Source: Camelus dromedarius (Eukaryota). Taken from it: a stretch of DNA of 64,000 bases. The translations under genes and the position numbers were made by a program. Below, one piece after another: positions 1 through 64,000 of the stretch; the first letter of the stretch is position 1, and each line of letters begins with the position of its first letter. The stretch is from NCBI RefSeq assembly GCF_036321535.1, contig NC_087436.1:27468001-27532000 (forward strand), given 5' to 3'. Below the pieces are notes generated by a model. The model did no database searches. It saw only the letters and a list, made by a program, of their open reading frames with translations, and was not told where the DNA came from.

Positions 1-407
1 AGTAAGTAATAAAACATATTTTATAGTAATTCTTGGGTAAAGTGATAAAATACTTTTTAAATAGATGGCTCAGATAGTAAGGATTTGGCCATACTACTAG
101 TTTTTGTTACACATTTTGCATAAGGTATTCCTGAAGGACACATCTAAAACCATGTTAATTTTCAAGTGCTAATAATCAAAACTTAGAAATTCTTCAATGA
201 AACCAGCAGAACTCTTTCATCTATTTGCTTATTTATTTCATCTTCCCAGACTCTTGTTTATCACCTGTTTTTGTACTCCCTGAATTCTTTCTGGGAAATA
301 CCCTTCTTCTATTCCAGGATATGTGAAAAGTCTTTCAAGCAGGCTATCCTACCAGCTTGTGGCTTAAATAAGCTAGTCAGGTATCTTCTGTAATTTTAAG
401 GCAAATT

Positions 408-548
408 CTGTTAGTTTCCTGTGGCTGTGGTACCAAATTATCACAAACTTAGTGGCTTAAAACAACAGCAACTTAGTCTCTCAAAGTTCTGGAGGTCATC
501 AATCTGAAATCAAGATGGCAGCAGGGCTGTAATCCCTCCAGAAGCTCT
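408..548 (-). mobile_element. MaLR LTR fragment (MLT1-like)
   Basis: Typical MLT1 end in reverse: ttagtttcctgtggctg...cacaaacttagtggcttaaaacaacag...ttctggaggtc...aaatcaagatggcagcagggctg. Confidence 0.8.
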
Positions 549-1998
549 TTAAAAAATTAAGTTCTACTAAATCTATGTGCTAAAAGTAACAGAGTACATG
601 GAACAATAGAGTTGGAGCAGATGAATTAAAGCCCATACAACTTCCTAAGCCCAGCACTGACAAAAAGTCATCGACACTTTGAGATTAACTCTGATCAGGC
701 AAGTATCTCAGATGCACCAAAAAAAGCAAAATGAAAATAAAGGCACCGTTTTCACCAGAGTAGCTGGCGGGCACTGACAGTGTAGAAGGCAGTGGAGTTA
801 CGCACCAGTGGTTCTATTCTTCAGGTGTGCATGGGAGGTGGTGAAATGAACTGAGATCTTAAACTTCAATCTCAGTGTCTCCAGAGTGCAGGTGCTCATT
901 TTTTGATACTGGCAAAGGTATTCCTGCTGCTAATACAGTCTTCCCTGCTCAACAATGTATTCTATTTCAGTCATTCCTATTCCCACTGCATAGAAACACT
1001 ACCTAGGCACAACTGTCACTTAGGCATTACACTGTCATCATTTACCTTTTATCAGCTGTCTATGTGCTAATTACAGACACAAGTATTGTAGTCAGCTGTA
1101 TAAAAACATCTAGAAAAGATTCATTTTGTTCCTTCCCCATGCTGAGTTGTTCAGCTTTTCATTTTAATACAGATACTTCATATATTCCTCATCTTTAAAA
1201 AAATTTGATTGTATTTCTTGAAACCAAAACCCACTAGCTTATACTAAAAATAGGTATGTATAGAGAGAATGAAAGGAGGGAGAAAGGATTGTTCTCAGTG
1301 CCCCAATAGATTTGCACCAAAATGTCCTCTATTAATTTGTTTAGTTGTTTAAAAGAGTAATAACTATGATTTTGTTTTTCCAAAAATATTATTTATTATT
1401 ATTAGTTACCGTTAATTCTTATCTATGAAAAATTTTAAATTAAGTACATATAATTTTAATTAACAATTCCCTTTTATAGAACATAACCACTAAATGATAT
1501 GAATGTTCATTAATAGGGGAATATTTAAAGAATTTTACTATATAAACTATGGAGTGTTGAGCAGGTATAAAAAGAATGAATAATGTATGAACTGAATATT
1601 TTCCATAAGCATGGAGAAAGAATGTTGAAAGATACATATCAGGCTGTTAATAGTGTTTAGCTTTGAAGTGCAGTGATAAAATGTAGGTTTAGGAGAAAAT
1701 TAAAAACCATTAACCAGATGTAGTGTACATTTTTAAGTGGTTACAATAAGAATGCATTTCAATAAAATTAACTATTCATTAAGAAGATATAAAAAAGGCA
1801 AATATTTAAAGTAGATCTGTTTCATGTGAATGCCTTCCAGGTTAGAAATTTATTGAAAACACTAAAATGCATTCAATTAATAACTTAAATCCTGATTCTC
1901 TTTGTCATTCATTTATCAAATTACTTAGAAGAAATAATTTTATGAATTGGTAATATACTTTTCTTATTTGTCAATACAGAGAGGAGGCTACATAATTC

Positions 1999-2496
1999 TG
2001 TGGTAGGCAGAATAACAGCCTTCCAAAGACGTCTGAGTCCCAGTCTCTAGAAGCTATGAATGTGGCTGTCCCTATAAGGCAAAATGGACTTTAAAAACGT
2101 GATTAAGCTAAGGATCTCAAGATGAGAAAGTATTTTGTATTACCAAACTAGGCCCAATATGATCACATGAGTGATGAAAACTGGAGAACCTATCCTGCTG
2201 TGGTCAGAGGGAGAGGTAACTACCCAAGACAGATCCAAGAGAGATTAGATGCTGCCGGCTTTGAAGATGGAGGAAGGGGGATAAGGGCCAAGAATGTAGA
2301 AAACCTACGGAAGCTGGGAAAGGCAGGGAAATGAGTTCTCTCCCACTGCTTCCAGAAAGAAATGACCTGCCAAAATTTTGATTTTAGCCTAAGGAGACCT
2401 GTGCCAGACTTCCTACATACAAAACGCCAAAATAGTAAATTTGTGCTGCTTTAAACCACTCAGTTTTATGACAATTTGTTTTGCCTGCTATAGAAA
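1999..2496 (+). mobile_element. MaLR solo LTR (MLT1D-like)
   Basis: Starts tgtggtaggcagaataa; internal gctggctttgaagatggaggaagggg-like motif; ends aaatttgtgctgctttaaaccactcagtttt...atagaaa; ~500 bp. Confidence 0.85.
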
Positions 2497-3258
2497 GATT
2501 TCTTAGATTGCTTTCAAATATACTTTAGTTAAAAAAATCCTTTCCTTTTTCTAGTTTAAATTTGTCTTTTCTGTCTCCTTTCTACTTCTTTACAGTTACC
2601 TTTTATGAGATAACATGTAGATTTTTCTTTTGTGTAATAAATTCCACAATTCCACTAATATAAATGTAAATAAAATGTGCCTCAAAGAATATTAACTCAT
2701 TTAAAAGCAAAGTTAATATTTTCAAATGTGTAAAGATAAATTTCTGTATGAACAGTTTTGAATCTTGGCCTCTTTTATAACAATGTAAATAATCCTGAAA
2801 ACAAGACATAGCTTGTGTGTTCTTATTTATGTACAAAATTAATAGTACCTTTTTGCCAGGTTTGTTGTATACTGGAAGCAGCAAATTCAGCTTTTAAGTA
2901 GTTTGTGTTCACTGATACAGTGTTATGAATGTGCTTCAAGAAGGCGAGCAGTTCATCGTCTTTATTCCCATTAGCTGGAACAATGCCTGGAATGTATTAG
3001 GTAATCAATTAATATAATTAATTATAAGTATAATTATCATCTGTATAGCTATACCTACAAGTAGATGCACATCTATTATCTGTAATTTGCTTAAAATACA
3101 ATGTTAGATTTCATAATTGAATATTTGACAGTATTTTTATATATCTTTATGAATCATTGAAGGATGAGTAGTATTAAAACACTAATAGCATTTATTGAGC
3201 ACAAAACTGAAGTCAAAGTTGTTTAGAGAGCAGGAGGAAATTATAACATGGGACTTAC

Positions 3259-3301
3259 CTAGAGTGAAGTAAGTTTTGTTCTTCCAAAAGAAAAAAAGAT
3301 C
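3259..3301 (-). other. Candidate 43-nt exon of an unidentified minus-strand transcript
   Basis: Minus strand: ctcttcttccatag|GATCTT...CACTCTAG|gtaagtcc; strong acceptor and donor. Frames: DLFFFWKNKTYFTL, SFFLLEEQNLLHS, or IFFSFGRTKLTSL-stop. Confidence 0.5.
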
Positions 3302-5245
3302 CTATGGAAGAAGAGTACACATATTAAATTGTTATCAGAAATTTTATATTTTATACCTGAATCCTAAACCTATCTTCTTATTTATCCTTTTCTTTATATT
3401 ACCAAAGGAAGATCCTCTAGCCATCTTCCTTTAATGAAGTAAAAATTATTATCTTTAACTTTAGGCCTTTCTCCTAAAGCTGTAGTCATTTAAACTCATC
3501 CTCTTTAAAGGAGGTCTTCATGATAAAACATTTCACATATTCAAACGTGTAATTGTGTTAAGAGAAATTTCAACTACTGTTGGAACAAATTTTTTTTAAA
3601 AAAGTTTCTGTTAAGCTGTTAGAATTATGCTAATATACTCTTTCTATGGTAGATTTAATTTAATTTGCTTATCAATCATTACATACAAAGAAAAATGTAC
3701 CTTCAAGTCCTGGACATCTTTATTTTCTTTAGTAATCATCATAAATTGGGTTATAGGTTAAAAATACAGGGTCAAATAAAAAGGAGCCTGCCAGTTGATC
3801 TTTCACATTCTTCTCCATCTTTATATTGTTTTACGTTCCTTTTTCAGAAATGGGTAGGTAGTGAACTCAAATGGAACAAACAGAAACAACTCTAGGGGAG
3901 AAAGAGTGGGGAGCTGAAGAAGGGGAGCCCATCCATCCTGCAAGCACTGCTCCAGGTCATCAAGCTGCCATAGCACCTTTGTCTGTCCTGATCCTTAAGT
4001 CTGATGAATTGCCCTCAAATGAGGCACCTATTTAAACCAAGTAAAAAGGATTTTCTTATTAGTAGCTAAAGGCAACAGGTATACTTTATAACCCACTCCA
4101 CTGTCAGTGCAGTGATTTTGAAATTCTTTGAGGTTTTGTAAGCCTTCTGCATTATACATTAGTATTTGTGCAACAGAAGACAATTTAAAGATCTCTTTGA
4201 GCACAGAATTTTAAGTTCAGCCACTCTGAAACACTGCAGGGAGTCTAGAGAAGAAAGGCAAAAGAGAAATGTGCAAATTTCAGATAGACATAACTTTTTA
4301 AAATAAGCAAAATATACATGTTATACAATATTTTTAAGTCTGTAAAGCACTTTCTCAGTTCATTGTACAACAACTTTATAAAGTAAAGACTTGGGTCATG
4401 ACATTTAATATTTATATTTGATTATTGATCATCCACACTGGGAAACTAAGTGAACCCGATTCAAATACTTATGTCTCTATTTCAAAGAGCAAATGTGTAT
4501 CAGACTTTTATAAAAGACCTCTACCCGGAAGTATTATATAGGATCTCTATAGTGAGTGAAGACACCTTTGCATAGTGTTTTGCAATTATTGAAATGTTTT
4601 TTTCTCAACAAATTAGGTAAATTTTAAAATGCTATTAGTGACATGGTTTCTTAGGGTTTTGCACATGTTAGATTATTTTGTTTCCTCATCAAAAACAATG
4701 ACTTCTTTACTGAAATTAACATTTAACTCTTGTTAGCTTACAGAGAGAATGACAAACTCTCAGGTTATCTAATTACTGAAGAAAAAGGGAGTAAGTTAGA
4801 CATGAGATCTTTGAAGTAGAGAGAGACGGTCTCATAAAATCACCAATTCTAGGATTACTTTACAGATGATTATAATTATCATTTGTGGAATTATAAAGGC
4901 ATTTCTCTGTATAGCTAATGTTTACTTTCAAGTCTGCCAATATTTTTCAAAGAAAAATCCATGGAGTTATATAATAACCATCATTTTGGTGGTATAAATT
5001 TAGCAGTTCAATTTTATTCAATTTAAGTTTTCCAGTGTGTCTAGCTCAGCTCTATTTTAATAAACCTCAAAAAGTCATTGGAACAAGAAGAAAATTAAGA
5101 AAATAAAATAGATGACAAAAAATTACTAACAGTTTACATATTACATATTCAACCATGTTTCTGCTAAGATAATGATATATAAAAATCTTCAGGTATTCAT
5201 TTACATGGCTAATGATAGTGACCACAAACATTCTCATCTCACTTT

Positions 5246-5416
5246 AAGACATTTAAGAAAATAATCATCATGATTAAATTTAAATTATTAAATTTTGTAA
5301 GAAAATTTGAATCTCTAACTTATTAAATGAGATTCCAATATTTGAGTTATTATCTAGAAAATATGTAATAACATGAAACAACACTTTAAAATTGACATAA
5401 ATAAGAAAGCAATTTC
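5246..5416 (+). repeat. Left copy of ~170-bp direct repeat flanking the L1 block (putative long target-site duplication)
   Basis: Aligns by eye to 15292-15460; 59/69 identities over 5249-5317 and 31/33 near the end; begins at TTT/AAGA. Confidence 0.85.
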
Positions 5417-6261
5417 AGTTAAAGTCACAGAGAGCCACCATCCCCTCCATAGGAATGAGAGTTCTGATCCCCATGTCAGGCTCCCCAGCCCAGGATTCTG
5501 GCATTGGGAGGAGACCCCAGGATATCTGGTTTTGAAAGCCAGTGGGGCTTAACTCCAGGAGCCCCATGGGGCTAGGGGAAACAGAGATTTCATTCTCTTG
5601 GGAAGTGTACACAAAATCTTGCATGCACCAGATCCAAGGGCAAAGGCAGTGATTTCATAGGAACCTGCCTGCTGGTTTTAAAAGGCCTCTTGGGGAGGTG
5701 GGGGACAGCTGTGGCTCACCCAGGGAACATAAAAGCTGGTGGTGGAGATTCTGGGAGTGTTCATCTGTGAGGTGAGCTTCCTGGAGGCTGACACCTTGAT
5801 TAGATCATTAAACACCAAAACCTAGCCCCACCCAACAGCCTGTAGGCTTAACGGTTGGGAAGCCTCAAGCCAAATAACATATTGGGTGGGAACACAGCCC
5901 CACTCATCAGCAGACTTCCTGAGAAACAGATATCTCTAAACATGGCCCAACCCACCAGAGGTCCAGGACCAAGCTCCACCTAGCAGTGGGCAGGCACCAA
6001 TTCCTCCTGCCAGGAAACCTGCATAAGCCTCTAGTCCTGCCTCATATGCCAGGGGGCATATACCAGAAATAAGAAAACAGCAATCCCAAAACCTGTGGAA
6101 GGAATCCACAAAGGGATTGGGACCAGCTGGACCCTCGCCCTTGGGTGACAAGAGAGGAGTGTTCAGCTGGGTCACATAGGATGTCTCCTACAGAGGGCCA
6201 CTTCTCCAAGGCTGAGAAAGTAACTAACCTACCTAAAAATACAAATAGAAAGATAGACAAT

Positions 6262-7126
6262 ATGATGTGGAAAAGGAATATCTTTGAGGCCAAGGCACAA
6301 GATAAAATCCTAGAAGAAGAAATAAGTGATGAGGAAATAGGCAATTTATCTGAGAAACAGTTTAAAGTAATGATTACCAAGATGTTCAGAGAACTCAAGG
6401 AGTATAGATGCACAGAGTGAAGTTTTTAGCAAAAAGTTGGAATATATAAAGTTAAATAAAATTATTGAGATGAATAACATGCTAGAAGGAACCAAGAATA
6501 GACTAAATTAGGCAGAAGAATGGATCAGTGAGCTGGGAGACAAATTAGTGGAAATCGCTATTGCAGAACAGAAGAAAAGAAAAAAGAATGAAAAGAAATG
6601 AGGATAGTTTAAGAGAGCTCTGGGACAACATTAAGCACACTAATATTCACATTATGGGGTCCCAGAAAGAGGAGAGAGAATAAGAGCCTGAGAACATTTT
6701 TGAAGAGATAATAAGCCAAAAACTTCCCTAATTTAGGAAACAGTCACCTAAGTCCAGGAAGTGCAGAGAGTTCTACACAGGATGAACCCAAAAAGGAACA
6801 CACCAAGGCACACAGTAATCAAACTGACAAAAATAAGGGTAAGGAGAAAATATTAAAATTGCCAAAAAAAAAGCAACAAATAATATACAAGGGAACTCCC
6901 ATAAATTTATCAGCTGATTTTTCAGTAGAAACTACAGGCCATAAAGGAGTGACACTATATATTTAAAGTGATGAAAAGGAAAGACTTACAACCAAGAATA
7001 CTCTATCCAGCAAGGCTCTCATTCAGAATTGATGGAAAAATCAAAAGCTTCACAGATAGATAAAAGCTAAGAGAATTCATCACCACCAAACCAGCTTTAC
7101 AGCAAATGTTAAAAGAAATTTTCTAG
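6262..7126 (+). pseudogene. L1 ORF1 remnant (frameshifted, stops)
   Basis: EIGNLSEKQFKVMITKMFREL in the ORF track; downstream DNA matches the ORF1 C-terminal region (ttatcagctgatttttcagtagaaac, ccaagaatactctatccagcaaggct). Confidence 0.85.
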
Positions 7127-7206
7127 TCATCAAAACACAAGAAAATAGAGCAAAAAGAATAGGGAAAAAAAGGAACTACAAAAACAAACCCAAAACTATC
7201 AACAAA

Positions 7207-10200
7207 ATGGCAATAAAAACATACATATTGATAATTGCCTTAAATGTAAATAGATTAAATGCTCCAAACAAAAGATACAGACTGGCTAAATGGATACAAA
7301 AACAAGACCCATATATATTCTGTCTACAAGAGACCCACTTCAGAGCTAGACACACATACAGGCTGAAATTAAGGGGATGGAAAAAGATATTCCATGCAAA
7401 CATAAACCAAAAGAAAGCTGAAGTACCAATACTTATATCAGACAAAATAGGCTTTAAAATAAAAACTGTTACAAAAGACAAAGAAGGACACTACATAATG
7501 CTTAAGGGATCAATCCAAGAAGAGGATATAACAATTGTAAATATTTATGTACTCAACATTGGAACACTTCCATGTATAAGGCAATTGTTAACAGACATAA
7601 AAGAAGAAATCGACAAAAACACAGTAATGATGGGGGACCTTAACACCCCACTTACATTAATGGACAAATCATCCAGACAGAAAATCAGTAAGGAAATACA
7701 GGCCCTAAATGACACATTAGACCAGATGGACTTAAGGATATCTATAGAGGATTCCATCCAAAAACAATAGAATACACATTCTTCTCAAGTTCATAAGGAA
7801 CATTCTCCAGAACTGACCACATGCCAGTCCACAAAGCTAGACTCAGTAAATTTAAGAAAATTGAAATTGTACCAAGCATCTTTTCTGACACAACACTATA
7901 AGGTTAGAAATCAACTACAAAGAAAAAACTGTTAAAAAAAAAAATGATCTTGGTGGAAATGGTTTTAGTTTATCACCACTGAGTGTGATGTTAGCCATGG
8001 ATTTGTCATACATGGCAAAACAATATGCTACTGAACAACCAACAGGTCAGTGAAGAAATCTAAGAGGAAATCAAAAAATACTTTGAGACAAATGAAAACA
8101 AAAACAATGATCCAAAACCTCTGGGACACAGGAAAAGCAGTTCTCAGAGGGAAGTTTATAGTAATACAAGCCCACCTCAGGAAACAAGCAAAATCTCAAA
8201 TAACCAACCTAACCTTAGACCTAAATCAGCTAGAGAAAGAACAACAAAACCCAAAGTTAGAAGAAAATAAATCAAAGATTAGAGCAAAAATAAATGAAAC
8301 AGAGGCTAAAAAAGCAATAGAAAATTTCAATGAAACTAAAAGCTGGTTCTTTGAGAAGAAAAACAAAATTGATAAACCTTTAGTAAGACTCATCAAGATA
8401 AAAGTAGATGCCTCAAATTAAAAAAAAAAAATCACAAATGAAAAAGGAGAAGTTATGACCAACACCACAGAAATACAAGGGATAAGAGGCTACTATGAGC
8501 AACTACATGCCAACAAAAAGGACACATAGAAGAAATGGACAATTTCTTAGAAGGGTACAGTTTGCCAAGACTGAGCCAGCAAAAAAACACAAAATATGAA
8601 TAGACCAATTATCAGTAATAAAAATTGAATCAGTAATTAAAAAACATCCAATGAACAAAAGTCCAGGACTAGATGGCTTCACAGAGGAATTCTACCAAAG
8701 GTAGAGTTAACACCTATCTTTCTCACACCATTTCAAAAAATTACAGAGGAAGGAATGCTTCCAAACTCATTCTGTCAGGCCATAATCATCCTGATACCAA
8801 AACCAGACAAAGATACCACCAAAAAAATGACAGGCCAATATCACTTATGAATATAGATGCAAAAATCGTCAACAAAATACCAGCAAATTGACTCCAACAG
8901 TGCATTAAAAGAATCATACATCATGATTGAGTGGAATTTATCCCAGGGATGCAGGGATTTTTCAATATCTGCAAGTCAATCAATGTGATACACCACATTA
9001 ACAAACTGAAGAATAAAAATGATACGATCATCTCAGTAGATGCAGAAAAGCTTTTGATAAAAGTCAAAATCCACTGATGATAAACAAAACTCCAGAGAGT
9101 GGGCATACAGGAGCATACCTCAACATAATAAAGGCCATGTATGACAAACCTACAGCTAACATCACACTCAATGGTGACAAGCTAAAACCATTTCCACCAA
9201 GATCAGGAACAAGACAAGGATGCCCACTCTCACTTTTATTCAGCATAGTTTTGGGAGTCCTAGCTGCAGCAATCATGGAGGAAGAGAAAAGAAAAAGAAG
9301 TCCAAATTGGAAAAGTATTAAAAACTGTCACTCTGCAGATGACATGACACTGTACATAGAAGATCCTAAACACACTACCAGAAAACTACTAGAGCTGATC
9401 AATGAATTCAGTAAAGTTACAGGATACAAAATTAATCCATACACTAACAATGAAATATCAGAAAAAGAAATTGAGGAAACAATCCCATTTACCATCACAG
9501 CAAAAAGAATAAAATATCTAGGAATAAACCTACCTAGGGAGGAAAAAGACCTGTACTCCAAAAACTATTAAGACATTGATGAAAGAAACTGAAGATAACA
9601 CTAACAGATGAAAAGATTTACCATGTTTTTGGAGTGGAAAAATGAATATTCTTAAAATGGCCATATTGCCCAAGGCAATCTACTGATTCAATGTAATCCT
9701 TATCAAATTACCAATGGCATTTCTCAAAGAATTGAAACAAAAAATGTTAAAATTTGTATGGAAACACAGAAGAACTTGAATAGCCAAAACAATCTTGAGA
9801 AAGAAGAATGCAGCTGAAGCAATCATGCTCCCTGAATTCAGACTATCCTACAAAGCTATAGTAATCAAAACAGTATGGTACAGGCACAAAAATAGACACA
9901 TAGCTCAATGGAACAATATAGAAAGCCCCAAAATAAACCCACACACTTATGGTCATTTAATCTATGACAAAGGAGGTAAGAATATATAATAGAGAAAAGA
10001 GTCTCTTCAATAAGTGGTGCTGGAGAATTGGACAGCTACACATAAAAGAATAAAACTAGAACATTCTAAAACACCATATACAAAAGTAAACTCAAAACAG
10101 ATAAAAGACATAAATAAATGTAATACCAGATACTACAAAAGGTCTAAAAGAAAACACAGGCAAAAACACTCCTTGACATAAATTGCAGCAATATTTTTTT

Positions 10201-11030
10201 TTTGATCTGTCTCCTAGAGTAATGAAAATAAAAGCAAAAAAATAAGTAAATGGGACCTAATTAAACTTAAAGGCTTTTGCACAGCAAAGGAAACCATGTA
10301 TGAAATGAAAAAACAACCTACGGAATGAGGAAAGATATTTGCAAATAATGAGAATGACGAGGGATTAATTTCCAAAATATACAAATAGCTAATGCAGCTT
10401 ATCCAAAACAAAAAACCAAACAACTCAATCAAAATATTGGAGAAATATCTACGTAGGTCTTCTGCCCAAGAAGACATACAGCTTGGCAACAGGCACATGA
10501 AAAGATGCTCATTATCTCTAAGTATCAGAGAAATGCAAATCAAAACTACAATGAGGTATCACCCTAACACCAGTCAGAATGGCCATCATTAAAAAGTCTA
10601 CAAAGGAGAAATGGTGGAGAGGTATAGAGAAAAGGTAACCCTCCTATACTGTTGGTGAGAGTGTAAAATGGTGCAGCCGCCCTGGAGAGTAGTATGGAGA
10701 CTCCTTAAAAAACTAAAAATAGGATTAACATATGATCCAGCAATCCCACCCCTGGGCATTTATCTGGAGAAAACTCTAACTTGAAAAGACATATGCACCC
10801 CAATATTCGTAAAGCACTATTTATAACAGCCAAGAAAATAGAGCGACCTAAATATCTACTGACATATGAATGGATAAAGAAGATGTGGTGTATATATATA
10901 TACATATGTACACACACACACCCTCCTATAAATATACACAACATTACTTGGCCATAAAAAATGAAATAATATCATTTGCAGCAACATATATGGACCTAGA
11001 GATTATCATATTAGGTAAAGTAAATCAGAG
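7207..11030 (+). pseudogene. L1 ORF2 remnant (endonuclease, reverse transcriptase, C-terminal domain), multiply disrupted
   Basis: ORF track pieces 7207-7770, 8050-8421, 9077-9571, 9795-9989 are recognisable L1 ORF2 segments. Confidence 0.95.
7945..8016 (-). repeat. 72-bp inverted copy of L1 RT segment 9134-9205
   Basis: Reverse complement matches 9134-9205 at 65/72 positions, ungapped. Confidence 0.95.
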
Positions 11031-11380
11031 AGACAAATATTATATGATATCACTTATATGGAATCTAAAAAAATGATATAAATGAACTGATTTACAAACC
11101 AGAAATGGACTTACACAGAAAACGAAGTATACTTAACAAAGGGCAAAGGGATGTGTGTTGGGGGGAAATTAGGAGTTTGGGATTAACATATGCACACTTC
11201 TATATGTAAAATAGATAAATGATAAAGACCTACTGTATAGCACAAGGAACTATGTTCAGTATCTTGTAATAACCTATAATGGAAATGAATCTGTAAAAGA
11301 ATATATATGTATATGTATAAATGAATCATGCTGTACACTTGAGACTAACATTGTAAATCAAATATACTTCAAAAAATAAA

Positions 11381-14300
11381 AGGAACAGAATGGCTGATTG
11401 GATAATAAAACAAGAGCCTACAATATGCTGCCTATAAGAGACCCACTTTAGGGCAAAGGGCACACATAGGTTGAACAGGAGGGGATGGAAAGATATTTCA
11501 TGCAAATGGAAGTGACAAGAAAGCAGTGGTAGCAATACTCATATCAAACAAAACAGATTTTTTTAAAAAGGCCAGAAAGATAAAGACAGACAACATATAA
11601 TGATAAAAGGATCAATACAAGAAGTTATTATACTTGTTAACATACATGCACCCAATGTAGGAGCACTAAGATACATAAAACAAATACTACAAGACATAAA
11701 GGGAGAAATTGATGGAAATACAGTAATGGTAGGAGGTTTTAACACCCCACTAACATCAATTGACAGATCTTACAGACAGCAAATCAATAAGACAACAGAG
11801 ATCTTAAATTACACAATACAATAGTTAGGCTTAATTGATATTTTCAGGACTTTACATTAAGAAAAAAAACAGAATATACATTCTTTTCAGGTGCACATGG
11901 AACATTCTCTAGCCTAGACTATATACTCAGACACAGAACAATCCTTAACAAATATAAAAGGATAGAAATATTTCAAGGATCTTTTCTGACACAAAGGAAT
12001 GAAACCAGAAATCAACCACAAAAAGAGAAAGGAGAAAAATGATTGGAGTCTAAACAACCTGCTACTAAAAAAAAAAATCAATTTGTCAACAATAAAATCA
12101 AACAGGAAATTAAATACCTTGAGGCAAGTGACAATGGAAACACAAAATCTACGGGATGCAGCAAAAGCAATCCTAAGAAGGAAGTTCATAGCGATAGAGG
12201 CCTTCTTCAAAAAACAACAATCTCAAATAACCAATGTATCCTACACCCAAAAAAATTAGAAACAGAAGTACAAACAATAGCTAAAGTCAGCAGAAGGAAA
12301 GAAATAAAGATCAAGGAGGAAATAAATAAAATAGAGATTAAAAACATAAGGAAAAAAAAAAAAAAAACCACCAACACATTTGATTAGTCTCACCAAGAAG
12401 ACGACAGGACCCAAATAAACAAAATAAGAACTGAAAGAGAAGAAATTACAACCAATTCCACAGAAATTAAAAAAAAAATAAGAATACTATGAACAATTGT
12501 ATGGCAACAAATTGGGTCACCTAGAAGAAATGGACAGGTTTCTAAAAACATACAGTACACCAAAACTGAATCAAGAAAAAGTAGGTAATTTGAACAGACC
12601 ATCACTAGAAGTGAAATAGAATCTGCAATAAAAAACTTCCCTACAAACAGAAGTTTATGACCAAATGGCTTTGCTAGGGAACTCTACCAAACATGCAAAG
12701 AACAACTTAAACTGATCCTTCTCAAACTCTTCCAAAAGTTTGAAGAGGAGGGCATTCTCCCAAAGTCATTCTTTGATGCCACTATCACCCTGATACCAAA
12801 ACCAGACAAGGACACTACCAAAAAATACAATTAGATACCAGTATCACTGATGAACATATATGCAAAAATTATGAACAAAATATTAGCAAAACAAATCCAA
12901 TAACACATACAAAGATTCTACACTATCATGAAGTTGGATTCATCCCAGGGTCACAAGGATGGTTCAACATATAGAAATAAATCAATGTGATACACCTCAT
13001 CAACAAAAGAAAGGACAACAACCACATGATCCTCTCAATAGGTGCAGAAAAAGCATTTGATAAAATCCAACATCCTTTCATGGTAAAGAGTCGTACCAAA
13101 GTGGGCACAGAGGGAGCATATCTCAACATAAGAAAATCTATCTATGACAAACCCACAAACAATACAAAACTCAATGATGAAGTGTTCAAAGCTTTCCCAG
13201 TAAAATCTGGAACAAAACAAGGATGCCTGCTTTCACCACTTCTATTCAGTAAAGTATTAGAAATCCTAGCCAATAGCAATCAGACAAAAAGTAATAAAAG
13301 GGGTCCAAAATGGAATAAAAATTTTCACTATATGCAGATGACAAGATACTATATATAGAAAACCCTAAAGACTACAAAAACACTAGTAGAGCTAATAAAC
13401 AAATACAGCAAGGTAGCAGGATACAAAATTAACATACAGATATCAGTTGCATTTCTTTATGGTAACAATGAAATATCAGAAAAGGAAAGTGAAAAACAAT
13501 CTCTTTAAGAAAAAAAAAAAAACAAAAAACAAAACCCTTAGGAATAAACCTGACCAAGGAGGTGAAATACTTATATGCTGAGAGCTGCAAAACATTGATA
13601 AAGGAAATTAAAGATGATTTAAAGAAATGGAAAGATACCCCATGCTCTTTGATTGGAAGAATTAATATTATTAAAATGGCCATACTACCCACAGAAATCT
13701 AGAGATTTAATGCAATCTCTTTCAAATTACCCAGAATATTTTTCACAAAACTAGATCAAATACTCCTAAAATTTATACAAATCACAAAAGACCCAGAATT
13801 GCCAGAGCAATACTGAAGAAAAAGAACAAAAGCTCTAGGAATAACCCTCCCAGACTTCAGAGAATACTACAGAGCTACAGCAATCGAAACAGCATGGTAT
13901 TGGCACAAAAAACAGACATACAGATCAATGAAACAGACTAGAGAGCCCAGAAATAAACCCACACGCTTATGGTCAATTAATCTGTAACAAAGGAGGCAAG
14001 AATATACAATGGAGGAAAGACAGTCTCTTCAATAAGTGGTGCTCAGAAAACTGGACAGTTGCCTGTAAAAGACTGAAATTAGAACATTCTCTAACACCAT
14101 ATACAAAAATAAACTCAAAATGGATTAAAGACTTAAATGTAAGACCAGATACCATAAAACTCCTAGAGGAAAATATAGGCAGAACACTTCTGGACACAAA
14201 TCAGTTTTGAACTAGCTCCTGGAGTAATGGAAATAAAAGCAAAAAAATAAACAAATGGAACCTAATTAAACTTAAAAGCTTTTGCATAGCTAAGCTTACC

Positions 14301-15060
14301 ATCAACAAAATGAAAAGACAACCTACAGAATGGGAGAAAATATTAGCATAGGATGTGACCGACAAGGGACTAATTTCCAAAATATACAAACAGCTCATAC
14401 ACCTTAATATCAGAAAAACAAGCAACCTAATCAAAAAATGGGCAGAAGACCTAAATAGACATCTCTCCAAAGAAGACAGATGGCCAACAAGCAGATGAAA
14501 AGAGGCTCAACATCACTAATTGTTAGAGAAATGCAAATCAAAACTACAGTGAGGCATCACCTCACACCAGCCAGAATAGCCATCATTAAAAAGTCTACAA
14601 ATGATAAATGCTGGAGAGGGTGTGGAGAAAAAGGAACCCTCTTACACTGTTAGTGGGCATGTAAATTGGTACAGCCACTATGGAGGTTCCTTAGAAAAAG
14701 GAAAACCAGACTTACCATATGATCCAGCAATCCCACTCCTGGGCATATATACCCAGAGAAAAATATAATTCAAAAAGACACATGCACCCCAATGTTCACA
14801 GCAGCATTATTTACTATAGCCAAGACATGGAAACAACCCAAATGCCCATCAACAGATGATTGGATAAAGAAGATGAGATATATATACACTGGAATACTAC
14901 TCAACCATAAGAAAGAATAAAGTAATGCCATCTGCAGCAACATGGATGGACCTGGAGATCATCATTCTAGGTGAAGTAAGCCAGAAAAAGAAAGAAAAAT
15001 GCCAAATAATATCACTTATATGTAGAATCCTAAAAAAAAAAAAGATACAAATGAACTACT
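11381..15060 (+). mobile_element. Second LINE-1, 5'-truncated in the EN domain and lacking its 3' terminus; different subfamily from the first
   Basis: Restarts at the ORF2 N-terminus (tggctgattggataataaaacaaga...gagacccacttt), runs through RT and into the 3'UTR, stops at gatacaaatgaacta. Confidence 0.95.
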
Positions 15061-15291
15061 TATTATTTATAACTTAGATGACTGATTTTTAAAACATGTG
15101 TAAGCACATTTGACTGTCCTTTATAATTGGATTACTTCATTCTGTTGATTCTTATTTTGTGTTTGGCTTTATTCCTTTGATAACTATGTAAGTTTACTAA
15201 AGCTCTGAACTGTTCTTAGAAACGAACAGTACATATACGTATATTTAAAAATTAAAAATAAAATAAAAATCTTCCCTGGATCTGGGGGAAA
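15061..15291 (+). other. Non-L1 tail with AATAAA and short A tract (putative 3' transduction)
   Basis: No L1 similarity seen; AATAAA at 15257-15262 and 15262-15267, A tract from 15289, then the right repeat copy. Confidence 0.6.
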
Positions 15292-15460
15292 AAAACATTT
15301 AAGAAAATAAGCATAATGATTAAATTTACATTTTCAAATGTTTTACGAAAATTTCAACCTCTATTCAACTTACTAAATATTAACTCAAAAATATTGAAAT
15401 CTTATCTAGAAAACATATAACATGAAAGAACACTTTAAAACTGACATAAACTGAAATTTC
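15292..15460 (+). repeat. Right copy of ~170-bp direct repeat
   Basis: acatttaagaaaataagcataatgattaaattt...taacatgaaagaacactttaaaactgacataaa matches 5249-5401. Confidence 0.85.
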
Positions 15461-16159
15461 TTCCTTATTTGTATCATCACCACTAGAAAATGCAACTTTT
15501 TCTGTTTTAAAATAGTATTTTTAAATAGTAGGGGAGTGAGTATGGGTTACAGAAAAAGAATAGGCTATTTGACAGTTATTTTAATTAAAGCCAAATGATG
15601 AAATGGATATTTTAATACTACTAACATGTCAGTTAATAACATTTTAAATTCCTAGATATGTAGACATGAGAACAAGTATTTCATAATACTTTTCCGAAAC
15701 AGTTTTTTTCATACTTACATGATATATAATGAAAAGAAATAAAAGAACTACACAGAATTTTAGAGACTTATTTTTCTTCCAAAATTATTTGGTGATTGAA
15801 ATCTCTTAATATTGGGATAGCTTAGTTACATTAAATTACTAATTCAATAATTTTGCATTGTTTGTCTAAACCTTCTCTGAAGTTAAATTTTTAAAGGAAT
15901 TTTAAAGACAAATAGAAAAATGCATAGATGTAGATAAATTGATTTGTAAAAGATGGCTAAATCAACCACAATTTATAAATTTAATCGACTGTATCTCCAG
16001 GTCACTCTCATGTTTGCTTGACCTCATCACTGTTCTGCCTCCAGGATCACAACTTTCTCATCATCCATTGTCTTGTTTTAACTCTAGTTAGAGAGCTAAG
16101 AGTAGATGGTAAAGCTGGAGATGGCAGTTATGAACCACAAGAGTTGTTTAAAAGTAGAA

Positions 16160-16275
16160 AGGCTACAGTAAATTGCACATATTTCAAACGTATACTTTCA
16201 TGAATTTTGATAGGTGTATACACCAATGAAACCACTACCACAATCAAGATAGCTAACATTTCTCTCACTCCCCAA
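16160..16275 (-). mobile_element. Old L1 3'-end fragment (L1M-type)
   Basis: tacagtaaattgcacatattt...aaccactaccacaatcaagata...catttctctcactcccc is a typical reverse L1M 3' end. Confidence 0.6.
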
Positions 16276-18879
16276 GAGGTATAATTATGTGTAGTTTATT
16301 GTACAGAAACCATACCACGATAAAGATGTTAAAAAAAGGGAGGGGCTATATCAGTCCCCCTTTGCAGGACCCAACATTAATCTCTTCAAAACAAACTACT
16401 TTCCTCTCTGTTTGGGAACAAATAATAATGGTAGCAATCCTGAAATACTTTATACAGATAATGTTTTAAGAATCGGTGTTGATGTTCGTATAGCCCGTTA
16501 TCACATGACATGGGTTATTTTTGTTTTGGTATGCTGTTCATGGTCATGAACTCCTACATTACATTCTGGACATCCAAAGAACTATACTGCATTTATTTTT
16601 ATTAGGGACTAGGTCATAAAGCATTCTATACATAAGAGTTTTAATCTCTATTGCATTCTACCAAGCAAGTTCTGGAGTTGGGGAGTTAATGAGATGAGAA
16701 GGACCCCACAACATCATGCAAATCTACGTGGACTATCTAGCACTACTCTGTACATAATAGACACTAGGTCTTCCTTTCCCAGCACGTTAAACTACAGATC
16801 CCATTCCAGATTTGTAGCCCTGACACTGCGTTTGCATTTACCTTTTACTGTATGTTTAATAAGGTTGCCTTATTAACATTGGATAATGGGATAAGTTCCT
16901 TCCTTGCCTGCTTAAGTGAAGTGGGATGAAAACTCAAACATAATTAACTTAATGTTATCCATGATCATTTGTTTAGATATCAAGAAAAATGGGTATCCAC
17001 CACCCTGTGCAAATTATCTCTGAGGTTCAATTCTAAGTTTATGTTTATTCTAGATATTTTCAATGAGGCAAAAGAAGCTATATATATAATTTCAATTCAA
17101 TTCCCAAGCATGTTCAGCAAAGGTGCTCATGAAAAAGAAAATCCAACTACAGGAAGAATGAGCTCAACATAGAAGAACTAATAACAGTTAAAAGTGAAAT
17201 ACCAGTATGTAAGAAATAGGGGAAATTAACAGAGTAAAAATTTTTTTCCAGGTTGTACAATTATGTGAAGAAGTAAGAAAGAACCAAAACGTCACAGAAT
17301 ACCTTTATATTTCTTCACAAGTCATAAATTACCATATAGAAGTTAGATTTTTTTCCCTAATAAAAATATTTCATTTGAAAATGAGGATTCTAATTTCCCT
17401 TTCTCACCATCTGCTCTGTGGCAAGCTGCTTGGATTACTTAGAATTCAGTCTTTCACAGAGCAGAAATTGTGCCATGACCTGATTAACTTTAACAAACTG
17501 AGAAACAATAAGCTCCATCACTGCTTTGATGAAAACTGTTTAAAAAGTCCCCTGTTCTTCATGATTCTATTTAGTAATCTAATCCTATTTAAACATCATG
17601 TGGTTTTTTAGAATCACCATTTTCACTCTCACATGATGTAATAAAGCTATGAGAAGGACCATTTAGTAGATAGGTTTATAATACATGACCAGTAAAAACA
17701 AGGTGTTCTCATTATGTCAACAAAATTATATTGACTTGAACCACAGAAGAATGTCTTAGTTTTTGTAATAATTTCCTAAAATCTACAAAAATGAAAAACA
17801 TACTTTTGAATAGCCCATAAACTAAGGTATATTTTCTTTAATCATCTACTATAAATCTCTTTATAATTTGGAGGCCAGCAGAAAACTGTTGTTTCTCATT
17901 CTATATTGGATTTGACATTGCATGGATGCCTATAGATGGTATATGCCCTTCCACGAACATTATTAAAAGAAAGCGAGCAAGACCCAAACGTACAGTGCAC
18001 CACGAAGAGAGCTTTGTGAATAAAGGACTAGGTTTCTCTGTTGAAGAAGGTATACATTATCCTCTTCTAAGTCTATTCATTATGTTGACTGTTTAACAAC
18101 AGCATTTCTGCAATTTATTTGATCATGGATGTCTTTTTGAATTATAACACATTGACAGAAAAGCCACAGGAACTCACATGATATAGTGCTTTTTTCTAAT
18201 AAAGTAGGTGGCCTAATGTCATCTCACAGATGGATTATAATTACTGCAAGAAATTATCACAGTTGGAATTTATCAGTTAAATATTGTGGACCTCAGTCCA
18301 TCCTAGATGCATACTCCACCTGCTCCCCACAGCTCAGTGCTGGGAGGCCGAATTTTATGAACTGTAACAATGGGCTCTCTTGCTCTCTGTCATTCTTCTA
18401 ACTCCTCTTTTAAGAACCACTGCAAATAGGACATATGAACAAACCTTTTAACTACAAAATACTATGTACTATTGTATTAAGCAATCACACTGAACTGCAG
18501 TGCTGTTGACCTGTTTTGTAAATGCTTGTCACCCTCCCACCTTCTACTACTAGTTTATGATTTGCTTCTGTATGTATGTCCTTACTACTCATGGTGTCTG
18601 ATCTTTGAGGGTGGCATTTATAAATCTAGAGGTCTGATCCTTATGGGTAGGCTTCACTGAAGAAAGAAAAGTAAGCTGGATGGCATTTTCCACTAAAAAC
18701 AGTAGTCTGATTAGTGCCTTTGGCACCTACTTGATATGGGTTTTGCCATGAAGTGAATGGTATGAAGATTTTGTTCAAAACCTTTTCCTTCTATAGAATT
18801 TTAGACTAGTTTTTCAATGGATAAAAGTGTTATTTAACTAGATATTTTTCCTTTAGAAGTGTGTTGTATTAGATAGAAA

Positions 18880-18975
18880 ACCAGCAATTGGGGCAAATCC
18901 ATCTCCTGACTTTGCCACTAGCTAATGCTGAGATCATCACATAACTCCTCCGAGACTCAGTTTTCTATCTTGAAC
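18880..18975 (+). mobile_element. MIR fragment
   Basis: ctttgccactagct...actcagttttctatct core-like motif. Confidence 0.5.
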
Positions 18976-20389
18976 AATTTATGTCAGCATAGATCTTGAT
19001 TTATCATTTAAAGTTTTGAATTTGGATATATAAACATTATAGATTTTCCTTATTAGAGATCATCTGTTGCTTTATGTTTTTCAGTAAAATGAAAATACCA
19101 AAAATCTCTCACAATCTGAACACATTAGATGGTTAGCTCCAGTCAAATAGGGCCCCAGAATCCCTACAAAAGGTTACATGATTTAGATTTAAATTTGATA
19201 TAAATATTTGAATAGAAATATCTTCAAAATTTTACTTCACAACATGTATGTAAAATGATATAAAATACTCACATACAGATAAGAAAACAGGTAGTGAAAA
19301 CCATTTGTTAGAACATTAAGATTATGAAGATTCACTTTTAAAGTTATTTTAGTGTATGCCATTTTTAATTATTTTTATAATAAAAGTTTTATCATTCAGT
19401 CTGAAACCAGTCACTTATTAAAGAAATGAAATTAATTGGATTAGAAGAAAGAAAAGAATACAACTCAGGTTAAGCAAGTTTAGGCAGTGCATCTTCATAT
19501 GCAATATTTATTCACTGTGGTTGCAGTTGCAATGGAAAGCAAATCCTGCGTAGATATAGATATATACACACAAAACATTTACCCTCACTATAAAAAAGTT
19601 CTATCAGTAACAGAAGTTGATGTTTCGGCTTAGCAGTTAGGATTTCCACATTATTCCTCTCTGGTAACTCTCAATTCTTTATCCCTCTCCTGGCTGCATT
19701 CCAAGCTTGGTAATCCTGTTCCCCTAAATCTTTAATGTAGTTTCAGTTGGATGTCACATGCTTCTTTACTTTCTGTCATGTACAGTCGTGTAGTATTGTG
19801 CATTTTACTTCTGAGTGTGTTGCAGTAATCCCTTTGTTTGGTTTGCCTTTCAGAACATGCTTAAAAAATATTACAAAGTTTGTCGGAATCTTCAAGATGA
19901 GAGGTTACGAAACCAGGAATGTCAATGCCAGAAGCCATTATCAAGCAACCTAAGAGGATTATGTTGATTGTTGATTGGTTTAGCTTTTATTGAACAAGGC
20001 AGGACTTACTGTTTATATAAAAGCCTCACTTCATCATCAGTTTGTCAATAAGTAAACACACTTTTGTTGTCATTGGAATCTACAATGTTTTCATTTTTGC
20101 TTATTTTTTTCATGGTCAGGTTAATAATAACTTTTCCGCCTACATGGATTTCATGTTTATGGACAAATGATAAGGATGTCTGAGTCAGCAAATCCTTATT
20201 CAAATGATTCAGATAGTGCCCTCAGTAGCCTCCACGCAGTACCTTAAGTAGAAGTGGAAACCATTTGCAAAGGAGGGGTTTTCTATGCACCACCAGGGTT
20301 TACTTGGTTGAAGGTGCAGGTGGGGCTTCTATAGGTTAAAACAGATTCTCCCTAGCATTTCTTCCCAGTATATGGCTCTTCCATCAAAG

Positions 20390-20740
20390 GGGCAAATTAA
20401 AATCTCAGTCCTAGAAATTTGCCCTGAGGAATCCATACAAATGAAGTAACATTCACGGAGTTTTTATGGTGGCATCATTTGTAATAGCAAATCATTGGAA
20501 ATATCTTAAGTAATCTATTGGTGGCTTGAAAAAAATACAAACTACATATAAACAAATATAAAAGAAGATTTAAAAGGAGGTGTAATGCAGGCATAAAAAT
20601 GAAGGTCTTTGTGAACTGACATGCAGTGATTGTTTGGATATATATTTATATATTTTGTTAAGTACAAAAGCAATGTGTAATATAATGTATTTATTATGCT
20701 GCTTTTGGTGAAAGAAGAGAGTGATACACACCTGCATACT
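20390..20740 (+). mobile_element. Ancient L1 3' fragment (L1ME-like)
   Basis: aatctcagtcctagaaatttgccctgagga...gcatcatttgtaatagcaaa...tggaaa. Confidence 0.6.
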
Positions 20741-21694
20741 CATATCTACCCCCGTCCTTAAGCCAGGTCAAAATCCTCGCTCTAGCACAGTTCTTAAATA
20801 ACCCTTAGTAAGTTTCTGGCATTCTCCTCCATAAATTGAAGTGGCCAAAGTACAAAATAATTCAAAACTGATTTGTGCTTTAAAATCTTGTCCTATAATG
20901 ATAATTTGAAGAATTTCCTTCTAGTATAGATGCACCCTATAACTAAGAAAAAGTACAGACAGGATTTTATCCTCTGTATTTTTAAAAGAGAACAAAAATT
21001 ACAGGAAAAAACTAATTTTCTTTAATATGGAAAACAAAGTATTCCAAAAACATTCTTTATATATGTATATAAGTAAATAAATGTAAGTAACTGATTTTCT
21101 ATTGTTGAATACTGGCAGTTGTCATAAGACCTAGGGTTTTATTTTTCTTTTCTCCTCCCAAAAAATCACGTAAGAATGACTAGAATAATCAGAAGTCTGC
21201 AAATTTAAGTTTCACATCACTAATATATTTTAAAAGTTTTCTATTCTTCTTTTATAATATAAAGCCTATGGAATATAGGTGGGGGAAATCACACTGTTTG
21301 GGAACAGATCTTTGGTGATTAGAACTGTTTCCCAAACTTCACTCCAGTTTAAAAGAAGCTTAAGATCAATCAGGAATAAGACAAGTCTACAACTTCAAAG
21401 GATGGCACACAAGCCTGAATACCAAGTAGAATGCAGAACTGGAAGGAATGACCTTGGGAGACTAAAGGAATACCTGATTTACCTGCCAATGCAGGTCAAG
21501 CCAAGAAATGCAACAAGACACTCCTTTCCAAGTCCCAGAAGAGTTCCTTCCCCAGTAATTGGTATGACACAAACTATGTTTCACTACAATTGCTGCAAAC
21601 GAAAATGTGAGTGATAACTTTTACATAAGTAAATATACATCTACACAATATTTTTAATTTAAAATATTTTTTGTATATAGAACTTTTTAAAATG

Positions 21695-21906
21695 TATTGC
21701 TTATTCCTTACGTTTAGCAGACGATTTTCTAAGTGACTTTAAATTGCCTTATTTAAATATTACAAGTTAATTAGATAGGTAATATTATCCTTATTTTACA
21801 GAAGAGTAAATTGAGTTTTAGGGAATTTAAGTAATTTCCGAAGGTCAGACAGGTATTAATGGCACAGCCAAAACTCAGAGTTCATGACTGTAAAGCCCAA
21901 GTACTT
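21695..21906 (-). mobile_element. MIR
   Basis: taggtaatattatccttattttacagaagagtaaattgag...aagtaatttccgaaggtcagacag. Confidence 0.8.
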
Positions 21907-23014
21907 CAGTGAGATTTATCATGCTGAACACATGTGTAGCATAATACATCACTGTACGCCACAAAGGAATAGCCATTTCTCAAGAACATTAGGAAAGGAT
22001 TAGTGTTTCCTATTCAAGAGGAAAATTCCTATCTTTAATGATCAAGTACAGCTCACTCCCTTAGTTGCCTGGGCATGTATCAAAAATAGTTAACTCATTT
22101 TGTAAAATAAAATAATTCATTGAGAAGAACGAATTAAAAACACCTTAACAAAATTACACAGATGCAAATTACACATTAACCCAAACACATACTCTGTATT
22201 CAGGGACTTAAAGATGTAATAAATTTACTATTTTTTTTTATATAAACATCTAATTTCTTTCCATTAAGGGCCAGATAATGGCTGGTGTATAATGATCTAT
22301 ATACATTTCTCCTCTTTGGTTCTTTTAAAATTCAAGTTCATTTTCTATGTGCTAAGTGCCATCTTTTTTAACTATCTGCCTTCTTCCTTCAGATACCAAT
22401 GTCTTTTAGAGTCCTTTGATAAGGATATGAATAGTCCCTAATCTTTCCATTTACAAAGTCCACATGTGCCTTTTATTCGCAGCACTGGTCTCTTATAATC
22501 TAGTCTCTATAAAGCCGGTGGTCTGTTATTAGTGTTAACATATAGAATACATTTTGTTTTCCAGCTGTTCTCTGTGACCTACATGTTTGTTTCTTTTCTG
22601 TTTTCTTTCTGTGACCTGCATTTTCTATCATCCTTCATCAAAGAGAATGGTATTATCCTGTTTCACCTAAGATGGGTCATTTGTGTTTTAGGACATGAGC
22701 TGAAAACAAAATTCATTATGTCACGATCCTCTGAGAACTCTTGTGCTTCTCCTTACACCTCACACACATCCACTTCAGATGTTGGCTGTCATCCCTCATT
22801 GTTGAAGAATGAATGTATGCTGTGCCTCCTAAAATGACGACGCTCACTAAAGTCACAGAAGGAGTTGGCATTAGGGGCGGTGCTCTAAGGTAGTATAAGG
22901 AAAGGACCCTTATACTTAAACTGACATTTACAGATAACTTATTTGTTAGAAATCATTTAAAAAATCAATATTCAATTAACTCCATCAATCTTTAGACTCT
23001 TATTGGGGAGACTC

Positions 23015-23197
23015 TTATTACCCAACGGAGATTTCTGTGATGATGAACTGTCCTACAGTCTACTCTGTGCATTTGGTAGACACTAACCATGTGTGGCTTC
23101 ATACATGACGAAAGTGACTGAGGAACTAAATTCTTATTTAATTTTAATTAAAATTTAAATAACCGCATAAGGCTCTGGGCTATGTTACTGGACAGTT
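23015..23197. mobile_element. hAT-Charlie MITE (MER3-like)
   Basis: ttctgtgatgatg...actaaccatgtgtggct...gtgactgaggaactaaatt...gctatgttactggacag. Confidence 0.7.
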
Positions 23198-23695
23198 CAA
23201 CACTAAAGGATTTATAAATTGTTTCAACAAACTCTCAATTTACGGAGCTTATGTATTTGTCTACCTTAAGTACTATGAAGGATTCTCAATTATGGATATA
23301 TATGAGGTATTAAAAATCTTTATTGGATATATTTATTCATTTTCTTACAATTGCCACAGAGGTGGCCATTGCACTTTTTCAATGATACATGAAGGAATTT
23401 TTTCAGCTCATATTTTACCAAATATATGTTCTATGAGATATATTAGTTTTAAAGAAATGAATGTCAGTAAAACTTTTCCTTATAAAACACAATGTAATTT
23501 TTACATGTAAAAAAACACTTTTTGTGTTTTTACTAGTGGCATATGTAAATGGAAAACAAAGTCACAAAACAAGTCAATTTGAAATACTGATACATGCATT
23601 AAAGCATATTTCTATTAATCATGCTATAGTAGTATGCAATTGCTATCATTGAAATTTAATGTCTTTTGTCTTACAGTCTCAGGATTTATACTTAC

Positions 23696-23719
23696 GATAA
23701 TAGTCAAAGTGTACTGTAT
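23696..23719 (-). other. Candidate 24-nt microexon
   Basis: Minus strand: tgcatgctacatgtgatctag|ATACAGTACACTTTGACTATTATC|gtaagtat; frame-preserving; TGCATG on both sides. Confidence 0.35.
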
Positions 23720-24301
23720 CTAGATCACATGTAGCATGCAGACTAATTTTTCATGAATCAATGGATTAAAAAAAAAAAGTTGCTAAAGTGAAAGACAAAC
23801 ATTCAGACCTCAAACGGCATTTTCAAAGGAAATGTCAGCATAAATTAAACTTAAGGGCCTGATCAATATCGACATTTTTCTCTGTAGGAATGTGTTACTA
23901 ATTGATAGACAGTCACATGTCAGACAGAGGGGAGCCAAACACAACCATTATTAGCATAAGATTCTTTAAACACAATGGCTCAGGAGGGGCTGATGGGCCT
24001 GTTAATACATTCTGCCTGTTCCTCCCTCCCTGAGCCAACCTGGAAGATCCCATCCTCTGGGAAGTTGGGATCTGCAGTCTCTACTAGCCCAAGAGTAAGA
24101 AGAAATTAAAAAAAAAGAAAAGTCACAAGATGTATGGTCTTTAAATAGAGCAGATCCATGGGCCCAGGAGAACATGGACCCAAGTCTGTGGCCACTAAGT
24201 AGGTGTCTCCTTCCTCCTTTTTGGGGAAAAATGACTAAAGAACAGGTACAAGACTAGGAACAATTATACTAGAGACATCCTTGTACATGAGAATCAGAGA
24301 A

Positions 24302-24723
24302 TGTTATGGGTTAAATTATATACCCCACCCCCGAAAAAGATATGTTGAAGTTCTAACCTCTAGTACCTCAGAATATAACCCTCTTTGGAAATAGGAATCT
24401 TTTTAGAGGCAGTCAATTTAAAGTGTGGTCATTAGGGTGTGTCCTAATCCAATATTACTGGGTCCTTAGAAAAATGGGAAATTTGGACACAGAAACAGAC
24501 ATACAGAGGGAAGAATGTCATGTGAAGACTTAAGTTTATGCTGCCACAAACCAAGGTATGTCTGGGGCTGCCAGAAGCTGGAAGGGGCGAGGAAGGACCC
24601 TTGCCTTGCAACCTCAGAGGGAGCATGGCACTGCCGACACCTTGAGAGTGGATTTCTAGCCTCCAGCCACCAGAACTGTGAGATCATAAATTATTTGTCC
24701 CAGAAGCCCATAGAAACTAATAA
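24302..24723 (+). mobile_element. MaLR solo LTR (MLT1B/C-like)
   Basis: tgttatgggttaaatt...tttggaaatagg...cctaatccaat...ccagaagctggaa...gagggagcatggc...ccagaactgtgaga...aaactaata. Confidence 0.9.
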
Positions 24724-25339
24724 AGAAGTCAAGGAGAACTTCCCTCTGACCAAAGTAAAAAAAATCATACTTTTTGATGAATGAACAAAACGTGACCCAA
24801 CCTGTTCAAGATGCAAAGATTAAAGGCTTTTGGAAGAACCTCAAAGGCAGAGTTCAAAAAAAAAAAAAAATCACTCTGACTTACTTTGATTCTTTCCTTG
24901 CTGTCATGCTTTTATAAAGCTTGAAAGGGGTCTCAATGGATGTAGCTTGGTCTTTTGCCTACCTATGATTTAACCGTTCTGCTTACATGTTTACTCTTGG
25001 AAATGCTAAAAGGGGTAAGGCTACCAGAGTGACACAGACTCACTGATTATATGCTTGGGGTATTTCAGGTACAGTTGAATCATGCTATTCTAGCCTATGG
25101 TTGGTGTCTAAAGAGATGCTTGGCAGAACAAAAAATGTGTCTTCTACTTACACTATCTCATGAAATCAGGGAACCAAGATGTAGAAATGGAAGGAGTTAA
25201 GAGGAACTGTGGGGATTTTAGCAGCCATAAATTATGAATAGTCTCTAGTGTCTCACATAGTAAAGTATATTCTGTTTACCTCATGTCACTTTCTACTTAC
25301 GGGGCCATTTCTTTAGCTAATCATAGTTAAACTAAAAAG

Positions 25340-25962
25340 AGTCTTTGTCAGCACAAGTTGTCTCCACTTTCTAACCTCCAATTGCTGCACAACTGAACGT
25401 AATCTGGTCTGTGCCACCACCACTTCATTGAATCTATTTGTCAAAATCACCAATTATTTCAAAATTGTCAAGTAGTCTTCCTTATGGTGGCCAATACAAT
25501 ATGGTAGGATCTAGCTCCCGATTAAATTTCCAACCTCATTTCATTCCACCTTCTTTCTCACTCCTTCAAATCAAACACACGGGATTCCTTCAGTCTGTTT
25601 TCTCTAACACACCCAAATCTCTTCTTCTTTCTCTCTAGACTGGACTTTACACGGAGGCTCTTTCTCAAACTTCAGATTCAGCTTATATGTCAGTCACCAC
25701 AGTGAGTCCTTCCTAATCACCACAGAAAAATTTAGACCATTTTGGTTTCTCCTTATCTATCATTGTTCTTTAATCATTGCTTTCAGTGTGTTTACCACAA
25801 CCTGAAGCTGTTATTTTATTTGTTTTCTTATTTGTATTTTATAACTCTTATGCTGTAAACCACACAAGTACGGACATATATTCTTTCCCAAAACGATATC
25901 ACCCTACTTCTTATTGGATGGTACATGATACAGTAATAAATGTTTTTTAAATAAATAAATGT
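25340..25962 (+). mobile_element. L2 fragments
   Basis: Pyrimidine-rich degenerate L2 body ending in aataaatgttttttaaataaataaatg. Confidence 0.6.
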
Positions 25963-28900
25963 CCTTTTCTTCTAGCTGCCATTAATATATTTCAGTTCCA
26001 TCAAATGCCATCTCTGTGTTGCTAAATTACAAATTTCAGATTTACAGCAGAGAGAGTTCTAGCCAGCTCATTATCAGTCTGCATGGTCAAGGGGCACGGT
26101 TCACATGAAGGGGATAAGACTCTCCGTTATGCGTTAGGTTCTTCTGGGGAAGAGAGAAATATTCCTAGCTACAACGTGTCCACAAGACTATTTACCACCT
26201 AAGACCAAATAAAACTTGGAAATTTACTATAAGAGAAGATTAAATATAGACAGTGACTGCTGCCTTTAAAAATGAGTATCTGGACAATGTTTTTCTAAAT
26301 ATTAAGAACCATATGATGAATAGAAATAACATTCCTGAAAAGGTATTTAACTTCCTTTATTTTCTAAAGCTTTGTATCCTACTGTTGGTGGTGCAGGTGG
26401 GATTCGTGGGGGATGGAGAAGAATTACATGAAGGGAAGGGAACATATCTGAGAGCAAACAGGCTCAGCACACTTAGTAGGAAACAGAACAGAAGCTCTTT
26501 CTGTTTGCAGGTTCCCTGTAACTAACAGGCTTGGAGTTTTTGCCTTTTTCCTGATCCTCCCACCAACACACAGAGTCACATCTAAGTTTGTGGGCACACA
26601 TGTGCCATGTTATGAAGGACCCAGAGAGCATTTGCCTTCATTCTTTTCCCTCTAAATCGCTTCCTCCATTCACCAGCTGGAAAGATTGCTCTGGGTTTCC
26701 CTAAATAGTGGAGACTCCCTCATACATCATATCCCATAATATAATGACACATGGATGAAATAAATATACGTATAGGCATAGTTCTAAGTATAGGTAGACG
26801 TGTATTTAGAAAATTGCTCAATTTCTCTTTTAACAACACTTGACCCATACTAAAGGCTCAGAAATGGTTTCACTTTAAATTTCTATTTTCAAAATGAACA
26901 CTTTTATTTTCACTGTTTTTATCTCTGCATTCCAGTGCTTCACAAGTCAGGGACTATTTCTAATCAAATATGGATATTCTATAAAAATATGTAAAATGTA
27001 TATTAATATAGTTAAAGTTTGTTACCTTTTAATATACATATTGTAATTTTTTAAATTACAAAAGTTGATTTTTATCTTTGAATTTATTTTTCATTGAAAT
27101 AAAACAGCTTTTAAAATGTGTTTGTTCTATTGCAAGGTAAATAAAAAACCATGAATCAGTCACCTTTTTTGTCGTTACAATGCATGTATCTGTTAGACCG
27201 TATTTTAGCTACTGACGTAAATCCACTGCTCACTGTAACTTACATATCCTGAGGGCATACTATCTATAAGATTTTGTTTTTCAAAGTGGATTTTGGGCAA
27301 ACTTTTTCTGTGTGTGTGTGCATAAGCTGCCCTATGGTCAGACTAGAGATATAACAGATAACTAACATATTTCCCCACCTCTACACCTTTATTCTTCCCA
27401 GTCCCTACACCCTGAATGACCTACCCAGCAAGACCAGTTCTAACTGACACTTAACATAATCTAATAACCATTCATGGATCCTTCTGGCTAGACGTTTCCT
27501 TTTCTTTCACTGAATTCTTTACAATGCTTTACATTATTCATATGCTTTATCTGCATGGCTTTGCAATATATTTAAATTTTACTCCCATCATTTCAGTAAT
27601 AACATCTAAATGGAGCAAATGACTTCACAGTTTTCAGAGTGCCCAGCAAAGAACACATACTAAATGTTATATTTAATGAATTATAGGTTAAGGTACATAT
27701 TTAAAAGTCACAATGTTTTTCCATTACATATTAACAGGGATAAAAATTATTTCAAATAATATCTTTAGTTTCTTTTACCTGCCAATTATTATTTCTAACC
27801 CTACCGTTATAAAATAGTTTAATCATTAAATTTTTAGTTTTCAAATTATTAGGAAAGATCTCAAGTGAAAGGAATTGTTGGGAAAACTGCATTCTAAAGA
27901 TACTTATTTTGTTTTTAGCAATTGTTTGTTTAGAATATATTTATTAAGTTGAGTTCTAACTTACATTTAAAACTCGAAATAATTGAAAAATAACTTGGGT
28001 TGCTTTATCTCGAAGCATCTTCAAGTACATTTTCTATTTGGTCTCTTGAAATGGCAATAGTCAAATGTTAAAATATGCCTTCTTTTTGTTGGAAATAGTA
28101 TGTATTGAAGACTGACACAGGGAAAAAAAATCCAAAAATCTATATTGAATTAACATCTGTTCTGAAAATCTTATCTAAGAGAAACTTAACAGAGGTCAAA
28201 TTTATAAACAAAAGGCATTTCCAGACCTCGAAGTTATAGTTGCTTTTAAGATCAGTAAAGCAAGGATTTAACCTTGCCACCACTGCAGTTTAAGTTATAT
28301 AATTACATTCTTCAGAGTTGACATTTTCACCTTGGTAGGCATAATAAGGCCATGCAGATGCAGGCTAAACTCAGTAATCTCAGCCTCCTGCTTCCTCTCA
28401 CGTTGATGATAATAAGATAGGGCAGTGGAGCATGCAAGAGCCTCCATTTAATTGTCAGTACAGTCTTTCATTTAAACAACAAAATAGTTAGCAGTAAGCT
28501 TATAAATGTGGAAAGCATGCAAACTAGAAAGGGTATGCCTGCTACCTTTAAAAACACCTCACGTAGAAAAGGCCAAGCATTTAAAATGTGTTTCGACTAC
28601 CCTTTAAAGAAGTCAGAACCAATAGAAAATACATGCCTGGAAAAGAAAACTGGACCTTTCTTTATAGAGAATGAAAACAGTTTGCTAAACCATCTTTAAA
28701 TGCACAAATCTTTAAATGTTGAATATGGAGAAATTGTGAGAAATCATTTAAACTTGAAATCAACTTGCACTACTCTATGCAGACTGCCTTTTGTGTTTTG
28801 GATAGAACTGGGCTTCATTTTTAGTATACTACCACTGGTAAAATGAATCTTGAAAGATCAGCTATTGTTAATATTAAGAATATAATCATGGCTCTAAATT

Positions 28901-29015
28901 TTTTTATTTTTTAAATGGATAGTCTATTTCTTTTTTTCAAATTCAAGAAGAAGAAAAAAAAAAAAAAGGTCTCCACTTGGCAATCCTGTACCATTTCCCA
29001 TTTCCCCCTACTTAC

Positions 29016-29031
29016 CAAACCAACATGTAAC
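29016..29031 (-). other. Candidate 16-nt microexon
   Basis: Minus strand: T-run + aaag|GTTACATGTTGGTTTG|gtaagtag; strong donor. Confidence 0.3.
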
Positions 29032-29229
29032 CTTTAAAAAAAAATTACTTTCTCATCTAAACTTTAGGAAAATACAAGAACAAATTTACTCTTACTTAAA
29101 TATTTTTATATGTTTAAAACATTTTATGAAATCATACAGAAATCTGCACATCAACACACATAATATGTCTAGAATATCACTTAAAAATCAATCAAAACAT
29201 TAGGAATAGGGAGTAGTCTGCTATCACCG

Positions 29230-29810
29230 GCTTCACTTAATGGACTAGGACTTCATCAGTTTCTTTTCCTGGTTCTGTCCTCTTCATCTCCATGGAGCCG
29301 GCTGGCACTTTATCTAGAGTCATAAAACCCCCACCCCTGGGCTGTGTGCATGCCTGGAGCATACTGACACCTTAACACCCTCCACACCAGTGCAGGACCC
29401 TGGGTCTACCTTCATTTCTGCAACATATAAAACATCTTCCCTTGATGTGTGTTGACCCTAACAGAACTCACCACCCCAGGAGAGAGCCTGTCTCACAACA
29501 CCCTAGGTGGACTGGCCTCACATCCTGCCCTTATCAAAGTCATAAAATAAAACCTATAGTTCCGAGAAATTCCTGGCAGATCTTACAACCAATAAGGTAC
29601 CTGTGCACGAACTGATCATGCAGCCCCTACTCCTCGTGTGCACAGCCCCCTCCCCACCCTACATGCCCACCCTCCGTGCTCACGCAGGCAGCTCTCACCT
29701 GTGTGGCCTGCTGTTCCTTACAGCAGCGTAACTATTAAACTTTCCTAAACTCTTCTCGGTCTCTGGTAATTCCTTACCAGCCCACTCACCAGTCTGCCCT
29801 TGTGCCCACA
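29230..29810 (+). mobile_element. Probable ERVL-class solo LTR
   Basis: GC-rich ~580-bp island with CCAAT (accaataa), ATTAAA polyA signal and LTR-like U5 ending in CA; family not resolved. Confidence 0.55.
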
Positions 29811-29829
29811 ACCATCAACTCATTCTCGA

Positions 29830-30897
29830 AATACTGGAAAGCCCAAACTTCAGCCTGGGGACCACCTCTCTTTCTCTATCGTACTCCCTCTGTGATCTCA
29901 TCTAGGTACTGATGATGCATCTCTTTAGATTGCCTGATGAGTTCTTCCTAATGAAATCTTTGCGTACTTGAAAATTCCAAGTTTCAAAGTTTAGCCTGCA
30001 CTCTACTAAGCTGACATTCTCCAAACCAACACCACCTCTAGCTTTATCCACTTCAGTTTGTACCAACTCAATTCTTCCTGCTACTTAGGCCTCAGACCTT
30101 GCCTTGATCCTTGCTGCCTCTTTCTCTCCTGTACCATACACTTGCCTGCTTTCCTTGGCTCCTGTTACTTCTCTGACGTCATCTCCTTCTAAGCTCCCAA
30201 CGCTCAGCCGTCACTCTGCTCCGGCCACGACTGCTTTCCCACTGTTTCTGTACTCCAGGCACCTCCCCACCTCAAGGCCTTGACCACTGAAATCCCCTCT
30301 GCTTGGAATACTCCTTACCCAGACATCTAACACACAAACCTATTTCACGTTGCTCAGGTCTTCATGTAACTTCTGCGGGCTATCCTTATACAGGTACCCA
30401 GAATTTAGCCATCTGTCATGTTTTCATCACACTTCGGTGTTATGTAATACCCTCCAAATTAGAGCACCGTTCCTACTCCTGACTGCCTTTCATGTATTTT
30501 CAACAGAGCAATTCAAGTGGTTTTGTAAAGATGTAAGTCAGATTAGAGTAGCAAAACAGAAGTCAAAGTTCTTTCTATGAATTACAAGGTCCTCTATAAT
30601 TTGGCTCCTAGGATTCGTCACTCTGTCAGTCTCCTTGTCTCCTAAACACTCCAGATATGATCTCCTTCATCTCAGAACATTTATGATTGCTGTTTGCTCT
30701 GTCTGAAATTTCTTTTCTCAGCAACTTTGGGCTTTTACATATTTTGATGACACATACATATAACTTTTTGTCTCCAGCACTGAAATGGATTCTCATTATG
30801 GCATAATTTTATCTTTTTCCCAGCTCACACAGTATTTCCAGTGCCAAGAACAATGTCTGACTACTAGTTGACATTCAATAAAAATTTATTGAATCAA
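29830..30897 (+). mobile_element. L2 element (fragmented)
   Basis: cccctctgcttggaatactccttacccaga; 3' end ccagtgccaagaacaatgtctgac...tcaataaaaatttattgaatcaa. Confidence 0.8.
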
Positions 30898-33800
30898 GGG
30901 TTTTATATAGGAATGTGTTTCCATGTATATGAAAAAAATACGTGTTTGATAGTTAACCTGCAAAACTGACAAAACATTTTGCTTTTTAATAAAGGTCTTC
31001 CATAAAGATTTACCTCCATTTTGTTAAACCAGTAAGAAAAAGCAAAAATCTATTCTGAAAAAATCTAGTCCTCACATCAAAAAGAAAAGGCAGGTTTTAA
31101 CATGCAAACCTATGAAAGGCTTATGTTATCCTAGAGGCTGATTCAAAGGGCTTTAGAACTGCACCACTGTTATTCTGTATATTTAATTAGCTTTACACCC
31201 AATACAAAATTTCCAAAAAAGTTTAACTGACAAATACCATTTGTAAGATATTGCAAAAATGCAGAACTAAGATACTTGTTTCTTTCCCTTAATCATTTAT
31301 GAAAAATCGCCTAAAACAATGACCTTTTGTTGTTTATTTTTTATGTCTTTACAGAAATGCTTTATGAAACACTGACAAAAAAAAAAAAAGAATTTTGAAA
31401 AGGTCAGTGACGTATAGCAACACTTTTGCTGCCTAATTAACAGAACTTTCATTTTATATCTTGATGGGATATCTTGGCTGCTGGTTGGTAATAACAACAT
31501 GCTGAGATTAGAAAACAGTCAAAAGGAAGTTTTGTTCCAATATGAGACACGATTGATCATTTTGATCTGTCAACATAGTAACTGAGTTCATTAGACTTTG
31601 ACAATTATTTGATGCTACTTAAATCTTAGCAGCTATTGAATAGCCATGATACTAGCATTAATTGAATAATAAATGAGGAAATAAGTTTGCAAATTTCTGA
31701 AACTATGTTGCACAGAGATTATTCATCTAGCAGTGTAGCCTTTCTCCTCAATTGTATTTCTCTTCCAATTAAGCAGTATCAACTTAAGAGAACTGTGTCA
31801 AGATAATACATACAAACACAAACGCGTGAAGAGCCGAGTCACAGCCTGGTGGCCTCAGAATAAATTCAGTGGAGAGAATGACTACATAGCAGATAATGGT
31901 TAATAAATGAACAGTTAAAGATTAGGACACATCACATAAAAATGTAGCCTTGTGGTTTCTACTGAGAAAAGAAAATGCTCGAAAATAGATCCTTACTCTC
32001 TTATGGTGACAGTTGGCTGAGGCCCCATCCGATTTGGAGCTTCACTGCTCAGCTCACAACAGCCCCCCTTGCCCCACTAATCCTGCAACAGTGACCACAA
32101 CTGTCCTTCTTAAATCCATCATCTCACCTGGTTTACTGTATTCCTCATGGTAGAGAAAAAAGAACAATATATTTTACTCGTATATTTGTTTAAAGAGAAT
32201 TAGATAACCAAATGAGACAAAGACAGATACATTAGTATAGCCACAAGTTAAAAAAATAAAAGTAGGAAGTTGAGAACTTGTGTTTATCTGCAAATATGAA
32301 CTATAAAAACTTTTCAAAATATGCACACAAAAATGTGCTGTACCAAAGTAATATACTATATTTATACACATAAATATAAATAATAATCATTATGAAAAAT
32401 AATATAATATCTAGAAAGTAAGTATGACTAAAATTTGTTACACTAAGAAAGGATAAAAACTTCAATTAGATTTTTATAGGCACATTTACTTGAAATTTAA
32501 TATTGTAGCCAATGGGGACACATATCCAGTATATCTGCTGCCCTCTTTTCCTGCCCTTCATTGCCAGCAAGGTTACTCCCTGGAACTTCTCCCTCAGGTA
32601 ATAGTGTATGTCCCACTCTGATATAAGTCCAAGGAACTGAACCTTATATAATTTAATAGTGTTATTTTAAATAAAATAATACAACGTTATAGATACAAAA
32701 TTAGAAACAAAATATTTAATGACAAAATAACTCACAAATTTTAAATTTCAAAAGTTTGATAATTCTATATACAACATAAAAATCCAGAAAATGATATTTG
32801 TGTTACCTGCCTAACTTATCTCCATAATATTTTTTCCTTTTTTTTTGGCTATGTACTACAAGTGTCTTCACTATTTCTAACAGTGAATTATTTTAAAATC
32901 AGGAAATACAGTCTGTAATAAATGAAATAACCTTAGACTCATATTTTCTTTGTTTCCAAGTTCTAGAGAATCTTCTCTCAAAACATAGAAAATAAAAACA
33001 ATTGATCTGATAACTGAATGACGTGAGCCCTACAAGAGCCCTTTCTTCCTGACTCAAGGAAGTTTCCAGATTCTAGTGCAGGAGGAGGAATCTAGAGAGA
33101 ATGTACAGGGATCTCTGAGTTGAGAAGAGAAAGGGTACAATTTTCAAAGAGGAAAGCTGCCATTTCCAGGGCAGAGTACCACAGTGGAGGGAACTACATG
33201 AAGAAGAGCTCCAGAGCAAAGGTGCAGGACGTTAATCCATGCATGCGTAGGGTAAAACTAACAGACTGAGGAAAAGGACTGTCAGCAAGTAATAAGCTAA
33301 CTAATTTCCAGCATTTACACAGGGCTAGAAGGCCTTCATGTTTTGACCATACAAACCAGAGGGATTTCACTGAGTGACAGAAGGATTCAATAGAAACTGC
33401 AGAAGATTTATGGCATAGTAATTGGACTAACTTACCCCTAGAGAAAAGTCTGCTCTGGATAGACACTAACGAACTTAAAAACAAGTCTGCAATGGATAAA
33501 GCTTAATCCCAAAATATTCAACTGCCTGCAAACGTAAACTCTGGCCCTCTTTAAAGAAAAAACCTAGGCACACAAAAACACAGTATTCATCATGTCATGA
33601 TCTAATTATATATTATTAAACATGTAAAGAAACAGGAAGATGGTAGGTAAGTTTCAAAAATAGTTATAATAAATATACTCAACAGTATAAGGGAAATGAT
33701 GAGCATAACGTGGAGAAGAATGAAAGACATTCAAGAGAACCAAACAGATTTTTACAGTCAAAATTTATAGTCAGAGATAAAATATTTGTTCAACGAGATT

Positions 33801-34741
33801 AACATCAGATCAGTGAACTTGAAGACACAGCAAAAGAAAGTATTCAAAATGAAAACACCATGGGGAAAAATGTCCTAAATGTTAATAAAGCCTCAGTGAC
33901 GTAAGGTCAATAGCAACTGTCTAACATAAGTGAAATTGGAGACTTTGAAGGCCAGAAATAGGGAAATTTTATATATATAAAATAATATATATATGATATG
34001 TAGCATATATAAATATATTCATATAAATAAATTATATATTATATATAAAATATATATTTAAATATACATTTTTAATGATGGACTACATGTTTCTAAATTT
34101 GATGAAAACCCAAACTTCCTAAGATGGTCAGCAAATCTTAAGTAATGTAAAAAGAAAATCAAATCAAGTTATAATACTAATCAAATTACAGTAAAACCAC
34201 AGAAAAGAAAAAAATCTTAGAAAAAAAGATTAAATACCAGGAAACAAAGACTAATATGACCAAAGTCCTCTTGTATGAATGTAAGACACCAGCTCCCTAC
34301 TCCACTGAAAAAAAAATCTCTATGGTGTTGGGGAAGGAGAAAGGGGCAATTCTCCAATTTAAAATTATACAGCCAGCAAAAATATTTTGCACAAAATAAA
34401 TCAAAATAAATATCATTTCAAACAAAATCAAAAATAAAACATCTAAAATATTTATCACCATTTTGCTATCACCATGGTACTATGAGGAATCAGCACCTTA
34501 CACCGCAATGAAGAGTAACAGAATTAATAAACATGTGAAGAAATATAATTTTTCCTTCTAAATATTTCATCAAAAAATTATTTTTGCTTTGAAGAATCAA
34601 TTTTTATGTATGACAATGTATTATATCATTTAAAACATATTCTGAGATAAAATTACTAAACAACAGTACAAGGGACAAAAGGGAAGGAAAGAATACTTGC
34701 ATAAGGAAGGTATACTGTTACGTTAAAGATAAATGTTGCAG

Positions 34742-34840
34742 TGGGAGATCAAGATGGCAGAGTAGAAAGACACTGAACTTTCTTATGCCCATGAACACAT
34801 CAAAAATACATCCATATGTGGAGTAATTCTTGCTAAAAAC
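34742..34840 (+). mobile_element. Isolated 5' tip of a younger L1 5'UTR
   Basis: gggagatcaagatggcagagtag...acatcaaaaatacatccatatgtgga; includes the L1 YY1 motif CAAGATGGC. Confidence 0.75.
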
Positions 34841-35217
34841 ATGGTCTTAAATAAAAATCTAAAGAAGGTGTGAAGATAGGGGTAAAAGGGACAAAATGTG
34901 GAACAAACAGAAACCAAATAGCAAAATGGTAGATTCAAAGCCAACCACACCAATAACTGCATTAAGAATAAAAATTTTAAACACAGTTAAATGGCACAGA
35001 TTGTCAGACTGAATAGAAGAAGGAAGAGCGGTAGAAATGAGAAGAAAAGGAAAAGGAAGAAAATAAAGGAAGAAAGCAGAGAAAAGAGAGAAAACCAAAC
35101 TGTTAACCAGGTATATGTTACAGATATGTTTAAAGAAAAAGGTTGGAAAATGTATACCATGTAAACATTTGTCAAAAGAGGCTAAAGTATTATCAGTGGA
35201 CACTAAAAAAGTACATA

Positions 35218-35315
35218 TAGGCAATCTCATTATTTGCAGTAACTGTGTTCTACAAAGCTACCACCAATACTGAATTAATGAACAATGAACCATTGCTCCT
35301 AAGGAAATTTTAATA

Positions 35316-35349
<34 letters not shown>

Positions 35350-35786
35350 CCCTGCACACAAACATCTCACATAGATTACAATCTTAAATTCTAAAAAATC
35401 AACATTTGATTTTTAGTTTTTATTTTCTTCACAGAAAAGAAGGTTCAGAATCCTTAAGAACCTTGCCTGAGGCTGTCCACTAAATGGTGTCAGGGTTGGG
35501 ACTCAAATCCTATCCAACTGGTCCCAGTGCTAGAGCTTCTTGAATTACACTGCCTTGTCCTCTATCATCTCCATCCCCTGGTTATCTCTGTGTGAAAGAT
35601 GAAACAAGAAGGCAGATGTCACCTTGTTCAATGATAGCTGGGAATGTGAGTATCAGGCAACTCAATTCTTTTGCAGCTCATGTCTGCCAATGACTGAGAA
35701 AGCCCCTAAGTATTGATCTTGAGGTTAAAATAAATTGTAGGGAGTATTTTGTAAATACAACATACACACATAATATGGACCAACTG
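35218..35786. mobile_element. TcMar-Tigger element (MER82-like) with TA flanks
   Basis: ctcattatttgcagtaactgtgttctacaaag...actgaatta...gaaccattgctccta; ends taatatggaccaactg|ta. Confidence 0.8.
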
Positions 35787-36384
35787 TATTAATACTTAGA
35801 AAGGGGGACATATATAATAATAAAAGGAGTAATTTATTAAAAAGATGGCAATCCTAAGTGCATGCACCTGATAAAAATTCAAATCACATAAAATAAAAAG
35901 ACAGAACCAATGGGAGAAATAGACAAATCCATTATTAGGAATGATTAAGTACTCCTCTCTCAGTAATTTACAGATTAATTAAATCAAAATAAAGAGATAA
36001 ACATCTTGAAGAAACCTACCGTTCAATTTGACCTTATCTCTTATCTACCCAATAAAAAACTTTATGTTTCTATGGTTATCTTAACTACTTTTTTGATAAT
36101 AATCAATGGAATTTAGTTTTCCTGGAATTGAAAGGCAGTGGAAACCCAATGAAAACTGGACAATTATGTTTATTGGAAGGTGATGTTTGTTGTTTGTAGA
36201 CTCAGAAATACCTTCCTTAAAGTCATTACTCTGGATATTGATATGGACCTCAGACACAGAAATGGATACATAGAATGCAACAGCCATGCAGAACTATTTT
36301 CAGGGTAAATAACTTACAGAATTACATTCTAAATTGAAGTACTCATCTATAAAGGTACTTTATAGATGAAGTACTCATCTATAA

Positions 36385-37514
36385 AGGTCTGATTTGTTTA
36401 TTTTTGTTTTTACTTCTCCTAAGCTTTTGCACAGCAAAGGAAACCATAAGCAAAACAAAAAGACAATCCACAGAGTGGGAGGAAATATTTGCAAATGATG
36501 TGACTGACAAGGGCTTAATTTCTAGAATATATAAACAGCTCATACAACTTAACAAAAAAACAAACAACGCAATCCAAAAATGAGCAAAAGACCTAAGTAA
36601 ATAATGCTCCAAAGAAGACATACAAATGGCCAATAGGCACATCGAAAAATGCTCAGTAGTACGAATTATCAGAGAAATACAAATCAAAGCTACAATGAGG
36701 TATCACCTCACACCAGTCAGAATGGCCATCATTCAGAAGTTCACAAATGATAAATGCTGGACAGAGTGTGGAGAAAAGGGAACCCTCCTACACTGTTGGT
36801 GGGAATGTAGTTTGGTGCAGCCACTATGGAAAACAGTATGGAGATTCCTCAAAAAAACAAAAATAGAGTTACCATATGATCCAGCAATCCCACTCCTGGG
36901 CATATATCCGGAGGGAACTCTTAATTTGAAAAGATACACGCACCCCAGCGCTCACAGCAGCACTAAATACAATAGCCAAGACATGGAAACAACCTAAATG
37001 TCCAACAGATGACTGGATAAAATACCACAACTTTTTATACAATGGTATACTACTCAGCCATAAAAACGAATAAAATAATGCCATTTGCAGCAACATGGAT
37101 GGACTTAGAGATTGTCATTCTAAGTGAAGTAAGCCAGAAAGAGACAGAAAAATACCACAGTATATCACTTATATGTAGAATCTAAAAAAAGAAAAAAAGA
37201 TACTAATGAACTCATCTACAAAACAGAAATGGACTTGCAGACATAGTAAACAATCTTATAGTTACTGGGAGAAAGGGGATGGGGAAGGGATAAATTTAGG
37301 AGTTAGAAATTTGCAAATGTTAGCCACTATATATAAAAATAGATTAAAAAATTTCTTCTGTATAGCACAGGAACTATATTCAATATCCTGTAATAACCTT
37401 TAATGAAAAAGAATATGAAACTGAATATATGTATGTATATGCATGACTGGGACATTGTACGGTACACTGGAAATTGACACATTATAACTGACTATACTTC
37501 AATTAAAAAAAAAA
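36385..37514 (+). mobile_element. 5'-truncated L1 with short 5' inversion (camelid-type 3'UTR)
   Basis: 36421-37514 is the ORF2 C-terminus plus 3'UTR ending tgcatgactgggacattg...actgactatacttcaattaaaaaaaaaa; 36385-36420 is the adjacent L1 segment inverted. Confidence 0.93.
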
Positions 37515-37884
37515 GTAGGTTATTTTTCTTGAGATTAAAAAGAGAAAGGAACCATAAAAGGTCTGCTTTTATTTTCCTGGTACACTAACAAAACAAATCC
37601 ATTTTTCCTATGGTGTTGTCTGCCTATTTATCTCAACAGAACACATTAAAAATATTCAGATGAAAAGAAGTGGGAAATAGGAAGAGTAAAGCAATAACTA
37701 GGGAGAAAGAAACAAGGAGGAGCTAATTTTTATGTACATTTTATCCACATTACTGAATTCTACTTTGATAGCTATTCTAATTGTATTTTCTTGTATGTCT
37801 GCTAATTTACCCTACTTGTTACAATCCCAGTACTACCATAATTCTTTCTCTTGTGTGATGTGAAATAGTTCTTACAAAAAACTT

Positions 37885-38365
37885 TGTAAGACTACATGAT
37901 CTTCAATATCCTTTATACCATTTTCTTAGTAATAAAAACCTTGAAAAGTAACTAGGGACCTGAAACCCCAGCTAGAGGCTACAATTCTCAGCATCTCCAG
38001 CAGCTATGGGAGGATTAATCCCTGTAACTACATTCTCCTAATGGGATGTGAGAAACAGAAAAGATGCATGCGATTTCCCTTGTGCCTCTAATGGGAAAGA
38101 GCATACATTCCTCTTACTCCACGTTCCCTTTTTTTCCTTTGACTGAAGACATTATCACTGACCATGTGAATCTTCACAGCACGTTAGGGAAGTTAAAACT
38201 ACAGATTAGAAAGAGCTGGAGTACATCATGAATACCCCCTTATCACCATGGACTCCTTACTCTGGCCCATGTTATATAGTAGAGAAATGAAAATGAAATT
38301 TCTATCTTCTATAATTTTTGTTTGTAATTTTTTGTTGTTATAGCAACCAGACCTAAATCTTACCA
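37885..38365 (+). mobile_element. Old MaLR LTR (MLT1I/J-like)
   Basis: cccagctagaggctacaattctcagcatctcc...ttctcctaatgggatgtgag...tgttatagcaaccagacctaaatct. Confidence 0.6.
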
Positions 38366-39099
38366 ACAAATGGTAAACCACCCTTCTTTGCTAGATTCAA
38401 ATTTCACTTTTAAAACTATTTGTTATTAAGCAGTTCAATTTCAGATTAAACCATATTAGTATGCCCAGTATAATTTATTTTAAATCACATGGTTATTTGG
38501 TAGGAGACAGACTTGTTTTGGAAAATTATTTAAAACAAGTTGGGGATCTGTGCGATTTGTGTTATCTTACTATTATTAGCCATTCTATTGTCCAGTGCCA
38601 TTTTATTATACAAATTACTTTCTGATGTCTTGACATAATTTGTACATTGATGTTCATAGGAACAAAACCATTTGAGTAAAATAAAATACTGCTTGTGATG
38701 TTTGGTTTTTCATTTGATAAATTCACAATTACATAGGCTTTTAAAATTCTCTTTAGAAATCTACCACTACCATTAATAATATTTTCATAAAATGTGATTT
38801 GCTAATGTAAAAGAAAAACAGGAAAGATAATATTTCAATAAGCTCTAAGACTCAAATATTATATCAACACAGTAATGCTTTCACATGTTACTGAACAAAT
38901 ACTATTTTTACATGATGACAGCATGTTAGGCAGTTATTCCCTGAGTCATGCCAAGTACTTAATTGCTAGTCTTGTTCATTTGGACAGTCATGAGCTTTCT
39001 TATCAAATTTAACTGAAGCTGGAATATTCATGCAAGTAGTTTTTGAATAAACATAAATTTCTTTATCATAGGAATACTTAAAAGCACAAGGTTGTGTGA

Positions 39100-41700
39100 T
39101 ATTTTTCATTACATGTATTTAGCAAACTTCTCTGGAATATTTTTGCAATTTAAATTATTGGCATTAGTCTATAGGGTTTTGCTTTTCTTTTTAAATTATT
39201 GTCTTTCTCAGTTATACAATTAATTCTCATTTTAAAATTTAAAAAATGTGAGTATAAACATTTTTAGTTAAATTTTAGATTCTTTTACTTTTTACCTCCA
39301 CTAAGCTATGTTCTATTTAAATTTTAGATAATCTTTCAGAATTTTAATATATTTAAGAGTTAATTTATAAATACTAATTTAGATAGAAAAAGACTAACAA
39401 TGTATATCTATAATTTCCTATGAGTAATCTATACTCACTTAAAATAGGTTTGGGGAAAATTTTTATGTTTAAATTGATTATTCTTCAATTTTCAAATGGA
39501 TAAATAAGTCTTTGTAACAGATTCTTATATTTTTACCACTTATTGGGGACTGCAATGAATATCTTTGTATTTCTATCTTTGGAGAAAGTACAAGTATTGT
39601 TGTAGGGTAAATTCCTACAAGTTCAATGGACACATTTTAAATGTTGATGGACATTAGCCAAAAACTGTGGAAAACTGCATTTATTTAAAATTTCAAACTT
39701 ACACAAAAGCGTCCATTTTCCATACTTACACTATTTAGTCTAAACTTTATTGTATCACTTCATCTTTCTAGTGTCTTTACTTGACATAATGACCTTTTAA
39801 TTATTCTCATTTCAATTTCATGCTCCTTATATTACTCTAGCTTTCTAGAGTATCTAATTTTTATTCAGTCTAAATCAAAGTTTGAAGTAACTTTTAAAAA
39901 AAATTTTTAATAAAAATGTGCATTTTCCTTTTGAGGTCAGAATTCAAGCATTAAATATCTGACTTTTTGATCTTTCTGAAATTTTGGCAGAACTTCAACT
40001 TTATACTATCTTCTGTTTATTGTTTTATTCATTTTCTATTCTTATTGTATCAAGTAATGTGTGATTTTTCTAGAAAATTGTCCATCTATTTTTAACTTAT
40101 TGCCATAGATATACACATAATATTTTATAATTATTTTAGTATTTTCATTGTGATTATATTATTTTTCTAATTCTGATTTATATTGTCTTTTGTTTTTAAT
40201 TTCAAACTTCTTGATCCTTGAAAGTCATTACTTGAAATTTAAGAAGTATTTTTAAAGAATTAGCTTATTAGTTATACACCAGAACATTGCTTATTGGTGG
40301 AATGCACTTTCTTTAGATAGTTACATGGCTTTTTCCAAATAGTTTGATTTCACTCCATGTATTCTGCTTTTTGAGATATTCACGATCACCTTTTTTTTTT
40401 TTTAAGTACAACTCTTTTTCCTAATTCTCTTTCCTACTTAACTTCTACACAACAATTATTGCTAATTTTCATAAAGTAATCGTCACTCTAAAATGTAAAC
40501 ATGATGAGAGCAGGAATTTTCTTTCTTCTATTCAAAGCTGTTTCCCAAAGCCCAGAAGAGTATGTGGCTTATGGTAGACAGCCTAAGAATATTTGCTGAG
40601 TAAATGGATGGTTTTTTTGAGTAATTGTTATTTCCTGGTTCATTAATTTAAATTTTCACCCCCAAAATACTTTAATTTGTGGTTGTTGATCACTTACTAG
40701 TAACAGTTCATTTATTCTGATTGTTTATTAAAATTATTGAAGCCATTTAAGTATCTGTATTTCCTGTAGACACTAGACTTAGTATCTTCTCTTATGGTTT
40801 TCTGTGAAATGTTTTCCATTTTATTATTTTCTAGATAATTTGGCATTTTAGTTCTGATTGTCCTTTTGATACTATTTCCTAATTTCTATAAAGTAATTTA
40901 TAATTTGTTCCTGTTAAAAAGTTATTTGGGAAAAACTTTGATTTTTCATGAAAATAATTTCTATGGCAAGTGTATTATTATTATTATTATTGACTCCTAG
41001 CATAATTTTATCACAATCAGAATATATAGCTTGTTAATTGCTATTATTTCTGGTAAGTATATAATTAATTTTTATAAGTAGTCCACATACATAAAAAATA
41101 ATTATTCCTGGGAGGGTTAAATAAGTTATGCATATACATGTCTCTGCATTTCTTGTCTATCTTCAGTCTGTTTTATCATACAGTCTGAAAGACATACAAA
41201 CATTTTTTTCCACTATAATTGTCTAATTGTTATCATGTTGCTTGAACTTAAAAAAATAAAATCCTCTACTTCTAGGATTTTGCTATATAAGTTTAGGTGC
41301 CATTTTGCTTTGTTCATAGATATTAATGCGTGTTCTATCTTCTTCCTTAATTTTTTTAAACCTCCGTATCTCTTCCTATTTGGTTTTATTTAGTGTTTTT
41401 ATACATGAAGTCTGTATTTTATTTTTGTGACTCCAGCTTTATTTTTGTTACATTTTCCCTGTATTTGTTCATTTGTTTGTTTAATATCACCCCTATTTTC
41501 CATCTTTTACCCCCATTTTCCTTCTTATGGGCAAAATAGAGCTTAATTTGCAATATAGAGCTTGATTTGCATTTTCACTAATCTGAGGATCTCATTCTGT
41601 CTATAGAGAGACAGATGTGAAAATTTAGTGAAATAATTAATATACAGAGTTTATTGCTTTTGTTTTAATTTATGTTTAACCTACCGTCTACTTTTCTGTA
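39100..41700 (-). mobile_element. Very old, degraded L1 (minus strand)
   Basis: Long T-rich stretch with reverse L1-like motifs (tttctagaaaattgtccat, gtagggtaaattcctacaagt). Confidence 0.55.
40480..40612 (+). mobile_element. L2 3'-end fragment
   Basis: atgtaaacatgatgagagcagg...gcccagaagagtatgtggc...aatatttgctgagtaaatggatgg. Confidence 0.7.
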
Positions 41701-41849
41701 GTTACTCATTCTTTATTTTCCTTACTTTTACTGACTATACTGGTTATCTCCACAAAATAGGATTCTGAAACATATTTCAGCTCATATGTTTGAAGAATAC
41801 TGGGATGTTTTAATCCCAAGAAGGAAACGGGAACTAATAATCTATTGTA

Positions 41850-43170
41850 GCATCAGAGTTACTCAAATTATCAACAGTAGTGGTTTGGTATAAAGCACAG
41901 GTAGAGGAAAAAGCCTTTGGTGGTCAAGGACCTGTGGCACTCACTTGTTATGGGGAAAATAGAGATTATACAGATTATATCATCAGATGACTTCTTTTGA
42001 CTATAACCGTGAATATATATGAATAAAAGATAAATTGCAGGCTATGGATTTCTGACTTCAAAACACAAATGAAAAATTAGAAGCCTTCAATGACAGATTT
42101 CAAGGGGTCCCTTGCTTCCTACAGTCAAAGGATCAAATCCACGGCCTAGCTTAATTACCGTGAAGTTAAAATGTTAACTTTTACAGGTCTTTCACTCTAA
42201 GGTGACTGCCCTAGTAATAAAGGAGAATTAGTATGGGAATAGTTGGAATTACATATATTAAGAGCCCCTTTTAACCTGCCTTGCCAGTGGCGGCAGTTCA
42301 TATCACCTCTTTTGAACAGTTTGCTTTCTTCATACAAAACTTGTTTTATTGCTTTTTATTGCTTCACCAAGTACATTTTCCTCTCAAGAGGATTCAGATA
42401 CTCATCAAGATCCAAATATATCATTGATACTGTTTCTAGCCTCATAACAGAAGTCCTAACGTAGCAGAAAATGCCAACATAAAACAAGAGGTACCAGGTC
42501 CACACTGGAAGTGGTGAGCCTCAACAAAGAAATACACACGGAACTTACTAATATGTATCAACAGGAGTCTGGGGAGCTTCTATTAGAATGATTTCTAAGA
42601 GTATTAGACAAAAAAGGAGAAAATATAATCTTGATTTGGACTACATATATTGACATGAGATTTAGGATTTACTATATTGCCTCATGCACAAGAGAATGGT
42701 AGACAGTCGCTGGGTTGGCTAATCATAACCTGGACTTAAAAGTCACCTAGAATCAATGGCATATTTTGGCATAAGCTGTATGAAAGAATTTGAAGGCTCA
42801 AAAATGCAGAAGTCTTGACAAAGACTATTACATTCAGTTGGATTAACCACTCCTAACCACACCATCTGGGAGGACATGGAAAACACACCTTTTGCCAAGT
42901 GATTTATATATATATTAATTGTTAAGTAACTGAATGAGCATCTGCATTTTGAAAAGCTAAGAAGGGAGTTTACAGTTTAGAAAAGATTACTGTCGGGGAG
43001 ACAAAAATGGGATTCATTTCCATTGTATCAGTGAGAATACTGCAAGCCCAAACTGGCAGAGGACAGGTGGTAACATTAATAATCAGAGAGACAGTGGGCA
43101 CAATAATGTCAGTAAGATGGAATTACAAGCAAAGTGTCTGACCAGCAGGGAAGATGTGGTGAGACTGAAA
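41850..43170 (+). mobile_element. ERVL/MaLR internal (gag-like) remnant
   Basis: ctaatatgtatcaacaggagtctgggga...ttctaagagtattagacaaaaaaggagaaaatataatcttgatt resembles ERVL gag. Confidence 0.6.
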
Positions 43171-43214
43171 AATAATTTCCATTCAGCTGACAGCTACACT
43201 AACAGCTATATTCT

Positions 43215-43615
43215 CTACGGAACAGAACAAAATATTGAGAATATCAATAATATCAGACAGGATCACTCCACAACCATGATAAAGTAAGACAAAAACAAGA
43301 TCATACCAGCAACACATCTGAACATGGGCAATTTCAACTACATTATACAGCCACAAAATAAGAAATCATCTCCTCCTTCCATCCAACATGATTGGCTACT
43401 GCTTCCAGTGAAAACTCTTATTATGCTTTGGTTCCAACTACTCGCTAGACAAAAATTATTAAGATAACCAATGAACTGTCTTGTCACCAACTCATTCTTA
43501 CTAAGATGCTCCATATTTCCTATGGTATGTTCTCTTTTGTCACAGTGAGGTGATGAATCAAATTTGTTTAATTACAGTCATGCTCCTAGTGGTCTTTGGC
43601 CCAAAGCTTTATTGG
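43215..43615 (+). mobile_element. ERV1 LTR (LTR37-like), possibly followed by internal sequence to ~45400
   Basis: cagacaggatcactcc...ccatgat...aagacaaaaacaaga...tctgaaca; ends tgctcctagtggtctttggc. Confidence 0.6.
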
Positions 43616-46600
43616 GTAGAGTTTCCAACAAAATTCAGTTTGGATACTTAACACAGCTGACAGGGCCCCTCAACCTACCAACAGTAAACAACTAACAACA
43701 TTTGAAGGTAATTAATGAAGTTTATATTAGTATGTCTCAGAGCATATTAAGTAGAACAAATTTAAGGAACTCTATTCTTAATTGTTAAAAATAGATAGGA
43801 CATTAATCCAGTTCTGCAAATATCAAAAGGGCTAATCAACAGAATTAATCATAACCTTAAGACAGTCTTTAGGGATGGCCTGTGATGTGGATTTTTTCCC
43901 GGCCCTTTCCACTCTTTGTGTGATTGCTTAATAAAGAATGGTTCTGGCATGTAAACAAATGATAGGCTGGCAGATTGCTTCACTACATGAATTTCAGCAT
44001 TTGGCCGAAAAACAGTAAGAGATTTTATATTAATTTTTAAAATACAGCTCAAGATAAAATAATGGCCACAAAAATAAAATAGTTTAATGGATCTGCTTTG
44101 GATCCCCTCCCTTAAGGGGCAACAAACAACAAAAAGAAAAAATTCTTCTTATAGGAAAACTTGCTGACATTATTAATAAAATGGCCAAAGGAAAATTGAT
44201 ATTATAGCTAGATAAAAAATAATAGAAGCTCCTAAAACTGAGGGAATATGAATGAATTCCAAGCAGAACTACAGTAGTTAAGGTCCATTGATTCTCTTAC
44301 GGCAAGAATAACTTTTCTCCTATTCTTTACACCACCTCCTCTGAATCATAAGGATACCTCAGGTGGTTGAGATAAAAATGCCCCTGAAACACTCCCCTCA
44401 CAAAACCTGTAACTGCAACTCTTAGCCCTCTCACTTGCCAACATTAAGTTCCTTCTCTGTAATACCACTCCAGAAAATTTCATAGAAAGAAAGAAACTTC
44501 TTTGGAAATATGAAAGTGAAATCAAAGCTCTTCAGAGGTTTTTTAGAAATACATGAGGACTCTTCCATACACGAATCATTAGTACATCAACTGGACCCAA
44601 ACAGAAAAGACTGAGTCCATGGAGGAAGATTTCATTCAAACGGGACTTAAAATGCTTTTCATTAGAATTTTAATATTCTATGTGGCCTGCCAAAAAGCTT
44701 CATGGATTTCTAAGATATAAACAAGCTTGAAATCTTTCATGTTTTGGTAGATCCTAACCCAAATATAACTATGCCTTCAGTAGTTCCCGTGGCCACCTGC
44801 TTTTGGTGGACTGGTAGACTTTTGTTATTCCTCAGTTTTAATTTAGATCCATATAATCAGTATTCGTTTGCCTCCTCATAGAAGAATCAACAATATTCTT
44901 GGATTGAAATGCCTCTAGGGTTTACTGCACCCTCCCCTTTATTCTATCAATTCCTTAATCAAGATCTAAGAATCTAACATTCTCTTATGACTCTTCTTTA
45001 ATATGATGCATGAATGACCTATTGCTAACTTCATAAAACAAAGTTTTATTATGGTCTCTTTTTGTTAAATACTTTATTTCAGAAAGGATGGAAAACTCAA
45101 AAGAAAAATTGAAATTCTGCTAGAAAAAAAATCAGTTTGAAATATAGTATAAGCCAAGAAGAAATATAATGTATAATCCTAAAAGATTATAAGCTATTCA
45201 AAATTTTTCTGGGTCAATGACCAAAAATTAACTTTGTAGATACTTAAGACTAGCTGATTAGTGCAGATGTTGAGTGTTAAATTTTTCTGAGGTCACATCC
45301 TCTTTATATAAGCCAATCATATTTTCTGTTAAAGAACCTCAACTCTAGAAAAATAAATAAGAAAAAGACTTTCATTTCGTAAAGAAGGTCCTACAATCAG
45401 TGGCATAGGCAGCATATTTGGCTCCTAAAAGGATCAAAAAAACCAAACCTCTAACCAAAAAAAAAAAAAACCAAAAAACTAACCTCTAAAACAAAATTAT
45501 CTTTAACAGCTATGGAGTAATAATTATAATAATGCACAAAAAAGTAATGTAGACAGTGATAATCCTATGCATAAATTTATACATGTAATAATGCCAGTAA
45601 AATTATGAAAACAAATATAAATAATGAAAATATTATTGAAAGAAAAAGTAATAATTATTCTTTTTTGCAAAGGGTAGAAGATGTATCTATATATTGGCCT
45701 GTTGCAGTAATGCAAGAAAATATTAAATTTTTTTTTTACAACCTAACTTCTGCAAGCTTGTAAACAGCATTTTAAAAATTTTATTTGCAATAGACAATCA
45801 AGCCAGAGTAATCTATGTTTTCTCATTAATTGAAATATGTTTTATAAATTTTGTTTCTCAAAGATTTCTTTCATATAAAGCAACAGATATACAAATTGGT
45901 AAAGTCTCAAACATGGAAATAAATTTGTTGGTGTTTCTAAAAATTCTATTTAATAATAAATTCCTGAAACTGCAATATTCTCCATATTTGTGCTTCTTTG
46001 GGGTTACTTCTGGCAGTTTTCAAATATCTTCTACTCAAAATTTTCTACTCAAATGGATTTACGAGAAAATATATCATACATTTACATTTGATTAAAAACT
46101 TCTGAAGATTCTTATTCTGCAAAAATAAGATTAAATGGCTGAGTAAGAATGAACTTTGATTAAAAATGAACATACATTTGATTAGCTGTTTTAGGACAAG
46201 TGTCCAGTGCTTGATGTAAATAACTGAAACATTCAAATACTAAAATTTGAATTTTTTTGGAAACTGTTAAGTCCATCTGAGTCTGTTTTTTATCTAAGTA
46301 AATTTTTCTTTCCTTATATGATATCATCATTTATCTAATGGTACTCTGGATAATTTCTGCACTCAAGAGACCATTTAAAACTTGTGTTTCACTGTGCATT
46401 ATTCAAGATTAAGTACGGCTATTGACAAATATTACTTCTGTTAGACTTCATCTAAAATTTCACATCAGAAAAAAGATACCTCAGAAAAAAAATTTACATA
46501 TAGCAGAGACTAAAATTGGAGCTGATCCTCTTGTGTCTACATTTTAAAATGGATCAGATGGGACTTCAAATACTGAAATGTTCAAAACCTATTTAAACAT

Positions 46601-47172
46601 AGCTTTGTACTGAGCACTACCCCTCATCTGAAAAAAATAATTTCACAGGTACCCTACATTTTGCTGTAGCATTTTTCATTGATGAGGTAAAACTGAAAAG
46701 AATGATTTTTTTCCTTACAAAGGTAAAAAAAATCACAAAAGAAATACTCCAAAAGAGTGACCTGCACAAAAGAATAAATGTGTTATCTTTGCTCATTTTG
46801 AATCTACTATGTAAAACTGGAATATGTAGTACTCCATAGTTGCAACTATTTGCATTAACTTCCACTAAGAATTCAATCTGATTAATGGATAAGTACTAAG
46901 ATGAACTTTCGAACTTGTCATAAATATACACACACACACATATATTTAGTATAGTCAAATTTATAATTAAATATATACTTACATTTATAAATTATTTCAT
47001 AAATATATATATTATGCCCATCAAAACCAAAACAATTATTTAGAATTTAGAGCAAAAAAAGGAATTAATTTTTTCCCCAGAAGGAATATTTTATCACTGA
47101 CATTGTTTAGAATTACTGATTCTTCCCTCTGGAACCCAAAGGCTATCCATTTTTTAGTTACTAACAGGATAC

Positions 47173-47310
47173 CTTATGCATTTGAAAGGTTCAACTCTGA
47201 TATTTGTTCTTTCCCCTTTGCAAGATAATACGACTAAATACTGCAAAAGACACTTGGTCCCATCACCAACAGGTATTCCAAATTCTCCAGCTGAGAAGTC
47301 TCTGCATGTC
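47173..47310 (-). other. Candidate 138-nt exon
   Basis: Minus strand: cctccatgtttcag|GACATGC...TGCATAAG|gtatcc; one frame open throughout (TCRDFSAGEFGIPVGDGTKCLLQYLVVLSCKGERTNIRVEPFKCI). Confidence 0.35.
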
Positions 47311-47579
47311 CTGAAACATGGAGGCTTGTTTTCTTAGAGAGGCGAAATTCTTTTAAATATTTGTGGACATGAACTTTTAAGTGTACTGTTAATAACAGGT
47401 ATAACCGTGTAACTTCAACATACTGATTCTCAAATTTATGTATTCTTATTTTTAAAAATCATTGCTTTGTCTGGACTATTGCAATTGTTTTTTGGGGACA
47501 CTTTAAGTTGAGAATTCTTAGAAATCCTCTATAAGAAGATTAAATTCAGAAGAGAGAGCAGATTCAAGATTCTCAGATT

Positions 47580-50500
47580 ATCCAAAATTATCTTAAGACA
47601 AACAAAAAATAAAACAGCATACCAAAACTTTTGCAATGCAACAAAAAATGTTCTAAGAGGGATGTTTAATAATAATAAATGCCTATGTTAAGAAAAAAGA
47701 AAAATCTCAAATATAACTTTATACCTTTCAAAATTAGAAAAAGGAAAACAAACTAAATCTTTACCTAGATTTACCAAGAAAAAAAACAGAGATGACCCAA
47801 ATGAATAAAATTATAAATGAAAGAGATATTACAACTGATACCAAAGAAATACAAAAGATCTAAGAGACTACTATGAAAAATTATATGCCAACAAATTGGG
47901 CAACTAGAGATGGATAAATTCCTAGAAATATATAATCCACGAACACCAAAACATAAAGAAACAGAAAGTCTGAACAGACCAATAACGAGTAAGGAGAATG
48001 AACCAGTAATCAAAAACCTCTCAACAGAGAAAAGCCCAGGAACAAATGGCTTCACAAGTGAATCCTACCAGACATTTAAAAAAGAATTAATGCCAATCCT
48101 TCTCAAATTCTTCTAAAATACAGAAGAGGATGGAACAATTCCACACTCATTTTACAATGTCATCATTACCTTGATATCAAAGATATACAAAGATACAAGA
48201 AATGAAAACTGCAGGCCAATATCCCCGATGAATATAGATGTTAATTCTCAACAAAGTACTAGCAAACCAAATTCAGCATCATACATCAAATTGAACAGCA
48301 TATTATTATCATACATGTTAACAGTATCATACATCAAATTGAACATATTATTGTAATTCAACTTTATACCATGATCAAGTGGGATTTATCTCTAGGATGC
48401 AAGGATGGTTCAATATATGCAAATCAATAAATGTGATACACCATTAACAGAATGAAAAATAAGAATCACATGATCATCTCAACAGATACAGAAAAAACAT
48501 TTGACAAAATTTAACTTATGATAAAAACTCTCAACAAAGAAACATACCTCAACATAAGAAAGGCCATATATGATTAGCCCACAGCTAACATAATACTCAA
48601 CTGTGAAAACTGAAAGCTTCCCCTCTAAGATTACAAATAAGACAAACAACATGCCCACTGTCACCATTCTTCACCAACACAGTACTGGATGTCCTAGCCA
48701 GAGAAACCAGGCAAGAACAAGAAATAAAAGACATCCAAATCAGAAAGAAAGAAGTAAAAGTGTCTCTGTTTATGGGTTACATCATCTTATTTAGAGAAAA
48801 TACTACTATATTTATAGAAAGTACTCCATCAACAACAAAACAAAATAAACCCAAACAGAATTAACCAACGTCAGTAAAGTTTCAGGATACAAAATCAACG
48901 TACAAAAATCAGTTGGGTTTCTTTACATTAAAAACAAAGTACCTGAAAAAGAAATACTAAGAGAAGTAAGCCACAAAGAGAAAGAAATATACCATATAAT
49001 ATCACTTATATGTGGAATCTGAAAAAAAAAGGCAAATTAACTTATTTACAAAACAGAAACAGACTCACAGACATAGAAAACAAACTCATAGTTATGGGGG
49101 AAAAGGGGGAGGGAAGAGATAAATTGGAAGTTTGAGATTTGCAGATACTAACTAATATATATAAAATAGATAGACAAGTTCATACTGTATAGCACAAGGA
49201 ACTACATTCTCTATCTTAGTAACTTATGGTGAAAAAGAATATGAAAACAAATATATGTATGTTCATATATGACTGAAGCATTACGCTGTACACCAGAAAT
49301 TGACACAACATTGTAATCTAACTATACTTCAATAAAAATATATATAAAAAGAAATAAACAACTATTTACAAGGGCATCGAAACAATACTTAGGAAAAAAT
49401 TGAACCAAGAAAGTGAAAGATCTATATACTGAAATCTATGAGACATTGATAAAAGAAATTAATAGAGATGCAAATAAATGGGAAGATACTCATGTTCATG
49501 GATCAGAATAGTTAATGTTGTTAAAATGTCCAGATTCCCCAAAACCATCTGTAGCTTCAGAACAATTCCTATCAAAATTCTAACAGTGTTTTTGTACAGA
49601 AATTTTTAAAATTCCTACAATTAGGATGGAATCACAGAAGAGCATGAAGAACCAAGGCAATCCTGAGAAAGAATAACAAAGCTGGAGGCATCACACTTCC
49701 TGGTTCCAAACTATATTACAAAGATACAGCAATCAAGATGGTATGATACTGGCATAAAACTGACATACAGACCAATGGAACAGAATTGAGAGCTCTGCTG
49801 ATGCATAATGATCAAGTAATATCTGACAAAAGATCCAAGAATACTCAATTGGGTAAGAATAGTCTATTCAATAAATGGTGTTCAGGAAACTGGATATTCA
49901 CAGGCAAAGGAATACAATTTAAACCCCATCTTACACGACTTACTCACAGAAGTTAATTTCAGATGGATTAGGGACTTAATACTAAGACCTGAAACAGTAC
50001 AGCTCCTAAGGAAGAAAAACAAAAATGCTCCTTGACATTGGTCTTGGCAATGATTTTTTAGATATGACACCAAAAGCACAAAACAACAAAAGCGAAAATT
50101 AAAAGTGGAACTGCATCAGACTAAAAAGCTTCTGCACAGCAAAATAAACCTTCAACAAAATGAAAAGGCAATCTACAGAATATGAGAAAACATTTACAAA
50201 TCATTTGTCTGATAATGGGTTAATATCCAAAATATAAGAAACTCATACAATTTATTAGCAAACCTGCCCCCCATATAATCCAATTAAAAAAATGGGCAAA
50301 ATACCGGAATAGACATTTTCCCAAAGAAACAACAATCATATAAAAAGGTATTCACTAATCATCAGGGAAATGCAAATCAAAATCAGATATGAGATATAAT
50401 CTCATGTTTTTTAGAATGGCTATTATGAAAAAAGACAAGAGATAAAAGCTGGTGAGAATGTGTCAAAAGGGGACCCTAGTACACATATCCTCTATGGAAA

Positions 50501-51248
50501 ACACTATGGAGGCTTCTCAAAAAAGTTAAAAGTAAGACTACATATGATCCAGCAATCCCACTTCCAGGCATTTATTCAATTTATTCAGAAATAAAATCAC
50601 TATCTTGTAGAAAAATCTGCACCCCCACATTCATCACAAAATTATTCACAATAACAAAAACATGGAAACAACCTAAATGTATACTGATGGATGGATAGAT
50701 AAAGAAAATTCAGCATACAAACACACACACACACACACAATGGAATATTAATTATTCATAAAAAAGAAGGAAATCCTGCCATTTGCCACAGCAGAGATGA
50801 ACCTGAGGGCATTATGCCAAGTAAAATAAGCCAGAGTGACAAAGAAATACTGTTGTCATCTCATTCATATGTAGAATCCAAAGAGCTGAACCATCAAACA
50901 GAGAAGATTAGTCATTGCCAGGGGCTCGGTGGCAGGGGAAATGGGGAGATACTGGCCAAAGGGTACAAACGTTTAAGAGGAATAACTTCTAGAGATCTAA
51001 TGTATATCATGGTGACTATAGTTAACAATACTGTATTGCATGCTTGGAAGTTGCTTAAAAAGTAAATCTTAAATGTTCTCACTATAACAACAACAAATGG
51101 TAATTATGTGAGGTGAAGGATGTTTTAACTAACATCGATTGCAAATATTTCACAATATATATGTGTATCAAATCATCACATTTTACATCTCACACTTACA
51201 CAATGTTAAAAGTCTATTATATACATCAATAAAGCTAGGGGGGAAAAA
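47580..51248 (+). mobile_element. 5'-truncated older L1 (L1MA-like), interrupted by a younger L1
   Basis: ORF2 remnants (MDKFLE, KSPGTNGFTSE) and L1MA-type 3'UTR ending atcaataaagctaggggggaaaaa. Confidence 0.92.
48957..49345 (+). mobile_element. Nested young L1 3' end with 11-bp TSD
   Basis: TSD aaaaagaaata at 48946-48956 and 49346-49356; ends gctgtacaccagaaattgacacaacattgtaatctaactatacttcaataaaaa. Confidence 0.92.
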
Positions 51249-52086
51249 GATTCTTGGATCAAGCAGATAATGGGACAGAGCAGACAGCTTCCACACAAAT
51301 GATAAAACAATCTTCTAAGTCGACCTGCTTATTTCCTTTTGATTTACTACTTATTATAGTTATTATTTGGTACCTCTTTGTGATGACTTTGCCTATGACA
51401 GTTGTTCTCACAAATCTTCACCATATTATTCTTCATCTCATCTGGCTTTCTTCTATCACCTAAGGAAAAGCAAAACTCTCTTCAGTTTTTCTCAGAATAT
51501 AATTTATGCTCTAAATCTTATTGATGCCCAAATTTGTCACCTTCCATGGGATTCTGATGACACAAACTTAATAGCTGTTCCTTTCACTGCTCAGAAAGTA
51601 TATTTTCTTCAACAGGTTCCTTGTGATATATATATAAATTGTCCTATCATTATTCACCCCAACCTTCAATCTTATAAAAATTGGTTTTCACCTCCACTCC
51701 TAGTCAAGAAAATACTTCCCCTGAAATAATATTAGAATTGTCAACAGAAAACAGCTCACCAGAGGAAATAAATACTGGGGCTACCCTTGCTGCTGTATCG
51801 TTTGTTCTCTTCAGAGACTTTCTAGCCTGATTTGTAGATGCTATTTATATCCACTCGGAAAGTCAGCCTGCATCCTGATACCAGTAATTGGCTTGCTCTC
51901 TTAGTAATAAACAACACTTGTACCCCTAACTCTTTCTGTGCAGATACCACATCTGATGTGAAAACCAGGCATACCTTGCCTACTGAATACATAGCCATAC
52001 TGTATATTTGGGCAATTATGAGAGCCTTTCATACATATAAAACCTATGTAATATGTTTTCCCAAAATACTCGAAGTGAGACGACTA

Positions 52087-52268
52087 CAGTCGGACCTCCT
52101 ATCCACAGGTTCCACACCTGCAGTTGGTGGAATCCGCAGATGCAGAACACTCCGATATGGAGGCCTGACTGTACTACACCATTTTATATAAGGGACATTA
52201 GTATCCGTGGATTTTAGCATTGGTGGGGGTCCTGGCACCAGTCTCCCACGGATACCTAGGGACAACTG
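52087..52268. mobile_element. TcMar-Tigger MITE (MER2-like) with TA TSD
   Basis: ta|cagtcggacctcc...ccattttatataagggac...ggatacctagggacaactg|ta. Confidence 0.85.
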
Positions 52269-53195
52269 TATCACCTGTTCAGGAGAGCTCACAGTTCACT
52301 CTTCATAAGCTACATTTTCAATGATATAGTAATATAACTGGAAAAGGCCATCCAAATTTTGTCTCTGATCCTAGGAAAAATCATTATGGTACCTCCGTTT
52401 TGGTGATCCCCAAAAAAAAAAAATTAGTTTACACTGATTAACGGGTTGTCATAAACTAGCTCATACATATCCTTTGATTCCTCTTCAAGGAAATGTGTGT
52501 GCTATATAATATTTTTACTGCACTTATGTAAATATGTCATTTCTCAAAAACAGAAGAAAACTGACTCTATGAAAGACTCAGATGGAAGTGTGGAGATGTT
52601 TCCATGATTGGGATCTGTAGTCTACGTCCTGCCTTCATAGCCCCTTACACAGACAAATAAGCTTTCCTTCTTTTAATTGCATGTAATGCGGCTGGTCAAC
52701 GCATTCTGTTCAAAGTAGCAGTAATAATGGGAGGCTGTGGTCATATCAGATAATTCCACAACTTAACGCGCTACAGAAGGAATAGAGAAGACAAATTCTT
52801 GTCCAACTAAAGACAACAACCTTCTGATCAACAAAATCTTGAAAACTGTATGGATCTGGACTAAACAGATAAATATTTTTTAGTCTGACTTTACTTGCCC
52901 TTGGCCAAAGGAGTGACTGAGAAAGCAAGAACAAAGCACCTTCAAGGATCCAGCGGGCAGTAGGAAGAAAACAGCTGGTATGCAGTGTTTCATATTGGAA
53001 ATGAGAAATTTCATAGAATATCAACGTCAGATGAGGAATCTTCATTACTGTGATGGAACAAGATCAAAAGGAGACCATTCCAAAGTCACAGCAAAAATGT
53101 CTGAAAATAGCCAGATTTAAGGGTACAAGGACACTAAAAACAAAATACCATGTAATTTCCTTCTACTTGCATTCCTTCCACTGACGATAAATTCA

Positions 53196-53197
<2 letters not shown>

Positions 53198-53242
<45 letters not shown>
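53198..53242 (+). repeat. (CA)n microsatellite, ~22 units
   Basis: Uninterrupted CA run. Confidence 0.98.
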
Positions 53243-53245
<3 letters not shown>

Positions 53246-54533
53246 TCCCTCCTGGGAAAATAAATACATAGCATTACTCACACTTTATAAACTATATGGT
53301 ATATACCACAATGAGGCGGCCTCAGACCTTGGAAGACATCATACTGTGTCCCAAGGGTTCACGGCAGAAGCCAACGTCACTACTCAGTATGGCAGGGCCT
53401 GCGTCTCCTTGGAAGGCTAGAGAGTTGCTCCTGGGCATGTGCAGTTCATTGCCTCATTCTGGCCTTGGTAAGTCCCCTCCTCCCCCCCCCCACCCAGCCA
53501 GGCCCCTGGAGAGAGGCGCCATAGCACTGTGACTCCAAGCTGGGAGAAGGGGTCGAGGAGGATGAGGGTTTGGCTCGATATGAGGCAACAGGCTGGATTC
53601 CTTAGGGTGAATCTGAGATGAAGGGCCTCGAGCACCTGGGTACCCAGGTGGTTCTCATCCCAGGACTACCCTGTCAGCCCCTACAGAGCTCTTGAGAAAT
53701 GAGAGATCTGGCTTCCTCTTGGGAGAGTAGTGGCAGTAGCCGCAGAACTTCATTGGATTTGCTAACCTCTTGAGCTACCCCGGACACTCAGGGCGTTCCA
53801 GTCCATCCTCCTCTGTCCCTCCCTCAAGACCCGCACTTACTACCCTCACACCCCTGAAGCCACAAACTGCACCTTGTGGGATCCAAGGTGTTTGCCTTCC
53901 TGGAAAACACCACACTCTGCCCACCCCAGACCAGGCCTGGCCCTGGTCCACAGGTGTCTCCAAAAAAAACGTGGTCGCCCCACAACCCCATTAGCTCACA
54001 TCCTGTAACTCCCTTTACAGAAATATCTCATGATGCTTTCAATCTGTGTTTCATTGCTACAGCAACATAATAAACAACTGTTATTGACTACAGTTGTGTT
54101 CTTATTGATCTTCAGCCCTGGGCTTCTTCAAGTCGGTAACTAACTGAGGATGAGGTCTCTGAGAACGTAACAGATGGATGTCCTGGTAAAGTGGTGCTAC
54201 ACATACAGGAGGAAAAAAGATTCAAGTCTGGTCAGCAGAAAACTAACACTTCATACCCATGTCCCAGACCTAAGCCAGTTTACCTAGAAGGATACACTCA
54301 CATAGAGCTGGGTCTCTGAAATAGAGGCCTAGATGGAACCACAACTGCTTATATTACATTTTCCTAGACCAACTGTGGCTATTGACCTGGGTGTCTGTTC
54401 AATGGGGGGGGGGGGGAACTATTGGGTTACACCCCACAGGCCTGCAAGACTTATAATTGCCCAGCTTGGAGACCAAAGAAAGAGCCCGGAGACAGCGAGA
54501 GACATCAGTGGTTTACTGGATAAGGGGCCTTAC

Positions 54534-54604
54534 ATGTCCAGAACAGAAGGACTCGGAGCGACTCCCCACTGTGTATCCCCGGCAGCTCCTTAGCAGTCTT
54601 CCCT
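54534..54604 (-). other. Candidate first exon
   Basis: Begins ~29 nt downstream of TATAAA; ends TTCTGGACAT|gtaagg. Confidence 0.45.
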
Positions 54605-54830
54605 GCTGCAGAAGAGGGAGGCTAGCATTTATAGGGGGAGCTGATGTCAGAACGTCCCATCAGTTACCAGGGAAACCAGCGGCTGGGGCAGGGGGCAAGC
54701 ATGTAGGCACTTACTGATTAAGCCCTATAATTAAGAGAATTGGCTAGTGGTGTGAGTGAAGCAGGGCCTAGTTGGGGAGGGAATGAACAGAGAGCGAGGG
54801 AACAGCCATCTTGACTGGCCTGACCTCATG
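54605..54830 (-). promoter_or_regulatory. Candidate TATA-box promoter
   Basis: TATAAAT at 54633-54627 (minus), TGACATCA at 54649-54642, homeodomain-like GATTAA/TAATTA at 54716-54733, YY1-like CAAGATGGC at 54813-54805, in a locally GC- and CpG-richer region with no repeat I recognise. Confidence 0.45.
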
Positions 54831-56569
54831 GTGTTGTCATTACTACACCGCGCACATTCTGTCATGGAAAATGCAATGATTTTTTTCCCCCCTTGAGAGA
54901 AAGATATCTCATGCAAAAGTATTCCAAGCCCTGAAAGCCCCAGGGCTTTTGCCAGAAGATCTTATCCATTGCCATAATTTCTCATTTAACATCATCTCTG
55001 GTGAAGGGATAGATTGACAAAGAGAGCCCCGGCAAGGAGTCACACCCACAGAATATTTTTACTGTGTGCTGTGTAATCCAGAAGCAGCTGGTTTGACAGA
55101 ATTATGTTATCACCCACAGAATGCTCAGTTTTAATGCCAGCTGGCAGACAACTGCCTACAGGAACGGAGTGCTTTCCTAAATAATTCAGGTTATAACAGA
55201 AAGTAGCTGCCTCTTCCATAGCCAGAAACATAGATTCACAAACCAGGAGATGTGGGGTAGGAATGGCCCTTTTTAACCACTATCAAATAACCCACCAGAC
55301 TCCATGGGTTTCAAGGTTCTATCATATAAGGAAAAATTGCTTTCACCAGGGAATATGGCAATGGTCTCACTCACCTGGAAGCTGAGACAACACCCTGGTC
55401 ATTAGAGGATCCTCGTGCTACCGAAGCAATATGTAAAAGAGGATTGTCAAATTAGGTGGCAGCTGGTTGGTCCTAATTTCTAAGCAGAAAATGAGCTTCT
55501 TTGCCCTATACTTGGCACCAAGATGACCATGACTGGAACTCAGAGGATTCACTAGGGAACCTCTTACAGCCTTTTGATCAGTAGTCTTTTCAGTGGAAAT
55601 GTACTGAGACTACATGAAGACAACGCTAACAAGGACTCACATCTTAAAGTACTTTGAGTCATTTAGCCAGATAAAGAACCAGGTCCATCTAGGTGCTGGC
55701 AGAAGGTAAAGGAAATGGAACATGTGGTAGAAAAAAAAAGCTATGCATATCCATGTAAGCTTGGATATATGGTTGAATATTATTTTTGGTTTCCATTGAG
55801 AATGCAACTCAGTTGCCAACACCCTCTGGGATATGGTGGCTAATGAGAGATTTTTTTTTTTTTTTTGTATCCTCTGTGTGAAGGATTCAAAATTTTCACC
55901 CAAAGAATGTGTTATGTCAGACAAAACTCCAGGACTGAAAAGGAGCTCTTCTGTTTGCCAGGCTAGAGTCATTCTCTGCTTTCTGTACCCTATTCTGTTA
56001 CTGAGAAGTTGACCGTTATTGGCCCCATCACTTGATTTCCTTACTTCTCAATGCATGACTTAGTTTCAAGAAAAAGATATGCTGACAGGAGATCCACGGA
56101 ATAAAGAGAGAGGTATTTGGTTCTCTAATCCTATCGTGTCAGATCTCTTTGATTTGGTCGTGTCCATCAAAGAGGGAGTTTTTGCTTGGTAGCTCTCCCC
56201 ATGTCTCTCTCTCCCTCAACCCCTCCCTCTTTCTCATTCTATTTCTTTTCTCTCTTATTCCTTTAAGTATTAGTGCTAGAAATAACTGTTGTTACTATAG
56301 CTTGGTACTTCATTAGCCTTTACCTCTTTTTCGTTTTTATCATTATGCCTTTTTTTTTTTTAAACTCTGTTCCATCCACACCTTTGTAAATCCTTTAGTT
56401 ACCCTCAGATTATTTTGTTTCTTTCCTTTCCTCCAAACCATTTTGAAATTTCTGAGATTTTCAAGTGTGGTTTAAAATTCTTTGTTCCAGTTCCTCATTT
56501 TATTTTACATTAGAGACTACCAGTTCTGTTTCAAGAATATTCACATTTATATACAACTTTGCATTTGCT

Positions 56570-56700
56570 ATTCAAGAAATAGTTACTGAGCATCTATGCC
56601 TGGCAAGAAACTGCTCTAGGCATTACAAATTACAAATATAATAATAAACAAAACATACAAAGATTATACTCCTAACAGGCTTATACTCTAGCAGTGAGAA
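56570..56700 (-). mobile_element. L2 3'-end fragment
   Basis: attcaagaaatagttactgagcatcta...actgctctaggca...gcttatactctag. Confidence 0.7.
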
Positions 56701-56793
56701 ATATACTTACAAACACATAATCAAATATAACACTTAATCTCACTAATTTTTAAAATCTATTTTGGTTTAACCCTATATTTAAAAACGTATTTA

Positions 56794-57047
56794 TCATGCC
56801 ATTATACATTTTTCCAAACCCATAAAATGTACAACACAAAGAGTGAACCCTAATGTAGACTATGGACTTCAGTTAATAATGTATCAATATTGGCTCATCA
56901 ACTTTAGCAAATACATCACACTAATGTAAGATGCTAATACCAGAGGAAACTGGGGAGGAAGAAGGGGGAGCATATGGGTACTCTATACTTTCCTCACATT
57001 TTAACACTCAAAACTACTCTACAAAATAAAGTCTATTAATTAAAAAA
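56794..57047 (+). mobile_element. L1MC-type 3' end
   Basis: gtacaacacaaagagtgaaccctaatgtagactatggactt...aataaagtctatt. Confidence 0.88.
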
Positions 57048-58659
57048 TGTATTGGAACTATGCTTTTTTATAATAATACTGTGCATACTCAGGCATCATC
57101 TTAATAAAATTTCAAAAACATATTTGAAGCACTCTATTATTCCTTATAGTTTATTGTATGTTCAAAATATTTCATACTACAAACTTAAGAACCTTGGTCC
57201 CTGATAACACATTTGACGCCCTTTTTAATCTATTTCAATGATATTCTCGAAAGATCAACAAAGATTATTATAAATTGTAGTCACATAGATATATAACACA
57301 TATACATGTTACTCATGAACATGTAGATAATGTATATGCATTACTAATTACATATATTTCTAACAAAAATAATACAGAAACACATATATGTATAGTGCTT
57401 TGGAATAGTTTATGCATTTATATAAATAGCACCCCATTGTATATATTCTTCCTTTTACCAATATTAACTTTGTGTAATTCATATGTGAAAATGCACAATA
57501 GCTATGAATACCACCTGATGGCCAGTGGCATACTGCTAAATATTTAAGAATGAGCTTTCCAGACAGACAGATGATTGAGACAGACAAAGGCTATTAAAGA
57601 TGAGTAGCATGACTTACAAACAATAGTAAAATATGAAATATACCTTATTAAATATTCCAAATAGCTAACTGATTTTATAGAATGCTGCTGTTGATTTTGG
57701 CCCAACTCTCACATCCAGACAAATTAAGCTGCATCTAATGAGCTAGTGTAGTGTTGACATAAAAGTTGATATTTTCTTTACATTTACAGGTAAGAGAAAG
57801 TGAAATAATAAAGTATATGTTGGAACTTCTGTAGTTTGTTGCCCATGTGTGTGATTTCTTTACTGAAAAACATTATAGTCTTCAACTATTGGAAAGATAA
57901 CCCCTCAAAATTTGTTGTGCCATTCACAGTGTAATGGTCACAGGCATGACAAAGTTTTAAGTTGAATCTATTATCTTGTTGCTGTTGTTTTTTGCTTTTG
58001 GACCTGTATTATTATTAATACTTTATTCATACCTGACTTGAAGCATTTTCCAATTTCCGGTTACCAAACTAATTTTAGCAGTACCATGCTGGGAAAGCCA
58101 TGGAGAACACAGAATCCAATGCTGGCTCAGATGTGGCCAGAGAGAGAAAAGTACAAGAACCTCTCAGAAAATGGAACTCGTTATGGCCAGATGAGCCCAA
58201 CCAAGAAAGTCTGGACAAGAAAGTCTCTGCTATTCCCTAAGAACTGGAATTTGCTATTGACTAGTGACTGTGACATGTTTTGCTCTCCCCATTTCTAAAC
58301 GGAGATTTACTGTGGCAAGTAATACACCACTGTATGTGTGATACACTTCAAGGAGCTAAACCAAAGAAGTTCACCTGTGACCCTAAGATCCTGAACTTTG
58401 ACCTGGATGCTGCAAATGAAGGAAGTTCTTACTGTTTCATACAGGGAGTGTGAGGTTTTACATTCCTTAAAAAAGATGAGATGGTTATGCAGAAATACTT
58501 GGGAGGGAATAGATTGGACTATGTAAAAAGCTCTTAATTGTAACCCAATGAACACATTCCATTTTTCTTTGGTAATTAAGCCCTAAAATGTTTTGTAGGG
58601 CAAATGTTCATCCAGGAGGGAAATATATATATATATATATATCTTTATTATATATATAA

Positions 58660-58872
58660 CATTTCTCAGCTTCTCTTGCAACTAGAGGTGGCCATGTGCA
58701 CAACATGACTGAATTCTGTCCAATGAGATGTGGGATAACTTCTGACAGGTGTAACACCTGTAATTTGTTCCCCGGGGAAGAGATGAGCCTTCCTCCCTCT
58801 CTCCCACTCTGCTGTTTGGAATGGTTTAAGGATGGAAGCATCATAGGCTGTGTGGATGAGGGCAACACCCCA
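58660..58872 (+). mobile_element. Old MaLR LTR fragment (MLT1I/J-like)
   Basis: catttctcagcttctcttgcaactagaggtggccatgtg...ttctgtccaatgagatgtg. Confidence 0.7.
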
Positions 58873-59674
58873 TGGTTGGTTTCCCTTTTAAGCACTTAGG
58901 GAGAAGCTGCCTAATGGGAGGAGGCTGCTTCCACAGTGTATTTTCCAGCAGTCCTGCCACCTTATTTCAGGAACAGTGACAGTGAATGCCTGAGGGCAGC
59001 TGGTCATTAAATGCGATCTTCAACTTGTCATCCAAGCACCGATTTTGTTCTACACTGATATTACCTGGGGGAACCAGGTGGCTTGTCAAAGGGAACATGG
59101 GGAGAGGCAAGAGAAACATATTAAAGTTTTCCTCCAATCTAGTGTGTTACATATACCTCTGAAATCTCTTATCTGTGTTATAGCAACTCAATTCGTACAA
59201 ATACACTAATTCAAAACACTAACATCCCCAGAGATTTTTCATGTTTTTGGATGCTGCTGGAGTTCCTGGAATTCATGTTTATTTTCCCTCTCGCTTCTAG
59301 ATTCTTTTCAGTATTGATTTCGCAGATGCCAGCAGCCTGCTGGAACCCGGCACTCTGTTCACAGCAACCAGAATATACAGGTGCATGTATTTTCTCTCAA
59401 ACAAATCATGGAATTTGCTTAAGAATTCAAAGGAAGCAGAAGAGTCTGCCATGTTTATGTTTCAACCTGAGATTACTTTGATGATAAGCTTTTGAGAGAT
59501 ATTTCAAATACTGAAATGATCTAACTTGGACAGTTGCCTAGTTATCCATTTGGTCAACTAATCCTAATTGCTATGAGTCTACTTAGGCCTGCAAGTATTT
59601 TAAATCTATACGAAAAACAGGACTTTAGATAATGTACCATTGAGTTATAAAAACCAACAAATATTAAGACATTT

Positions 59675-59990
59675 AATGATACAAATGAACTTATTTAAAA
59701 ACCAGAAATAGACTCACAGACACAGAAAATAAACTATAGTTACCTAAGGGGTTGGGGGGGGGAGAAAAATTAGGAGCTTGGAATTAACATATACACATTA
59801 CTATATATAAAATAGATAAACAACAAGGACCTACTGTATAGCACAAGGAACTACATTCAATATCTTGTAATAACCTACAATGGAAAGGAATCTGAAAAAG
59901 AATATATGTGTATAACTGAATCACTTTGCTGTACACCTGAAACTAACACAACATTGTAAATCAACTATAGTTTAATAAAAATTTAAAAAA
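59675..59990 (+). mobile_element. Short 5'-truncated L1 (artiodactyl-type 3'UTR) with TSD
   Basis: Ends gctgtacacctgaaactaacacaacattgtaaatcaactata; atattaagac at 59661-59670 and 59992-60001. Confidence 0.92.
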
Positions 59991-62411
59991 TATATTAAGA
60001 CGTGTAATAAAGGCTCTTTCATATAGTATCTCCTGAGTTTTGTTATGGTGAGTTGAAAAACTCTAAGTGCTAGAGTATTCCTGGTTAGTGCTGTGTGGCT
60101 TGTAAAAGACTAGTCACCTCAAATATTAACGTTTGCTAGAAGTTATTTAGACTTTATGAAAACTGGAATAATTGATTTCATTTATTCAGTTTTATTTAAT
60201 ACAACTAAAAGCTTATTTCTAATATTAAAAGGTAATTTAAAATCAGTTCTTAGTTATAAACAGTTGTCCAAATTTTACATGGTGCTATTTTTCCATTTTA
60301 TAAATCCAAAAAATAGTTTATTACTTCCAATTTATTATGGTGTCCTATAGGCCCAGAAAGCAAGTCTCCCCACCTATGTTAAATATGATCTTTAATTAAA
60401 CGTCTCTAAGTGTTTCTGATGCCTTTGGATTTACTGCACTTGCTCTACGAGCAAGTACACAGAATAAGTATTTCTTCTAATACGTGTGAAAGCTAATAAG
60501 AGTTTTTCTATCATGAGTTTAGGAGAGAAATAAAAACTCAATCACCTTGTGAATGAATTTTAAACTTGGCAGTCAGCGAGTTTTTGAACATTATTGGGTC
60601 AGGATATTTTATTATAAGTCCCTGCACTTATGTACATGCATAAAACAATTTATTATTACCCTTTCCATCTGAAGAAGTTTTACTGACTGGGAGTTAATTT
60701 ACTATACAGAGTATGATTTGGTAGGGCCTGAACCTTTTGTTCATGAGTTAGTTAACAATATAGTTTTAGTTATTGTTCCTTTTAGTTTCACACTCATGTT
60801 TAATTTTCACTGAGATGAATAATTAAGTAAGTAAACTATTCGGCTGCTAGAATTACGAAAGAAAAAAAATACTGTAAGTCAGTTTGTATTTATAATCACT
60901 CTAGCAGTCAAGTATTGTATATATATATTAAAAAAAAAAGAGTCCTGAATAAATAAAAGTACATGAATAAATGAGTGTGTTTCAACATGGTTAAAGAGTA
61001 GAGGGAATAACTTTTCAATTTCAGGATACTGAAAATAATGAAGAGGAAGTGGAATAGAGTTCCATTTTTTTAGTTGCAACTTTTAATTCTCATCACTAGT
61101 GTCGGTTTTCTTCCTGTGCTCAGCATCAATGGTGTCTTAACAGTTGACAAATCTTGCATCTGGCAGGCACAATTTTAAAGAAACTCTAAAATCATCAACT
61201 TAATTTCTCATAAAATGTGATTATTCTAATAAAGACATCTTAATGACCTTTTAATAGAGAAACGAGTTAGTTAAATCCCACTGAATTTTGCTGCTTTTCT
61301 ATACAACCACGGAGTTCACTCTTTCATCTGTTAAACATGAGGGCTGACCATGCAAGATGCTGGGAAATACCATGTAGTTGAAGGTGAATTAAAAAAAAAA
61401 AAGTTCGATGTGCTTGAAGTATATCTAAAAGCACCCTTCATTCCAGGTGAAAGGACTCCTAGAACATCATATCCCAGTCTCTAGCTCCCTTAAAGGTTTT
61501 TTTGGTGCATTTAGTCATTTTATAATTTTCTTATTTATCTCATGTTCAGTTTATTATTTTCTCCTTGTTTCCAAATCTACACAAACTTACATTTCAATTT
61601 TGTAAGTGATAAACATTACATTTCTTTCAATCTCATAACACTGCTATTCTTTCTCCACCTGCCTATCCCCCCTCCATAATCTATGAGTTTTCTGTTTTTG
61701 TTGTTAATGCTCCAGATACACTTATTTTTTACACTCAAGCTAAGTGTAAGCGAAAACTTATGGTTAGGAACTAGCCAAAACTTACTGCAATTTTTTGGCA
61801 ACTACTAGGCTTATAGTTAAGTTTAGGTTCAGAAAATTCCTTGTTAAGGATACTTGACCAAAGAAAGAAGCCATATGCCAGCTTTAAGCAAAGACACAAA
61901 TCTGAATTCCTAGAGGCAATAATTATTACTTTGAACACTACCAATTTCTTGTGCCTTCAAGATGGATGTATTCGTTTTTCCCAAAAGTATTCCATTCTTT
62001 GTTAGTTTCGTTGTGTAGAAAAAAACCAAAACTTTACTGAATGCCTCTAATTTTGCTTAGTTTTATTTATGCAAAACCTAACTTAATTGACTCTATACAA
62101 GAAATTTGTGGTGCACCCCCATTTAAACAGATGAAGTAACTGACACACAGAGTAGTAAATTGATGGTTTCTCTAGCTAGAAAAGAGCTGAACAGAGGATC
62201 AGAGCCCTTGCAGTGGTCGAGTGATTCAGTGGGAACTACAACTGCTCATGTGCCTTCTGGGCATCAAGAAATGTGATAGCTGATTTGATACACAGTGCAG
62301 TCAACTGGAAATTCCAGAGAGATTGAGTTCAATTAAAACTCTGGTAAACATGCTAAATTTATTCACAAATAGAAAAATTTGTCTCAAGAAAGTAAAACAG
62401 TAGTATTTGCA

Positions 62412-62700
62412 TGCAGCATAGTGTAATTGTTAAAAATATAAATGTTCCAGTCAAGGTGCCTGAATCCCAACTTTGCCTCTGCTTCTAATTAATTATGTGA
62501 TTTCTATTTAATTTACCTCTCCAAAAATCAGTCCTTTTATCTGTATAATTATAAATATATAAATATTAGATATTCATAATTATATAAATTATAAACAAAT
62601 ACTGTATTTATATCAAAAGTTTATTTAAAGAACTAAATAAAAAAGCATATAACATAGAATCTATTACAAGGAACATGTTCAATAAATAATACTAGTTGTT
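62412..62700 (+). mobile_element. MIR
   Basis: gcagcatagtgtaattgttaa...ccagtcaaggtgcctgaatcccaactttgcc...ttatctgtataa...ttcaataaata. Confidence 0.65.
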
Positions 62701-63169
62701 GATTTCCTTTATGTGAACTATATTGTAATGAAGTAAATACCTTTTTTCCTAATTTTGTGAAATTAAGTCAAAGAATGAAATATTAAAAATATGCAATTCT
62801 ATCAATGTGTAAAAATACACTTGAGATTATAGGCTTCTAAATTTTCCTTCAATAAATACATGATTTATAGAAGTTAGTTCAAAAGGATTTAACGGATACC
62901 TACTTTGCTCCAGGCAATAAAGTAAAGTAAGAGCATGAGATGAGTACGTGCCATCCTGACCCTGTATGTAGTACTAGACTTGTGTGGGAATCAGAAACAT
63001 CTGCAAATTGCTACACACTATCTTAATAAAAAGATCGGCAGAGCATGAAAAAGAAGCAGAAGAGGGAGAAGCTATTGACAGTTGTGTGTGTGTGTGATTT
63101 GGGGGACATCTGACTCCAAAGAAATAGCACAAAGAAAGATGGGGGTGGGGTATGTATTGACAGACTTGT

Positions 63170-63570
63170 TTAAGGAACCCACAAACACAAAAAGAGGCTT
63201 AGGTAACTGACAAGTCCATGGGTCTTAGTCCAGACCACCCACTTCTGAGCTTAGCTTTTCTCTGCATGGCTTCATTCTCAGGTAGGCTTGCTCCATAAGA
63301 TGTGCAAAAATTGTACTAGAAAATTCAGGCTTATATGCCTCAAATTCAAGAAGAGAGAACTATTTATTTTATGATCATTCTTGAATCATCTCTAGATCTA
63401 TTCAGATCACATGCATATTCCTGGACTAATCAATGTGAGATGTAGGGTAAGCTGGTAGATTTTCCTAGCTTAAATGAGAACCTCAGACTTAATTCTGTTG
63501 CGTGGCCCACCCAACTACTTGGACTTAGTGAGGGAAGACAAGTGGTCCTCTAAACACAACTGATGATACT
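63170..63570 (-). mobile_element. Old MaLR LTR fragment (MLT1J/K-like)
   Basis: ggcttcattctcaggtaggct...gatcacatgcatattcctggactaatcaatgtg. Confidence 0.55.
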
Positions 63571-64000
63571 GTCAGAAGTTTAAATCTATGCTTGTCTAAA
63601 AACAAAGTAAAACAATACAAAGTCCAGGAGTTTGCTGAAGTCAGGGAAAGGCATCACTCTTGCATATGCCTGATGGACGAATTTAAAAAGGACTAGAACA
63701 GAGGGTGTTACAAATCTTGAAGTAATAGATGCCAGGGACCTGAGCTCAGACACAATAATGAAGAAGAGAAAAGTTTTAATCTTTACTGTTAAGGTCAGTG
63801 AATGGATAAAGTTATTTGCTGAATAAGAAGATGCAATCAAGAACAGTTCCCACACTTCAAGATGGGCCTGATCTGGAGTAAGGAATACAGAGATGGAGCA
63901 GTTGTAGGGAATGAGAGCTTGCTATATCCAAGAAATTATACTAAGTACTTTGTTCCATAAACTATTTCTGTTTAACCTTCATGAAAACAATAATGAAACA

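Follow-up and report, generated by a model that had tools for sequence, protein, structure and literature searches.

The window, i.e., the whole stretch of 64,000 nucleotides analyzed here (Camelus dromedarius contig NC_087436.1, positions 27,468,001–27,532,000), contains two copies of an AT-rich direct repeat, R1 and R2, that bracket a block of L1 sequence. The block consists of a near-complete L1, L1A (~5417–11381), followed head to tail by a 5′-truncated L1, L1B (~11374–15269). All features are listed in Table 1.

Table 1. Features of the L1 block and its flanking direct repeat (window coordinates)
Feature	Position	Strand	Remarks
L1 endonuclease-like site TTT/AAGA (bottom strand TCTT/A)	5243..5249	+	putative first nick 5245/5246
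R1, left repeat copy, firm part	5246..5401	+	~19% GC; BLAST and local alignment
Second site, perfect TT/AAAA	5386..5391	+	14 bp inside the firm end of R1
Junction bases, no firm assignment	5402..5416	+	repeat end, L1 5′UTR start, or templated from the repeat start
L1A 5′UTR-like segment	5417..6261	+	GC climbs from ~20% to ~55%; upstream of ORF1; putative 5′UTR
L1A ORF1	6262..7130	+	broken by stops and frameshifts; translation; tblastn of 6576–7090 to ORF1-bearing proteins P0004 and P0159
L1A ORF2 (codons 2–1272)	7207..11058	+	14 stops, 25 frameshifts; Pfam EN, RVT_1
72-bp inverted copy of L1A RT stretch 9134–9205	7945..8016	-	inserted in L1A ORF2
L1A complete 3′UTR and short A tail	11059..11381	+	A tail 11371–11381
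L1B ORF2, ~codon 23 to end	11374..15020	+	5′-truncated; 13 stops, 22 frameshifts
L1B 3′ region	15021..15246	+	15021–15057 similar to the window's other L1 3′UTRs; 15058–15232 not
A-rich tail	15247..15269	+	AATAAA at 15257 and 15262; copies of the repeat family end in A; loose ends behind 15223
19-nt spacer between two A tracts	15270..15288	+	near baseline depth; putative short 3′ transduction
7-A run, putative remnant poly(A)	15289..15295	+	last four A's overlap the R2 start
R2, right repeat copy, firm part	15292..15450	+	weak extension to 15460; BLAST, local alignment and depth

Local alignment of R1 and R2 gave 129 identical bases in 153 ungapped columns with four gap openings, i.e., a divergence of 15.7% (24/153; K2P 0.18 ± 0.04). 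By BLAST, the copies are 79.6% identical over 162 columns (E 1e-31), in agreement with the roughly 80% estimated in a preliminary description of this DNA. Both methods also bore out its starting points of the repeat, and the measured separation of ~9.9 kb is the one it reported. The length of ~170 bp that it assigned to the repeat (5246–5416 and 15292–15460) stood only in part. The last 15 and 10 bases are alignable only via a 5-base gap and a 6-base match, and such a match was equalled by 21% of 1,248 25-mers from the flanks, leaving 156 and 159 bp as the firm repeat. With a length of 156–171 bp, the repeat lies outside the 5–30 bp (peak at 14–16 bp) of canonical L1 target-site duplications (TSDs) given in PMC5223499 and PMC2912911.

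It is very improbable that the pair arose by chance or through misassembly, or that it belongs to a dispersed family. The alignment scored 148, whereas 300 shuffles reached 41 at most. No third copy was found within the window, where all further matches had E 7e-4 or worse. Depth was compared in contig sets of 4 of the 24 sequencing runs, a comparison that sees matches of at least 80% likeness and is blind to weaker ones, and that skipped 15239–15273 as repeat. Of the 24 runs, 20 derive from one organism, A, and two are metagenome RNA runs; a named second species is not among them. At 80% likeness, the R1/R2 sequence occurred at single-copy depth in both genome contig sets (runs X1 and X3). 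The single extra contig on R2 in each of these runs bears R1's letters at 15329 and 15333, and depth stayed at baseline across 15373–16100, where R1's contig was the sole extra one among those listed. In the same runs, the neighboring L1-type tail reached several hundred to more than 10,000 times the baseline. At this likeness, the dispersed family named as a refuting result in the preliminary description was not observed, and the repeat behaves as the unique sequence it had been taken for. In favor of a wider family, a run guessed to be RNA (X17) contains a short extra contig of depth ~52 at ~15303–15330 that is without R1's letter. A 16% difference between copies is not what collapse or doubling in the assembly would produce. 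The right junction (15167–16100) was spanned without differences by a single contig per run in two runs that stem from separate studies, and an assembly error at this junction is excluded.

The block had been described as one L1, which proved incorrect. BLAST revealed internal homology between 8056–11088 and 12095–15057 (70.9%) and between 7266–7921 and 11374–12022 (70.7%). Instead of one 5′UTR-ORF1-ORF2-3′UTR unit, the block contains two ORF2s that are 71% identical and fall in separate clades, with FastTree supports of 0.999 and 0.987 (whole-ORF2 tree, 23 of 23 rows; tree of codons 25–700, 21 of 23). The ORF2 of L1A clusters with those of whale, cattle and musk deer and with two pig ORF2s; that of L1B clusters with the 36.4-kb copy in the window, a pig ORF2 and one further ORF2. 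Given the relatives of L1A, whale, cattle and pig may carry the same insertion. Judged by these sequences, L1A and L1B are both old and dead, and they belong to different L1 lineages. The 72-bp inverted segment in L1A is identical to L1A at 65 of 72 positions and to L1B at 47 of 69. The 3′UTR of L1A is of the same type as a copy at 59.7 kb (p 0.147), and this difference of 14.7% is close to the 15.7% of the repeat pair. An exchange between L1A and L1B by gene conversion, or a mosaic of the two, was rejected, as divergence ranged from 0.16 to 0.37 over 13 blocks and a near-identical tract was absent. A YY1-like word was not found near the 5′ end of L1A.

In run X1, 15058–15197 had a depth of 19,929–438,357 against a baseline of 30.5. 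The segment 15058–15232 is a high-copy repeat 3′ end, which probably represents L1B's own 3′UTR type. That 15058–15246 is an mRNA end or unique DNA carried along by transduction was rejected on account of the high copy number. A search of metagenome, prokaryote and viral collections gave no full copy of this 3′ end, the outcome to be expected for DNA of a mammal. No sign of function is apparent in the sequence of the locus: none of the 109 non-L1 frames of at least 62 codons matched Pfam, and the 64-kb window gave no Rfam match.

L1B is most likely nested in the tail of L1A. Its start lies within this tail at TTC/AAAAAA, and at the end of L1B's own tail the letters of the L1A tail reappear. 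The candidate duplication for such an insertion consists of A-rich letters alone and thus proves nothing. An L1 nested in another L1, with an 11-bp duplication, is also present at 49 kb in the window. With two lineages inside the block, a minimum of two RNAs must have been involved, and probably two separate events. Alternatively, both L1s could have entered the same long TSD in one reverse-transcription event: the reverse transcriptase would have copied the L1B RNA from its 3′ end, halted within the endonuclease region and then switched to an L1A RNA at the 3′ end of the latter. The form expected of such a chimera, an upstream RNA's complete 3′ end joined to a 5′-truncated L1 within one outer duplication, is the one seen here; the first ~8 bases of L1B overlap L1A's tail, and the two elements are equally decayed. 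Form and equal age fit nesting as well. The available text of PMC4476161 describes this structure for U6/L1 and tripartite chimeras, which likewise join one RNA's full 3′ end to a 5′-truncated L1 under a single duplication; it also allows for a later element having inserted into the 3′ end of an earlier one. In that text, however, template switching is mostly confined to U6 and U6atac, and the 5′ partner is a small RNA, whereas here it is a 6-kb L1. A template switch would moreover require a 9.9-kb cDNA from two RNAs and an abnormal second nick, all in one event. Nesting explains the locus equally and remains compatible with all data, and the template switch is regarded as improbable.

Decay was assessed at clock sites, i.e., non-degenerate sites of invariant ORF2 residues. 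Such sites were changed at 45 of 459 positions in L1A (9.8%) and at 54 of 468 in L1B (11.5%; p 0.40), and at the 377 shared sites, 35 were changed in L1A alone and 37 in L1B alone. The expectation that L1B would be the younger element was not borne out. Each repeat copy has decayed by 7.8% (interval 5.4–11.1%), and the values for L1A, L1B and the repeat copies cannot be told apart. The 24 differences in 153 columns compare with 16.1% predicted from the decay of L1A (p ~1.0) and 21.9% predicted from that of L1B (p 0.06). The dating check proposed in the preliminary description, copy divergence against L1 decay, thus agrees with copies as old as the insert, as expected for a TSD, within wide intervals. 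These clocks are coarse, and gaps of many millions of years would escape them.

The slightly greater decay of L1B could point to the reverse order, in which L1B came first, with the long TSD and the 19-nt transduction, and L1A inserted later at L1B's 5′ junction. L1B's tail and its AATAAA do run straight into the spacer and the A-run. Yet, a duplication of L1A's own was not found (best score 13 for 5399–5412 against 11374–11385), 48% of the flank 25-mers fit the junction bases as well as the start of L1B does, and L1A would have had to land almost exactly at the junction, no more than a few bases away. Since the repeat divergence is also closer to the decay of L1A than to that of L1B, this order is quite improbable.

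Summed over all orders of events, R1 and R2 probably represent a long TSD; the particular version with L1A as the outer element and L1B in its A tail has about an even chance. For a long TSD speaks that the repeat starts exactly on an endonuclease-type site. The left copy begins at TTT/AAGA, as previously noted; sites of this class occupy 0.6–1.6% of flank positions, and TCTT/a is among the L1 cleavage sites tabulated in the accessible part of PMC5223499. The end of R1 lies 0–15 bp from the 5′ segment of L1A, and R2 adjoins exactly an A-run situated 21 nt past an AATAAA. The terminal A tract said to abut the right copy corresponds to this 7-A run, but the long A-rich tract is separated from R2 by the 19-nt spacer. 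Against a long TSD, the poly(A) remnant comprises just seven bases, four of them within the repeat. At up to five mismatches, the spacer has no further copy in the window, and its position between two A tracts is the form of the 18-bp transduction in PMC5932605.

Under the long-TSD reading, the L1 endonuclease would have nicked the target at TTT/AAGA, and reverse transcription would have begun on a polyadenylated RNA whose end is the 19-nt spacer. The second strand would have been opened ~156–171 bp downstream rather than ~15, so that this stretch was duplicated on both sides. The outer element would be L1A with a short 3′ transduction. L1B, of a second lineage active in the same period, would have entered L1A's A tail either at this locus shortly afterwards or, shortly beforehand, at the donor locus, both of which fit the sequence, and the whole locus would have decayed neutrally ever since. 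The preliminary description proposed one target-primed event with distant second-strand cleavage. The long TSD remains the best reading, but a single event with one L1 is unsupported, given the two lineages.

The perfect TT/AAAA inside R1 counts against a long TSD; its occurrence so near the end of R1 has a chance of ~6% (0.0058 per base over 11 positions). Of the two readings concerned, only recombination of two nearby insertions explains it. L1A would have entered at TT/AAAA, close to where the repeat ends on the right, and produced a 14-bp duplication of normal length, and L1B would have been primed at TTT/AAGA, 142 bp leftward, on the other allele. Joining of the L1A tail to the L1B 5′ end, during L1B integration or later, would then have left the intervening DNA on both sides. 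Such a pseudo-duplication accounts for both endonuclease-type sites, for the firm repeat end at 5401 and for the two L1s inside. According to the portion of PMC7058536 available, tandem duplications arise in tumors when L1 cDNA bridges to a broken site of another chromatid, and the recombination route is discussed for HERV-K in sections of PMC5488345. However, two insertions 142 bp apart would have had to co-segregate, and a non-homologous join exactly at the L1A tail is needed, whereas the 3.6 kb of homology would presumably have yielded one hybrid L1. TT/AAAA-type sites are also frequent in 81% AT DNA. This route is rather improbable. A true long TSD and a pseudo-duplication predict an identical empty site, and thus an outgroup empty site would not separate them.

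A further point against the long TSD as stated is that 5402–5413 resembles the repeat start (10 of 12 bases match 5254–5265), a post hoc observation equalled by 2.4% of the 1,248 flank 25-mers. Together with GACAT at 5248 and 5393, this resemblance would fit an earlier ~145-bp tandem duplication bounded by GACAT, after which the L1 would have landed barely within the second copy and made a TSD of the ordinary 15–20 bp. Yet, bases templated at the 5′ junction would yield the same resemblance, and 5′ extra nucleotides occur in 14.6% of 5′-truncated L1s (PMC2912911). The insertion would have had to hit a poor endonuclease site no more than ~10 bp from the joint of the duplication, and the outer start at TTT/AAGA would become a 1–2% coincidence. 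In addition, 2–3 changes in 20 bases are required, and the repeat is, within error, not older than the L1s. A preceding tandem duplication is therefore not a likely origin.

The pair is most likely a TSD of ~10 times the usual length, a kind of duplication that is known, though rare, among the by-products of retrotransposition. In the available text of PMC5223499, L1 TSDs usually measure 5–30 bp; lengths above 100 bp are seen in no more than 10% of HeLa events and in 57–91% of those in NER-deficient lines; Gilbert 2002 and 2005 and Symer 2002 are cited there for large TSDs. These de novo L1s in cultured cells share with the present locus an endonuclease-type site, poly(A) (here a putative remnant), a duplication of >100 bp and the model of a distant second nick. 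They differ in being engineered, somatic and fresh, with TSDs of up to several kb, whereas the present pair is germline, 16% diverged and encloses two L1s. The same second-nick model is applied to ZfL2-2 in DT40, where a duplication of 1228 bp accompanied one wild-type insertion in 25 (PMC2666801, in part), although this is an L2-clade element in a chicken cell line. Excerpts of bioRxiv 10.1101/2024.12.14.628481 deal with small tandem duplications at L1 insertions that are interpreted as large TSDs. As here, host DNA is duplicated on both sides of the L1 in that work and in the tumors of PMC7058536, for which break-induced replication or sister-chromatid bridging is proposed; those duplications are somatic and span 1–10 kb and megabases, in contrast to ~160 bp. 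HERV-K (HML-2) duplications of 111 bp, 250 bp and, putatively, 450 bp (PMC5488345, in part) are germline, similar in size and subject to the same ambiguity between true and pseudo-duplication. Unlike the present locus, HERV-K is an integrase-based LTR element, recent and with known empty alleles. Only ordinary-length duplications appear in the accessible portions of bioRxiv 10.1101/522623 and PMC8934628.

There is a small though not negligible chance that one germline reverse-transcription event delivered 9.9 kb of two L1 lineages, by read-through of an L1A donor bearing L1B or by template switching, with a duplication of ~10 times the usual length. If so, R1 and R2 would date a moment at which both lineages were active in one germline, ~35–60 million years ago under assumed rates, and similar loci may be common yet overlooked. 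Such loci may be missed because TSD surveys limit the searched length (5–30 bp in PMC2912911). A single locus is uninformative on frequency or on the choice of the second nick. Long L1 duplications have so far come mostly from cell lines, repair mutants and tumors, and long-TSD insertions may be short-lived because long repeats recombine, as suggested in part of PMC5223499. The present pair would be an old germline case, in which 160-bp copies 9.9 kb apart survived to 16% divergence. The repeat pair also provides an internal clock independent of any consensus, coarse as it is (±21% standard error).

The direct repeat is 79.6% identical over 162 columns (E 1e-31) in the self-comparison of the window. 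Local alignment of its left copy (R1) and right copy (R2) yields 129 identical positions among 153 ungapped columns, the mismatches comprising 9 transitions and 15 transversions, along with 4 gap openings; the K2P distance is 0.176 ± 0.037, and the score is 148, whereas 300 shuffles averaged 25.6 and peaked at 41. The preliminary description gave the repeat ~170 bp. Its starts at 5246 and 15292 and a length of 156 bp are firm, but the last bases up to 5416 and 15460 are weak: forcing these ends gives 136/163 identities, and the extension, a 5-base gap followed by a 6-base match, is equalled by 21% of 1,248 flank 25-mers. Thus, the firm repeat is 156 bp, with an upper bound of 171 bp. No third copy is present in the window among the matches listed, which are complete for R1 and R2. 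Contigs of four runs were also aligned on 15058–16100, with depth not being equal to copy number. In the genome sequencing runs X1 and X3, depth over R2 is at baseline, save for one extra contig per run (26.5 and 10.6) that carries R1's letters at 15329 and 15333. X17, a presumed RNA run, adds one short contig (depth ~52) near 15303–15330 that lacks R1's letter. The repeat therefore exists in two copies, within the 80% likeness limit of the contig comparison, and is not a dispersed family, the objection that had been foreseen.

The sequence between the copies had been regarded as a single 9.9-kb L1 block. However, two ORF2 stretches within it match each other, 8056–11088 with 12095–15057 (70.9%) and 7266–7921 with 11374–12022 (70.7%), and the block is two L1s: the near-complete upstream L1A and the 5'-truncated downstream L1B. 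Their ORF2s were placed against a profile built from 18 mammalian ORF2 proteins, with frameshifts allowed for in the alignment. In an ORF2 tree (FastTree, 23 rows), L1A clusters with whale, cattle, musk deer, and two pig ORF2s (support 0.999), and L1B with the L1 copy at 36.4 kb, another pig ORF2, and one further ORF2 (support 0.987). These separate groupings indicate that the host is a cetartiodactyl whose genome has two L1 lineages. L1A and L1B differ by 0.33 at third codon positions and by 0.25 and 0.24 at first and second positions, as expected if the source elements already differed. Within L1A, a 72-bp inverted copy of its own RT stretch (9134–9205) sits 1.1 kb upstream, at 7945–8016. 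It is identical to L1A at 65/72 positions and to L1B at 47/69; its 10% divergence suggests an age below that of the outer repeat, and it may be a patch from templated repair or part of a sister copy.

Coordinates of the repeat copies, L1 parts, and microsatellites in the window
Feature	Position	Remark
R1	5246–5401	left copy
R2	15292–15450	right copy
L1A	~5417–11381	near-complete
L1A GC-rich segment	from ~5417	
L1A ORF1	6576–7090	tblastn matches
L1A ORF2	7207–11058	codons 2–1272; frameshift-aware profile alignment
L1A short A tail	11371–11381	follows complete 3'UTR, same type as L1 3' piece at 59.7 kb
L1B	~11374–15269	5'-truncated
L1B ORF2	11378–15020	from codon 23; frameshift-aware profile alignment
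TA, AT, CA microsatellites	33970–34066, 35313–35349, 53194–53242, 58623–58658	

Decay was measured at non-degenerate positions, taking residues that do not vary across the reference set. L1A is changed at 45/459 sites (9.8%, interval 7.4–12.9) and L1B at 54/468 (11.5%, 9.0–14.8); among 377 common sites, 35 are changed in L1A alone and 37 in L1B alone. Frameshifts number 25 and 22, and stops 14 and 13, respectively. The prior expectation that L1B would be the younger was not borne out. The clock does resolve ages, since the 49-kb copy, with 29/137 sites changed, is distinct from L1A (p 0.001). Adjusted to the repeat's 81% AT, the predicted R1/R2 divergence is 16.1% from L1A (p 1.0) and 21.9% from L1B (p 0.06), and the observed value is 15.7%; the comparison of copy divergence with L1 divergence proposed earlier thus agrees with the duplication. 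Within wide error, L1A, L1B, and the repeat share a single age. At assumed rates of 1.5–2.5 per 10^9 sites per year, point estimates are 35–59 million years (full range 21–83).

At the 3' end, the resemblance of L1B to the window's other L1 3'UTRs stops at 15057, an edge spanned by contigs as judged by their position only. Depth over 15058–15197 is 19,929–438,357 in X1 (flank 30.5) and 8,908–144,831 in X3 (flank 12.7), which rules out 15058–15246 as unique DNA. As expected for mammalian DNA, this 3' end has no copies in metagenome, viral, and prokaryote collections. Loose contig ends reveal that copies of the family terminate in A at this point, indicating that the A-rich tract 15247–15269 is a retroelement tail, and we infer that the high-copy tail is L1B's own 3'UTR type. 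Past it lie 19 non-family bases and then seven A's, the last four overlapping R2. Contrary to the preliminary description, the A-rich tract itself does not abut R2; the seven-A run does. Over 15167–16100, one contig of X1 and one of X3, from different studies, show no difference, so the right junction is real. L1B and the 36.4-kb copy (36400–37515) are of one ORF2 type, with equal codon-position differences (0.167, 0.172, 0.186); beyond 15057, their 3'UTRs are unrelated, L1B's type being very high-copy, and a 3'UTR replacement inside one L1 lineage is possible. At 15144–15148, 19–31 contigs per run (X1, X3, and X17) have loose ends in which ~30 bases antisense to the L1 ORF2 end precede the high-copy tail (22/25 match 14766–14790, counted by eye), which may reflect either a subfamily with potentially self-folding RNA or an inverted joint in a non-autonomous element.

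R1 begins at TTT/AAGA, a site class found at 0.6–1.6% of flank positions, and R2 is preceded by an A-run 21 bases past AATAAA. With its 19-nt spacer flanked by A tracts, the junction has the form of an 18-bp transduction reported in PMC5932605. Together, start site, A-run, and spacer look like marks of target-primed reverse transcription, in which the first nick would fall at 5245/5246 and the second ~160 bp away. L1B, which begins at TTC/AAAAAA within L1A's tail, may have nested there, at this site or at the donor; this is the simplest route for the second L1. Since the inner duplication expected is pure A-rich sequence, it is no proof of nesting. The same sequence would result from a template-switch chimera of L1A and L1B RNAs (chimeras are treated in PMC4476161). 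The reverse order would have L1A later added at the 5' joint of L1B, but L1A has no detectable duplication of its own. In the window, an older L1 (47580–50900; ORF2 codons 270–753 and 759–1264; 15–21% decay) is interrupted by a younger L1 3' piece (~48957–49345), nested with an 11-bp duplication, a precedent for L1-in-L1. A 5'-truncated L1 3' piece with L1A's 3'UTR type (59656–60008), used as a control, has an ordinary ~12–18 bp duplication.

A perfect TT/AAAA at 5386–5391 lies 14 bp before the firm repeat end (~6% coincidence), which has the look of an ordinary duplication for L1A alone and keeps alive a pseudo-duplication, i.e., the joining of two insertions 142 bp apart; the outgroup empty site would be identical under both readings. 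In addition, 5402–5413 matches the repeat's start at 10/12 positions (2.4% of flank 25-mers; post hoc), which would suit bases templated at the junction as well as an earlier tandem duplication with GACAT at its bounds. Taken together, the long-duplication readings are probable. The ~160-bp repeat is most likely a germline L1 target-site duplication; it encloses a composite of two L1 lineages, and nothing points to a function.

The repeat locus is a genuine fossil, and its type is rare and already known. L1 duplications are usually 5–30 bp, and those >100 bp account for ≤10% of HeLa events and for most events in NER-deficient lines, as reported in PMC5223499, where loss of such insertions through recombination is suggested. 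A length peak of 14–16 bp was obtained with only 5–30 bp searched (PMC2912911). A 1228-bp duplication occurred in 1/25 insertions (PMC2666801), larger L1-linked duplications are described in tumours and cell models (bioRxiv 10.1101/2024.12.14.628481; PMC7058536), and germline HERV-K duplications of 111 and 250 bp are reported in PMC5488345, where pseudo-duplication is discussed. In a search of mostly titles, with few subscription papers and no supplements, none dealt with this locus or with long L1 duplications that are old and fixed; at this scope, this is weak evidence of absence.

Elsewhere in the window, a ~29-bp short direct repeat at 36330–36390, just upstream of the 36.4-kb L1, is absent from the Tandem Repeats Finder list. 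The stretch 52001–55000, which has no Pfam or Rfam match, reaches 51% GC with a low CpG ratio of 0.22–0.38.
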